Below are positions 1-64,000 of a stretch of 64,000 nt of DNA, one piece after another. Made by a program: the position numbers and the translations under genes. The notes beneath the pieces were generated by a model. The model saw only the letters and a list, made by a program, of their open reading frames with translations, made no database searches and was not told the origin of the DNA. This stretch comes from Podarcis erhardii (Eukaryota), in NCBI GenBank assembly GCA_964252035.1, contig OZ176201.1, one strand, 5' to 3'. Numbering within the stretch: the first letter of the stretch is position 1; each line of letters begins with the position of its first letter.

Positions 1-9
1 CTAAAAGTT

Positions 10-366
10 GGGTGTGGGTGGCGCTGTGGGTTAAACCACAGAGCCTAGGACTTGCCAATCAGAAGGTCGGCGGTTCGAATCCTCGTGACGGGGTGAGCTC
101 CCGTTGCTCAGTCCCAGCTCCTGCCAACCCAGCAGTTCGAAAGCACTTCAAAGTGCAAGTAGATAAATAGGTCCCGCTCCGGTGGAAAGGTAAACAGCGT
201 TTCCGTGTACTGCTCTGGTTCACCAGAAGCGGCTTAGTCATGCTGGCCACATGACCCGGAAGCTGTACGCCGGCTCCCTCGGCCAGTAAAGCGAGATGAG
301 CACCGCAACCCCAGAGTAGGTCACGACTGGACCTAATGGTCAGGGGTCCCTTTACCTTTACCTTAA
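10..366 (+). mobile_element. Full-length Sauria SINE (tRNA-derived head, BovB-like ACCTTT tail)
   Basis: A box ggtggcgctgtgg, B box ggttcgaatcc, tail cctttacctttacctt; TSD ctaaaagtt at 1-9 and 368-376. Confidence 0.93.
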
Positions 367-2489
367 CCTAAAAGTTACAGAGCATAGATAACCAAGGTGA
401 AGTTATCACTGTCCAGATAGGGTCAGAGCTGGGCCATCAGAGGAGGCTGATGGAAGGCACTCCATGCCACCAAGGCCACTTGCCTCAAGTGACGGAAGTG
501 GAGTGTAACCCCATCCAGAACAGGTTGAGCTCCACCCCACTAGTTCGTGCCTTAGTCTTATCTGTGGGCCAGTCCATTTGTTGATCAAGATGGGGGTCTT
601 AAGAGGTTCTTAAGCACAATCAAATGAATTCCCATACCCTGTGAACCACGGATGCATGAGGAGCAAGTCTCTGTCCTTCAACCTTGGTCCAAGTAGACAC
701 AGCACAATACATGCAAGTAGAATTCGAGTGGAAGTTTGTTTGTTTGTTTTTGTTTCTTTGTTTGTTTGTTTGTTTAGAGTAAATCATAGAAGTGGCAGCC
801 GATCCGGATGAGGACTGCAGTGGGGGCAGGCAAGGAACCAAAGCCTACTTATCCCTCACCGGGGTGTGATCCAGACTGGGGTCTCATGTCTGCTGTGTAC
901 TCTTGCAAAACAACATTTCATGAACACTGACTTGTCTAGAATGGCAAAATTAGTGAACCACCTTGTGGGGGCAATTGTGTGGATGAAGCGGGTAAGCAAT
1001 ATCAAGGAGTTGGCATTCAAGGTCTATTACCATCAAGAAGCTGTTGCTGTTGTCCTTTCTATGGGACCTCTATAAACCAAGCAGCGCACATAAAACAAAG
1101 TAAAAAGACACAGCAGCCTCTGCCCTCAGGCTTACATTCTGAGTAAAACATGTTGTATGAGGGGGATGTTTGGAAAAGGGCAAGTTTAGAGGAAGATGAA
1201 GGGAAGGAGCCATTTGTTTTTTTAAATGGGATTTTGCACAGTGGAAGGAGCCAGACCCATGCCAAAAGGGGTGAGGATGTTCTAATGGTGGCAAGCAGCA
1301 AGGGAGAAAGTGTGCAGTCAAGGAGTCGGGGATTTGATTCTGCCAGCTGTGGGGCCCAAGACTTCCAAAGGAGGGAGAAGGGGCATAGAAAAATATATAT
1401 ATTTTTTGGCCGTTTGGGGGGAATAGCTAAGCCAGTGGGAACAAGGGAATGAAGACAGAAAGAGGGAGACAAATTCAGGAAAGAGTAACTTGATCGTAGC
1501 AACGAGCAGTGGCGAGTGGAATAATTAAAAACAGAGGCAAAAGGATTGATGGAAAAGGCAGGAAGACCAAGCAAGAGAGCAGCTGCAAGAGTCAGGAATG
1601 GGGAGAAGGAGCGAAAGCTTCAGCTGGCTGTGGAATATTTGTTCTTAGAATAACTAACAGCTTCCAGGATGGCTTCCCTGAACAACAGGCAGGAAGGGAA
1701 AACAAGCTAGGAATACTCCAGGCCCATTTACATCTCTTTAGTGATGTCTTATGTGCAGAGATGAAAATAGGAAGCTGCCTTGCACTGAGCCATAGGCTAT
1801 GTGTGGAATTCAGTGCAGCACTCTGGGAGCAAGGTCTGCTTGTGCAACAGGATTCCCCCCCCCCCGTCCTCTTCCTCCCCACACCCTCCCAGCTCAGTAT
1901 TATCTGCACTGACTGGCAGTGGCTCCATGATCTCAGAAAGGGGTCTCTCCCCCAGGCCCACCTTGAGATGCCAGGGGTGGAACCTGGAACTGTTGCATGC
2001 AGAGCAGATGCTCCACCCACTTGGTTACGGACCTTCCCCAAAGTGGGCGGAGGTGGAGGCAGACACCCTGCCTCTTCCATCTGCTTGGCAGTCAGAGAGG
2101 TGGGAACATGAGTGTTTTGCCTTCCTTGGTTCTCCAGTAAATGCCAAGTCTTACTGCTATTAACAAGTTTCTCACGTCTAGGGTGCCAGGGGAGGGAGGG
2201 CAGGGAAGGAAGTTCTTGTAATCCATGTGCCCTGCACATGAACCCCCAGCTAGCATGGCTGATGGTCAGGGATGATGGGGTTCGGAGTCCAACCACATCT
2301 GGAAGGTATCACATTGGCTACCCATTCATTGTCGTATGAAGTAAGCCAGACTCCAGCAACCTGGATCTGAAAGAGGGCTGGTGGCCTCCAACTCTGTATT
2401 AGGGTCTTGGGGAGAGATGTTTTGTTCTGCCAGGAGCTGGGCTGGTGGCTCTGTTTCTCATCCAGAAGCAACCTTAATTGACCATTGCT

Positions 2490-2725
2490 GTGGCCTAAAC
2501 AAGAACAAGAGTAGCCCTGCTGGCCTTAACATCCTGTTCTCACAGTGGCCAACCAGATGTCTCTATGGGACGCCTGCAAGCAGGACATGAGTGCAGCAGC
2601 CCTCTGGCATTCGGAGGCAGGATGCCACAGATACTGAAGGTAGTTCACAGCCAGCATGGCTAGTAGCCATTGATAGCCTTAACCACCTTCCTCTTTTGAA
2701 GCTATCCAAGCAGGTGGCCATCGCT
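2490..2725 (-). mobile_element. CR1 3' end fragment; related copies at about 13020-13445, 26330-26460, 49185-49410, 56950-57125 and 62185-62365
   Basis: Shared motif catctagtccagcatcctgttctcacagtggccaaccag, typical of squamate CR1 3' ends. Confidence 0.75.
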
Positions 2726-3154
2726 GTGGGATAGCAAAGCTGCTGCCTGTTGTGTTTCCAGTGAATCCATTATCTGCAGCTTTTTCTCACCCCTTCAGAA
2801 GGTTTTTGTCAAGTGGAAAGTAGAATAGCCAGCTAATTAAAAAGGCAAAGCTGAGATATTCTAATCCACTTGAGCAATAGTGATCAAAGGATGATCATAG
2901 GATGATCCCAACCCTGTCAGATGGGCAGCAAACAAATAATAATTATTAATATTAGTATTAGTATTAATACTTGGCAGGGTTGTTTCCACCCCCTCCCAAT
3001 GTTTCAGATCTCATTTGCACGTCTGCCTATACATCTGTGCGGTTGGATGCCCCCTGTCTGTCCACACCAGAGGGTTGAGATGGGGTGTGGATATCTTCAT
3101 ATGGCTTATGTTTTCAAATCAGATCAAAGCCAGTTTGTGGTAGAGGGGAAAACA

Positions 3155-3196
<42 letters not shown>

Positions 3197-3200
<4 letters not shown>

Positions 3201-3632
3201 TTTATTTATATCCTGCCCTTCCCAGCCGAAGCCGGGCTCAGGGCGGCTAACAACAATCAAACAGTACAACAGTACAACACCACACAACACTCTAAAATCA
3301 TTCAGTATAAAATTAACTCAAATCAAACCGATGGCAACCATTGGGCCAGAGCTCCGCGAAGACTGCTGAAGGAGGGAGTCAGGCTGTGCCCTGGCCAAAG
3401 GCCTGGTGGAACAGCTCTGTCTTGCAGGCCCTGCGGAAAGATGTCAAGTCCCACAGGGCCCTAGTCTCTTGTGACAGAGTGTTCCACCAGATTGGAGCCA
3501 CAGCCGAAAAAGCCCTGGCTCTAGTTGAGGCCAGCCTAACCTCTCTGAGGCCTGGGACCTTCAAGATTTTTTTATTTGAAGACCGTAAGTTTCTCTGTTG
3601 GACATACCAGGAGAGGCGGTCCCGCAGCATTT
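3197..3632 (-). mobile_element. L2 LINE 3' end with (AAT)n tail
   Basis: ORF 3379..3630(-) RAFSAVAPIWWNTLS...SFRRACKTELF is a typical L2 ORF2 C-terminus; (AAT)14 at 3155-3196. Confidence 0.85.
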
Positions 3633-5398
3633 TTCAAGAAACTACAGGATAGATGTGGATTGGGGCTAACGCCATGAGTTCACGGCTCAGTGGGAGCAAG
3701 CTGGACACAGATTAAACAGGAGTGTCTGCACAGCATAAGGGTGTGATGACATGTGTGTGGCTCAGTCCCTTTCCCCAAGGATATTCTCCTGCACAGCCAG
3801 CTTAGTATTGCTACAAACTGATTGGACTCTGTTTTCCCCATTTACCAATGCTAACCCGGTGGGCATTTTAGAAAAAAAGTGTCTTGACATATGTCCATGA
3901 AAGATTGCCACTCTCCTTCCTGCCCTGCCTCCACAGCAGATGTACAATCCACACACACACTGCTGCTCTGCTTCTTGTTTCTGCCACTATTCTGTGCTCT
4001 TTTTATCTACTCTTCCCCAGTTGTTGCTGGACTACAGTTCTTGTTATCCCTGACCATTGCTATGCTGGCTGGGGCTGATGGGAGTTGGAGTCCAACAACA
4101 TTTGGCAAACACCAGGTTGGGGAAAGCTGCCGTCTATCTAAGCTGATTTGCCATCAGATCTAACCTGTGTGAGAGATCCAGATCTGCAAACATTCAGCCA
4201 CTCTCCTGTTCCAGTGGCATTCTGGCTCCAGTGAGCCCGGTCCTCTCCCTTGCCTCCTTCCTTTCCCTAATTAATTTAACATCCACCCAATTAATTTAAC
4301 ATTCATTTCCTCCTGGGAATTTTAGTTTGGAAGGGGAAGGAGGCAGATGAATAAAGCTTCTGAACAGATCATTCTTAGCACCTTCCAAGAAACCATGGCA
4401 GCTTATGTAATACAAAACCAAAATAAGTTTATGATCAGGGACATAGCATTACTAACATATAAAAGGCTTGAGGAGTGACGACTGATGAGCATATAATAAG
4501 CTCTTTGAGAATTGGAGTTTATTCACGAATCATTAGCATATAAAACCTCAGGATGATGTATGGCTATATGTATTATATTTATATAAATCACTTGCCCTAT
4601 ACTGTGTTAATCTTAAGGGCATATGAACATTAGAAAACTGTTTGGCTCTCTGGTCGGTCCCCCCCATGTGTTTGCTCTTACTCTCCTTTGTATCATTTAT
4701 CAAAAAATATTGTTGACAATAGTAAACTTGTCTATTGATAGTGGATTGCCTTTAATTCTTTTCTGGATGTTTATATTGGAAATTAATCTTTTGCACTATT
4801 TTTTGTTGCTGCTGCTGCAAATATAAGCCTTGCAAATGTGGCTGCAGGGTGAGGCAAGTACCTAAGACTGTCAGAGTGCTTATATCCAGAATTATAATTT
4901 ATTTAACTGCATCTATACCCCACCCCATTGCCAAAAAGGCTCTCAGAGCAGCTAACAAAAATCAGTACTAAGACTGCCATCAGGCTCACAGTCTAAAAAG
5001 GCATGACACACAAGGAAAAAAGAATGGGAGGGAGGAGAGGAAAGCAAGTTCAAGCACAAGTTCATAGTTGCAGCTGAGGTCAGTGGCTGCTCTGGTTGTT
5101 TTGCCTTTTGCCAGTATCAATAGCAGTAAGAAGCAACCGTTCCTGAGATCTTAAAACAAAAGAGGCAGGCTTTGAGCTATGCCTTGAAAGCAATGCTCAC
5201 AAGAAGCCTGTCCTTGTCTCCCCCAATATTTTTGGATTTACTGTGATAGAAAAGGGCCCTAGAATGCTGAGTTGGTAGAGTGGATTCTACCACATCAAAT
5301 TGCAAGTGAAGGATGTCCTTTCTGAAGGCTTCCTTATCTAAGGAATTTTATCCATGCAAGTAAAATGCACAAGGGGGGAAAGGTTCTGTCCAAACCTA

Positions 5399-6014
5399 CC
5401 GTATTTTTCGCCCTATAGGACGCACGTTTTCCCCTCCAAAAATGAAGGGGAAATCTGTGCGTGTCCTATGGGGTGAATGCAGGCTTTCGCTGAAGCTTGG
5501 AGAGCGAGAGGGGTCGGTGCGCACTGACCCCTCTCGCTCTCCAGGCTTCAGGAAGCTATCAGCCTTCCCCAGACTGCGGATAGCAGCCTGCTGCCCGGTG
5601 CGCAGGGCACCCTGAAGCAGAGCGCCCGCGCACTGGGCAGACATCCACAGCCTGGGGAGCCCTGCGGGAGTTCCCGCAGGGCTCCCTAGGCTGTGGATAG
5701 CAGCCTGCTGCACGGAGCGCAGGACACCCTGAAGCAGCGCACCCTGCACTTCGGGCAGACATCGGCCAGCCCCACAAGCTCGGGGGACAGCGGGGAGGCG
5801 CAGCCATCCCGCTGTTCCTTGACCTGGTTTGGAGGCTGGCGCTGGGGAGAAGCCTCACAAACTCGGAGACAGCGGGGAGGCGGAGCGCCGCCATACTGCT
5901 CTTCCCCGACCTGGTTTTGGGGGGGAAATAAAGGGGATAAATTTCCTTTATTTCCCCCCAAAAAAACTAGGTGCGTCCTATGGGACAGAGCGTCCTATGG
6001 GACAAAAAATGCGG
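5399..6014. mobile_element. Non-autonomous Tc1/mariner-superfamily DNA transposon with internal duplications
   Basis: TA flanks at 5397-98 and 6015-16; TIRs ccgtatttttcgccctataggacgc / gcgtcctatgggacaaaaaatgcgg; two internal duplicated blocks (about 5579-5645 vs 5697-5763, and 5782-5829 vs 5864-5920). Confidence 0.88.
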
Positions 6015-7149
6015 TATTTCCTCATTTGACTGCTTGTGTAAACCAGCCTAACAAATGTGAAATTGAGTTGGGCAGGTTCAAAGTGCCCCTGGGAAGAGAT
6101 TTAGCCTCTAGGCACCCCATTCTCCCAAGGCCAGCACTAGCCATTGCATTGTGCTGATGCTAAGAAGCTAGGAAATGTCTTCAGGTGAATACTCAAGCAG
6201 CTTGTAAGGCCAAATGCTTCAGCCAAACTCTCTAAGGCAGGGAGAGGGAACTTGTGGACTTCAGATGTAGATGGACTATGGTTCCCATCATCCTTGACTC
6301 TTGACTAAGTTAGCTAGGGCTGATGGGATTTGGGGTCTATCCTTGGTCATGAGGGAAATAGAATTCTGTTCCCCATACATGTTGTTAGGGGAGGGTGGTT
6401 CAGTGCATGTGGCAGAGAATAAGCTCTCACACACCCCTCTGTGTGAAAGCATGGACATGGTGGCCAAAGATGAATGAGGTTCTGTGTCTTCATATAATGA
6501 AAAGAAGAATTAACAGACCGTGCACTGGACTGGGACTGCTTTATAATGCAGCCAACATTTCAGACACTCACCAAGCACTTTTGTGTCACATGGTGGCATA
6601 CACACACACCGTCATTTTAACTTCACAACAAGCCTGCAAGGTAGGTTAAGAGTTAGTGACACGCTTCGTGCTTAAGCAAGGATTTGAAGCTGGACTTTCC
6701 CAGTCCTAGTTTGACACTCTTAACCACCACCCTGACTTGGCCAAGTGCCACATGTATCTGTTTCACTTGAACCTGGAACTCATAAACGCAGCACTCCTGA
6801 TTTGTGCACATCACAAAACGAATGTGTGTGTGTGTGTGTGTGTGATTGTCATGTGACTGTTTCCACATGCATTCTGTTTTCCTGCGTGGAATTGCTTTCT
6901 GCGTAGGAAACGTGGAACATTTGCAAGCAACCCTGAGCTCCCACCCAGCACCCATTCACCCACCCTTGCACACTGGGGACAGGAAACAGCTGTGCAAGGA
7001 GGCCATCTCAATATGGGATAGATCCTGGGGGTGGGAGTGGGTCTGCCTGGCTCTTACCCATGGAACCCTGATCCTGTGTGTGTGTCCGTCTGCCTGCGGA
7101 AACAAAATGCAGCGGTGCTGAACCCCCGCAGCCTAAAGGCAGGAGTTCT

Positions 7150-8060
7150 TTCTTGCCCATTCCTGGGCATTCCCTAACTTTGTGCTTTCTGAATATTCGC
7201 CCCCCCTTTCCCTTGTACGTGCGGAACCCCGCTTCTGATTTGTTCCTTCTCTCCTCTCTCTCCCCCATGCGGGCACGATCGTGGCTGCCAGCTCCTGACC
7301 CCGGCGCTGCGCCCACGGAGTCTTCCTCTTCCATCTCTGCCCCCCGCCTCCCGCTCGCCCTTAGCCTTCGCTCGCCTCCCGGGTGGCGGGGGACGCAGAG
7401 AGCTCTGCCGCCCCCTCGCCCGCCGTGCCCGCTGCAGGCTCCACTGCTGCAATGGCTCAGCGGGAGCGGGCGGGGGGTGGAGGCGGCGGCGGCGGCGGCG
7501 GCGGCGGTCTGGCTCTGGGAAGCTCTGGAGATCTGGGTGAAGACAGAAGGAGGGAGGCAGAGATGCTGGGGGTGGCGGCGGGAGAGAAGCTGCAGAGGCT
7601 CCTCCCCGCCCTGGGCAGCACCAGCCCAGCCCTGTTGTTCTGTCACTGAGCGCAGGGCTGCGGTGGCGGGAGTGGCCCCCTCCCGCGGGCCCCCTTCCCT
7701 TCCCCGCCCGGCCCGCCGCCGCCGCGCTGCCCCTGCTCCATGGCTGGCACAGTGGGTGACAGAGCCCAGGGCGGCCGGGCGGCACCATGAGGGGCGGGAG
7801 CCAGCAAGGCTGCGCCTGCCACCACTTGTTCCGCAAAGTCCTGGCCAAGTGCAGCTGCTGCCCCTCCCGGGCGCGAGGTGAGTGGGGCGGGGCGGGTGGT
7901 CCTGGCAGCGCCGCTGCTGCTCCCTTCCCTCTCCTCCCCCCCCCCCCGTCCACTTTCTCTGGCACGGCCAGGGCCCTGATTCCGCCCTTCTGCCTGCAGA
8001 ATGCGAGCCCGCTCTCCCCTGCCCACCCCCTGGGTGGGTGCCACCTGCCGGATAACCCAG
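7150..8060. promoter_or_regulatory. CpG island / promoter and 5'UTR of ARHGEF25
   Basis: Sharp rise in GC and CpG density relative to the flanks, GC boxes (gggcgg, ccgccc), (GGC)8, spanning the start codon. The TSS cannot be placed from sequence. Confidence 0.85.
7787..7877 (+). CDS. ARHGEF25: Exon 1 coding part: [30 protein letters not shown], with the N-terminal cysteine (palmitoylation) cluster
   Basis: Start context ggcaccATGA; donor G|gtgagt at 7878, phase 1; homologous to human MRGGHKGGRCACPRVIRKVLAKCGCC. Confidence 0.95.
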
Positions 8061-8903
8061 CACTGCTTCCTGAAGTGGGCACCAGCATCAAGCAGCAGGG
8101 CATGGGCGTTGTCCGTCCTCCCTGCTGGGCAGCCTCACCTGGTGGTCCTGGCTGCTGCCATCTCTTTGGAGCCTCTCTCAGGCCCCTGTGGCTGGGGCAT
8201 CTTCATCTCCTGCTAGCCCCTGGCACTAAAGGGCATTTGCTTTCTATGCTGGGCATCTCTGCGGTTCACCGGTGCCGAGGCTCTGAGGGATGACTTTCCC
8301 CTCGTGGTGTCTCTCGTTGACATCACCCCCTTCCCCTTTATACTAGCCTTCCACTTTTTGCTTCCAACTTCTTTGATTTCAAGCAAGGAATGATTGCACA
8401 AAACAATGTCTGTGCATGTGCCAAGCTCATCTTAGAGGTGCCACTCCCTTGTGGCCAGAGTTGATGGGTGCTCACAGGAAGATGGAGTGAGGTGGGGGTG
8501 GGTGGGTGGGGAGGTGCTGGGAAAAGTTTCTGGCAGGAATCAGGAACATTTGGAAAACGGCTGCCAAATTGGGGGTGGGTGGGGACAGAGGTGAGAGAAA
8601 ACGTGAAGGGTGATTGTGCATTCTGTGGGTTCTGGTCCTTGTTTCTGTACACAAGTATTATTTTTAGCATATATGAATATGCATACATCATGCAGAAGAG
8701 AGCATCCCTGCTTCTGTGTGTGCATGATTGTGATTCTGTGTGCAGCAAAACAGTGTATTTAAGAGTTGCAGAGGTATTTGTGAATTAGAACTCTTCACGC
8801 ATCTCTTGGGGAGCTATGTGTGCATCTCTGTGTACATTGGTTTTTGTGTTCCACCATGCTTGTGGGAGGCTGTGTGCACACAGATGACGTGTGTGCATGG
8901 GTG

Positions 8904-8949
<46 letters not shown>

Positions 8950-11900
8950 AGAAGAGAGATACACACACTATGTGGGGGGGGGGGGAGGCTGTTTGCATGT
9001 GTGTAGAAAAAGCTGAGCAGGAGGAAGGTGTGCATGTGTGTTTGTTTGTCCTTTGTGCCTGTGAATGCACATCTAGCAGGCTGTGAATGGATGGAGCTGT
9101 GTGTTGGGATCTGATACCCTTTTGGTGTGCCATGCTCTGTGTGCAGGCTGCAGAGAGTGTACAGCACACTGTGCATGGACACGTTTTAAAAACAGGAGCG
9201 ACGCAGATTACAAAGCACTTGGTATGTGGAGATGCCAAGCCAGCCTTCCAGGAGTTGCTGAGCAGAAGGGGTGGGTGGGGGTTATGGTGTGCTTCAGGAG
9301 CTGGCTGTTGGGTGCCGTCACTTCCCCACTGCTTGCTACTGCCTCTGTTTCCAGCTGGACTTCATTGCCCAGAAAGTCTAGGTTAGGGTTGAAAGCCATT
9401 AAGCTTGGTGATGGGGAAATGAAAGGGTTATGACCTGAGGAGCTGTAGTGGTATGGTGGGGATGGAGGTGGTGTAGAGCCACGAGCTGTATCTCTGGCAT
9501 TCTAAGAGTTAAAGCTGATCTTGTATGTGTAGGTATAGAATCATGGGACTGTAGAGGTGGAAGGGACCATGGATGTCATCTAGTCCAACCCCATGCAATG
9601 CAGGAATCTTTTACCCAATGCGACCCTGAGATTAAGGGTCCCATGCAGTACTAAAGATAACCACAATCTCTTCTTATACATAGCTCCTTTGCTGATCCTT
9701 ATGCAGAGGCATAGCTATGGGGGGCATAGCTGGGTTTTTTGCCCCGGGTCAAGCCTCCAGAGGGGCGCCATTGAGGTTCCCAGATAGTGTGTACGCAAAT
9801 GCACTGGTTATGGCACTGGTTGTGTCTGTGGTTTTTTTATTTCAGTGAATCCTTTCCCCATTGATTCTCTGCTTGTGAGCATGGGCATAGCCAGGATTTA
9901 GGGACAGGCTTTGTGTTGGGGGAGCAGGACTTCAGTTAAGTATTTTTATTTATTTACTTGATTTAGGCAGAGAGCAGCTGCTCCCCTGCCCCCTCTTGGA
10001 TACACCCATGCTTGCAAGTGTGGGTGGAGGATAAGCACCATCTCTTCTTACACATAACTCCTTTGCTGACCGTTATGTCTAGAACTCCCTCCTAAAGGCT
10101 TGCAGCCTGCCATGTGGAACCTCAGGATGTTGCAGAGGATTCTGGGCCATGTGCTTGGAAGTAGTGCAGCAGTGCCCTGTCCATTTAGGGTCCTGTCCAG
10201 GCCTGTAAGGTCCCTCTGGATGAGAGTGCACCCCCCACCACACCTGGTACTCCTCCCTTGCACATTGCAAAGGAAGCAAAAAAAACCACATCTGAGCCTG
10301 CGAAAGGCCCAGTGGCAAAGGGTATCTGCTTTGCATGCAGAAGTTCCCAGGATCAGTGCCCTGCATCTCCAGGTACATTTTGGAGAGAATCCTGTCTAAA
10401 ACCCTGGAGAGCCACTGGCACTTAGTGAGCTCGATGGACAAATGATCTGACACTATATAAAGCAGCTACCTTTGTTTCTGTGAAGCTTGCCTCATGGAGA
10501 ATCCTCTGAAATGATACAATTTGAACACTGGGCTTATTTTTGTGTGGAACAGAGCAAGATGCACAGTTGTATATCCATATTATATATTAATGTAAAGATT
10601 CTGTGCCTGTGTGAACTGTGATCCTATACTTGGCCCTAGAGAGTCTTCTCATTTCTTCTGCGCAGGAAGTTCAGCGAGGTTTACATGGTTCTTCTGTCCC
10701 CAAACTTTATCCTCCCAACAGTCCTGTGAGGTAGATTAGGCAGAGAGACAGAGACTTGCTCAAGCTCATTTGGTGAGCTTTGTGGCCAAGTCGGGATATG
10801 AACCCTGGTCTCTCAGATCCTAATCCAGCACTCTTATCCATTGCACCAAAGTGGAATTTAAGTAGGATCTTATTCTGGATGCTCTTCTCCTTGGGTGTTG
10901 ACTCCCCTCCAAAGGTAACAAAGTGTGGGGAAGACAGACTAATTCTGGCACCAGTGACTTATTTGGGGGGAGCCCCACCTTAATTCTATTGTTATGCTCA
11001 GACTCTAACAGATGAACATTTGGTTGGTATTAAATAACAGTATTAAATAACTCCCAGAGAGAGGTGTGGATTTTTATTTTTTTAAGAGTGTTATATATGC
11101 TGGTAAAAGGGACCCCTGACTGCTAAGTCCAGTTGCGGACAACTCAGGGGTTGCGGCGCTCAGATCACTTTACTGGCCAAGGGAGCTGGCGTTTGTCTGC
11201 AGACAGCTTCTGGGTCATGTGGCCAGCATGACTAAGCCACTTCTGGCGAACCAGAGCAGTGCACGGAAACGCTGCTTACCTTCCCGCCGGAGTGGTACCT
11301 ATTTATCTACTTGCACTTTGATGTGCTTTCGAACTGCTAGGTTGTCAGGAGCAGGCACTGAACAATGGGAGCTCACCCCATTGCGGGGATTCGAACCACC
11401 AAGCTTCTGGTTGGCAAGCCCAAGGCTCTGTGGTTTAGACCACAGCGCCACCCGCATCCATATATGCTGATATAGTGCACCTACACCTGTAAGTAGCACT
11501 GTGATTCTTCTTATCCCAAATGTTGGGTTTGTATCTTTTCATCCATTCCCAGATGTTCTGTGGGTTTTCCTTTTCAAGTTCTCTGCTCCATTTCCACTGG
11601 GCCTCCAAGTGTTCCCAAAATTGGTTGCTGCCCGATTTCTTTGATTTGATGGGATTGGAATTGGGCCTCTTGGGTCTGATGAGCAGCTGTAATGATGGTG
11701 GCTGTGGTCCTTAGTGAAACTGGAACAGAAGCTGCGGGATCCAGGAAGCCTGACTTCTGTTCCCATCTCTGAGAGAGCAGTTGGGACTTGTGGAGAAGCA
11801 GGAATAAAAGCTGGTATTAATTTCCTCTTCCTGATTCAGAGATCAGAGGTGGTTGTCCATGTCCTTTTCCCACAGTCAACTGGCAGAAGTGTCCATTGCT

Positions 11901-14900
11901 TCCACATTCCCAAGCCCCCTAACCATGGTAACAGATCAAGTGAGAGGCAAGCTAAGCTTCCATTGAGGAAAAAGGGGGCACTCTTATCTAGGAGTGCCCC
12001 CCGCCACATTTAGACCTCCTGGTATCGTTGTTGTTGTTAAATTTCAGAGAGAGGAGCTCTGTGTTGGGAGTGCAGGTTTGAGGAAAGAGTGCCTTTAAGC
12101 ATGTTCAGTATGCCTTCTCTCAAACTTGGAGTGATTGCAGCCAATTCCGGTGCATGTCGCGGGATCTGGGGCAGACACACTTCAGCCGAGCTTAAGACTC
12201 TGCACCCCTTACTTTAAAAATTAAGCGTTGTGGAAGGATGAGGGTGAGTAGGCGGGACAGACCAGCTCCTCTTGCCTGCTCCGCACCACAGGATGTTCCT
12301 TGAGAATCTGACCCTGGAATAAATCCTGGCCCCAGCCCAGGCTTCCGTGACTCACCATTCACGCTGCAGCTGGCTGCTCCGGTTACCAACAACTCCCCCA
12401 GTTTAGATATGGCTGGAGCTGCTCCCAGATCGGGCGGTGGGGGGGGGAGCACTTGATATACACTGCCCCCTTCTTTTTCTCCCCACCTCCCCACCTCCCT
12501 GCTCCCTCACCCATGGCCTCAGCAAACAAGGCATGGAAACATTTCCTGTGGTGAACGCTGCAAAATGGGTGGAAAATCTGTGAGGCCTAGTGTGAGGAGG
12601 TTTCAGGGCTTGAGCCAAGCCAGGTATCGCCAGGGCTTAGATCCGGGAATTGGTCTCATGAAGAAGGCAGGGACTCTGAGCTTGTGCAGAGCGTCTGTTC
12701 CTCCACATTAAGACAGCTACATGATCTGAAATAGAAGGAAGAGTTTCCAAGTCAGACAGTATCAGGTTTTTGGCAGGCCCGAGGCTTGGCATTTCTCGTT
12801 TTAGAAACTCCATTCTGGGGATAGGGTGTGTGCCTGTGTGTTTCTTCTGTCAACCCTAAACAGAGAAAGAAAAGGAACACCATTAATCAAATAATTGCGT
12901 TTTTATACCACCACCTTTCTGCCAAGGCAGCCAACATGGTCCGGCTGGATTGCAGTGAATTATCAGTCAGCACTTCTCTCTACCTCTGTGGAGTTTAATG
13001 CATTAGAATTCAGGTTATGAGAGAACAGAAGAAGAATCAGGCCAAAGGCCTCTCTAGTGCATCTTTCTGCAAGAGAACAGCAGCACTTGTGTGCTTTCTA
13101 GCATATTGCCTCTGGAGGTAATATCGTCACAATGACTAGTAACTATTGATAACCTTATCCTCCAGGGATTTGTTTAATCCCTTTTAAAGCCATCCAAATT
13201 GGTGGCCATCACCACAGCCTGTGAATTCTTTAGTTTATGTTTGTGGTGTGAAGAAGTACCGTACTTCATTTTGTCCGTCCTGAACTTCCAAACATTTGGC
13301 TTCCCTATATTATGAGAGAGGGAGGAAAAACTTCTCCATATCTGCTTACTTCACACCATGCATAATTGTTCACCACTATCACTCAACTTTTCCCCTTCAA
13401 CTAAATAGTCCCAAATCTTATAACATTACCCCTTAGGAGAGTTGCGCCAACCACTTTATTCACTTTTGGCTGTTCTTTTCAGCTAGTATTTATTGGTTTT
13501 ACTTATCTCTGGGGAAGGAGCATTGAATTGAAGTATCAGAATTGGAGTATAACTCCCTTTGCATTTTGCCAGCGAGGAGCAGACTGCCTGAGCAGGATGA
13601 AAATTCCAACTGGGCAAAGATCTGCTTATTGGAGCCAGGAGCACCTAATACTTTCTACCCAATACCACTCCTGTTTGCTCTGTGTTAACTGATTCAGAAT
13701 ATAACTCCCACCCACCCTAAGTGCCATACCTGCTGCCACAAACATGGATTAGAATCCTTACTTTGCCCCTAAGCATGCAGTGAAAATCTGGGAGAATATC
13801 CAACCCTTTCACCAGTTCTTTAGCCACTTTGAGGGTGAGTGCTGCAAGGTGGTTGCAAGGTGATAGATAACATGTTAACTAAACCTTAGTAAAGGCATAG
13901 CCAGGCTGTCACTGTTTTCAGGTGAGATTAAATCACATGCCACCCAAATTCATGTTGCACAAGTATATAGTCGGTAAGGAAGTCTAGCACAGCAAACGTG
14001 TTTCCCCCAAGATCAGACTTTCTGTGATATGGAAAGTGATGGGAAAATTCGGTGGAAAATGTGATAACGCTTTCTTTGATGCAATGTCATTTAACTTTCC
14101 TGCGAACAAATCAGAATGAAAGCTCCTTAATTAGCCAAAGTTGTCTAATCTCACTAAAAAATCAGGATGAAGGCTCAATAAACAGGCCATCTAGAAGCAC
14201 CTTGATCTTGAGATATGATGACCAAGTAATCTCGTTATAGGCATTTGTATCTCTCTTCTCCCTTGAACCTGTTTGTCAGGTTCAGAATTGGCCTTACTCT
14301 GTCTCCTCTCTCTACTCTGGTGGGTATCCTCCTCCCAGGCTCCCAGAAGCTTCTACAATTCCTGTCCCAAACAGGAGTGGAGTTGGATGCTATTAGCAGT
14401 CTGGATGAAATGGAAACAGCTCTTCTTATTACCCCACATTCCATCCTTCCAAAGCTATTGCTGTAAACAGTAAATAATTCAGGACGCTGGTCCCTTTATT
14501 TCATAGTATAAAGCAGGCTTCCTCAACCTCGGCCCTCCAGATGTTTTTGGCCTACAACTTCCATGATCCCTACCTAGCAGGACCAGTGATGATGGGAATT
14601 GTTGACTCAAAACATCTGGAGGGCCGAGGTTGAGGAAGCCTGGTATAAAGGAATAACCTGGCAAAAGCTGCCATGTAATAAGGATTAATGCACAAGACCC
14701 CTTTTTGCAACAGCCATTTATTTGGGTCAACATGCTGATTGTATAGAAAGCTTGTCTGATGAGTAGAAACCGCCATTTGGATTGCCACAGTGAACATGGA
14801 ACTGCCATGTGATGAAGAAAGAAAGTAGCTGTAGCAAGCAGACCAGCTGTGCAGTATCAGTCCTAATAAATGAAATAATAATAAATGTACCAAGTCAGAC

Positions 14901-17900
14901 CATTGGTCCATCTAGCTCAGCATTGTATAAACTGACTGACCGCTCTCCAGGGTTTCAGACAGGTCAGCCCCAACCTAACCTGGAAATGCCAGGAATTGAA
15001 TCTGGTAACTTTACATACAAACCTCTCCTTCACTGGAGGTTTTTAGGCAGAGGTTGGGTGGTCATCTGTCATAGATGCTTTAGTTGAGATTCCTGTTTTG
15101 CAGGAGGGGTTAGACTAGATGACCCTCAGGGTTCCCTTCCGACTCTACGATTTTATGATTCTCCCGCTGATCCATAGCCCTTTCCCAAGCTATTTTGGTA
15201 AAGGACTGTGCAAGCTTTTGAGTTTTGCTGAGCTTTGTCTAGAAGAATAGAAAGGTGACCTGTGTGTGTGTGGTTACTTCTAGCATTACTTTTTCCTTCC
15301 CTGTATTCTGAAGAGGTGTCTAGAGATCGACACAGATGAATAGGCTTTTTAAACCAGAAAATGATCTCTGAGGATGTGACTCAGGTTCATGTCTGTCTGC
15401 CATCCTTTCAGATGGTTTGTGATACATACGAACTGCCTTGCTCAATGAAACCAAGATCCATCTAGCCTGCTCCAAAATTCATTAGGCAGACATGTTAGGC
15501 AGATACATAAATTCTAAAGCCCCTATGAGTTGCTTTCCTTATGTGCATCTTGACCAGAATGTGAAATGCTGGTCTAACACATGGTTCTATAGAGAGAAAA
15601 AGGGTTCTTGCTAAAGCAGATTCTTATAGTAGCCATTTGAAGTTGAGAGTGCTTGAAGTTGCTCTACCTTAAGGTAACTTATCTGGCGGCCTACTCTAAA
15701 CCATGAGATTCAGTGTGTGCAACTTCTGGTCTTTATCAACCTGATAGGAGCTGAGGTCTGTGGAGCATCCTTTGGACCTGGGAAGGCAGGGCTATTCTGA
15801 CATGAAGGTAGAGTAGTCTAGTGGTGAAGGTCCAAACTAGACATGATGTTAAATGCATAGTTGCATTTAAAATACCTAGTTCTTTCTTCTTCATAGCCCA
15901 TGCAGGTGGTGTTCCTTAGTTCATTAACTAGTTTGGTTACCTTAGGGAAGCCACACTTTGTCAGCCACTGCCTGCTAAATCTGCAATGCGACTTGGTGCA
16001 TGGCTTTTGAAACTTGAAGGTTACAATAAACAGCAGGAATGGTTTTGTTTGCTGGATTTCTTTTTGCCCAGTTACTTTTCAAGATACAGGCGTGGGGCCA
16101 GTAAAATCAGGTGGCAATCCTATCAGTCTTCTCAAAGGGGCCACATATAACTATCGTGGTTTATTTCCCAGATGCCCAGGGATGATTCTGTACTGGGCAG
16201 ATGAGGTCACACTAGGCTTTGGTCACGGTATGAACCAGCCAATAATCTGCACTGTAGGGGTGAAGGTTTATGTTTCCCTGAGGTCAACATTCCCCTACAT
16301 TGATGCCGATGCAGCATCTGCTGGTTGACACAACTGCAAAGCAGTGTTAAAGCTGGGAAAGAGGAGAAGGAGTCAATTATGGCAGGAAAAGAGATATGGC
16401 TTCAAGAAGGAAAAGGAGGAGGGCCTTAAAGTGCAACAACAAATTCTGCGGATGCATCTCAGACCCATTTCTGAATCTTGTTGACTGTGTTTGAGTTATC
16501 CAGGAACGTGTATTGCTTCTCTGCTGATTATGACTTATTTGCGGGAGTGCATATCACACCCCTGAGAAGATCAAGGCTGTTGAAGTTTTGAGTGGCTATA
16601 TCAGAGTATTCCCTGCATGAGTTTCTTAAATTGTAGTCTGCTCATTGGGCATTCCCTCCACCTGCAGGTAAGGCTTAAGACAGCTGTTGCTTCCCTTGGG
16701 GTTTGTAATGCGGATGCAAAACCTGTGCTACCCAGAGTCCTTGTTCACATTACAAATACCTTTAATTTGTTTTCACTTCTGTTTGAATGTTAACGGAAAT
16801 AGTGCAAAAGAGGCTCTGGGTGGTGTAATGGTTCGAGTGTTGGAATGTAACCTAGGAAACCAGGGTTTGAATCTCTTTTCAACCATGAAGCTCACTGGGT
16901 GACCTTGGGCCAGTCGCCGTCTCTCAGCCTAACCTACTTCACGGGATTGTTGTGAGGATAAACTGGGGATGAGAACACTTTGGGAGAAAAGGTAATAAGC
17001 AAGCAAGCAAGTTTGTTTTCATGACTGACCAGAGAGAATTCATTACCTCAAACAATGTATTGTGGGCAGGGTGGGGAGCAAATTAGAGGGAAACTTGTAC
17101 CATTTTGGTGGCACCTATGGTATGGGAAAGAAGGAAGGAGCAGGGTCACACAACTTTAGTGAGAGGAAAATTAGCAGATGAAGAACCTACCCATTTGACA
17201 GTGACATAAAAACCCCATACATATGCTATGCAGAAGAAGGAAAATCATTACCCCGCTTCTCTCTCCTCACCTCTTTCATCCCCCCTCAACCTCACAATGC
17301 CTGTGATAGCAATGTCTCCCCCCAAATGTAACTGACCTATAGATAGGACTCTATGAACTGAAAACAGAGATGTTACATGCAGTGCTATTTTCCTAGAAAA
17401 AGAAGTGCCAGAATTCACTATGAACGGCTCCCTTGTTCTTTTGTAATGGCAATGGCATTGGCGCCCACCAGAGAGGTGCCAGAATGGAGTTACGCTAAAT
17501 TCTAGCTGAAAAATAGCTCTGGTTATATGTACCTTTGTTATCCATGAAAATCTTTCAATCAAAACAATTAAAAAAAATATTTAGTGAGGGGATTGGGCCT
17601 GCTGTTTTCTCTTATAATCATTAGGGATAAAGGGCACTTCCAGACCGTTGCTATTTTCAGGTGAGATTCAATTACATACTGGCAAATTCAGGCTGTACAA
17701 TTATAGTTAATTGGGAGGTCTTACACAATCTGCTTCAGCCCCCCAATTTTGCAGTAAGGAAAGTGATGAGGAAATGTACTGTAAAATGTGGGATAACACT
17801 TGCTTTTGACACAACCTCAAGCTTATCCGCATCAGAACAAAATGTGGACCCAATGTTATCCTGGACGTTTCTCCTTTTAAATGCAGAGCTTTTCCTATTC

Positions 17901-20900
17901 TGACTTTACAGTGATTCAGTAAAAACATATTTATATTGTGGGAAGGTCTGGGGGGAAATTGAGATGGTGAGTACCGTATATTGTGTGGATGCCTCTTTAT
18001 TAATGGGGAGACAGTTCAGTATGAATAAACATCTTCCCAAAGTACTTACAGTCTGTGCACATGTATTTGAAATACATCACGCACATCAGATTGGCACGAC
18101 ACTCTACCTATGAGTGTCATTCTGTTGCCTACTCATATGGGCCTTCTGTGCAGGAAATGAAGTGGCCCTCTAAGGGGACTGAAGGGATTATTCACACGGC
18201 CATTGGGTTGTTTTCTTTTGTTTTCCTGCCTGGATCCAGCTGCACTCATGGTAAATGGGTTTTCTGACCTTGATCAGAATCTACACTGCCTCAAACCTTC
18301 AAAAATGGGTTGAATGGGGCACAGGGACACAACTCCACTTGTAGCAAGTTATTCAGATACCATATTTGTGAGGAAATTGGTTTCATTCTGGCAAAAACTC
18401 TCTCTCACTCACTCTCTCTCACACACTCCAGAGTAAAGTGGTTTAATGCAAGCAGAACAATTGTGTAAATTATAACCTGTGACCCACAAGATGTTCTGAC
18501 TACCATAATCCCTGACTATGCCCATCAGGGCAGGGGCTGATGGGGGAGCTGGAGTTCAGCAAGAAGAAGAAGATGATGATTAAATTAAATTTATATACTG
18601 CACTTCATCTGAGAATCACATGGCAGTTTACACTATTTAAAATGATGGGGTGGCTAAAGGATGTCAGAATATGTAATTGACATTACGCAGCCATGAGTCG
18701 GTTCTTTTACTCTTGCTTGGTTGCTTCTACCGATGAAAAAAATATTATTGCCTCTCTAGCCCTATTAGTCATGGTGGAGGGCTGGCTAGCATTTTCTTTT
18801 TAAAAGATGGACACCTGTGGAGTTCCATGGAACTGTGGGGTGTTTGCATCTTATGCGTTCTGTGTCTTTAAAAAGCTTTCCTATTCACATTTGTGATACT
18901 TGGTAGAGCGAGGGCACCTGGTGTGACTCTGAAGCTGACCTTTGTGCGCTGTTGGTGGTAATACTCTGAAGGCACATCTCCCCTGAAACTACAGTTCTCC
19001 TTACTCCTTGCTGCAATAGTAAAAAGCTTGAAACTATTGTTCAATCCATGGTGGTGGTCATGCTGCTATTATTATCAACGGATTACACAGTGCTTTGTAT
19101 GTGCAAAGAATTTTGCAGTCTTCATCTGTTTTGCCTTCTCAACATATTTGCGAGGTGAGTTGCAATTATTCCCAGATGGAAAAAACTGAGGTTTGGGGAC
19201 AGGGGTGGGGTGGGGAAGGAGCGTCTTTGCCAAAGGCTGCTTAGCTGGTCTGTGACTGAGCAGGGATTTGAGCTGGTGTCTTTATTCCTCCTCTCTAGCC
19301 ACTAGACCACACAGGTTTTCTGCCTATTACACTGTGGCTGTGACTTTCAACCTTTCCATATGTAGGAGTGTCAGCAATGGGGTCTTCTCTCAGTTCTTTT
19401 TTTGACTTATTTGATATTCTTCCCTGCTCTATCTGAAATTATAAATCTTTGCTGTTTCCATCTTTCCCCTTCCCACCACCTTATTTTCTCCCTTTCTGCC
19501 CCACTATTTCCTTTTTGTATCTGTGGCCAATGGCGCATTGGTCAGGTCACAAAACTCCACAGCTGAAAATCAGTGTCCTATGAGATCCCATAGATACAGA
19601 GGATATCTATTCTATTCTGAGTTTTCATCCCTCTCTGAGGAGAAAAAGGGCTACTGCTGATTATGCATTTTAATTCATTTAAATGCATGCAAATTTAAAA
19701 TGACACATTGTTTTGCAAGGAGGCAGAGCTGAAAAGAATGGCTTTTTAAAAATCCTTGCTTAGTAACTCCCTAATTCTGTGGGTGGGTTGTCTGGTCTAT
19801 GTAGTGCAATGGATTAAGGATATTCTGATTAAAAGACGGCTGACAATCTTATAGTGAAATTTTGGCATATATGGTGAAGACAGACACAATAGAAAACAAA
19901 GATTTGTGAATTCCTCAGCTGTGGGGGCAAGTCCAGCTTCCACCAGGCTTTACAATTTGAACTACTGTATAAAAGATATATATCAGTATAACAATTGCTG
20001 TTTCAACCATCTATCTCTCCCCCCTTCCATTTATATGTTCATCTGTAATTTCATGCTTAAACATCCTATTTCTGTGATAGTATTTAAATTGATATGTTAA
20101 AAACAATTGTACTAAATCACTATAAAGCAGGCATAGTGAACAGGGGGTGTTTTGTGATATTGTAGGTCAATCAGTACAATCCACAGCTGGATTCTGCTGT
20201 AAAAACTTGCTCCCCTTGAGTTTAGAACTTAATGTGCTGAGCCTGCTTGCAAATTGGTTCCATTGCTGTGCAAATGTTACACCTATAGAACAGTTATTGT
20301 TTCACTTGCTGAAGGTGTGTCCAAAACAGCATAGTCTGCAGCAAAAGAAGAAGGAAAAATGAATTGCAGGTGTAATCCACATCATACCTTTTGATCTATT
20401 TGAATGCCACTTCCTTTTGTTGTTATTGTTGTTTACATATTTATTTATTTTTGTACAGTTGACCTGGGTAGAATGGTAACACTGCCCGCCCCCCCGGTCA
20501 TTTTCCATCCCTCTCTTCTGTGATCAGAGTGTTCTTCTATTTATTTATTTTTAAGAGATGATTGCACCCATTCAGTGCCAGATCCACCTTTTTGCATGTG
20601 TTTGCTTTGGCAAGATGCTCTTCTGAGGCTCCCTTCCAACAGAAATAGGATGTGCAGGAAATGTGGATTTGTACTGGTACACTGAGAGAACACCTTCACT
20701 ACAGACTTAATTAAAGAGATTTAAAAGAAATTCCCTAGGAAGTAAATTTGTGAGTGGGACTAGGAATCTCTACTGGTTAATTCTCAGTAGCATCACTAAA
20801 ATACAGTTCCCAGGATTCTTGGGGGGAAGCCCAAGACGCTTAAAATGCTATACAACTAACATAGGCGCCGACTCCATGGGGCCTGAGGGGGCCTGAGCCC

Positions 20901-23900
20901 CCTCAAAAATTCGTTTGGGGGGGCTCCGCCCCCCCCAATAATTTAAGAAAATTATTAGTTATATTATGCTTTGTAAAATCACAAAATTATGTTGGTATTT
21001 TTTATTTTCCTTGTTTGACGATAGTTACCTTTTAAAATACATTCAGTAATGAGTTAAAACAAAGCCACTCCCGATCTAGAGAGGGGGTGGGGTTGCGGGC
21101 TCTCGACCCATCAACAATCTCGCGGGGCTGGCGTCAGCCCCTCGAGAAGCGGGGATTCCCCCTAGCTCATTAATATTCACCGCCCATGGCGGCAGCCAAT
21201 CGGCTGCCGCTAAGGGCGGGCCCTCACAGGTTCACTTAAGGTCGGGGCAGCCCGGGGCTCGCCCCTTTCGTTCCCCCAGCAGCAGCGGTTTGGAGGTCTT
21301 GGCCCCCCCCAATATTTTTTATAAGTCGGCGCCCCTGACAACTAATAAAATTTTGTAATGTAAATATGTTCTGAGGGACAAAAGGGACATGAAACAGGGC
21401 AGGAGTGGTGGGTTTGGATGCACCCCAAGGAGTTATAAGCCTGCCCCCTTGCTCTCAAGAGGTTGCCTCAAATTGAGTCACACCAATGGTCCATCTGGCC
21501 CAGTATTGTCTGCTGTGACTGGTAATCACTGTCAGGATTTCAGACAAGGAGATTTTCCCAGTCCTGTCTTCTGGGGATTGAAGTTGCCTGTGATGCACAT
21601 GCTGTTCCACTGAGCTGCCTCTCACATTGCTAGGCTTGTCATACCAGTTTTTACCACACACCCTCATACACGGTTTCCCCTGTCCTCACAGCTACTCTTG
21701 CCGTTTGACACATGACCATAGCTCAGTGTAACGGCTCATCCAGACTTCCTTTTGTGTCATGTTTCTAGGCACAGGTTTGCACTTTAAAGCTCAGTGTCTG
21801 AGCTCTAGACCCCCCCCCCTTTTTTTTGCCACGAAACAATTCTGTGGTAAAACCTGAACGGCCATTTGTTCAAATTCAGCGTTAAAGGTAAACGACCCCT
21901 GACAGTTAAGTCCAGTCGCAGACGACTCTGGGGTTGCGGCGCTCATCTCACTTTACAGGCCGAGAGAGCCACCGTTTGTCTGCAGTTAGTTTTTGGCCAG
22001 CATGACTAAGCCGCTTCTAGCACAATGGAACACCAAAACCAGAGCAGCGCATGGAAACACCGTTTACCTTCCCACAGGAGCGGTACCTATTTATTTACTT
22101 GCACTTTTTGGCGTGCTTTTGAACTGCTAGGTTGGTGGGAGCTGGGACCGAGCAATGGGAGCTTACCCCGTCATCGCAGGGATTCGAACCGCCGACCTTC
22201 TGATCGGCAAGCCCAAGAGGCTCAGTGGTTTAGACCACAGCGCCACCCACGTCCCGGTTCAGCGTTACCCGCATCCCGGTTCAGCATTAAAGAGCAAAGA
22301 AAAAAGCACTTTGACACTGACCAGGAGAGCCCAGTGTGAGGCAAAAGATAAATGTGGGTGAGCCCATGGAGAATATGCTGTTTAAACAGAAAGTCCAATT
22401 GCTGGCATCTTCATTTTAAGAGAATTTCAGGCAGCAGAACTTGGAAATGCCCTCCTCTGCCCAAGATCTTGGAGAAGAATCTGCGTCTGAAAGACCTACT
22501 GGACTAGACAGGCCAAAGGTCTGACTCAGGGGCTTCCAGATGGGTCTTTGTTGCAGGGTCAGTGCTGCTCATGCATGCAGTGTGGTGATGGTGAAGTTGG
22601 GGTCTTTTTTGGTAGCATCCACACAATACAAACAACATCAAATGCCAGCCTGTAATCTCCTGCCCTCTAATTTAATATGGATTTGCCCTTTCTGTGGAAA
22701 TTCCAGCAGATTTTTAATAAATCAGTTGCCAGCTACATGTTTCCAACATCTGTTTATAATATTAAGTTCCTGTCTGGAAACACCAACACTCTGTAAGTTC
22801 TGTAAGTGGGTCTCTTTCTGAGGCCTACCGTAATTCTTAGGTTGTCCCTGCAAATATCTAACCCGCTTGTCTGTTTTTCACTGTAATAATGCAAGATATT
22901 CCCTCCACCTCATTAAAATAAACATATCTAATGAGGAAAGTGATGGCATGGTCTTGCCGGCTGTGGGAGGGACCTTATGTTAATCTCTCCACTGTTTTCC
23001 CTGGAGTGAATCTTCAGACTTAGAGTTCCCTTTTTGTATCCTCCTGCTATCCTGGCTCAAGTGTGTGGCCTTGCCATCCATCAGTGCTGGGTTGTGTCTT
23101 CTATCTTCACACCCCCTTTGCCCCATCCAATATGATATAAGAGTCTAGAGCGGGTGGGGAAGAATCTGCTTACCTGAGTTTCTTTTCACTTCTGGGGTAT
23201 AAATGATTTTTTTCTGGCCATATTGCCTTTGGAGCATAGTTTGGGATGAAGCCTTGTCTTGGAGGTTCACACAGAATCATATAATTGGAAGGGACCATGA
23301 GGGCTAGTCCAGCATTGCTGCTGTTCAATTTTAATTGAAATTTGATGAAGATTGTAAAAAATAATAATTATTCTTTGTATTTTTATTTATTTCATGAGCC
23401 ACCCTGGGTTCTCTGGGAAGGACAGAGATTCATCAGATTTCTTAAGGGGTTACTTGGATAGGAACTGGAGTTTCTGGCATGCAACTAGATTGACTGTTGC
23501 CCATGATCATTCATCACTTCTCCTCTCAGAAATGGCCCATGTGCCTGAGGCAGAAAATCCAAATTATTCCCCACCCAGTGGTAAAAAAACAAAACAATGG
23601 ACAATGGACAATTTGCTTTTCTTTTATTGGTATCTTAAAGTCTTCTGCCTGAGGCAAGTTGCCTCATTCTGTCTTATTTATATATGCTGTTTATATATTG
23701 ACATTTCAGGCTGACCTCTCAAAGAATTGTACATAGAATCATAGTATTGTAGAGTTGGAAGGGATCTTGAGGGTCATCTAGTCCAACCCCCTGCAATGCA
23801 GGAATCTCAGTGGAAGCATCCATGACAGATGGACATCCAGGCTCTGCTAAAAACCTCCAAGGAAGGAGAGTCCACAGCCCTCTGAGGGAGTCTGTTCCCC

Positions 23901-26900
23901 TGTCGAACCACTCTTATCGTCAGAAAATAAAATTATTTACAGTGATGAGCATCAACTAAAAATGTATACATACATTAAAACCCAAAAGGCAAAGGACTGC
24001 TTGCCTCAAATAAGCTGTATCTGCTTTTTCTTCCCTCGGGGCAAGATAATGGTGAGTGTTAACATATTTGAGGTAGGGCTGGCCTTTACCACTTCAGCTC
24101 ATGCTGTTTTTATAATTGCTATTTATTTATTTGTTTGTTTACTGTTTTTACAGTGCAATTCTCTACATGTTTACTAAGAAGTAAGACCCATTGAGTTTCA
24201 TGGGACTTAGAGTGGCCATGTGTCCTACTTTATCAAAGCCAGTCCTCTATTTTGAAGACCTCTCTTTAAAGGTGTCTTCTGTTTGAGGGTGCTCGACCAA
24301 GTCTGTTTTACAGATAGAGCCAAAACAAGGGAGAGCAAGGGCCCTGAAGTTGCCCATCAACAGCATCACCTGGTCAGCAGACTCAGAAGCTGAACAGATC
24401 ACCTGGTGTCTTCCTCACTATGGTGAGATGTTCTGAACTCTATTGAAATTTTAGCAATTATTTCAAAATCTGCACCTGTACATAGAAAGAACCATGTGCA
24501 AATTTTATGTAAAATGATGCCCCCTTTTTTTGGTGATGCAAATCATTTTTTTTCGGGACTTCCTCTCAGGTAGGTGTGTATAGGGCTGCAGCCTTGGAGA
24601 CTCAGGATCTCTCACTGTAGCTGTTCAGCCAGAGTCCTTGCACAGCATCTTAAGATACAGGGAGGAAAAGCTTTGCAAAACCAACAAGCCTGTTCCCTCC
24701 TCCCCCTACACCAGTAGCAATTCTCCACGTTGATCTTGTGAATCCCTCCCCGCCCCCCCGCATGGGCGTAGCCAAGGAGGGGTGGGGGACAGCTGTGCCC
24801 CATCAAGTAAATCAGTAAAAAATACTTAACTAACTCAGGTCCCTGCCCCATAAAGCCTGCCCCCTAACATAAATCCTGGCTACACACATGCCTCCCCCTT
24901 CCTTTTTGATATTGGGTGCACACATCTCTTTTCCATGTTCAGTAACAGAAATAAAAGAAGGGGGTGAGAACTCTAAAGGCAATTTCCCTGCTAACCTGGC
25001 AGCAGAAGCCTTGCAGCAAGACTGGCCACCCACCCACACCCACACACACCCACACACACCCACACACCCCTTCTCCATTGTATAGTACTGGATCTGGACA
25101 CTGTTACTCCAGTCTTTAGAATGAAATACATTTCTTTCATGATCTGAGTAGAAACGCCTTATGGTGGCAAGGAGATTAAAGAGCTTTAAGAATATACCAG
25201 TCTGCACAATGTCTTCTTGAGTATGCACCCTTGGCAAACGCTTTCAAGAGGTTGTAGGAAGGAGGAAGATGGAGCATAGCGTGAGAGCTTGAGATAAAAT
25301 AATTATTCTTGATTTCATTACTGTGGAGAAAGGGCGCAATCCACATGGCACTCCTTCTGTATGCCTATGCATTTCCGTGAACTTCCACAGCAGAACCTCC
25401 CAGTGAATTGGGCCCTGCATTAAACTGCAAACCTGCATACTTTGGAGGGGATATGGTTTAGAAAATACGAGTCTGCCTGCCATTAATGCTGCAGTTTCCC
25501 AGAGGCATAAAGTTGACATTTTGTGGTTTTTAAGAATTTTAAGATAAAAATCTCATATCTTAATCATAATGTTTTCAGCAGTCTGGGATTGATGATCTAA
25601 GAGCTGGCTGGATAGCTACATTCGTGTTGCCAGATGTCCCTCGTATTAGATTAATGCCTCTTATTCTTGAATACAGTGGTACCTTGGTTTTTGAACGTCT
25701 CCGTTGACGAACATTTCGGTTTTCAAACGCCGTAAACCCGGGAGTAAATGCTTTGGTTTCTGAACGTGCTTTGGAAGTCGAACCAGAAATGCGGCTTCTG
25801 TATTGAGTTTTCCGTATTAAGTTTTCCATTTTGAGGCTTCCGTACTGAGATTTCAGTTTTTGAACGTTTCAGAACTCAATCGGTCTTCTGGAACGGATTA
25901 TGTTCGAAAACTGAGGTACCACTGTATTATAATCCCCTGGAACAAAATGGAAGTGCCTTAACATTTGTCCAGAAAGTAGCGATAGAATCTCTTGTCACCA
26001 TTCACCTAATGCTCTTGGTTTACTCTTGTATCTTACAAGCTGGAATGGAGGAAAGTGTCCTGTGGAAAGGGGGTGCATTTCCCCTTGGAATCTCCCATCT
26101 CCAATAGAAACCTTGGAGTACTGTTGTTGTCGTTTAGTCGTGTCCGACTCTTTGTGACCGCAGCACGCCAGGCACTCCTGTCTTCCCTGTAGTACTACCT
26201 TCTAAGTTATGGTGCCTTAAACCTTTGTGGGTCAGGCAGTTCCCAGCTTGGAGATGCTTTGATAAGGTGGTGAAAGCACATATTTGAATGGCTGAGGCTC
26301 ATGAAGCTAATGTCAGAGCCATGTCAGAGCAAGCCAAAGGCCCATCTTGTCCAGCACTCTGTTCTTGCAGTGGCCAACCAGATGGCCATGGGAAGCTCAC
26401 AAGCAGAATCTGAGCACATCACCACTCTTCCCACTTGTGGTTCCTAGCAACACAGGTACTCAAAGGCTGTATAGAATCACAAAATTGTAGAGTTGGAAGG
26501 AAGCACGTGGGTCATGTAGTCTAACCTCCTGCAATGTAGGGGTTTTTTTGCCCAACATAGGGCCCAAACCCACAACCCTGAGATTAAGAGTCTCGTGCTG
26601 TACCAACTGAGCATACTGCCTCCAACACTGGCTAGTAGCCACTGATAGCTTTCTCTTCCACAAATTTGTCTAGAGGCAAAGGAACTTCTCTCTGTAAAAT
26701 GTGGAAAATGTATTTAATGGGTCCAGCATCCTGTTCCCACAGTGGCATCCAGATACCTTTGGGAAACCCAGAACCGAGCAGGGCATGAGCCCAAAGCCCT
26801 CTCCTGATGTTGTTCTCCAGCACACTGCCTCCGATACTAGTCTAGTACACAGCTATTGTGGCTACTATCCACGAACAGCTTCAGCCACCAATGAATTTGT

Positions 26901-29900
26901 CAAAGATTCATGGAGGAGTTCTCAAGTCCATAAGTTATTTTGTCCTATAAGACAGACGCTCAGTCCTGCTTGGAAATCACATCCAATAAGTAAGAGAGCC
27001 CTGCTGTCCAATCTCAGTTATGGTCTTGGTTTGTTATGGAGCAGGCGAAAGGAGAGACAGAAAGACCCTTTCCACATGCTTACGAGTTTTTCTGTTCCAT
27101 TATTTTCCATGTTCTAGGGGCTGAGCCTGATGCTGAAAAATGGGCTCTGGAGCCCTGCCATAGTCAGCTCTGGGCTCAGATTAAGCCCATCTCAGAACCC
27201 TCCCTGGGTGCAGTTTTTGATACTGACTGAAAATAGAATGTGGAAAAATTTCCCTGCTGGGTGGTTGTACCGCCTGAGGGAACTGTTGTCTTTAGAAATC
27301 CCTGAAAAATTGGTGCTGAATAGAGGGAGAAAATGTGTTTTTAAAATAATAAAGCCTTTGAGTTCTGAGGCTGTCCTTCCCCCCACGTGGCTCCACCCAC
27401 CAGCACATTCAAGTCCTGAAAAACAGATGGTGGATGGCGCAGCCAGAGCTATGCAGGCCTTGCCAAGGAACGTGCCGTGCACATTCCTCCTCCGCCAATA
27501 TTAGGCTGTTGCCCCATCGGCACCCATGGAACTAGGGGGTGGAGGTGGGGAGGGAAAGCAGCAGAGGGACATTAGCTTGGTTAGCAGGCAGCTAAGGGCG
27601 GCCTTCTCTTGTGGCACAAATCTTGTCTGAACATGGCCATTTACCCCTTCTTTGCTATATTTCAGAGTGTGTGATGCTCCTGTGATACTTCTAGCCAATT
27701 TTTTTTTGGAGAGGCCAGCAAGAATCAGATTGCAGGAGATGGTGCCTTTACAGACAACTTGTACAAACAGTTGTGACTTGTTGAGCTCAGCACCCCCTTT
27801 ACACACACTAGTCACATATTGTGCCCAAATGTGTAGCAACTTGTTCTTTTTTTTATAATGCTAGGCCTGGTCAAGGTTAGTGCTGGCATTAGACAGGGTA
27901 AGCCTGGGGAGCTATTTAATGGTGGGGAGCTATTTAATGGTGAAAAAGCAGCTAATGTTGTTGATGATTTAGTGTATAATTTATTTTTATCACAGTGCAG
28001 AGTGCCATTTGGACTTTCTGCCTCAGGCACCAAAATATCTTGAGCTTCTGGAGGACTGCCTTTGGCTAGATGAGCTCCTGAAGTTCTGCAAGCCTGAATT
28101 ACATTTGCCCCAAAGTCACTGGGTGTTTCAAGGTGCTAGCTGTAAACAAAACTCTCTTATAGTTGTGGACTGGACTCGCACAGGAATCTTAGGGATAGTG
28201 TCCTCCACTGCACCTGAGAACAGCAGACACAGCTCTGGCCTCTGACGAAAGAGTACTCTCAGGTGGCTGACACCAATGCCTGGAGCATCTTCTACCTGAG
28301 ATGGTCAGCTCTGTCTGCCTAATGTTAGGGCTGGTCTTCCCACATCCTGTGGTCCCACACTGCCTAATCCACCCCGGTAATTAAAAACAAATAAAGAAAA
28401 AGCATAGGCATAGCTGTGCTGTGCAACTTTTGACCTGGTTCTTATGTAATTCTGAGCTGAATTATGGTGTACTATGAATGCAATAAAATAAAAAAAAATC
28501 CTTCCAGTAGCACCTTAGAGACCAACTAAGTTTGTTATTGGTATGAGCTTTCGTGTGCATGCACACTTACTGGAAGGAATTTTTAAAATTTTGTTCCGAC
28601 TACGGCAGACCAACACAGCTACAGCAGACCAACACAGTTACTTGTAACTATGAGTGCAATAGTGTGCAGATACTCAGAGAGGAGATGGCAGCTAATTTAC
28701 TCTTCTTCCAGTCTTTCTGTTGCAGTGCTGCTGTGACCTAAGCCATGGTTTGGCTTAGTGTGGTTTTCAATCCCCAGCTCAGTGTTTGTCCCACAAGCTG
28801 TAACTGTTTGTTTGTTTGTTTGTTTGCTTGCTTGTTTTCCCATCTGACTGGGTTACCCCAGCCACTCTAGGCGGTCTCCAACAAATTAGAACACAATAAG
28901 ACACCAAACATTAAAAACTTCCATGAATGAAGGTTTGTTCTATGGCTTACTGCTCACGGTTTGTCTTGAAGAGACAAAGCACGAGCCCCAATTCAGACAA
29001 CACACTAAATCATGGCTTCACTCATAGCAGCAAGAGTACCAGAGGGCGGAACAACACGGCAACAATCTTACTGGGAGGCTACAGAGTTTAAACTAAGCCA
29101 TGGGTTGGCTGGGTGTTATGTGCTAACTGGGCCCATGTATAACATGTAGTTTGACCCTTTGTTTGGGGGCTTTGTTTTCTATTGTGTTGTTACTATTTTT
29201 TGTTGGGGGCTGCCCAGTGTCACCGGGGCAACCCAGTCAGATGGGAAGAATTGTTTGTTTGTTTGTGTTGTTGTTTAGTTGTTTAGTCGTGTCTGACTCT
29301 TCGTGACTCCATGGACCAGAGCACGCCAGGCACTCCTGTCTTCCACTGCCTCCCGCAGTTTGGTCAGACTCATGTTTGTAGCTTCGAGAACTACTGTTTG
29401 TTTGTACCTCCTCCAAAATACTGCATGTGCTACACACCAACATGAGCTGTGAATTAAGTTTAGCTGTGATAGATCCAATTTTGAGAAAGAAGTCGTTAAA
29501 CCTCTAGTGCTCTAGTTGAGAGTACAGAGAGTGACTACACATACTGTTTCCAGATGTCATTTTAGACTGCCGGCATGCTTGGGTCTTGTGTTAGCTAGTC
29601 TTTTTGATATTTTCTTAAAGAACCTGGAACTAGAGATTGTGTGCTTGCAATAAACAAGCAGGATGAGGCCTACTCAGGTGCTTGGTCTGTTTCTGGGCTG
29701 ACCTGCTTCAGGTTGTAGATGGGGGGAGTCTTGGGTGACTAAATGCTCCTGCAGACAAAATAATTCTCTCCACATGGATTTTTCTTTTTTTAAACTATCT
29801 CCACATAGAAATTTAGAGTGTTGGAGTGGTGTTGGTGATGGAAAGTAGCTTTCTGTGTGGTGGGAATTTTTTATGTGGAGGAGTATTCAATCCATATGAC

Positions 29901-32900
29901 TTCTCATCTGCAGTCTGAAGCACTTTAGCCCAGATGCAGGTTGGCCACCTGAGTGGGAAGTTGGCCTAAGACTTTGGGAGAATGAGATAGCAGGCTGCAG
30001 AGAAGGCCTTGTTTGCTGCACTTTGCAGGTGCTAATTGGTTATTTTTAAGCCTAGCAATTGGTGCTAGCAATGTCATAGACATATGTACTGCTGGCCAGT
30101 TGCCATAGCGACATCCCTCACACTGTCATGTCAGTTTCCAAGGTGGGGTCAGGTGCCTGTGGCTTGACACATCTTGGGTTCCTGATGCAGGCAGTTATTT
30201 CAGGAGGAGGTGTCATCCCGCTGCATTGCATTATTGCCTCCTGCTGGGCGCTTGCTAGGCTGTTCCTGCAGAGTTCCTCTGGGGGAGCATGGCTGCCCTT
30301 TCCTCACCCGTGCCTGCTGCCTGCTTCGCTTACACGGACATCTTTCTGCACTTGTCCACCTGCATGCATCCATGCATCCATCTTTCTAGGCACATGGGGC
30401 CACTTCACAAGACCATACAGAAAATATGCTAAAGGCAAACTTCTGCTGTTGAAGTTAAGCAGATCTGGCCCTCTTAAGTTAGTTAGATGGGACACTGACT
30501 TGGACCCACATCTGAGCCACTATTACATATGAGAAGAGGGTTAGTTTGCATCTTCCTGTTGATCATTTCATGACTGCAACATCAAGTTGTTGATTTGCAT
30601 GTGCAAACAGGCAATCTCAGACCCATCAGAACATTACTGGCAACTTTCATGGAAGTTCATTCACAAATTTGGTACGGTTAAGTGAGAGAGTCTCTGAGTA
30701 GGACCAGGGAGACCCAGGTTCAGATCTTTCCTTAGCCATGCAGCCCACTGGGTGATCTCCTCTCTCAGCCTGACCTATCTCAACAGGGTTGTTGTGAGGC
30801 TAAAATGGGAGGAAGAGAAGTGTATACAGAAGTATATGCACTCCTGGTGGCAGGATGGGATCAAAATGTAATAAATGGATTAAGCTGCCAGTCATCAGTG
30901 CCTGGGTCTTGTGTGTGTGTGTGTGCGCGCGCGCAACACTCATTTCTCTTAAATCTGATGACTGGTAGCTGAATGTGGGAACTGATTCTGTATAAAAGCC
31001 TTGCATTGTGAGATGATGTCGTGAAATGAAAGTTTCATTTGCAGATAGTGTATCTGTGATGGTCCCATTCACAAGTAGCTCCTTGATGCAGCAACTGCCA
31101 AATAATTACTAAAGCGTACCCCAAGCATATAATAATGAAGTGTAGAGAAATGCCAAGTGGGGCACATGCATATGTGAAGTAGGTATAACCTCTTTGGAGG
31201 AAGGGCAAAGTGTCTGCATGATGTTAAACAGTAAGTAGGTATTTTGAGATGTGAGCTGCTTGAATCTGCTGTCATAGATCTGTATGCCTGTGTTGTGTTT
31301 CTCCAGCTTACTCCATTTTCTAATACAACAGCTTTCCTCTCACCAAATTTTTAAGGCCATTTGCTATGTTTATCACAGCTTTCAAGTGAACATAACCCTG
31401 CAATTTCCAGCTTTTCATTCTAAATGTTGAGATTGGGCATTACCATTTTCTAACAGCGCTGGAGTGACACTAATATATGCTTTTGACCACTTCCAAACTG
31501 TGTTGACGTTGTTCCAACTGAGTTTGCAAAGGAGATGGATGCAGAGCTGACCTCGTAGCCTGATCAGGCATCATGTGTATAAGAACCCAAAAGGCCATGC
31601 CCCATAACAGTGCAGGTGTGGAGCTTAGCAAAGTTTAGCGATGTTCAGTTGCAACAAGGGGAGTGCAAGGTGATGTCTTCTTAATAAAGTGTTAATGGCT
31701 GTGAAGGAGGTAAGCTTAGCTGCTGAAGGAGCCATGTGGGGTTTTGCCCTGTGAATAGTGGTGAATTGAGAGAAGCAGAAACCCCCCACCTACTTCCCAT
31801 GTGCATTCCAATAGGTCTCTGTTCTACAAAGTAGAGAAATTCATTTTAGTGGGGTGGAGGGTGGGAACCATCAAAAGTGATGTAATTCTGTTCACTTCTG
31901 TACTCACTTTGAATGCTCACACTGATAGGGCAGAGGCTGTAAGCTCCAGCAGCTATTTGAAAACGCAGAGCAGGTCTTACAGACCAGGGCTATGATCTGG
32001 AGAGGCACACAGTACAGCAATCTTGGGGGTGTGTGTGTATTGGATTGTTTGCTTGATTTTGTTCTAGTTTTTATCATGTATTTGTGCTTTTATATTGTAT
32101 TTATTTGTTGTGAACTGCTCTGAGATCTGTGGATGAAGGGCAGTATGCATATTTAATAAATAATAATTTGCTGAAGCTAATGGGGTCTGGGTCTGATCAG
32201 TGCCTTGATTTAGACTATCTGGAAATCCCAGGCAGATCAGGAAATAAAATAGCAAAGATCTTCTACAGGCTTGCTGTCTGAGATCCATTTTACTAGAAAT
32301 ACCAGGGGCCTGAATGTGGGAGTTTCTGCCTGCAAATAATGTGTTTTCATCACTGAGCTATGGCCTGCTCCTTCTAACACCTTGGATTTCAGGTGGAGCA
32401 GTTCAGGTCAATGGGGCCCCCCAAGCCTCTCTAATGCGACTCTCAGGACTCCCCCCAGGCCACACTTGCCCCGTGTCCTCCTGTGGACCCTCTTCAGTTG
32501 CTTTTGCGTGTCCTGAATTGTCAGGATGCTGTCAGTGGCTCCTGACTGGTTGACCAGGAAAGTATAAGACAAGAAAAAGTTTCTTACATTCCTTTTTTAT
32601 TTCAGTCTTTACAGAGAGAGGCTATAGAACCCAGCCTCTTGGTTAATGGCATTGTCCCGAGTGAATGAGGTGTCCTCATTCGTCGTCATCAGCACCTCCC
32701 CTACGGGTGCTGCTACGTGCCCTTTGTCTTTGAGCTCTTTGCTCTCCTACTTTTAAGGCTCACCGGGTTCTGGGAGATGGAGGGTCTGGAATGCTTTCAA
32801 TGATATGTCAGCCAGGTGTTGTTCTGGCTCTCACTTGGTTTCCCCCTCATCTGCTTCTGAGCTGTGACCTCCCTCAAACCCCTGTCTATCTTGTCTTCCT

Positions 32901-35900
32901 CCTCCTCCATGGAAGGGTCAGGATGGGGAGGCCACCTCCACCATTCCTCCTCCGCCCAGCCCCTGACAGAATGTGCCACTGAACTGTAATGCCAACCAGG
33001 CTTGCCTGGTTGGAGTGAGATGGGTATGGAGAGTGTAGCTTATTGTGCAAAGTTAAGAGTTGCATCCATTCCTCTACCCAGGTTTTGCCTCTTGCACGTT
33101 GCCCTTGAGAGGATGCCTGTGAGGGCTGCAAAGTGCTCCGTTCCCCTGACTTGTGCATGCATTTGAGTGACCTTTTCTTAAATTGGGAGGAAGGGTTTCC
33201 AGACCAAAGGGTGTGCCTTCCTCCGGGAAGCCTCGAGACCAGCCTCTTTCCCCTTTAGGAAGCAAGCACGGCCTCTGCGCCTCCAGATTTGTGTGTGCTT
33301 TGAGAACGTCACAAAATCAGTCCGTGTACTCACTGGTTGTGCCTGTCCTCTCCCTGCAGATCCTTACTCCATCGCAGGCAGTGATGGCAGCATCTCTGCC
33401 TCCGTGGCTTCCATCCAGCCGCAGGCATCCAGCAGCTCGGCTCCCAGCTCCCCCGCCTCCCGCCACTCGGTCAGTACCCTCAAGAAATGGCTGACCAACC
33501 CTGTGCGCAAGCTAAGTGCCGGCGGGCTACCTCGGGGCGAACGCCCACTCAGGAAACAAGAGGGCCGGGCTCGGCGGCACGGGCGCCAGGAAGATCGCAA
33601 GAGCATCGACTTGGGCCTTCTGGGGCAAGCAGAGGGGCCCTTTGCTGTCCCGCCGCAGGAATCGGTAGGCACGGTGAGAGCAGAGAGATGCCTGTCTTGC
33701 CATGAGCTAGAAGCTGTCTTGTTTTCCCTTCTGGACTAGCTAGCCACAAGCCCGCTGCAGATGAGTTTAGGCAACTGAGACAGAAACATGCCAGAAGCAG
33801 GGGGGCTAACATCCTACGCAGGTATGTCCGTAGAGCAGTGTCCATCAGCTTCCACCAAACTAGCCATGCTGTCTGATGGGAGTGGCAGGCAAAAACATCT
33901 GGAGGGTGTGCTAGGTTGGCAGAGGCTGTTGCAAAGCAAACAGAGCACCTCTCTGTGGGTCAGTGTCTCTGGCCATTAACCAGAAGGTTTGTGGTTCAAG
34001 CCCACCCAGGGCTGTGGGCAGGTTTCCTGCATTGCAGGGGGCTGGGCCAGATGACCTTTGTGCTGCCTTCCAGCTCTACAATTCTATGGTATCAGTTGGA
34101 CAAGTAAGCCAAGCCATGTGATGTAAGAGAAGACCACCAACAACCCCCCTCCATAATCTGCCCAAGGGAGCAGGGGGGAGGAAAATTGCAAAGCCAAATG
34201 TGGTCATTGGTGAAATCCAGAACACGAGCAGAACTCATTGATGACACCCATCACTGAATTGTCCCAAGGAATATGTAAAATGACAAATCTCTGCGCCATC
34301 CATCATTCTTGCTTCATTGCGGCTTTTCTTTATGTGCTCAAGAAGTTTGGAAAAATAAACCTCTAATATATTGTGTGTGTGTGAAGGAGCGGGTGTGGGT
34401 TTCTCCTTTCTCATCCTAGCAGGTAACTACTGAAGCACCAGAGCTATAGTACTTTCCCCTGCATGAATCTCCCCTGGTTACTAATTCTCCTCTGCAATTT
34501 CAATCCTTACCGGTTCTCTTCACCCCTCTCCTGCAGAGAGGTCGCTGAATTTCATTTTAATATGGAACCAGGCTGGGGAATGTGAAGGTCTGTCCTGTAA
34601 AGCTTTGTTGGCACTTAGCTCTGGCACTGCAAATCAGGGGTTGTCAACTTGGTGCCCCCCAGATAATGGGAGTTGTAGTGCACAACACCTGGATGGCACC
34701 ACGTTGACTAGCCCTGCTGTAGACAGAGTTGTAGGGGGAACAGGAGGGGGAGCCAAAGGTCCAATAGTGCCTATAAGACCCTTTGCTGTTTGTGGGCTGA
34801 AAAAACAATCTCTTCCTCTCCCCCATTTTGTAAGTTGCTCATCTCTGTGCTGTGATAGAGGATGTGGGTGTCCTCTGACATACTGTATCTTTGAAGCACA
34901 CCCTTTCCCCCAAAGAATTCTGGGCAGTGTAGTTTGCCTCTTGCAGAGTGGCCGTTCCCAGCAACCCTGAACAACCTAAAGTTTTGAGGGAAAGAACGTG
35001 CTTCAAATATAAAGGGTTTGTGTCTCAGCCACAGCCTGATTTCTTTCCTGACACCAGATGGGGAAAAAACAAAAAATGTTTCTGGGCCCATCTGAAAGTG
35101 CTTTCTAGTGATATCCTCATCCAAAACAACAAAATAATCCAAAGGATTGCCTTTTCTAATACAAGTCTACCAGTTTAAGGAGATCCCAACAGTCCCAGAA
35201 ATATCTGGTTGGAAGCAAGGTGAGGGCCTTTCTGGTAGCTGCACCTAAGCTTTGGAAATTCCTAAGGGAAGCCTGCCTGGACACCCTATTTTGTCTCCCC
35301 CTCCCAGTGTAAATTCCATTTATAACCCTTTTTGTTAAGGGTTTTAATTTTGCTGGAAGCTGGTTGTTTTTATCAGGTTCCTTTGGGTGACATTTAGAAA
35401 TCTCTGCTTCTGTTGGGGTTTTCTTGGGGGGGGGGAGATTTTTAAGGTGTTGGTTTTTTATTTCATTGTTTTACCTGATAGTTATTGGACTCTCTTTGAG
35501 CAAAGTGAGGATATAAATCAGAACACCCATATGCAAACCCGAAACACCCTATTTCTTTCATTTTTGACAAAAATTGTCTTAAGTTTACATGACTTGTGCC
35601 TGTTCCATTTCCTTGTACTCACCCCCCATTGTGCCTTTTTGCTTTAAAACCAAACACCATTGAGATACTTAAAATCCCAAATAATGGAAAGAGAATAGAT
35701 GGTGCATAATTAAGCAGTTGCACTTGATTTACATAATTCTGATTGAAGGATTTAAGTATCCCAGTGGGAAATTTTGGATTTTTAAAGAATACTGGAGGAG
35801 GCAGAATAAACAGTCCTGATTACTCTTAAAGGCTAATATTGCTTTATTCTTGCTGCATTAGGGTCAAACTACCTGAGGGGCGGGTTTAACCCCTCCCATG

Positions 35901-36097
35901 CCTCTGCCAGGACATTTTGCCCCTCTGCAGGGCTTACTTCAAGCTGTCAAACACAGTGGGGGGTGGAAAAAAATTAAAAATGGTCAGATAGGGGCATTTA
36001 CAGGGGTTAATTGGTGGGTAGGGGAAAACATGCCTTGCCCACCCACCAGCTGTCCCCTGCAGATTTCTCTACCCCTGTATATAGGCAAAGGAAAACA

Positions 36098-36149
<52 letters not shown>

Positions 36150-39100
36150 TTTATACCCCGCCTATCTGGCTGGGTATCCCCAGACACTCTGAGTGGCTTC
36201 CAACAAAATATAAAAATACAATAGTCTTTCAAACATTAAAAGCTTCCCTGAACATGGCTGCCTTCAGATGTCTTTTAAAAGTCTGGTAGTTGTTTTTCTC
36301 TTTGACATCTGGTGGGAGGGTGTTCCACAGGACGGGTGCCACTACCGAGAAGGCCCTCTGCTTGGTTCCCTGAAACCTGGCTTCTCACAGCAAGGGAACT
36401 GCCAGAAAGCCCTCGGCGCTGGACCTCAGTGTCCGGGGAAAACGATGGGGGTGGAGACTCTTCTTCAGGTATACTGGACTGAGACCATTTAGGGCTTTAA
36501 AGGTCAGCACCAATACTTAGAATTGTGCTCGGAAACTTACTGGGAGCCAATGTAGGTCTTTCAAGACCAGTGTTATGTGGTCTCGGCGGCAGCTCCCAGT
36601 CACCAGTCTAGCTCCCGCATTCTGGATTAGTTGTAGTTTCTGGGTCACCTTCAAAGGTAGCCCCACATAGAGTGCATTGCAGTAGTCCTAGCAAGAGATA
36701 ACTAGAGCATGCATCACTCTGGCAAGACAGTCCACGGGCAGATAGGGTCTCAGCCTGCGTATCAGATGGAGCTGGTAAACAGCTGCCCTGGACACAGAAT
36801 TGACCTGCACCTCCATGGACAGCTACACAATTAGGATCCTTGTGCACTGGCCTTCAGAAGGCGAGGGACTGTTCGAATTTTGCTATACACATTTGTGGAA
36901 AGGTGCTAACAGAGGGAACACTAGTTTGATCTGTAAGTAGCATGGTCTGGCAAATGCTTGTAGTGGTGGCTGGTCCACCAGAGCGGGGGAGGCACTGCTG
37001 CACCAACCTCACTTTGCTCTTAACACTTGTCTGCCTTTTTACTTATTCCAAAGAGTGGCACTGGCTGTTAGCTTCCTCCTCCTTAGGGCTCATCCAGACT
37101 TCCTTTCCTGCAAGGCTCCTACGTCTGAGCCTCAAAGCTCCACATCCAAGCAGTTTTTGTTGTTGTCGTCGTCCTGGTCCTTTCCCTGGGAAAACCCATG
37201 TTTTACCAATGAATCAGAGCAAACAACAAACATAGTTTGCTCTGATTCAGCGGTAAAATGTGGGTTTTCTCCGGGAAAGCGCAGGGTAAAAAAAAAAAAA
37301 AAATGCTGCTCAGAAATGGATCTTTGAAGCAGAGACCTGTGCTTGGATAGTGTGGCACAAAAGAAAGTGCCACACTCCCGTTTGCCCCTTGCCTAGAGCA
37401 GGTCCAAGGGGTTTTCCGCTTGACCCACACTTTCTAGGAACAGGTCTGAGTGACTCCCCGCCCCCCCGCCCCCCAAACAGCAGGGCCTGAGGAAGCATGG
37501 ATAAGCCCCCTGGTCTCAGTATTGGTTCCTGCACAACTGAGCAAGAGAGAAGAATGGGGAGAAAATGAGAATTACGTAGTCTGCCTGTCATTGGCTCTGG
37601 CACCTCCGAGTGTTGGCTTCCATGCCTCCTGTCCTAACAGTACGAACATGGAATTTGGATGGCAGGTTCTAGTACTGCAGTTCTCATAGGATGACTGATG
37701 ATTTGGGCAGGGACGGGGGGGAGGGAGAATTCCCTGTGGCCCCCAGAAGGCTGAGCTGGGCTGCCACCCTTATCTAACATTCTTCCCTTGCATTACAGGA
37801 TAGCACTGCTCATCTCCCAGACCTTTCCCTGTTCTCCAGCCAGCTAGAAGGGGATGGCTCAGGAAAAAGCACCCAGGTGAGCTGCAGGGGGACTGATGGG
37901 AGCAAAGTAAGAGGCAACGTTGTCTTGCACCAGGTTGAAGGGGCAACAATCCCCCTCTTCTCCATGGGACCCCAGAGAGGCCTACAGTAGCTATGTGTCC
38001 TACTTTACAGAGAACAGTCCTCTATTTTGAAGGTTGGGGGGGGGGGAGTCCTATATTTGAACATGTTCCCTTTCTGAGGGCTTCCCAGTCCATGTCTAAT
38101 TTAAGGGCAAAAGACCATAAAAGGGAGAAAGCAGAGGCCTTGAAGTTGCCCATCAAATGTTATCAGCAGACTTCAGCAGACACAACCAGCGATTTTGCTC
38201 TTGCCCCACTTCTCTCCCAGGCAAATGCTAGTCCAGAGAAATCCCAAACTGATGTTTGCTGTGATTGAATGCTAAAGAGTGGTTTGGGGAGGTGGGGGTG
38301 GGGGGCCGGAAACAAAGAGGAAGTGCAGAGAGGGGCACACAAGTCACTTTATGTCTTCCCCACCATGGTGAGATGGACTGTTTTTCCACAAATAATTTCA
38401 TGCAAATTGGTGTCCCTTTTTTGTGACGCAAATCATTTGGGGGGCTGGCTTGTGTCTGTGCAACGCATAGCTGGCCATCCTAGAACATGCCCGTCAAAGC
38501 ACCAGATTGTTTTAATGTTAGCAAAAATAGCAAGATGGAAAATGCTGCAGGTTCCAACAGAAACTGATTAGAAATAAAACAACTGTGGAATGTGGTGCAG
38601 TTAATGAAAATGACTTTTTTGAGTATGACTCGGAAAAGAGGGTGATATCAAGTAAATATAAAAACAAATGGCATGTGTTTATAAATTTTTGGAATTGATT
38701 TTAGGATTATGAAGACACATTGCTTTGTTCCTTCATGATTTATGTAAATCATGTAAATGAATTTGAATGGTTTGTTTCTTTCCAATGTAGAGGCAGTATA
38801 TAGGGCTACATAGCTGTGATATATATATAGATAGATATAGATAGATATAGATAGGCATTTTGAATTAAAAAAATGAGAATATGTCATTTGATTTGCAGTT
38901 TATTTGAAATGTTTTCCTCCAAAATTAGTTTTCAGCTCTATTTCAGGCACTTAATCAGTCAATTATTTCCAAAAGCAGGATATCTGCTCCAAATTGGAGA
39001 AGTGTTCCAGGATCTGTGATGGACATTCTTTCCTTCCCCTGATCTTTCAGAGCCTGATGTGTTGTGAGTGAGCTTAGGGGAAAGAGAAGATCCTGCTACA

Positions 39101-42100
39101 CCTTCTTAGCCCACACAATATATTTTGCGTCTCATCCTGGGTCCCCAGTGCCCCTTTCCCCAGTTAATCCACCCAATGTGAAATGTTGTAAGACGTTATG
39201 GGCTCTTCTCTCTCTCCCCCCCCCCCTTTCTCTCATGGCAGGGCCCTGACTCTTCTCTGCTCCTTGGTGACCCTCCAAACCCCGAGCCCACTTCACAACC
39301 TCCTATGCCACCCCCAGCCTCTGAGGAACAGGAAGAGGAGGAGAGGCTCAGTGCCTTAGAAAAGAGTATGTAAGTGATTTCTCTTGTGCACCAACTTCCA
39401 GGCAGCAGTGGGAAGGGCAGGGGGAGGAGCAGCCTGTGCTGGGGAGAGCAGATGCACAGACCTGGTGGGTACCAAAACCCACCCACAAACGCAGGCACAA
39501 GTTTAGTGGATTCAGGGCCTGGGTGCCAACTATGTTGAACACATGCCCCATAAAAGGTAGGCAGCTGTGTGCCTCATTTTTTCACTGCACACATTCTGTC
39601 TTTGTGGAGTGGCCCCTGGCTGTCTGCATATTCATGCCTACAAATGTATTGAGCATGATGGGGGAACCATGGCCGCGTAATGTTGTCCTGGTGGTATGCC
39701 TGCTGCCTCTGTAACGTTGAGCAGCTTGCTGGCAGGGGCCTTCCTGTGGGTCATGCATGGGCCTGTGTTGAGGCGGCTGGCAGCGTGCCTGTGGCATTGA
39801 AAAGGGAGATTGGAGGGGGAAATAGAGGGGAAGGGGGTCACACAGTGAGGTTCCTTCCCCTTAGACATTGCTACTTCCTCTCCCCTGCAGGTTTGTTCTC
39901 AGGGAGTTGATTGAGACTGAGAAGATGTACGTGGAGGACCTGGGCCAGATTGTGGAGGTGCCAACATCCACTCCATTTTAGGCACTGATTCCCCTCTGTC
40001 CACCAACGGGGCCGTCTCCAGATTTTTGTGGGACCTTGGGCAAGAACCTGCTTGTCTTCCAGTGAGAGAGCACACTGCTTGCTGCTCACCTCTGTGTCTC
40101 TTGATCCGACCCCCCTGTTGTTGTCCTGGGAACCTAGGAAGGAAAGGTGGATAAAGGATCAGGCTCAGTCCCAAGAGCCACAGTGGGCTTCCCATATACC
40201 CAAGGCCCCTAGGCTGCTGGCTCTTGCTACACCCTACCAGTCTGTTCCATAGGCTGGTATTTTAGTAGTTTTATGCCCCACCCTTTCTGAAAGAAATAAG
40301 AGTGTTTCCACCCCTGCCCACACAGTGTTCCTTCTGGTATCCAAAACCACTGCCTTCTGTGAGCAGAAATCTCCCCGCTTTTCACACTTCTGCCCGAATG
40401 ACTTTTGCCTGGCAGCAACATTGACCACAGACAATGTTAAGCAGGGTTAAATCTGAAAAAAGTGCCAGTATTTGGACCCCAGTAAGGATCTCAGGCTTCT
40501 TGTTCTTCCTTTTTTGTTTTAAAAACAAGGGAAGATCAGTGTGGCATTTAACTAAGTTTTCTTCAGTGTATACTAAGGGGACCTAACTAAGGGCTTATCC
40601 ACACTCAAGTTTGTCCCATGATTTCTAGTCACAAATTGTAGAAATTATTTCCATAACTTGATTTTACATGGATAAATAGTCCCCCTTATTTGAGCTGAAC
40701 TTGCTGTCAATCAATAACAATGATGAAAGATAAAATATTATTATTGAAAGATGTTCCAGTAGCACCTTAAAGACCAACTAAGTATAAGCTTTCTAGGTAT
40801 GAGCTTTCGTGTGTATACACACTTCTTCAGAAACTCTGAAGCAGACATCTCTTCCACCTTCTAACTGTTGATGACTGTTAATGATGGCAGTTGGTTCCAC
40901 AGGGAAGGGCAAGGGATTTTTAAAGGGATAAATGACCAAAATTAGCTTTAGCATGTATAATGGGACATGAATCCCATATCTCTACTCAGCAGGTCTTTCC
41001 ATAGTTTTTAGTTTGGTAATGAGTTGTAATTCAGCAACTTCTCTTTCAAGTGTATGTCTAAAATTCTTTTGCAATAAGACAGCTACTTTGAGATCTTGTC
41101 TAGAATGTCCTGGGAGACTGAAGTGTTATCCTATTGGTTTCTCTGTTTTATGATTCCTGGTGTCAGAAAAATCAGAAAAACAAAAAAGTTCTAATCTTTA
41201 CAATCTGACACCAGGAATCATAAAACAGAGAAGTTTGACTCATTATGTGTAGCTAAACACACAAGAGGAAGCTATCAGCAGGTTGGAAGAACTGCAGGGT
41301 TTGCAAGAAGTTCAAAAAATATTCAGGGAGAAGAAATTTAGAGAGGGGGTTGTCAAAAAAAAAAAAAAGATGAATGAGGACTGGACATGCTCTTTGGGCA
41401 TTGAATATTGACTGGCTGACAGTTGGGGTAAGACGACAAACTGATGGGGAAACGGGAATGGAATATCCCTAAAAGTGGCCTGGCCGGCTGGCACCCTAAA
41501 CATCCCATTGCACATCCCACTTGTGAATTCAAATACTGAACTAGCTCTTTCATTGCTTCGGCTAACTAAACTAGTCAGCTTTCTGTTCTGACTTCAAGAT
41601 CTCTTTCCTAGGTGGCTTCAATCAATTTAGACCTCATTTCTGTATGGGTTTTAGGTTCTTCATAATTTTTCAGCTCCTTAAATTGCATTTTCGTTTGTTG
41701 CTGAGTTTCTTTCAGAACTTTCCAAAATTGCTTTGGATTTCACTATCCTTAACAATTTTCCACCTAGGCTGCTTAACTCTTTATTACCCCCAGTGCCACA
41801 GAAGTTTAGAACAAGACAGGAGCTCTGGTTCTTATACGGATCTTTTGGGCGCTCCTCTGTTTCCATCACTCCATTGTGACAACTGTTCCTACATCTATTC
41901 CTGGTGATTGATTGCCTTTTAATCAGTTACCAACCCATAGAAGGGTCCATCCATCTTGACTGCTAAATATCCTTAAAAGCCTTTGGTGAAAGTATTTGCC
42001 CAGTCTCTTTCTGAAAAGCCAAAGATACAAATCTCCACTGGCCTACCTGTATATACAGAGAATGAGAGAGATGTTTGCTGATGATTTCATAGAATTCCAC

Positions 42101-45100
42101 AAGATTGGTAAGGCAAAACTTCCCTTTGCAAAAGCCCTGTTTATACTTCATTTCCTAAATTTTTATTTACTCATTCGTTTTAAAAACTGGATGAGGAGAG
42201 AAGCAGGGAAATCTCTCCAAGTAAGAGTGTGAGACTCCTTAATGTGCTTTTGGGGTGGGATGGGAAGGGGAGGTTGTCCTCAGTCCAGGCTTATGATCAG
42301 TTGGGGATCTGGGGTCCAAGGGCAGGAGCCTAGTGTTCTGGAGGAGGCTGTGAATGCTCTGAGGATTAAAGGTGGGGGGTGACTTCCTTAGTAAGCATTG
42401 GTCTTATGTTCACAATGTTGTGTGAACAGGGTTCCTCTAATGCAACAGAACCCCCTCTTCTCTTCCCACATGCCTCCAAAATCTGCTTCGGAAGGCCCTC
42501 CAACCCTCTGGAGCAGATTTTGAAGGGGCTGCAGGGAAAAGGAGGGGGAAGTTGCATTGCCCAAGTGGAAGTCTTGTTATGCAAGCAGAAAGGTACCATT
42601 AGAGACACCCTCTGTATTTAACTGTTCTAGCCTTAGTCGAATCCCTGCGACGGGGTGAGCTCCCATTGTTCGGTCCCAGCTCCTGCCCACCTAGCAGTTC
42701 AAAAGCATGTCAAAGTGCAAGTAGATAAATAGGTACCGCTCCGGTGGGAAGGTAAACGGCGTTTCCGTGCGCTGCTCTGGTTCGCCAGAAGCGGCTTAGT
42801 CATGCTGGCCACATGACCCGGAAGCTGTACGCCGGCTCCCTCAGCCAATAAAGCGAAATGAGCGCTGCAACCCCAGAGTCAGCCATGACTGGACTTAACG
42901 GCCAGGGGTACCTTTAGCCTTAATAACGCTTTCCAGCAGTGTACCTGGGACAGGGCTGCCATTTCCTGCATCTTCCCTTCCTCCCTAGTTCCTTTTTAAA
43001 AGACTAGAAAGATATTGACAGCCTTCCAAGTCCTCTCTGTAAGGAGGCTAATATAATAGTTCAGCAGTTCTTCATCTGTTCTTTAAGAACTATTGGATGA
43101 ATGCCACCTGGCCGGAAAACCTTGTTCCTTCTTAATGTTTTCACTTGGTTCTAAGACAGACTGATTCAGCCTTGATAACCCTTCCAGCATGTTTTGAAGA
43201 CTGAAGCAAACAATTCCTTCTGTTTCTCTGCAATTTCTCTGTCTTCCGAAAAGGTCTTGTTTTGCTTCCTTGCCATATAAAGGTCCCCTGCCTCTTTCTG
43301 GTTTTCTGCTTCTGACACCTTTAAAGAAATAATGTATTGATATCTTCAGCAGTTTGTGCTTGAAGTTCCTTTTTGTCTCATGCCACATTGTACATCTATG
43401 TCTTGGTTTGCTCATTTGTGCTCCTCCTTCATCTGGGCAACTGTTCCTCCTTTAATGAAAATAGTTTTGCCTTTTATAGTCTCTTTGGCTCTGCTGTTTG
43501 ACTGTGTTGGATTACTGTTGAGCTTGTTTGTGCTTTTTTGCTCATCCGTGGTACATATTTTATTTGAGCCTTTATTGTTACATATTTAATATGACTTGCT
43601 ATGTCAACCTTCTTTTTCCATTTTGAGCAGGCCTGTTACTCAAAATCAGGCCACCAGCCATTTCAACCATTTCTGCCACCTAGTTAAGGTCCTGGTTAAG
43701 CTATCTCAAATTATGCAAAAACTCAAGATCCCCCCCCCCCAGCCTGTAACCAAAAACATAGTGGTGCTAAGACCGGAGGGGAGGGGGGAGGAACTAATGC
43801 CAGTCAATGCAAAATGGGGAGAATAACTACTGCACTCTAGTACATTGATTTAGATTAAAATAATTTGTTGCAAGCTCATTCTAATTCAATTGCCAAAATA
43901 AATGCAACGTGCCAACCACAGTGTCCACGAGACAGAAAAATTAGTGCCCTGTGCTCACCAATTTGTTCTCAAGCTAGGAAAATCAGGGTCCAACTTGCCA
44001 GCCTAGGAAATAAATGCAGCCACGGTCAACTGGAGCAAAATTACTGCTTTAACTGAAAAGTGAAGAAATACTGGCTGCCCATTGGTCAGTACAAGGAGAT
44101 GCGGGGAAGGTAGCAGGACAGCACTGCTTCCCTGGCTTGTCAATCATCCCAGCACTTTTTTTCTTTCTAGAGTTGGCCAAAATACTGGAAGGCAGGAGCA
44201 GATTTGCCTTTTACTCACCATGTTGGTAGAATTCTGCCTCCACTCTTTCCCCTATATCTCCATAAATAAAAGGGCTGGAGACTTTTTTTAAAAAAAGAGG
44301 GGGAAGATGCTGAAAATTCAGGGAAGAGCCCTTGGGTAGGGCTCATCCACACAGGAGTGTAATGTGGCTAAGGACCTGAGATACTGGGGTTCAGAACAAA
44401 TAATGCAAATTGAGCAACTTTAAATTGGATTTCCCTAATACTGTACATCTTGGGTGCCGATTTGGGATTTAATTGCATCTAATGCAATGGCCCTCTTTTC
44501 AGCTCTGCAAGGCAGTGGTTTTTCAAGTGCTGAACTTTTTTGTGGTCAAACACCTGACGGGGTTACAGAAGAGTTGGGAGGGTGTGTTCTAGGCTAGGCT
44601 CTCTGTGCAGGGTGCTGCTCCATCACTCTTCCTTGTGGACTGGATGCACCAAAAGTCTTCTGTAGCTGTTCAGGTCAGGTGGGAAATCTGGTTAATGGCA
44701 AGCTGTCTGTTGGGGAAGCTTGCCTGCCATTTCTGTGGTGCTCCTTGAGGAATCCCTGATCAGCTTCTGAAGAATGCCAGGGTTCCCCTGAGCACAGTTG
44801 GAAAGCCATTGCCAAGGGTGATGTGGCTGCTTCCTCAGCGCTTCACACCAGGGTCCTGTCCATCTTCTGCACTCTTCTGGGCACTAACGTAGCCCAGACA
44901 CATTCCCCTTCATGCCACCACCCTAGCTCTGCCTCCCTGGCCTTAAAGAGGAGGCAGGCAGCCTTCTCTAGCCTGCTCTTCTGACTTCTGCAGGGCTATA
45001 TGGCGACCATGAGTGCCCGTGGTATCCCAGAGGACATGAAGGGCAAGGACAAGATAATCTTTGGGAACATCCACCAGATCTATGACTGGCACAAAGAGTA

Positions 45101-48100
45101 AGTAAGCACCCATTCCTGGGTGCAAGTCATGCATTGGCTGTGGAAATCTCACAATGGAGCCAGAATGGGATGTGGCAAGAGATGCCTTTTGTTGATGGCT
45201 GGTAGTGACTCCTCTTGGATTACCTTGCCCAGGTGCTTGTGGCCAGTGTGGAACAGACAAGATGAGGGGGAGCAGCAGTGGTCCACCATCATTGGGAATT
45301 GGTGGAAGAGGAGGGATGGTTGGGAAGCAAGATAACTTGTCCTGCAGATCTCACACTCTTTCTGTTCCCTCTTATCCCTGATCCCAGTTATTTACTCAAG
45401 CAGCTGGAGAAGTGTCTGGAGGACCCTGATCTTCTGGCTGAACTGTTCATAAAGCACGTGAGTCCCTGGCTTTGCTAAATAAGAACAGAAGAGCTGCCGA
45501 GCTGAGCCACAATGGGTGGTGGATAGATGGACAGGGCTCCATCATATTCTAGGCATAGGAGGTGACAGTGGTATCAAACCTCTGTTGTTCATCACATATG
45601 CATGTTGCCTTTGAACACAGGGGCTTTTCATTCGGCTAGAAGCACTGTAAGCTGTTTGCAGACTTCTGTCTTTACCTCTAGAATTGTTTGTGATACAAAC
45701 CCAGATTCGAAATGAAATGATAACTTGATAGCTACAAAATAATGGAGGGGAAGTTTGTTGTGAAGGGAAAAGCTGCTTACCTTTTTGTTAATTAGGTGAT
45801 TGCTAATTGGTCCAAAACAAGTCAACAAAATTGTGCAGTTTACTAGGCTGGAGCATAATAAGGTCAAGGCTGTTTGACTCTGACTGAAAAATTCTAGTTA
45901 CAGATAGGTAGCCGTGTTGGTCTGCCATAGTCAAAACAAAACAAATTCCTTCCAGTAGCACCTTAAAGACCAACTAAGTCAGTTCTTGGTATGAGCTTTC
46001 GTGTGCATGCACACTTCTTCAGTGTATCTGAAGAAGTGTGCATGCACACGAAAGCTCATACCAAGAACTGACTTAGTTGGTCTTTAAGGTGCTACTGGAA
46101 GGAATTTGTTTTGTTTTGAAAAATTCTATACTTTTTTTCTTGAATGAGCTAGAGAAGAAGGATGCACACTGGCTTTTTAAAAAAAGTTTTAAAATAACAT
46201 CATCATCAACAATCCTGACATGGAGGAGCATTATTGTGTGAGAAGAGATAGCCTTGTACTGTTATTATTTGTAAAGTGCTACATGGTGAATAATTTCAAA
46301 TTCCAGGAGGCCCCCCTAACCATTCCCTCCTTGATTTTATATTGTGTTTATTATTGCTTTGCCTAGAAATGAGATGCTCCCATTGCCATCTCCTGCATTT
46401 TCCTAGATCCTCTGGCTCTATTTTGTCAAACTTGGATGAAGTGGACTCTAGCCTATGAAAGTTTATTATGCCATATTTGTTAGTCTGTTAAGGTGCCCTA
46501 AGAGTCTTCATTGGTTCTGAGGCAACAGATTTAACAGGGCTGCCTCCGCTGGAAATTATTCATATGTAAGAATAAATATTGCTGTTGGAAGGTTGCTTTA
46601 AAAAAACCAACCTATTTAAGAGATGACTTCACACATCTAACAAAATAGACTCTAGCCATGGAAAGCTTTTCCCAAAATAAATTTGCAGTACTATCCTTAC
46701 AGCAGAATCCTTCAACACAGTGTGTTCCTTGGAGCTGACTGCCCTAGTAAGTATTCTTAGGATGGCAGCCTTGGTAGCCTTTAAGATACTGCTGGGCTCT
46801 GCATTAATTCTTGTAAATAAGTCATAGTCATGCATATCCAGATAAGTAGATATGAAGTGTGCCTATTTTCTACTTGGAGTACCTGTATCCTGTGGTAAGA
46901 TGAAGCACTCATCAGAGCGACTGACTCGTTTAAAGTGATCATTACCAGTGTTGCTGAGCAGGGTTTTGAACCTGCCTCTTTGACATACCCTCCCCAGAGT
47001 CAAGTCGCTGTGCCGGCAAGACTATGTACTTTAGATTTTGCCCCAAGTATTCTGCTGAATTGTTCCCCTGTTGTTTTTCAGGAGCGCCGTTTGCACATGT
47101 ACGTTGTTTACTGTCAGAACAAACCCAAATCTGAGCATATTGTGTCCGAGTTCATTGACAACTACTTTGAGGTAAGGGGCCATGTGATTTGCTGCAGCTT
47201 TGTTTTCTCTGCTTGCTTTGTCCTTGACATGCAATACCTTCAGAGTGCGTTTGAAGCACATTCTTACCCTTCAAAGAATTCTGGGAACTGTAATTTATCC
47301 CTCACAGTGTTGTAGTTCCTGGCAAACCACAGCACCCAGAATTCTTTGAAGGGGGAAATGTGCTTTGAACATTCTTTGAAGGTATAGTCTCTCTCCTGCT
47401 AGAATCTGCCTGCCTCCTTCTTTTCTTCGCTGCCCCCTGCCCCACCCAGGGCTCGTTCATTCCAAGCTGTACTCTGAACACGAGTAAAGATTCAAAATTG
47501 CCTTTTCTCTATTGGATTATTGGGCCAATATTGGCTCCACTTTTTGGCAGCAGGTGTCTCTCAAAGGGTCAGATAGAGGTCTTTCTAAGTCTTGCTACTT
47601 GAGATCATTTATATTATTATTATTATTATATTACATTCATATACCAGCCAGGGATCAAACCGTCAGCGTACAAGCAGTTGCGTAGGAGTTGTGCAGTGGT
47701 GCAGTGGGTGGGGACCACCCTGGGTGTCATCACTGAGGGGGGTGACAAAATGGCAAAAATATGTGTTTTTGGAAAAATACCTTTAAAGCACATTTCGTCC
47801 CCTAAAAGAATTATGGGCACTGCAGTTTACCCCTTTCAGAGTTACAATTCCCAGAAAACCTTATCAAACTGCAGTGCCCAGAATCCTTTGAAGGTGTGTG
47901 TGTGGCTTTAAATATACTTTAAAGTTACAGTATGTACACAGCCTAGTGAGACTTCTGACGCATGGGATAAGGGGAAGGGATCTGAGGTCTCCCTGGGAAG
48001 ATGAGTGGGATGCTTTGGGGGAAATAGGAAGATTTGGAGGTGTCCTGTTGGAGTGGGCAGGCATTTAATAGGCAGGATGATTGATCTCCCACACAGATCC

Positions 48101-51100
48101 ACAGGGTCCGATCTGCTTTGTTCTCTCCTTTCCAGGAACTGAAGCAGGAACTGGGGCACCGCTTGCAGCTCAATGACTTGCTCATCAAACCCGTACAGCG
48201 GATCATGAAATACCAGCTGCTGCTCAAGGTGCTAACGTGGGAGGTGGAGTGTTGCTTTCCAAATCTAAGGCAAATGTGTGTGTGTGTGTGTGTGTGTAGG
48301 GGGTGAGACCAACAAGTTCCTGACCTGTAGCTAAGGAGAGACAGCAGCCAATATGTCTTCTGCTGGGTATGATATCTATAGCAGTCTTTGGCAGTGTGGA
48401 CAAGTGCAGAACAGTGGTCTGTTTAATAATAATACCTTTATTGTCAATGTACAACCTGTGTACCATGAAATTAACCAAGCCTCCCTCCCCCCCCAAACAC
48501 TCAATCTCATGGCACTTTGTGTGCTTGTCGCACAGCACACCAACCCCGAAAGACAGTTGCACTATATTATTTTCTGTTTTAAGCGAGAGACCCTGTAGCC
48601 TCGTGTCACCTGCAGGACAGCAAACCATCCCAGTGTCACAAAAGGAGTCGCTGGGGTCTCTGTTGGCTGCCTAGCGCCACCTGATGGGTAATGGTTGTAT
48701 TTGCCTTCAGAGCTGGAACCAGGGTTAGGGCAGCTTCCAGTTTACATGGTAGCTGTCATATGGAGGCACTTGGTGGCTACAGTTCCTTGCAGAGTCCCAC
48801 TTGCTCCCCATTTCCCCAAGCAATGAAAGGTTTGAAAGATAGCACTGCCGGGTTTAGTTCCCTTTGGAAGAAGAGAGCTCTTGAGGCTTAAGGTTGTATC
48901 CAAAGTTGCCCACGCACAAGTGGAACAGACTCCTGCTTGCTTCACCTTCTGCTCCTTCCATGCGTCCCCCACACCCCCAAATATGTTCTGGAAGATTGGG
49001 GGACAGATTTAGGGGACATTGGGGGGCTGTAGTAGGGGGAGGAGGGTAAGGTGAAGTCCTGATGTGCAAGCAGAAGTCAGCTTATGCATAATAGCAGCTT
49101 TATTTACAAATATGCAAGGAGGGCATCAGTGAAGGCAGGTGTATTCCTATAAGCAGACAGCACAGTCTGAATCATTTGTTTCATAAGAACATAAAAGCCT
49201 GAAGCTGCTTCAAGCCAGTGGCCTATCTAGTCCAGCATCCTCTTCTCACAGTGGCCAACCAGAGGCCTGTGGGAAACCTGCAAGCAGGATCCAAGCACAA
49301 GAGCAAGACTCTCCCCTCCTGTGGTTTCCAGCAACTGGCAGTCAGAAGCATTGCTGTCTCCAACTGTAGGGACAAAGCAAAGCCATCATGGCTGATAGCC
49401 ATCTCAGTTGGGGACCAGCACTGCCTCGGGGGGGGGGGGGAGCAGGGGCCACTTGGAGTTGGTTGCATGGCTTGGCTCCGGTGAAATCCCACTCCTACCA
49501 CTAAAGAATGCACTGGTTCATTTCCTCTTTTCCCTCCCAGGATTTCCTGAAATACTATGGCAAAGCTGGCAAGGACACAGAACAGCTGGAGGTAGGACCC
49601 GGAGGCACTTGCAGCTGTTGCTCCCCAGTCCCACCCTTATGTGTGGACTGGATGTTATTACGCTGCTGCTTTCTTTCTTTCTTTTTCATATATTAATTTT
49701 TATTGAACTTTACAAGAAAAGAAAAGAAAACAAAAAACAATACATAACACTGTAAACACATTTATATACATGTTTTCCAAATTGCAAACTAAAAAAAAAA
49801 ACTTTTCATAGCCAATATTGCCAAATTCATGCTTCAAACATTACAATATATAAATCTTAGTTAAAATATTATAAAAGACTTCCACCACATTCACCGCAAG
49901 TCTCTTAGTTATCTTGCTCGCCTTTACATCTGTTCTTCAATCATTTCCCTTCCTTAGATTCTTTCATATTCAGTCAAATCTTTATGTTCTCTATATTCTT
50001 CACAAGGTTAGTCTGGGCACAACCAAACTTTCATATTTGAGCCCTGCTTGTATAAATAGTTGTTTAAGCATCCGCATTGTTTCTGAATTATAATTTTTGA
50101 TTTATGTCTTATTAAATCCATCAGTTTTGCTAATTCCAGGTACTCACATAGTTTACTTAACCATTCCCCTTTTGTTGGGATATAATTTCCTTTCCAGTGA
50201 CTGGCTGCCAACGTTCTCGCTGCTGTTCTTGCATACAGAAAGATGTTAATTTTGTCTTTGGGGATATCCTTACTCAAGATTCCTAATAAATATGCTTCTG
50301 CCTTTTTGATATATGATACTTTTATCAATTTTTTAATCTCTTCATGAATCATCTCCCAAATTTTTTTGATCTCTGGACATGTCCACCACATATGGTATAG
50401 AGTGCCTTTCATTCTATTACATCTCCAACATTTATTACTATTCGATCTATTTATTTTTGCTAGTCTGTCTGGTGCCATATACCATCTGTGGTGCATCTTC
50501 ATATAATTCTCTCTTAATGAACAGCAGGCTGTAAAATTTATATATTTTTTCCAAAACCTTTTCCAGTTTTCATAATCAATTGTATATCCTAAATCCCGTT
50601 CCCACTTTAGCATATTCTCTCCTTTGACTTTCAAATCAGGATCTGCAGAACTGTCCCACGAGGGTTACCACATGGTATGGGCATATTTTCATTCTGGATA
50701 TGCCTTGAGAGAGGGAGCGGAGGCTTCATTATGTTCCCGAGACTGCACTCATAGCTCACAGGGGTCTTGAATCCATATCTTATAATAGTGTCTGCATGGA
50801 ACTATGGCCCGTCAGTCTAAACGGGGCAGGTTGTCCAGTGTTGTTTCACATGTCCTGCATCTCCTGGGTTTAATGACACTGGCGCTGCTTGCCATGGGTG
50901 CACAGCCAGCCAGTCACCGGGCTATTCTGGTCCACCGCTTTCACCCGACTGCTTTCCTTTGCCTTTCAGAGAGCTGTGGAGGTGATGTGTTTTGTTCCTA
51001 AGCGCTGCAATGACATGATGAATGTGGGGCGTCTTCAGGGCTTTGAGGTAGGCCCTGGAAATCAATGGCTGGCTTGGAGATTCTACAGATCCTGGGGGAG

Positions 51101-51837
51101 CTAGGCTCTTAGCCCTGATTTTCCAATCAACTCTACTGCAGATGGCACCTTAATTTTTAGCAGTGGGGACTGTTCAAGGAAGAGAACCTTATAATTCCTC
51201 TTCAACCAGGCCTGGGGCTGATTCTATGGCCTTTTAAATGTGTCTGTGGGAGAGGGGGTTATTGATTTATTTTTGTTTTAACTACCGTATTTTTCGCCCT
51301 ATAGGACGCACCGTCCCATAAGGCGCACCTAGTTTTTGGGGGGGAAATAAGGGGGGGGAATTATTTCCCCCCCCAGGCACGGGGCTGGTGTGGGGGAAGC
51401 CCGAGCTTCCACCGACCCCAGCCCCCAAACAGGCAGCTCTCTGCAAGCCGTGGGAGCCCAGCGCCGGCTCCCGCTGCTTGCGGAGAGGTCCGCGAAGCCT
51501 GGATGCGCTGAGCTCAGTGCGCGCAGGCTTCAGCATGCAGGCAACTCTCCGCAAGCAGCGGGAGCCCAGAGGAGAGGTCCGCGAAGCCTGGAGAGCGAGA
51601 GGGGTCAGTGCGCTCCAACCCCTCTCGCTCTCCAAGTTTCAGCGAAAGCCTGCATTCGCCCCATAGGATGCACACACATTTCCCCTCCATTTTTGGAGGG
51701 GGAAAAGTGCGTCCTATAGGGTGAAAAATACGGTATTTATTTTGTGTTTCTATCCTGTATTTTAATCTTGTGAACTGCCCTGAGATCTTCAGATAAAAGG
51801 CAATATAATAATAGTAGTAGTAGTAGTAGTAGTAGTA

Positions 51838-51886
<49 letters not shown>

Positions 51887-54800
51887 GCATTTTAAAATGA
51901 GGGTCCTCCAACTCTGTGTACGTTGATCTGGAAATTGTGAGCTTAAAATATAGGAACAAGTGTGTAGAAAAGGGAGAGGTAATTGAAAGAATTAGGTCTC
52001 AGGGATTATCACACGTTGAATTTTTCAGCTTTCAGATTCCAAAAATGAGGGGTACTGAAAAGTTGGAAACATGACTTGGAAATTCAAAAGATATTTTGGT
52101 TAAATTAATATAGTTTTGTTTAGTAATGAAAATGTGTGTAAAATTGCATAGAAATTTTTAAAAACAATTGCCAAGTACTTGCATTTGTTTGTTTGTTTGT
52201 TTGTTTGTTATTAAGCATTACCTGAAATTTTCAGAAAGTAAAATTAAAAATTATTTGGCTTTCTGAAAACAGTGTATGTGCATCTTCATTAAGCGTAGAC
52301 GTTTCAAGCCAAATGTTGTCCAATCACAAAAATTATAGCAGATTTGTATTCCTCACACCCAGAAACATATTTTTAAGGCCCCTCACTGAAGCAATTTGCC
52401 CTAATCCACACCCCCTTGTCCCACTGCTTTGTCCTGTGGAAAACTGCTCTTTTGTTGTTGTTCTTTGGATTGCTGTTTGTCCTGATTTAACACTAAAGAG
52501 TGGCTTTCCCTGGGAAATGAGTGGGGCAAGGGGGAAACCACTTGGCCCCCTCCTTTCCAGGCACGGCAGAAGCAGAGGTGTGGACGAGCCCTCAGACATG
52601 TTGTGAAATATGTGGCACAGCCCTTGCTGGGAATACACTGCTTTAAATGTAAGTGAATATTTCGGTGCTGCCTCAGATCTAAAAGAACCCAAACCTCTCT
52701 GCATATAGAAAGTTGCTAAGTAAAGAAGAAGGGTTCTAGGCTTCTCCTTGACAGGTTAGTTTTCTCCAGGCAGGCAGTTTTTGAGTTGGGTCAGAATTCA
52801 AAGGCGCAGCCCGTCATCTGCAAGTGGTAATTCTGAGTCTTCTGCTCTAAGAACAGGGCAGTTTTGTGCCTTCTCCCCAGCTGAGTAACTAGGATCTGCC
52901 CTCTCTTCTCCAGGGGAAACTGACTGCGCAGGGGAAGCTGCTGCAGCAGAACACCTTCTGGGTGACGGAGCAGGCAGGCGGGATCCTGGCCCGGGGCCGT
53001 GAGCGGCGCATCTTTCTCTTTGAGCAGATTGTCATCCTGAGTGAGACCCTGGAGCGGCGGCGTGGTCCATATGCCGCTCCAACTTATGCCTTCAAGAGCA
53101 GCATCAAGGTATTACAGGGCTAACAGCAGAGAGCCTAGGCAAGCCTGTATTCCTGTACCTATCGCTGTTTACCCCCCGTTTCTGCGGTTGTACCATGTAT
53201 CTGCAGAATGTAATTGTAAGCACTGAATTTGGCATCCTGAGAGTCTATGCATGTGTATAAAATTTTATATGGCTAGAAATTGCGAGTGAAATTCAACTTG
53301 GTGTGCTGTTGCAAACGTTCTGTCTGTGTAAGCATTTCGGCTTGTGAGACAGAACAACCCCCTTTTCTCCCCCAGTGCACTGTTATGGGGGTTCTTCTGA
53401 CTCCCCTCCTCAGAGCCAATTTAGGGGTGCATGCAAGGGGAGGGAGAAGGCCCATTGCAAAAGCAAAAGCCCTTGCACAAGGGCTTCCACTGATGCGCTC
53501 ATTAGGTGAATCCTGCCTTTATATAAATGTATAGCCTTATGGCTGTGAAGATAGGATTGAAAGTGTGTGGGCATTGCTTGACGTAATCTCGGGAGCAGAG
53601 AACAGGGGTAGTGCAAAGCAAGGAAATATGGAAATTAACTGGCTTTGCATTCTTCGTTCAGGTTTCGGAATGCAGCTTTTCTTGGCACAAGAATATAGGC
53701 TGGCTTGGTGTGCAGAACGTCGATCTTTGTTTAAAGCACAGAGATTACACAGCCTTGGTTATATCCAGAGAACCACCCAACTTCTAGGACTTCATGAATG
53801 TGCAGATGTACCCAAATCTGTTTTCTAAATAAATAAATAAATAAACAAATACATTCCTTTTGCTTGACTGCCAGGCCCTCCCTGTTTGTCCATTTTATTG
53901 CTAATAACTTCTTCTTTTTCTTGCTTTTGAACGGTCATTACCTATCCACTATCCATCTCAATGCCAGGTCAGCTGTTTGGGCCTGGAGCCCTGTGTGGAT
54001 AATGATCCCTGCAAATTTGCACTGATCTCTCGTGGCGCAGAACGGGGCACCATCCGTTACGTACTGCAGGCAGCAACGTCAGAGATTGCCCAGGCCTGGG
54101 TGGCTGACATCAGCCTCATCTTGGAGACACAACGTGACTTCCTCAACGGTAGGGGGTTCAAAGAGATGTTCTGTTCCTAACTCTCTCAGGCACCCACTGC
54201 CCTTTAAACCACACCCAGCCTTCTTCAAGGAGTGATTCCTCAATATTTCTTCCTTCATTTTCCTCACTCCTGGTCTGGATGGAATATGAAAGCTAAGATG
54301 TTTCCACAATGCTTTGCAGAAGTATAGGAAACTTCAGCTGGCTTCTAGATGGTGGCGCGGGGGCAGGGAATAGACAATTTTCAAAGAGTAATTTGAATTA
54401 GAGTTTAAATAGTTTGGTTCTTTCTGAGTGAAAGAAATGACCTAGCAATAGGTTTGTTTAAGTTTGTTTTAAGTTATTTCTAATTCAACTTCTATCAGAA
54501 TTGATCCCAAGTACAAAAAAAGAATATTTAAAGTGATAAACACCCCAATTCCATGCCACCATATCATATCAGCAGGAATAAAACCATAATAAGGGCCCTG
54601 ATATTTATTGAGCATTCATCCTGATTTGCTTGCACAAAGCTTATGCGAAGGTTAGGTTACATTTAGCTTTTATTGAGTATTCATTCTGATTATTTGTGTG
54701 GGGGGGGTGTTAAATGTCAAGGACCCTTCATTTGCTACGGTATTGGAGCACTTTAATCCACTTTAAATGGTGCAAACCTACAGTTCTGGTATGCAATTGA

Positions 54801-57800
54801 ATCACTCCTGCAAAATCAATAGGAATGTTCATTAAAAAGGTCATCTGGAGGTACAATCCATTCTATCTCTGTCTGTCTCTTTCTATATACCAACCCCCGA
54901 ACCCCAGCTCTAATATTGCATTAGCATCTTCTCAGGTATGTGCAAGTCAGGCCTTAATTGTGCAATCAAGTGATGTACATGCATGTCTCAACTAGCCATA
55001 CATTTTTACTTCAAGCACAAGCTGGCCTTTGTGAATCAAGCCAACACACAACTTTGGAAGGGTGGAGTGAGTCCCAAAGTAGATGGCAGAGCGGAAGTGG
55101 ACTGCCAGTAAGCAGGAGGTCACATTTTTTAACACTTTCTCAAATAAAAAGCTGAGAGATTTGTATTCTAAATCTTTCTCTCTGATTTGCTGTGTTGAGA
55201 AAAGGTAGTGTCCCCCCCCCCACCCACACACATAGGGGAGCAATCAAAAATAGGATTCCCACCCTTCAGTTTGAAGTCAGACAGTAAAGATTTCTACCCT
55301 GCCATTTTGCATAATGTGTAGATCAGTTCTGAATGACTCTTAACTGCATGGACCATGTCTAGGAAACCTTTATTCCCCCAAGGGCCATGTTCCCCTAGGG
55401 GAAATCTGTTGGACACCACATGCCAGTGTGGGCAGGGGCAGAGCCTCCCCCCCTCTCTCTTAAGATATTCACTGCCCCATAATCTCTCAAAAGAGAGAAA
55501 TAAGTGTGTGGGGTAGTGATGATATTAAGAAATGGGGGTTGGGGGAGGGTGTTTGTTCATGGGATGGTGTTGATCTCAAGAGCTGCAATGCACCCTCGTG
55601 TGGCCTGTAGCCCCTCCTCTGCTTGCTGGGCTTCCTCCTGTCCCTGTCGTGCAGTTTCCAGGAGCTGCTGTCTTCTGGCACCTCAGGCACATTGAAGTGG
55701 TGGCTCCTGATGCAGCACCCCTCTCCTGCTTGATGAGGGTGCTTGAGACACCTTTGGACAGTGGCTTTTGAGAGAAGCATTTTAAGCTGCTTGAATCACA
55801 CCTGCGCTGGTGGGGCTGTGGGACTTCACCCAGTGGTTCCTGAATCACTCCCCTGAGGAGTCTTTTTTTTCTTTCTTTCAGAAGATTCTGTCTCACTAAT
55901 GGAATTCAGAGCGTTTTGTGTTTCCAGTGCGTGACCCTGCAGTTCATTGCCCCTTTCTGTTTCCTTGCCAGCACTGCAGTCGCCCATAGAGTACCAGCGC
56001 CGAGAGAGCAAAACCCATAGCCTAGGACGCATTGGAGTCCCGCATCACTCACTGCCTGGTGGACCCAGCCGGCCCTGCTCCTCCGTCTCCATGGACCAGA
56101 GCAAGGGATCCAGCCTCCAGCCCCACAACGCCTCTCTCCCCTCCCTCTACCTTCCGGGCCCAGGCCAGCCTGAGCAACAGGCCTATGTTGAGGTAAGGTA
56201 AAGGTAAAGGGACCCCGACCATTAGGTCCAGTCGTGACCAACTCTGGGGTTGCGGCGCTCATCTCGCTTTACTGGCCGAGGGAGCCAGCGTACAGCTTCC
56301 GGATCATGTGGCCAGAAGGACTAAGCCGCTTCTGGCGACCCAGAGCAGCACACAGAAACGCCGTTTACCTTCCCGTCGGAGCGGTACCTATTTATCTACT
56401 TGCACTTTGATGTGCTTTCGAATTGCTAGGTTGGCAGGAGCAGGGACTGAGCAACGGGAGCTCACCCCATCGCAGGGATTCGAACCGCTGACCTTCTAAT
56501 CGGCAAGTCCTAGGCTCTGTGGTTTAAACCACAGTGCCACCCGCGTCCCGTAAGGTAGGAAGGTCTTAAACGGAAGATCCCTGTTGAATTAACAGCTTTG
56601 TGAGGTTGGGCTGGCACAGGTGAAGTTCCTGTTCTAGCTTTGGAATGAAAGGGGCTAGTAATTGGCAACAGGAATTTGAAATTCAGTTCAGTGCTTACAT
56701 TTGTTAAACCTCATTAACACATGTATAGTTTGCAAGAGCTACGTGAAGCAGAAAATGAAAACAATCATTTGTCATTAAAACAATCCACCGTGTGTGCTGG
56801 CTTGAGATTGCATTGTACACATGCTGTCACAGAGACAAAGGAAAGTTATCTTTCCCACACAATTCATATCACTATTGTCCAACAAAATTTCATTTAAAAA
56901 AATGCCCCAGGGGAGATGTTCCAAAAATGTAGGCATTTAACCTCATCAGAACACAATAAGGGCCTGCAGGATCAGGCCAGTAGCCCACCTAGACCAGCAT
57001 CCTATTTTCACAAGGGCCAGTCAGAGGGGTGTGGGAAGCCTACAGGCAGAACTTGAGCACACCAACCACTCCTCCCTTCTTGCCGTTTCCACCAACTAGT
57101 ATTCAAAAGCATTACTGCATCTGAGAACCTCCTTGTTAACAGCTGCTCAACAAAAAATGAGAAATTGGAGCTCAATGCTCAGTTAGTATTTTAGTCTCAT
57201 TTGTAAGCCGTCCCGCAAATATTTATATCAAGGGGCACTGTAGATAGCTTTAAGAATAAGAAGTAAAGAAGTAAATAAATGCGACATGTTTTCCTGTTTG
57301 GGACAAAATCTTGGGGTCTATTAAACTAGAGGATGTTGACCTCATCCCATGCAGATGGATTTTCTCCTTGTACCCTTTCATTGATTAATCCAGAGTGGTA
57401 ACAGCTAATGGATTGGAATCATCCGCTTGCTGCAGAAGCATGTGTTGAGCAACTCCAACTGTAAGTGTTAAGTTGGGGCGAACATATCAGACGACACAGT
57501 GATTCTTCCAAAGCAGCTCTTTATTTGCAAGCTGGAACAGAACAGAACTGAACTGAGGAGCTCAGTCAGCCTGCTCCAGAACAATTGTAACTGTTGCAAC
57601 TTTCTAAAACTATCCAATCACTGAACGTCACTTTTGATCCTTCATTTGCATACAAACTATCCAATCACTGAACGTCACTTTCGATCCTTCATTTGCATAA
57701 CTATCTACAGTACCCCCCTGCTGGCCCAGGGTGAGAACTTCAGTAAAAGACACCGTGGTTGATATCACCAATTGAGGTGTTGACAACAAAAAAAGTAAAC

Positions 57801-60800
57801 ATGGAAGGGGAAAGAGTAACATATGAGGATATTACTAGGAAAACAGAACAAGGGATAAAGCTCAAACTATATGACCAAATTGAAAAGATGTTAACAGGGT
57901 GGCTGCAATACCACCAGATCAGTGACTTATTAAAGGAAGATAAAAAGAGAAATGGGTTCGAAGATAAAAAATCAAAATTCCAAATCGAGTTAATAGACTG
58001 TAAAGATAAAGTTTTATCAAGAATGTATAGTTTATTGCTAGAATGGTATATAAAAGACGAAGAAGTAAAGGAATCAATGATAAAATGGGCAATTGATATC
58101 GGGCATAACATTGAATTGGATACGTGGAAAAGATTATGGAAGGAGGATTTGAGATTTACAGGATGCATGGCTTTAAAGGAAAACTTGCTAAAAATGATGT
58201 ATAGATGGCATTTGATGCCAGTAAAATTAGCTAAAATGTATAGGAAAAAAGAAAGAAAATGTTGGAAATGTAAAAAGGCAGATGGGGACTATTTCCATAT
58301 GTGGTGGACCTGCGATAAGGTAAAAAAATTTGGGGAATCAATTTATAATGAACTCAAAAAAATATTTAGATATACTGTATTTTTTGCTCCATAGGACGCA
58401 CCGCCCTATAGGATGCACCTAGTTTTTTTGGGGGGGGGGGGAATAAAGAAAAAAAATTATTTCCCCCCCAGGCACGGGGCTGGCACGGGAGAAGCCCGAG
58501 CTTCCCCCAACCCCAGCCCCCAGAAGAGCCTGCTATCCACAAGCCTAGGGAGCCGCACCGGTCTCCCCAGGCTTGCGGACAGCTATGCAAAGCCCGGGCA
58601 TGCTGAGGCTTCCTAATGCAGGCAGCTCTGCGCAACCCTCCAGAGCCCGGCACAGCTTGGCACCAGGCTCCGGAGGGATGCGCAGAGCTTCCTGAAGCCT
58701 GGAGAGCGAGAGCCTCTCACTCTCCAGGCTTCAGCGAAAGCCTGTATTCGTCCCATAGGACGCACCCACATTTCCCCTTCATTTTTGGAGGGGGGAAAAG
58801 TGCGTCCTATAGGGCGAAAAATACGGTACTTTCCCCAAAAGACCGGAAGCGTGTCTATTAGGCTTAATAGGAACAGAAATTAAAATAGAAGATCAAAATT
58901 TGTTCATGTATGCTACAGCTGCCGCGAGGACCCTTCTGGCCCAAAGATGGAAAGTACAAGATATACCAACTATTCAGGAGTGGCAGGCGAAGTTGACAGA
59001 ATATGCAGAACTTGCCAAACTGTCAGGGAGGATCTGGGACCAGGGAGATCAAAGATACCAAAATAACTGGAGTAAATTTATTGAATATTTAAAGAAGAAT
59101 TGTAAAGTGGTCAAGACACTAGCAGGATTGACATAATACCTCCAATGTATAATAGTACTAATATGAGAATGATGTGCGTGATGGAAAAAGGATAACTATA
59201 CCAGTTGTGGGGAGGGAGGGGGGTCGCGACTCGGCAGAGTCAAAGGGAATGTATGGTGCTATTACAATTTGTTGGAAAAAAATATGTAAAGAAAACAATA
59301 AAAATTCACTTGGGGGGAAAAAGAGAGAACTTCAGTACATAACAGTAAGAATATAACTGTGAGTGTGCTTAAGGGATGTTAGGGAGTGTGTGGTCTCTGT
59401 TCAGTGAGCTTATGCAACACAGTGTGTCACAGTTCCCCAAAGTGGAGACCAGGCTAGTGGCCCTTCCGCTGCCACCAGGCAGAAGTCTTTATTTTTCTGG
59501 TTGCCTCCACCAAACAATCTAAGCTCACCTGGGTTTCAAAAAGAACACACTTAGGTAGTGTGTGGCTTGGCTTTTAAGCATAGGGTGGGCAAGAGACCAC
59601 AAGGCTTTGTGAAAGAGGTTTAAATGTTCACTAAAAAAGAAGGTTTTAACATCTGAATGGTTATGTACATACAAAACAATCACCAAAGCAACCTGAGTCT
59701 GGACATCATCTGTTTCCAACAGTAATGGGGTGGGAGGGAATTGGGTCTAGGGCCTCTGTTCTGAAACTTCAAACTGGGCAGCAGGTATTCAGGAAAAGAG
59801 GGACAGAGGAGGGGACCGTTGAGTTCCCCTTGGGTGACTAACTGGAGAGCAGCTAGGGAGACTGCTAACTCTTTCCCAGACTGCCTGGGTGAGATGACGT
59901 CTTCATCATCTCACCTGCCAGACCCTCCAGATGGACAGGTGTGCTGCTAACCATTCCTCGCAGCATCATGGTCTCAGCCAGGCTGGTTCTGTGGCTTGCT
60001 CTGCTGCCAAGGTGATGGGTGAGAGAGGTAGAACTGGAGCCAGGCAAGAGAGAAGACAAGTAGACGTGTCTGCTGCTGATAAACTAAGCCTTTAATATTC
60101 AGTCCATAGATACTTGCATGCATGCATGTGAGGATATTCACACACTCCTCCAAACATGTTGCAGGGAAGGGGAGGGTAGAGGAAATTCAGAGTAGGTTTG
60201 TTACTCATAGGCATAAGCAAGCTTCCCCCATTCTGAAACCATCCAAATATTGTTTGTGTTCATTAACCACTGCCAATATCATAATCATTTTTCTTCTTGT
60301 TACATTGACTGCCTCTCCTTCAATTTCCCTCTGTTTTAATTTTTCATTATTACTGTTGGAGTCATCTATCTGCTAAATAACCGTTCAGTAGTTATTGTTT
60401 TTTTCCTTGGTTATATTGTATTATTTCTGATGAGGATTATCTGTTGTTGTGATTTTTAAAAATGTTAATCACTAAAACCTATAGCAAGTGGGGAGGAAAG
60501 ACGAGGAGCCCAAAGTAGTGAGCACTGTTCTGCGAAGACAGTGGTGAAGACAAGAGTGCTGATTTCTGTTCTCAGATATGAGTTGGAGGAGGAGGAGGGT
60601 AGGAAAGAGTGCTATGCTGTCTTAGGAGGCTTCAGGACTCTACAGGTTTCTGATTCCAGATTATAGAATAGAATCATAGAATCCTAGAGTTGGAAGAGAC
60701 CACAAGGGCCATCGAGTGCAACCCCCTGCCAAGCAGGAAACACCATCAGAGCACTCCTGACATATGGTTGTCAAGCCTCTGCTTAAAGACCTCCAAAGAA

Positions 60801-61439
60801 GGAGACTCCACCACGCTCCTTGGCAACAAATTCCACTTAGATGAAAAGGAGATCAGACTGATCTCTAATAGAGGCAGAGAGAGACACACACAAGAGATTT
60901 GCAAGAGGATGCCTATCTGTTTTCTTTTTTGGGAAATTAGATGACTTCATTTGATGAATTGGATTGCCAGAATCCCTTCCAGGTCAGGGGTCTTGTGAAA
61001 CTTTGACGTTTGCATGGCGTGCTTTCAATGTGAGATGTTGTTTGACTTCAGCTATGCACAAGTTGACAGTTGACAAGCTATGCACACTTTCTCACATAAT
61101 AGGACACCAAATTGAGAGCACCCATCTGTGCTGGAATGTTGTCTACTCCCTACCCAGATTAAACCCGGTTTGCTTTCTGCCCCCAGCCATCTCGCAGCCA
61201 AAGCTCTCCAGGGCCTGGACCAGTTCACCTACCTTCCGATGGCTCCGAGGTGCATCTCTCCAATTCCTCCCAGCAGGAGTCCCTGCACACAGTGAGTTTT
61301 GGTAGGGCAGAGGAAGTGTTCCTTTTAATCTGAGTAAGGATTCAACATTCACAGTTGACATAACGATAATGATTCAGGTTCTGTTGCCCGTGGCCTTACT
61401 CATTCTTTCCATCAGGATTTAACTTTCATTGGGACTGAC

Positions 61440-61488
<49 letters not shown>

Positions 61489-63911
61489 CCCCACCACCTG
61501 ACCACATGTTGCCACCGTGCCACAGAAGCCTAGGAAAAAATGCAGAATCTGGCACAGGTTGCAGGATTCAAAGCTTCTGCCTATAGTGGCCTTCCCAGTG
61601 AGAAACCACTGACATTCTTCCAAAAGAATCCCAGGGTTCCCCAAAACACAGTCTGAAATTCATTGCTGTGTTAGTAGAGTATGTCCCCATCTCTTGCGTT
61701 GTTTACCATTGCTGATGCATTCATATGCCAGTAATTTTATTTCTGGAAAGCTTTTTGATGCTGTGCTTTCCTTCCCACAAGAGATTTTGAAAGCATGCCA
61801 TATACACTTTTCTTCCTTCCATTTACCTGCAATCTGCTCCACTCTCAGGCTGAGAACATGGGCAGACATTGCCTAATGAGCTGTCTTATGCTCTTATCTT
61901 TGGTTTTGCTTTAGAGCAGAAATGAAGAAACTGTGGCTCTCGAGAAGCTGTTGGACTGCAACTCCCACCGTCTCTGATCATTGGCTTTGCTGGCTGGGGC
62001 TGATTGGAATGTAAGAGCATAAGACAGGCATAGGCACACTCGGCCCTCCAGATATTTGAGGCTACAATTCCCATCATCCCTGACCACTGGTCCTGTTAGT
62101 GAGGGATGATGGGAGTTGTAGTCCCAAAACATCTGGAGGGCAGAGTTTGCCTATGCCTGCCATAAGATGAGCCCCCAAGGGCCCTTCTAGCCCAGCATCC
62201 TGTACTCACAGCCAATCAGGAACCTATGGGAAATGCATAAGCTGATCCTTTAAGCGCAACAGCACATTCTTCCCACTTGTGCTTCCGAGATACCAGGTAC
62301 TGGTATTCTGAGGTGTACAATCTTCGATACTGAAGCTGCCGTGACTAGTAGCCATTAAGGCCCTTATTGCCCATGATGGAGGTGGAGTCCAACACATCTG
62401 AAGGCCCACAGGTTCCTCATCCCTGATTGAGAGTAAGCCTGAGTAAGTATATATGGGCAAATTTGTTATACGCAACTGATAGTTGTTAGTTAAAAGGAAC
62501 CTCTGTGTATGTAGGACATTGCTTCTCAAAGGCTGTGGCACAAGGAGAGGATGGCAAACATGACAGGAAGATTCAAGGAGAACAAAAGAAACATTTCATT
62601 ATAGAATTGTATCAAAAAAATTTTTTTTGCAATATGTGGATAGATATATTTCCAAAATGAGAGCAAGAGCATAAAGTGATACTGAGAACAATCATAGTTG
62701 TGATCTAGAATCGCTGTCCCAATGTATTTCTTATCAATAAAAAAAATGGTGTGGTGCAAGAAAATTTCTATTCTGAAAGTGTGATCCAAAGAAACAAGGT
62801 TGAAAATCACTGATGTAGGAGACGAATTGAGAATTAAATCTGTAGATTAAAAGTTAAACTTTGTATCCCACATATGTGGGAGACATAGAAAAAGTGGGCT
62901 GTCAATCCATTTAACAAAGTAAAACACGTATTGTATACATTTTTGCAGCTTACTAAAATTTAGGAATTGGGCAATTACAGCTTTTTGTCCCTTTTATTTG
63001 AGGTTTGCTGACCTCCCCCTCTTCAGCCCTGCTGCAGAGAATGAACCACATGTTTTAGTAAGATAAACAATTACATTTCAATGCAGGCAGCAGATACAAT
63101 ACAGGTAATAAAACTTATCAGGTACAAAATACAAAAGTTGGCTTCTATAGGCTGTATCTGTCTGGACCTCCCAGATACACATTTGATCAGTTTGGAAACA
63201 TGGTAGAAAGAGTCTCTTCTCAGAGACAGGATGAAATATAAAAGATTATCTCCATGGTTACAGAATTCCAGCCAGCGGAGGCAAGGGAAGTAAGCACACA
63301 GAGGGTCCTCTCTAGGAAATTTAAGTGCACTCTTTGTGTACTAGCCCTGTCTTGTCTAGCAAAACATACATTTGGCTGCAAACCCCACACTGTGGACAGA
63401 GGCAGAATACCAGAATATCTCTGAACACTAGATCTAAGTGTTGGCAACAACAGGAAAAGTCATCACCTTCATTCCCTGCCTTGCGTGTTTCAAAGAGGCA
63501 TCATGTTGGCGGCTGCTGAGACACAAAATGTTGGATTTGATGCACCTTGGCCTGATCCAGCAAGGCAGTACTTAAGATGATTAATCTGCATAATTTATAC
63601 AGAATGCAGAATGCAGCTTTTCGCAGCACAGAATTGGATTACCCCGTAAGAGATATATTGAACCAAAGTATTACACTGTCTTACCTGTTGATAAGATAAA
63701 GCCAATGGATGTGCCGTGGCAGGAGCTCTGCGGTGGGAGTCTTGCAAAATACATCTCAGGAACCTTTCCAGAGTTTTCATTTTTCCTCTGTCCCTGACAG
63801 GCCCCAACTGATGACGACGCTAGGCCGCTGCTCCCTGATCCTGAAGTCCCGGAAATCAGTTTCCCTCAAGGCTGTGCTCAACTTGCCCAACTTGATGAGG
63901 ATGAGCTGTGA
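7787..63911 (+). CDS. ARHGEF25: Rho guanine nucleotide exchange factor 25 (p63RhoGEF/GEFT); join(7787..7877,33360..33664,37799..37876,39242..39369,39891..39957,44994..45097,45388..45457,47082..47171,48136..48228,49541..49591,50970..51047,52914..53108,53968..54148,55972..56192,61187..61291,63801..63911), 1968 nt, about 655 aa
   Basis: All introns are GT-AG with matching phases and the join is open. N-terminus [27 protein letters not shown] domain ([20 protein letters not shown]...[18 protein letters not shown]), PH domain, [16 protein letters not shown] extension and C-terminus LDEDEL match recalled human ARHGEF25 rather than TRIO or KALRN. Confidence 0.95.
8907..8946. repeat. (GT)20 microsatellite; others at 6824-6844, 48276-48298 and (AC)20 at 61445-61484
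   Basis: Read directly from the sequence. Confidence 0.97.
10300..10478 (+). mobile_element. tRNA-derived squamate SINE (Squam3-like); other copies at about 1883-2031 (-), 14885-15025 (-) and 21463-21616 (-)
   Basis: Shared tctgctttgcatgcagaag...cctggagagcc...gagctagatggaccaatggtctgac pattern; family name from memory. Confidence 0.7.
11103..11459 (-). mobile_element. Full-length Sauria SINE
   Basis: Reverse complement of the 10..366 element; 10-bp TSD atatatgctg at 11093-11102 and 11460-11469. Confidence 0.93.
14514..14642. mobile_element. Palindromic hAT MITE
   Basis: 34-bp perfect TIR caggcttcctcaacctcggccctccagatgtttt; perfect 8-bp TSD gtataaag at 14506-13 and 14643-50. Confidence 0.92.
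16815..16975 (+). mobile_element. MIR/CORE-type SINE; other copies at about 6600-6735 (-), 10690-10850 (-), 19130-19300 (-), 30680-30815 (+) and 46900-47020 (-)
   Basis: CORE-like gggtgaccttgggccagtc...tctctcagcctaacctac...gggttgttgtgagg. Confidence 0.7.
20860..21337. mobile_element. Non-autonomous hAT element with a CpG-rich core
   Basis: TIRs cataggcgccgact / agtcggcgcccctg; perfect 8-bp TSD acaactaa at 20852-59 and 21338-45. Confidence 0.9.
21885..22255 (-). mobile_element. Full-length Sauria SINE
   Basis: Same family; TSD ttcagcgtta at 21875-21884 and 22258-22267. Confidence 0.92.
23731..23925 (-). mobile_element. CR1 3' end (catagaatcatag type); related copies at 60662-60838 (-), 15045-15165 (+) and 34010-34090 (+)
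   Basis: catagaatcatag...gttggaagggatcttgagggtcatctagtccaacccc is the reverse complement of the CR1 terminal repeat. Confidence 0.8.
24190..24560 (+). repeat. Old interspersed repeat, probably a DNA transposon relic; second copy at about 37990-38445
   Basis: Shared blocks atgtgtcctacttta...agtcctctattttgaag, gaagttgcccatcaa, atggtgagatg and tgaygcaaatcattt. Confidence 0.6.
25674..25924. mobile_element. Tc1/mariner (Tigger/pogo-like) MITE
   Basis: TA flanks; TIR cagtggtacct / aggtaccactg; CpG-rich interior. Confidence 0.88.
26470..26617 (-). mobile_element. tRNA-Lys(CTT)-derived SINE with a CR1-type tail; a related copy lies at about 9533-9650
   Basis: Minus strand reads gctcagttggtacagcacgagactcttaatctcagggttgtgggt...gttgggc, followed by a CR1 3' end. 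Confidence 0.75.
28497..28648. mobile_element. Internally deleted Penelope-like terminus
   Basis: Same family as 45896; one arm followed directly by the distal end of the opposite arm. Confidence 0.8.
29265..29390 (-). mobile_element. BovB (RTE) LINE 3' end
   Basis: [25 protein letters not shown] on the - strand with a (CAA)n-type tail; a second fragment lies at about 26122-26186. Confidence 0.85.
30911..30934. repeat. (GT)7(GC)5 alternating purine-pyrimidine tract
   Basis: Read directly from the sequence. Confidence 0.95.
33360..33664 (+). CDS. ARHGEF25: Exon 2: [22 protein letters not shown]...[15 protein letters not shown]...RKSIDLG...PQES
   Basis: Acceptor ctctccctgcag at 33359; phase 1 joins exon 1 (G+AT = Asp); [13 protein letters not shown] matches human YSIAGSEGSISAS; donor gtaggc at 33665 (alternative gtgaga at 33674, same phase). 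Confidence 0.88.
36149..36826 (-). mobile_element. L2 LINE 3' portion with (AAT)n tail
   Basis: Typical lizard L2 RT C-terminal sequence and 3'UTR (ccccgcctatctggctggg...); (AAT)16 at 36101-36148. Confidence 0.82.
37799..37876 (+). CDS. ARHGEF25: Exon 3: [26 protein letters not shown]
   Basis: Acceptor ttcccttgcattacag, donor CAG|gtgagc, phase 0-0; resembles human ELPELTLLTTLLEGPGDKTQ. Confidence 0.8.
39242..39369 (+). CDS. ARHGEF25: Exon 4: [16 protein letters not shown]...[15 protein letters not shown](M)
   Basis: Long pyrimidine tract then atggcag; donor AT|gtaagt, phase 0-2; matches human EEEQKKKALERSM. Confidence 0.9.
39891..39957 (+). CDS. ARHGEF25: Exon 5: (M)[22 protein letters not shown], start of the DH domain
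   Basis: Acceptor tcccctgcag; donor GAG|gtgcca (weak); phase 2-0. Confidence 0.95.
40755..41232 (-). mobile_element. Penelope-like element with a degenerate GIY-YIG C-terminus
   Basis: Minus-strand translation [35 protein letters not shown]...[15 protein letters not shown]; same pLTR motif at 40755-40830. Confidence 0.85.
41870..42140 (-). mobile_element. Degenerate CR1 reverse-transcriptase fragment
   Basis: [18 protein letters not shown] corresponds to the CR1 RT motif QHGFxKGKSCLTNLxxFY. Confidence 0.8.
42636..42914 (+). mobile_element. 5'-truncated Sauria SINE starting in the B box
   Basis: Same family; TSD tagcctta at 42628-42635 and 42915-42922. Confidence 0.9.
43090..43720 (-). mobile_element. 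Degenerate CR1 ORF2 fragment
   Basis: [18 protein letters not shown] resembles the CR1 motif FFKYIRSKxxxRExVGPL; boundaries approximate. Confidence 0.6.
44513..44811. mobile_element. Old hAT-like MITE
   Basis: TIRs cagtggtttttcaa / ttggaaagccattg; no clean TSD. Confidence 0.5.
44994..45097 (+). CDS. ARHGEF25: Exon 6: [34 protein letters not shown]
   Basis: Acceptor cttctgcag; donor GA|gtaagt; conserved Dbl IFGNIxQIYxWH motif. Confidence 0.95.
45388..45457 (+). CDS. ARHGEF25: Exon 7: (D)[23 protein letters not shown]
   Basis: Acceptor atcccag; donor CAC|gtgagt; phase 2-0. Confidence 0.95.
45896..46119. mobile_element. Penelope-like element terminus forming a perfect inverted repeat
   Basis: Penelope pLTR-type motif gtagcaccttaaagaccaac...gagctttcgtgtgcatgcacacttcttcag; arms 45931-46022 and 46028-46119. 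Confidence 0.85.
47082..47171 (+). CDS. ARHGEF25: Exon 8: [30 protein letters not shown]
   Basis: Acceptor ttgtttttcag; donor GAG|gtaagg. Confidence 0.96.
48136..48228 (+). CDS. ARHGEF25: Exon 9: [31 protein letters not shown]
   Basis: Acceptor ctcctttccag; donor AAG|gtgcta; DH CR3 motif. Confidence 0.96.
49541..49591 (+). CDS. ARHGEF25: Exon 10: [17 protein letters not shown]
   Basis: Acceptor tccctcccag; donor GAG|gtagga. Confidence 0.95.
49675..50635 (-). mobile_element. 5'-truncated L1-clade LINE (ORF2 C-terminus and AT-rich 3'UTR)
   Basis: ORF 50008..50634(-) contains [18 protein letters not shown] and is homologous to the 57746 element. No clear TSD, so boundaries are approximate. 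Confidence 0.88.
50970..51047 (+). CDS. ARHGEF25: Exon 11: [26 protein letters not shown]
   Basis: Acceptor gcctttcag; donor GAG|gtaggc. Confidence 0.96.
51285..51733. mobile_element. Tc1/mariner MITE of the same family, inserted in an L2 3' tail
   Basis: TA TSD; TIR ccgtatttttcgccctataggacgcac; flanks read as an L2 3' end running into (TAG)n(AAT)n. Confidence 0.9.
51806..51886. repeat. Compound (TAG)n(TAA)n microsatellite forming an L2 tail
   Basis: Read directly from the sequence. Confidence 0.95.
52914..53108 (+). CDS. ARHGEF25: Exon 12: [19 protein letters not shown]...[16 protein letters not shown]...FKSSIK, PH domain
   Basis: Acceptor ctcttctccag; donor AAG|gtatta; 195 nt, phase 0-0. 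Confidence 0.96.
53968..54148 (+). CDS. ARHGEF25: Exon 13: [23 protein letters not shown]...[21 protein letters not shown]-terminus
   Basis: Acceptor atgccag; donor G|gtaggg; phase 0-1. Confidence 0.96.
55972..56192 (+). CDS. ARHGEF25: Exon 14: [20 protein letters not shown]...QAYVE, containing the Galpha-q-binding extension
   Basis: Acceptor ttccttgccag; [13 protein letters not shown] matches human; donor GAG|gtaagg at 56193; phase 1-0. Confidence 0.93.
56201..56549 (-). mobile_element. Full-length Sauria SINE at the exon-14 donor
   Basis: Same family; TSD gtaaggta at 56193-56200 and 56550-56557. Confidence 0.93.
57436..57460 (+). CDS. ARHGEF25: Candidate 25-nt exon (KHVLSNSN + T), phase 0-1
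   Basis: tgctgcag acceptor with a weak tract and a strong ACT|gtaagt donor; it supplies the phase needed to use 59880..59938. No homology support. Confidence 0.3.
57746..59324 (+). mobile_element. 5'-truncated L1-clade LINE (ORF2 C-terminus with CCHC knuckle, 3'UTR)
   Basis: [18 protein letters not shown] motif; aataaa near 59297; 13-bp TSD gagaacttcagta at 57733-57745 and 59325-59337. Confidence 0.92.
58375..58826. mobile_element. Tc1/mariner MITE of the same family, nested in L1 ORF2
   Basis: TA at 58373-74 and 58827-28; same TIRs and same orientation as the 51285 copy. Confidence 0.92.
59880..59938 (+). CDS. ARHGEF25: Candidate exon (x)[19 protein letters not shown], phase 1-0
   Basis: ctaac branch-like motif plus ctttcccag acceptor; CAG|gtgtgc donor; only the phase-1 frame is open; Ser/Pro-rich like the flanking exons. 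Confidence 0.45.
61187..61291 (+). CDS. ARHGEF25: Exon 15: [35 protein letters not shown]
   Basis: Acceptor ctttctgcccccag; donor ACA|gtgagt; 105 nt, phase 0-0, open. No recalled human counterpart. Confidence 0.7.
62025..62159. mobile_element. hAT MITE of the same superfamily, abutting an older degenerate copy; further decayed copies at about 2240-2305, 4025-4130, 18490-18560 and 34634-34715
   Basis: TIR caggcataggc...gcctatgcctg; TSD gcataaga/ccataaga (7/8). Confidence 0.85.
62517..62812. mobile_element. Non-autonomous hAT (Charlie-like) element
   Basis: TIRs cattgcttctcaa / ttgaaaatcactg; perfect 8-bp TSD atgtagga at 62509-16 and 62813-20. Confidence 0.85.
63801..63911 (+). CDS. ARHGEF25: Last coding exon: [36 protein letters not shown]
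   Basis: Acceptor tccctgacag; 36 aa ending LAQLDEDEL, matching the recalled human C-terminus LAKLDEDEL. Confidence 0.93.
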   Translation, partial: APTDDDARPLLPDPEVPEISFPQGCAQLAQLDEDEL

Positions 63912-64000
63912 CTCTTGGACTGTGGGAAAGCCCCTGTCAGACCAGTGGGGTGGGGGCTTTGACTGATCTAACTAGCTCTTCCCTCTCCTTCTCCCACCCT

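What the first reader, a model, noticed from the sequence alone, without database searches (positions are those of the whole stretch)
56190..56557. Sauria SINE inserted exactly on the exon-14 splice donor, duplicating it
Seen: exon 14 ends GAG|gtaaggta and the antisense SINE starts immediately after. The same 8-mer gtaaggta recurs at 56550-56557, so the TSD is the 5' splice site itself. The SINE's reversed tail (aaaggt)n adds further GT motifs. The upstream TSD copy keeps the donor intact. Use of the downstream copy (ccc|gtaagg) or intron retention would read VEVR-stop (TAA at 56199-56201), truncating the protein just after the Galpha-q-binding extension. Inference: a splice-neutral insertion that may create a new truncated or NMD isoform.
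Basis: partly seen in the sequence, partly recalled or inferred. Interest (0 to 1): 0.7.

Follow-up and report, generated by a model that had tools for sequence, protein, structure and literature searches.

The report
Young SINE duplicates a splice donor
A recently inserted lizard SINE sits eight bases into an intron of the ARHGEF25 (p63RhoGEF) gene and duplicated the intronic half of the splice donor, leaving the working donor intact; this is a clean but ordinary case of a tolerated transposon insertion, and any effect on splicing is untested.

Summary
A 349-nt antisense Sauria-type SINE (56201-56549) follows the donor of exon 55971-56192. GTAAGGTA flanks it on both sides and occurs nowhere else in the window.

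The orthologous ARHGEF25 loci of Podarcis muralis and P. raffonei read GAG|GTAAGGTAGGAAGG, with one GTAAGGTA and no SINE. So the 8-mer is a true target-site duplication made of intron positions +1 to +8. The insertion arose in the window's own lineage, which is about 3.3-3.7% diverged from both species.

The site fits the published Bov-B/Sauria signature: TTT, 10 nt, then a duplication starting TA after an (ACCTTT)n tail.

Annotated lacertid proteins splice ...AYVE|PSRSQ..., so the GAG| donor is the real one. Downstream exons lie at 61187-61291 and 63801-63911.

The upstream donor remains the strongest by U1 pairing. The SINE tail adds two weaker GT sites, at +5 and +11. The old intron start, now 357 nt downstream, keeps two more.

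The VEVR-stop reading is correct. On intron retention, however, a stop at that codon already existed before the insertion (TAG).

This is a textbook-quality but ordinary tolerated insertion. The scan holds no other report of it on other DNA.

The parts
55971..56192 (+). ARHGEF25 coding exon ([12 protein letters not shown]...QQAYVE), phase 0 at both ends. It is exon 14 of a transcript starting at the MRGG exon near 7.8 kb, and coding exon 15 of 17 in the 713-aa isoform.
   Evidence: Translation. Local tblastn shows 98.7% identity to residues 567-642 of P. muralis and P. raffonei ARHGEF25.
56193..56200 (+). Upstream copy of the target-site duplication, GTAAGGTA. It forms intron positions +1 to +8 of the authentic 5' splice site GAG|GTAAGG.
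   Evidence: It has the best U1 pairing in the region, -10.1 kcal/mol. Annotated lacertid proteins splice after ...AYVE.
56199..56201 (+). In-frame TAA, read if the exon runs on past the donor (VEVR*). Its last base is the first base of the SINE tail. The empty allele has TAG at the same codon.
56201..56549 (-). Full-length 349-nt Sauria-type SINE, antisense to the gene. The head GGGACGCGGGTGG... lies at the 56549 end and the tail ...CCCTTTACCTT at the 56201 end.
   Evidence: Alignment with 4 window copies and with 18 further BLAST matches in L001/L002. It is absent from the orthologous site in P. muralis and P. raffonei.
56201..56211 (-). The SINE's microsatellite-like tail (sense CCCTTTACCTT). 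On the gene strand it reads AAGGTAAAGGG. Together with the duplication it makes two extra GT sites, at 56198 and 56204 (AAG|GTAAAG).
   Evidence: Tail (ACCTTT)1-2 reported for Podarcis in PMC13295347.
56472..56486 (-). Pol III B-box-like motif GGTTCGAATCCCTGC in the tRNA-derived head.
   Evidence: exact match; 8 matches in the window against 1.35 expected.
56550..56557 (+). Downstream copy of the duplication, GTAAGGTA, which is the start of the original intron. Candidate decoy donors lie at 56550 (CCC|GTAAGG, weak) and 56555 (AAG|GTAGGA, strong).
56568..56570 (-). TTT on the SINE-sense strand, 10 nt upstream of the first base (T) of the duplication. This is the Tn part of the Tn-TA insertion signature.
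   Evidence: Signature described in PMC13295347.
61187..61291 (+). Next coding exon ([35 protein letters not shown]), 105 nt, phase 0/0. It is a cassette exon, skipped in one Zootoca isoform. The SINE-bearing intron therefore spans 56193-61186.
63801..63911 (+). Last coding exon ([11 protein letters not shown]...LAQLDEDEL, stop TGA at 63909-63911), with a phase-0 acceptor.

Best explanation
A Sauria-type SINE was retrotransposed into ARHGEF25 in the window's own lineage, after its split from Podarcis raffonei. Such SINEs are tRNA-derived and are presumed to be mobilised by the Bov-B LINE machinery. The first-strand nick fell on the gene strand right after GTAAGGTA^GG, that is after intron position +8. 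This is a TA site with TTT one helical turn away on the SINE-sense strand. The staggered second nick fell at the exon/intron border. The repaired insertion is therefore flanked by an 8-bp duplication that is the intronic half of the 5' splice site. All consensus positions of the donor (-3 to +8) are rebuilt next to the exon, so the authentic donor GAG|GTAAGG is unchanged and most likely still dominates. The insertion is then essentially neutral for the main mRNA. Side products are possible but unproven. They could use the tail-made GT sites at +5 and +11, or the displaced old intron start 357-362 nt downstream. Shown here: the insertion, its duplication, its polarity and the position of the real donor. 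Inferred: the nicking steps and the splicing neutrality.
For: The empty site with a single GTAAGGTA is found in P. muralis (L001, exon end 66286) and P. raffonei (L002, exon end 65901). Megablast alignments break at window 56200/56550 and overlap by exactly 8 nt in both loci. SINE copy A is shared by the window and P. raffonei but absent from P. muralis. That makes P. muralis the outgroup, so absence of the focal SINE from both means gain in the window lineage. In the SINE-sense strand the site reads TTT-N10-TACCTTAC after a CCCTTTACCTT tail. This matches the published Tn-TA signature and the (ACCTTT)1-2 tail of Podarcis Sauria SINEs (PMC13295347). Most of the duplications I could delimit among 13 other full-length matches (window, L001, L002) also start TA and are 8-15 nt long. 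The two copies of the duplication are identical, and the SINE keeps 23 CpGs, the most among the window copies. Four annotated lacertid species splice ...QQAYVE|PSRSQ..., and the window has the matching phase-0 exons. U1 duplex energies are -10.1 for the authentic donor, -6.8 for the two tail sites, -5.1 at 56550 and -9.2 at 56555. The predicted unpaired probability of the donor is not lower with the SINE (0.34-0.35 against 0.10-0.25).
Against: Donor use is therefore inferred from orthologues that lack the SINE. Up to 7 of the 8 duplicated bases (TACCTTA) also match the SINE's own tail repeat. Part of the upstream copy could have been templated from the SINE RNA rather than from the target, and the sequence cannot distinguish the two. 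In mammals, SINEs within 100 bp of exons are depleted and more often appear in chimeric transcripts (PMC3088655), so some splicing effect is not unlikely. Whether the insertion is fixed, polymorphic or heterozygous in the species is unknown. Only two relatives were examined.
Confidence: 0.8

Rival explanations
1. The insertion is not neutral. The array of competing donors it creates diverts a real share of ARHGEF25 transcripts. The sites are 56193, the tail-made sites at 56198 and 56204, and the displaced sites at 56550 and 56555. Use of 56204, 56550 or 56555 includes the TAA at 56199-56201 with at least one spliced junction more than 50 nt downstream, which predicts NMD. Use of 56198 adds 5 nt. 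That opens a shifted frame which stays open through exons 15 and 16, giving an altered C-terminus.
For: The tail-made sites are AAG|GTAAAG (U1 duplex -6.8) and 56555 is AAG|GTAGGA (-9.2). The +2 frame is open across 61187-61291 and across 63802-63963 (ORF list; read by frame only, exons not joined). In mammals 11.7% of SINEs within 100 bp of exons appear in chimeric ESTs, against 1.6% elsewhere (PMC3088655). At the acceptor side, the canine Merle SINE shows that a boundary insertion with a duplicated splice site can redirect splicing (PMC7349775).
Against: The authentic donor pairs best with U1 and is unchanged from -3 to +8. Using 56550 or 56555 would make a 579-584-nt exon. A tandem donor 5 nt downstream (GTAAG|GTAGGA) already existed before the insertion, yet annotation in four species uses GAG|. 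No transcript data were available.
Confidence: 0.15
2. The exon is the terminal coding exon, the protein ends ...AYVEVR*, and GTAAGG is not a used donor. The SINE would then sit in a 3' UTR.
For: A stop follows two codons after GAG both with the SINE (TAA) and without it (TAG).
Against: Turtle, fish and lizard ARHGEF25 proteins continue for 60-90 residues to ...LDEDEL. The window holds both downstream exons with matching phase and good splice sites, at 94-97% identity to Podarcis proteins.
Confidence: 0.03
3. The two GTAAGGTA copies are not a duplication. They are chance, a piece of SINE tail, or an assembly artefact.
For: By count alone, 22 of 100 shuffles give two or more GTAAGGTA in the window. 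TACCTTA resembles the tail unit ACCTTT, and copy A has a tail that runs CCCTTTACCTTTACCT.
Against: Two related species have exactly one copy at the orthologous place and no SINE, with an 8-nt alignment overlap. The boundaries coincide with the SINE head and tail as defined by other copies. An assembly artefact would not produce a clean duplication with the family's known nick signature.
Confidence: 0.02

Closest known systems
Sauria SINE insertions mobilised by Bov-B LINE (Tn-TA insertion signature; Nakatsuka and Ohshima 2026, PMC13295347)
   Same: It has a tRNA-like head and an (ACCTTT)n tail. The target-site duplication begins with T then A, and TTT lies about 10 nt upstream. Copies in the same gene show lineage-specific presence or absence among Podarcis species.
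   Different: The duplication here is only 8 bp, whereas that study scanned for 10 bp or more. The target itself resembles the tail (TACCTT), which the authors say is rare for Bov-B. The nick also fell inside a 5' splice-site motif.
Canine Merle: antisense SINE at the PMEL intron 10/exon 11 boundary (PMC7349775)
   Same: An antisense SINE was inserted exactly at an exon/intron border. Its target-site duplication (15 bp) contains the original splice site. The SINE tail supplies new splicing signals next to it.
   Different: Merle is at the acceptor, where the poly(T) tail lengthens the distance from branch point to acceptor and activates a cryptic acceptor, giving a phenotype. Here the border is a donor, the authentic site stays adjacent to the exon, and no effect has been shown.
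Tolerated TEs in the hazardous zone of introns (Zhang, Romanish and Mager 2011, PMC3088655)
   Same: Fixed TEs within 20 bp of exons are rare and lie mostly on the donor side. A full-length SINE can be tolerated very close to a donor.
   Different: Those data are mammalian Alu/B1 elements with L1-type duplications. This is a squamate RTE-dependent SINE, only 8 nt from the exon.
Alu-type exonisation and alternative 5' splice sites from antisense SINEs
   Same: An antisense SINE brings GT motifs and could extend an exon into the element, with a premature stop and NMD.
   Different: No exonised transcript has been shown here. The GT motifs come from the hexamer tail rather than from the SINE body.

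Membership tests
Sauria SINE (Bov-B-dependent, tRNA-derived squamate SINE) | tRNA-related 5' head with pol III box B | tested here: met
   GGTTCGAATCCCTGC is matched exactly at 56472-56486 on the minus strand, and the head aligns with the other copies. ARAGORN calls no tRNA in the window, as expected for a degenerate tRNA-like head.
Sauria SINE (Bov-B-dependent, tRNA-derived squamate SINE) | 3' microsatellite-like tail (ACCTTT)n | tested here: met
   The tail is CCCTTTACCTT(T). The literature gives (ACCTTT)1-2 for Podarcis muralis (PMC13295347).
Sauria SINE (Bov-B-dependent, tRNA-derived squamate SINE) | Target-site duplication starting with T (then A), with TTT about 10 nt upstream (Tn-TA) | tested here: met
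   The SINE-sense strand reads CCG TTT AAGACCTTCC | TACCTTAC | GGGACG. Most duplications delimited in the other copies of the window, L001 and L002 start with TA.
Sauria SINE (Bov-B-dependent, tRNA-derived squamate SINE) | 3' region shared with the Bov-B LINE 3' end | not tested
The assignment rests on head, tail, insertion signature and copy family.
Target-primed retrotransposition insertion with a true target-site duplication | Orthologous empty site with one copy of the duplicated sequence | tested here: met
   P. muralis (L001 66287-66294) and P. raffonei (L002 65902-65909) each carry a single GTAAGGTA directly followed by GGAAGGTCTT....
ARHGEF25 / p63RhoGEF | DH (RhoGEF) domain followed by a PH domain | tested here: met
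   Pfam RhoGEF PF00621 (E 1.3e-9) on 48085-48303, and SOS1/NGEF-like PH PF22697 (E 1.8e-13) on 52893-53120.
ARHGEF25 / p63RhoGEF | Orthology to annotated ARHGEF25 | tested here: met
   Window exons are 89-100% identical to P. muralis and P. raffonei ARHGEF25. The loci are colinear at 96-97% base identity, i.e. 3.3-3.7% mismatches. Turtle, snake and fish ARHGEF25 are the top hits of a relative.
ARHGEF25 / p63RhoGEF | Galpha-q binding through the C-terminal PH extension helix | not testable with these tools
   The segment ...[18 protein letters not shown] is conserved. Binding itself is known only from the mammalian protein (general knowledge).
Exonised SINE / SINE-derived alternative 5' splice site | Transcripts that use a SINE-borne or displaced donor | not testable with these tools
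Only U1-pairing energies are available.

The most novel reading that the evidence does not exclude
The antisense Sauria tail (AAAGGT)n mimics a 5' splice site, and donor-like sequences (TACCTTAC on the opposite strand) pair with the SINE RNA tail. Splice donors would then be recurrent, microhomology-favoured targets of this SINE. Each such hit would leave a tandem array of competing donors. Here that array would give the window's lineage its own ARHGEF25 C-terminal isoforms: a +5 frameshifted tail, or NMD-regulated forms.
Probability: 0.08. Interest if true: 0.55.

Novelty: new member of a known kind. Interest (0 to 1): 0.3.

Why it matters
It is a clean natural example of how a target-site duplication can rescue a splice site that a retrotransposon hits directly. 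The 8 duplicated bases are exactly the intronic part of the donor, so the gene keeps a complete site.

It gives a dated presence/absence marker for Podarcis phylogeny. It shows that Sauria SINEs were active after the split from P. raffonei.

It also offers a ready-made natural minigene for studying donor competition, with one strong, two tail-made and two displaced donors. The host gene has a well-understood function as a Galpha-q effector RhoGEF.

It does not reveal a new mechanism. TEs very near donors are known to be tolerated, and a rough estimate predicts tens of such hits per genome. The assumptions are 1-5 lineage-specific SINE insertions per 70 kb here, a genome of about 1.5 Gb and about 2x10^5 introns. 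This estimate is my inference.

Tried and rejected
That stretch was handled only with local reading, alignment and scripts.

(2) A survey of many lacertids through short contigs, using the exon-14 peptide as a query, was considered and left out for the same reason.

(3) Joined (spliced) protein models were not built or searched. Exons were searched one by one by reference, and frames of alternative junctions were read from the per-frame ORF list only.

(4) Lacerta agilis and Zootoca vivipara loci could not be fetched. Isoforms P0276 and P0278 are not the longest products on record.

(5) ARAGORN finds no tRNA in the SINE heads.

(6) The count of GTAAGGTA alone is not significant, so I rejected it as evidence.

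(7) The terminal-exon reading (protein ending VEVR*) was rejected after the two downstream exons were found.

(8) Copy A's tail first suggested that ACCTTA could be tail rather than duplication. The P. raffonei and P. muralis sites showed that copy A's duplication is TAACCTAAAAGTT and its tail ends ...ACCT. The worry therefore shrinks to an undecidable microhomology.

(9) Earlier scan notes held nothing more on this place.

(10) Pfam on the ORFs of the neighbouring 1.9-kb insertion gave nothing usable.

Full report
**What is in the sequence**

The + strand reads ...CCTATGTTGAG|GTAAGGTA|AAGGTAAAGGGACCCC...(SINE)...CGCGTCCC|GTAAGGTA|GGAAGGTCTTAAACGG. The exon frame gives ...QQAYVE, then VR and TAA at 56199-56201. 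GTAAGGTA occurs only at 56193-56200 and 56550-56557. The count itself is not significant, since 22 of 100 shuffles reach two.

The 349 nt between the copies (56201-56549) are a minus-strand element. Its head is GGGACGCGGGTGGCACTGTGG, it carries a B box GGTTCGAATCCCTGC, and its tail is CCCTTTACCTT. Four more copies lie in the window: about 9-365 (+), 11106-11459 (-), 21883-22256 (-), and 42637-42922 (+, truncated at the 5' end). They are 78-92% identical to the focal copy. ARAGORN calls none of the heads a tRNA.

**The gene**

Pfam finds a RhoGEF domain and a SOS1/NGEF-like PH domain in exon-sized ORFs outside the focal stretch. A search of protein representatives with the PH exon gave full-length relatives (P0005, P0021). 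A word search with P0005 then returned annotated ARHGEF25 from turtles, snakes, lizards and fish.

The 90% identity cluster of the Podarcis muralis protein also holds P. raffonei, Lacerta agilis and Zootoca vivipara isoforms. All of them read ...[10 protein letters not shown]|[12 protein letters not shown]...QQAYVE|[14 protein letters not shown]...SLHT|AP(S)DDDARPLL...LDEDEL.

Local tblastn places these pieces in the window at 55971-56192, 61187-61291 and 63801-63908, at 94-99% identity. The splice sites and phases fit. So the focal exon is internal and the donor after GAG is the annotated one. The SINE-bearing intron is 56193-61186.

The label "exon 14" fits a transcript that starts at the MRGG exon near 7.8 kb. 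On the 713-aa isoform it is coding exon 15 of 17.

**The decisive test: the empty site**

Through the longest annotated isoforms I fetched the whole ARHGEF25 loci of P. muralis (L001) and P. raffonei (L002).

- Both read ...CCTATGTTGAG|GTAAGGTAGGAAGGTCTT(C/A)AACGGAAG..., with one GTAAGGTA and no SINE.
- Megablast alignments of the window break at 56200 and 56550 and overlap by 8 nt in each locus.
- The window differs from both species by 3.3-3.7% mismatches over about 59 kb. It therefore comes from another, closely related lacertid, most likely another Podarcis.
- SINE copy A is present in the window and in P. raffonei. P. muralis has the empty site there, with a single TAACCTAAAAGTT.
- That places P. 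muralis outside the pair. The focal SINE, absent from both, was therefore gained in the window's lineage.

The identical duplication copies and the 23 retained CpGs agree with a young age.

**Mechanism**

Nakatsuka and Ohshima (PMC13295347) report three features of Sauria SINEs. They end in (ACCTTT)n, with 1-2 units in P. muralis. Their duplications start with T followed by A. TTT lies about ten nucleotides upstream.

In SINE sense the focal site is CCG-TTT-AAGACCTTCC-|TACCTTAC|-GGGACG, an exact fit. Most of the duplications I could delimit among 13 other full-length matches (window, L001, L002) also start TA and are 8-15 nt long.

I infer the following steps. The first nick fell on the gene strand after GTAAGGTA. 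Reverse transcription was primed on the U-rich tail. The second nick fell at the exon/intron border.

Seven of the eight duplicated bases (TACCTTA) also match the tail repeat. A contribution of tail-templated bases, or of tail-target pairing, cannot be excluded and cannot be resolved from the sequence.

**Consequences for splicing (inferred, not shown)**

Positions -3 to +8 of the donor are unchanged. U1 pairing energies were computed with the U1 5' end typed from general knowledge:

| Site | Context | U1 duplex energy (kcal/mol) |
|---|---|---|
| 56193 | GAG\|GTAAGG | -10.1 |
| 56198 and 56204 | AAG\|GTAAAG (tail-made) | -6.8 |
| 56550 | CCC\|GTAAGG | -5.1 |
| 56555 | AAG\|GTAGGA | -9.2 |

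The 56555 site was already a tandem donor, 5 nt after the authentic one, in the empty allele. The predicted accessibility of the donor is not reduced by the SINE.

Use of 56204, 56550 or 56555 would include the in-frame TAA with spliced junctions far downstream, which predicts NMD by the standard 50-55-nt rule. Use of 56198 would shift the frame into an ORF that stays open through both downstream exons (frames).

Intron retention gives VEVR-stop, but it does so in the empty allele too (TAG). A truncated protein would lack the last 71 residues. It would keep the DH-PH unit, the Galpha-q-binding helix and the 74 residues of exon 14.

**What could not be done**

Afterwards I kept the letters of 53800-57600 out of all collection and family searches and worked beside them or locally. 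Fixation in the species, and any isoform, therefore remain untested. Lacerta and Zootoca loci could not be fetched.

**Comparison with what is known, and verdict**

The closest analogue is the canine Merle SINE at the PMEL acceptor, whose 15-bp duplication holds the original splice site (PMC7349775).

In mammals the few TEs within 20 bp of exons lie mostly at donors. SINEs within 100 bp of exons are depleted and are more often chimeric in ESTs (PMC3088655).

This gene alone shows one to five lineage-specific SINE insertions per species. Hits within a few bases of a donor should therefore occur tens of times per genome before selection (my rough estimate).

The finding is real, the structural interpretation is right, and the case is neat. 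It is a new member of a known kind rather than a new phenomenon.

Noticed in passing
window 57466-59340: A second lineage-specific insertion of about 1.9 kb lies in the same intron. It is absent from P. muralis (9-nt alignment overlap, like a target-site duplication) and from P. raffonei. It carries ORFs of 215 and 107 aa with no Pfam match, and part of it (58373-58831) resembles repeats at 51283-51738 and 5397-6020.
   Followed up: partly
window 9-365; L002 9109-9451; L001 about 9264-9276: SINE copy A is present in the window and in P. raffonei but absent from P. muralis, which has the empty site with one TAACCTAAAAGTT. This is a presence/absence marker that groups the window's species with P. 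raffonei.
   Followed up: yes
L001 64260-64621; L002 29237-29593, 45736-46093, 60385-60739, 69552-69908: P. muralis and P. raffonei each carry their own SINE insertions in this gene. They belong to a second subfamily with 3' end ...GGGCAGGGGTACCTTTACCTTTACCTT. One sits in P. muralis intron 13, about 1.7 kb upstream of the focal exon's donor. Sauria SINEs were clearly active after these species split.
   Followed up: partly
window 61187-61291: This 105-nt, phase 0/0 exon is skipped in Zootoca vivipara isoform X4 (P0211 reads ...AYVE|APSDDD...). It is therefore a cassette exon, and the focal donor has two alternative acceptors (61187 and 63801).
   Followed up: partly
window 56193-56203 and the empty sites in L001/L002: The ancestral intron start already held two overlapping donor-like sites 5 nt apart (GAG|GTAAG|GTAGGA). 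The insertion replaced the second by AAG|GTAAAG and moved the original 357 nt downstream.
   Followed up: partly
window 42637-42922 (+) and 56201-56549 (-): These SINE copies are in opposite orientation, 88% identical over 285 nt, within one pre-mRNA. They bracket the exons from 44985 to 56192. Such pairs can form double-stranded RNA and favour back-splicing.
   Followed up: no
window 20860-21337, 45897-46116, 51293-51730: Three further stretches are present in the window but absent from P. raffonei, each with an 8-12-nt alignment overlap in L002, as for target-site duplications. They are probably other young insertions.
   Followed up: no
window 21850-22290 (minus strand): SINE copy D is preceded by a short partial duplicate of the flank plus the SINE head (GCTGAACCGGGATGCGGGT, then AACGCTGAACCGGGACGTGGGT). 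The origin is unclear.
   Followed up: no
protein cluster of P0211: The 90% cluster of Zootoca ARHGEF25 isoform X4 lists a 51-aa metagenomic protein named as a MazE-type antitoxin as a member. This looks like a clustering oddity of the database, not biology.
   Followed up: no
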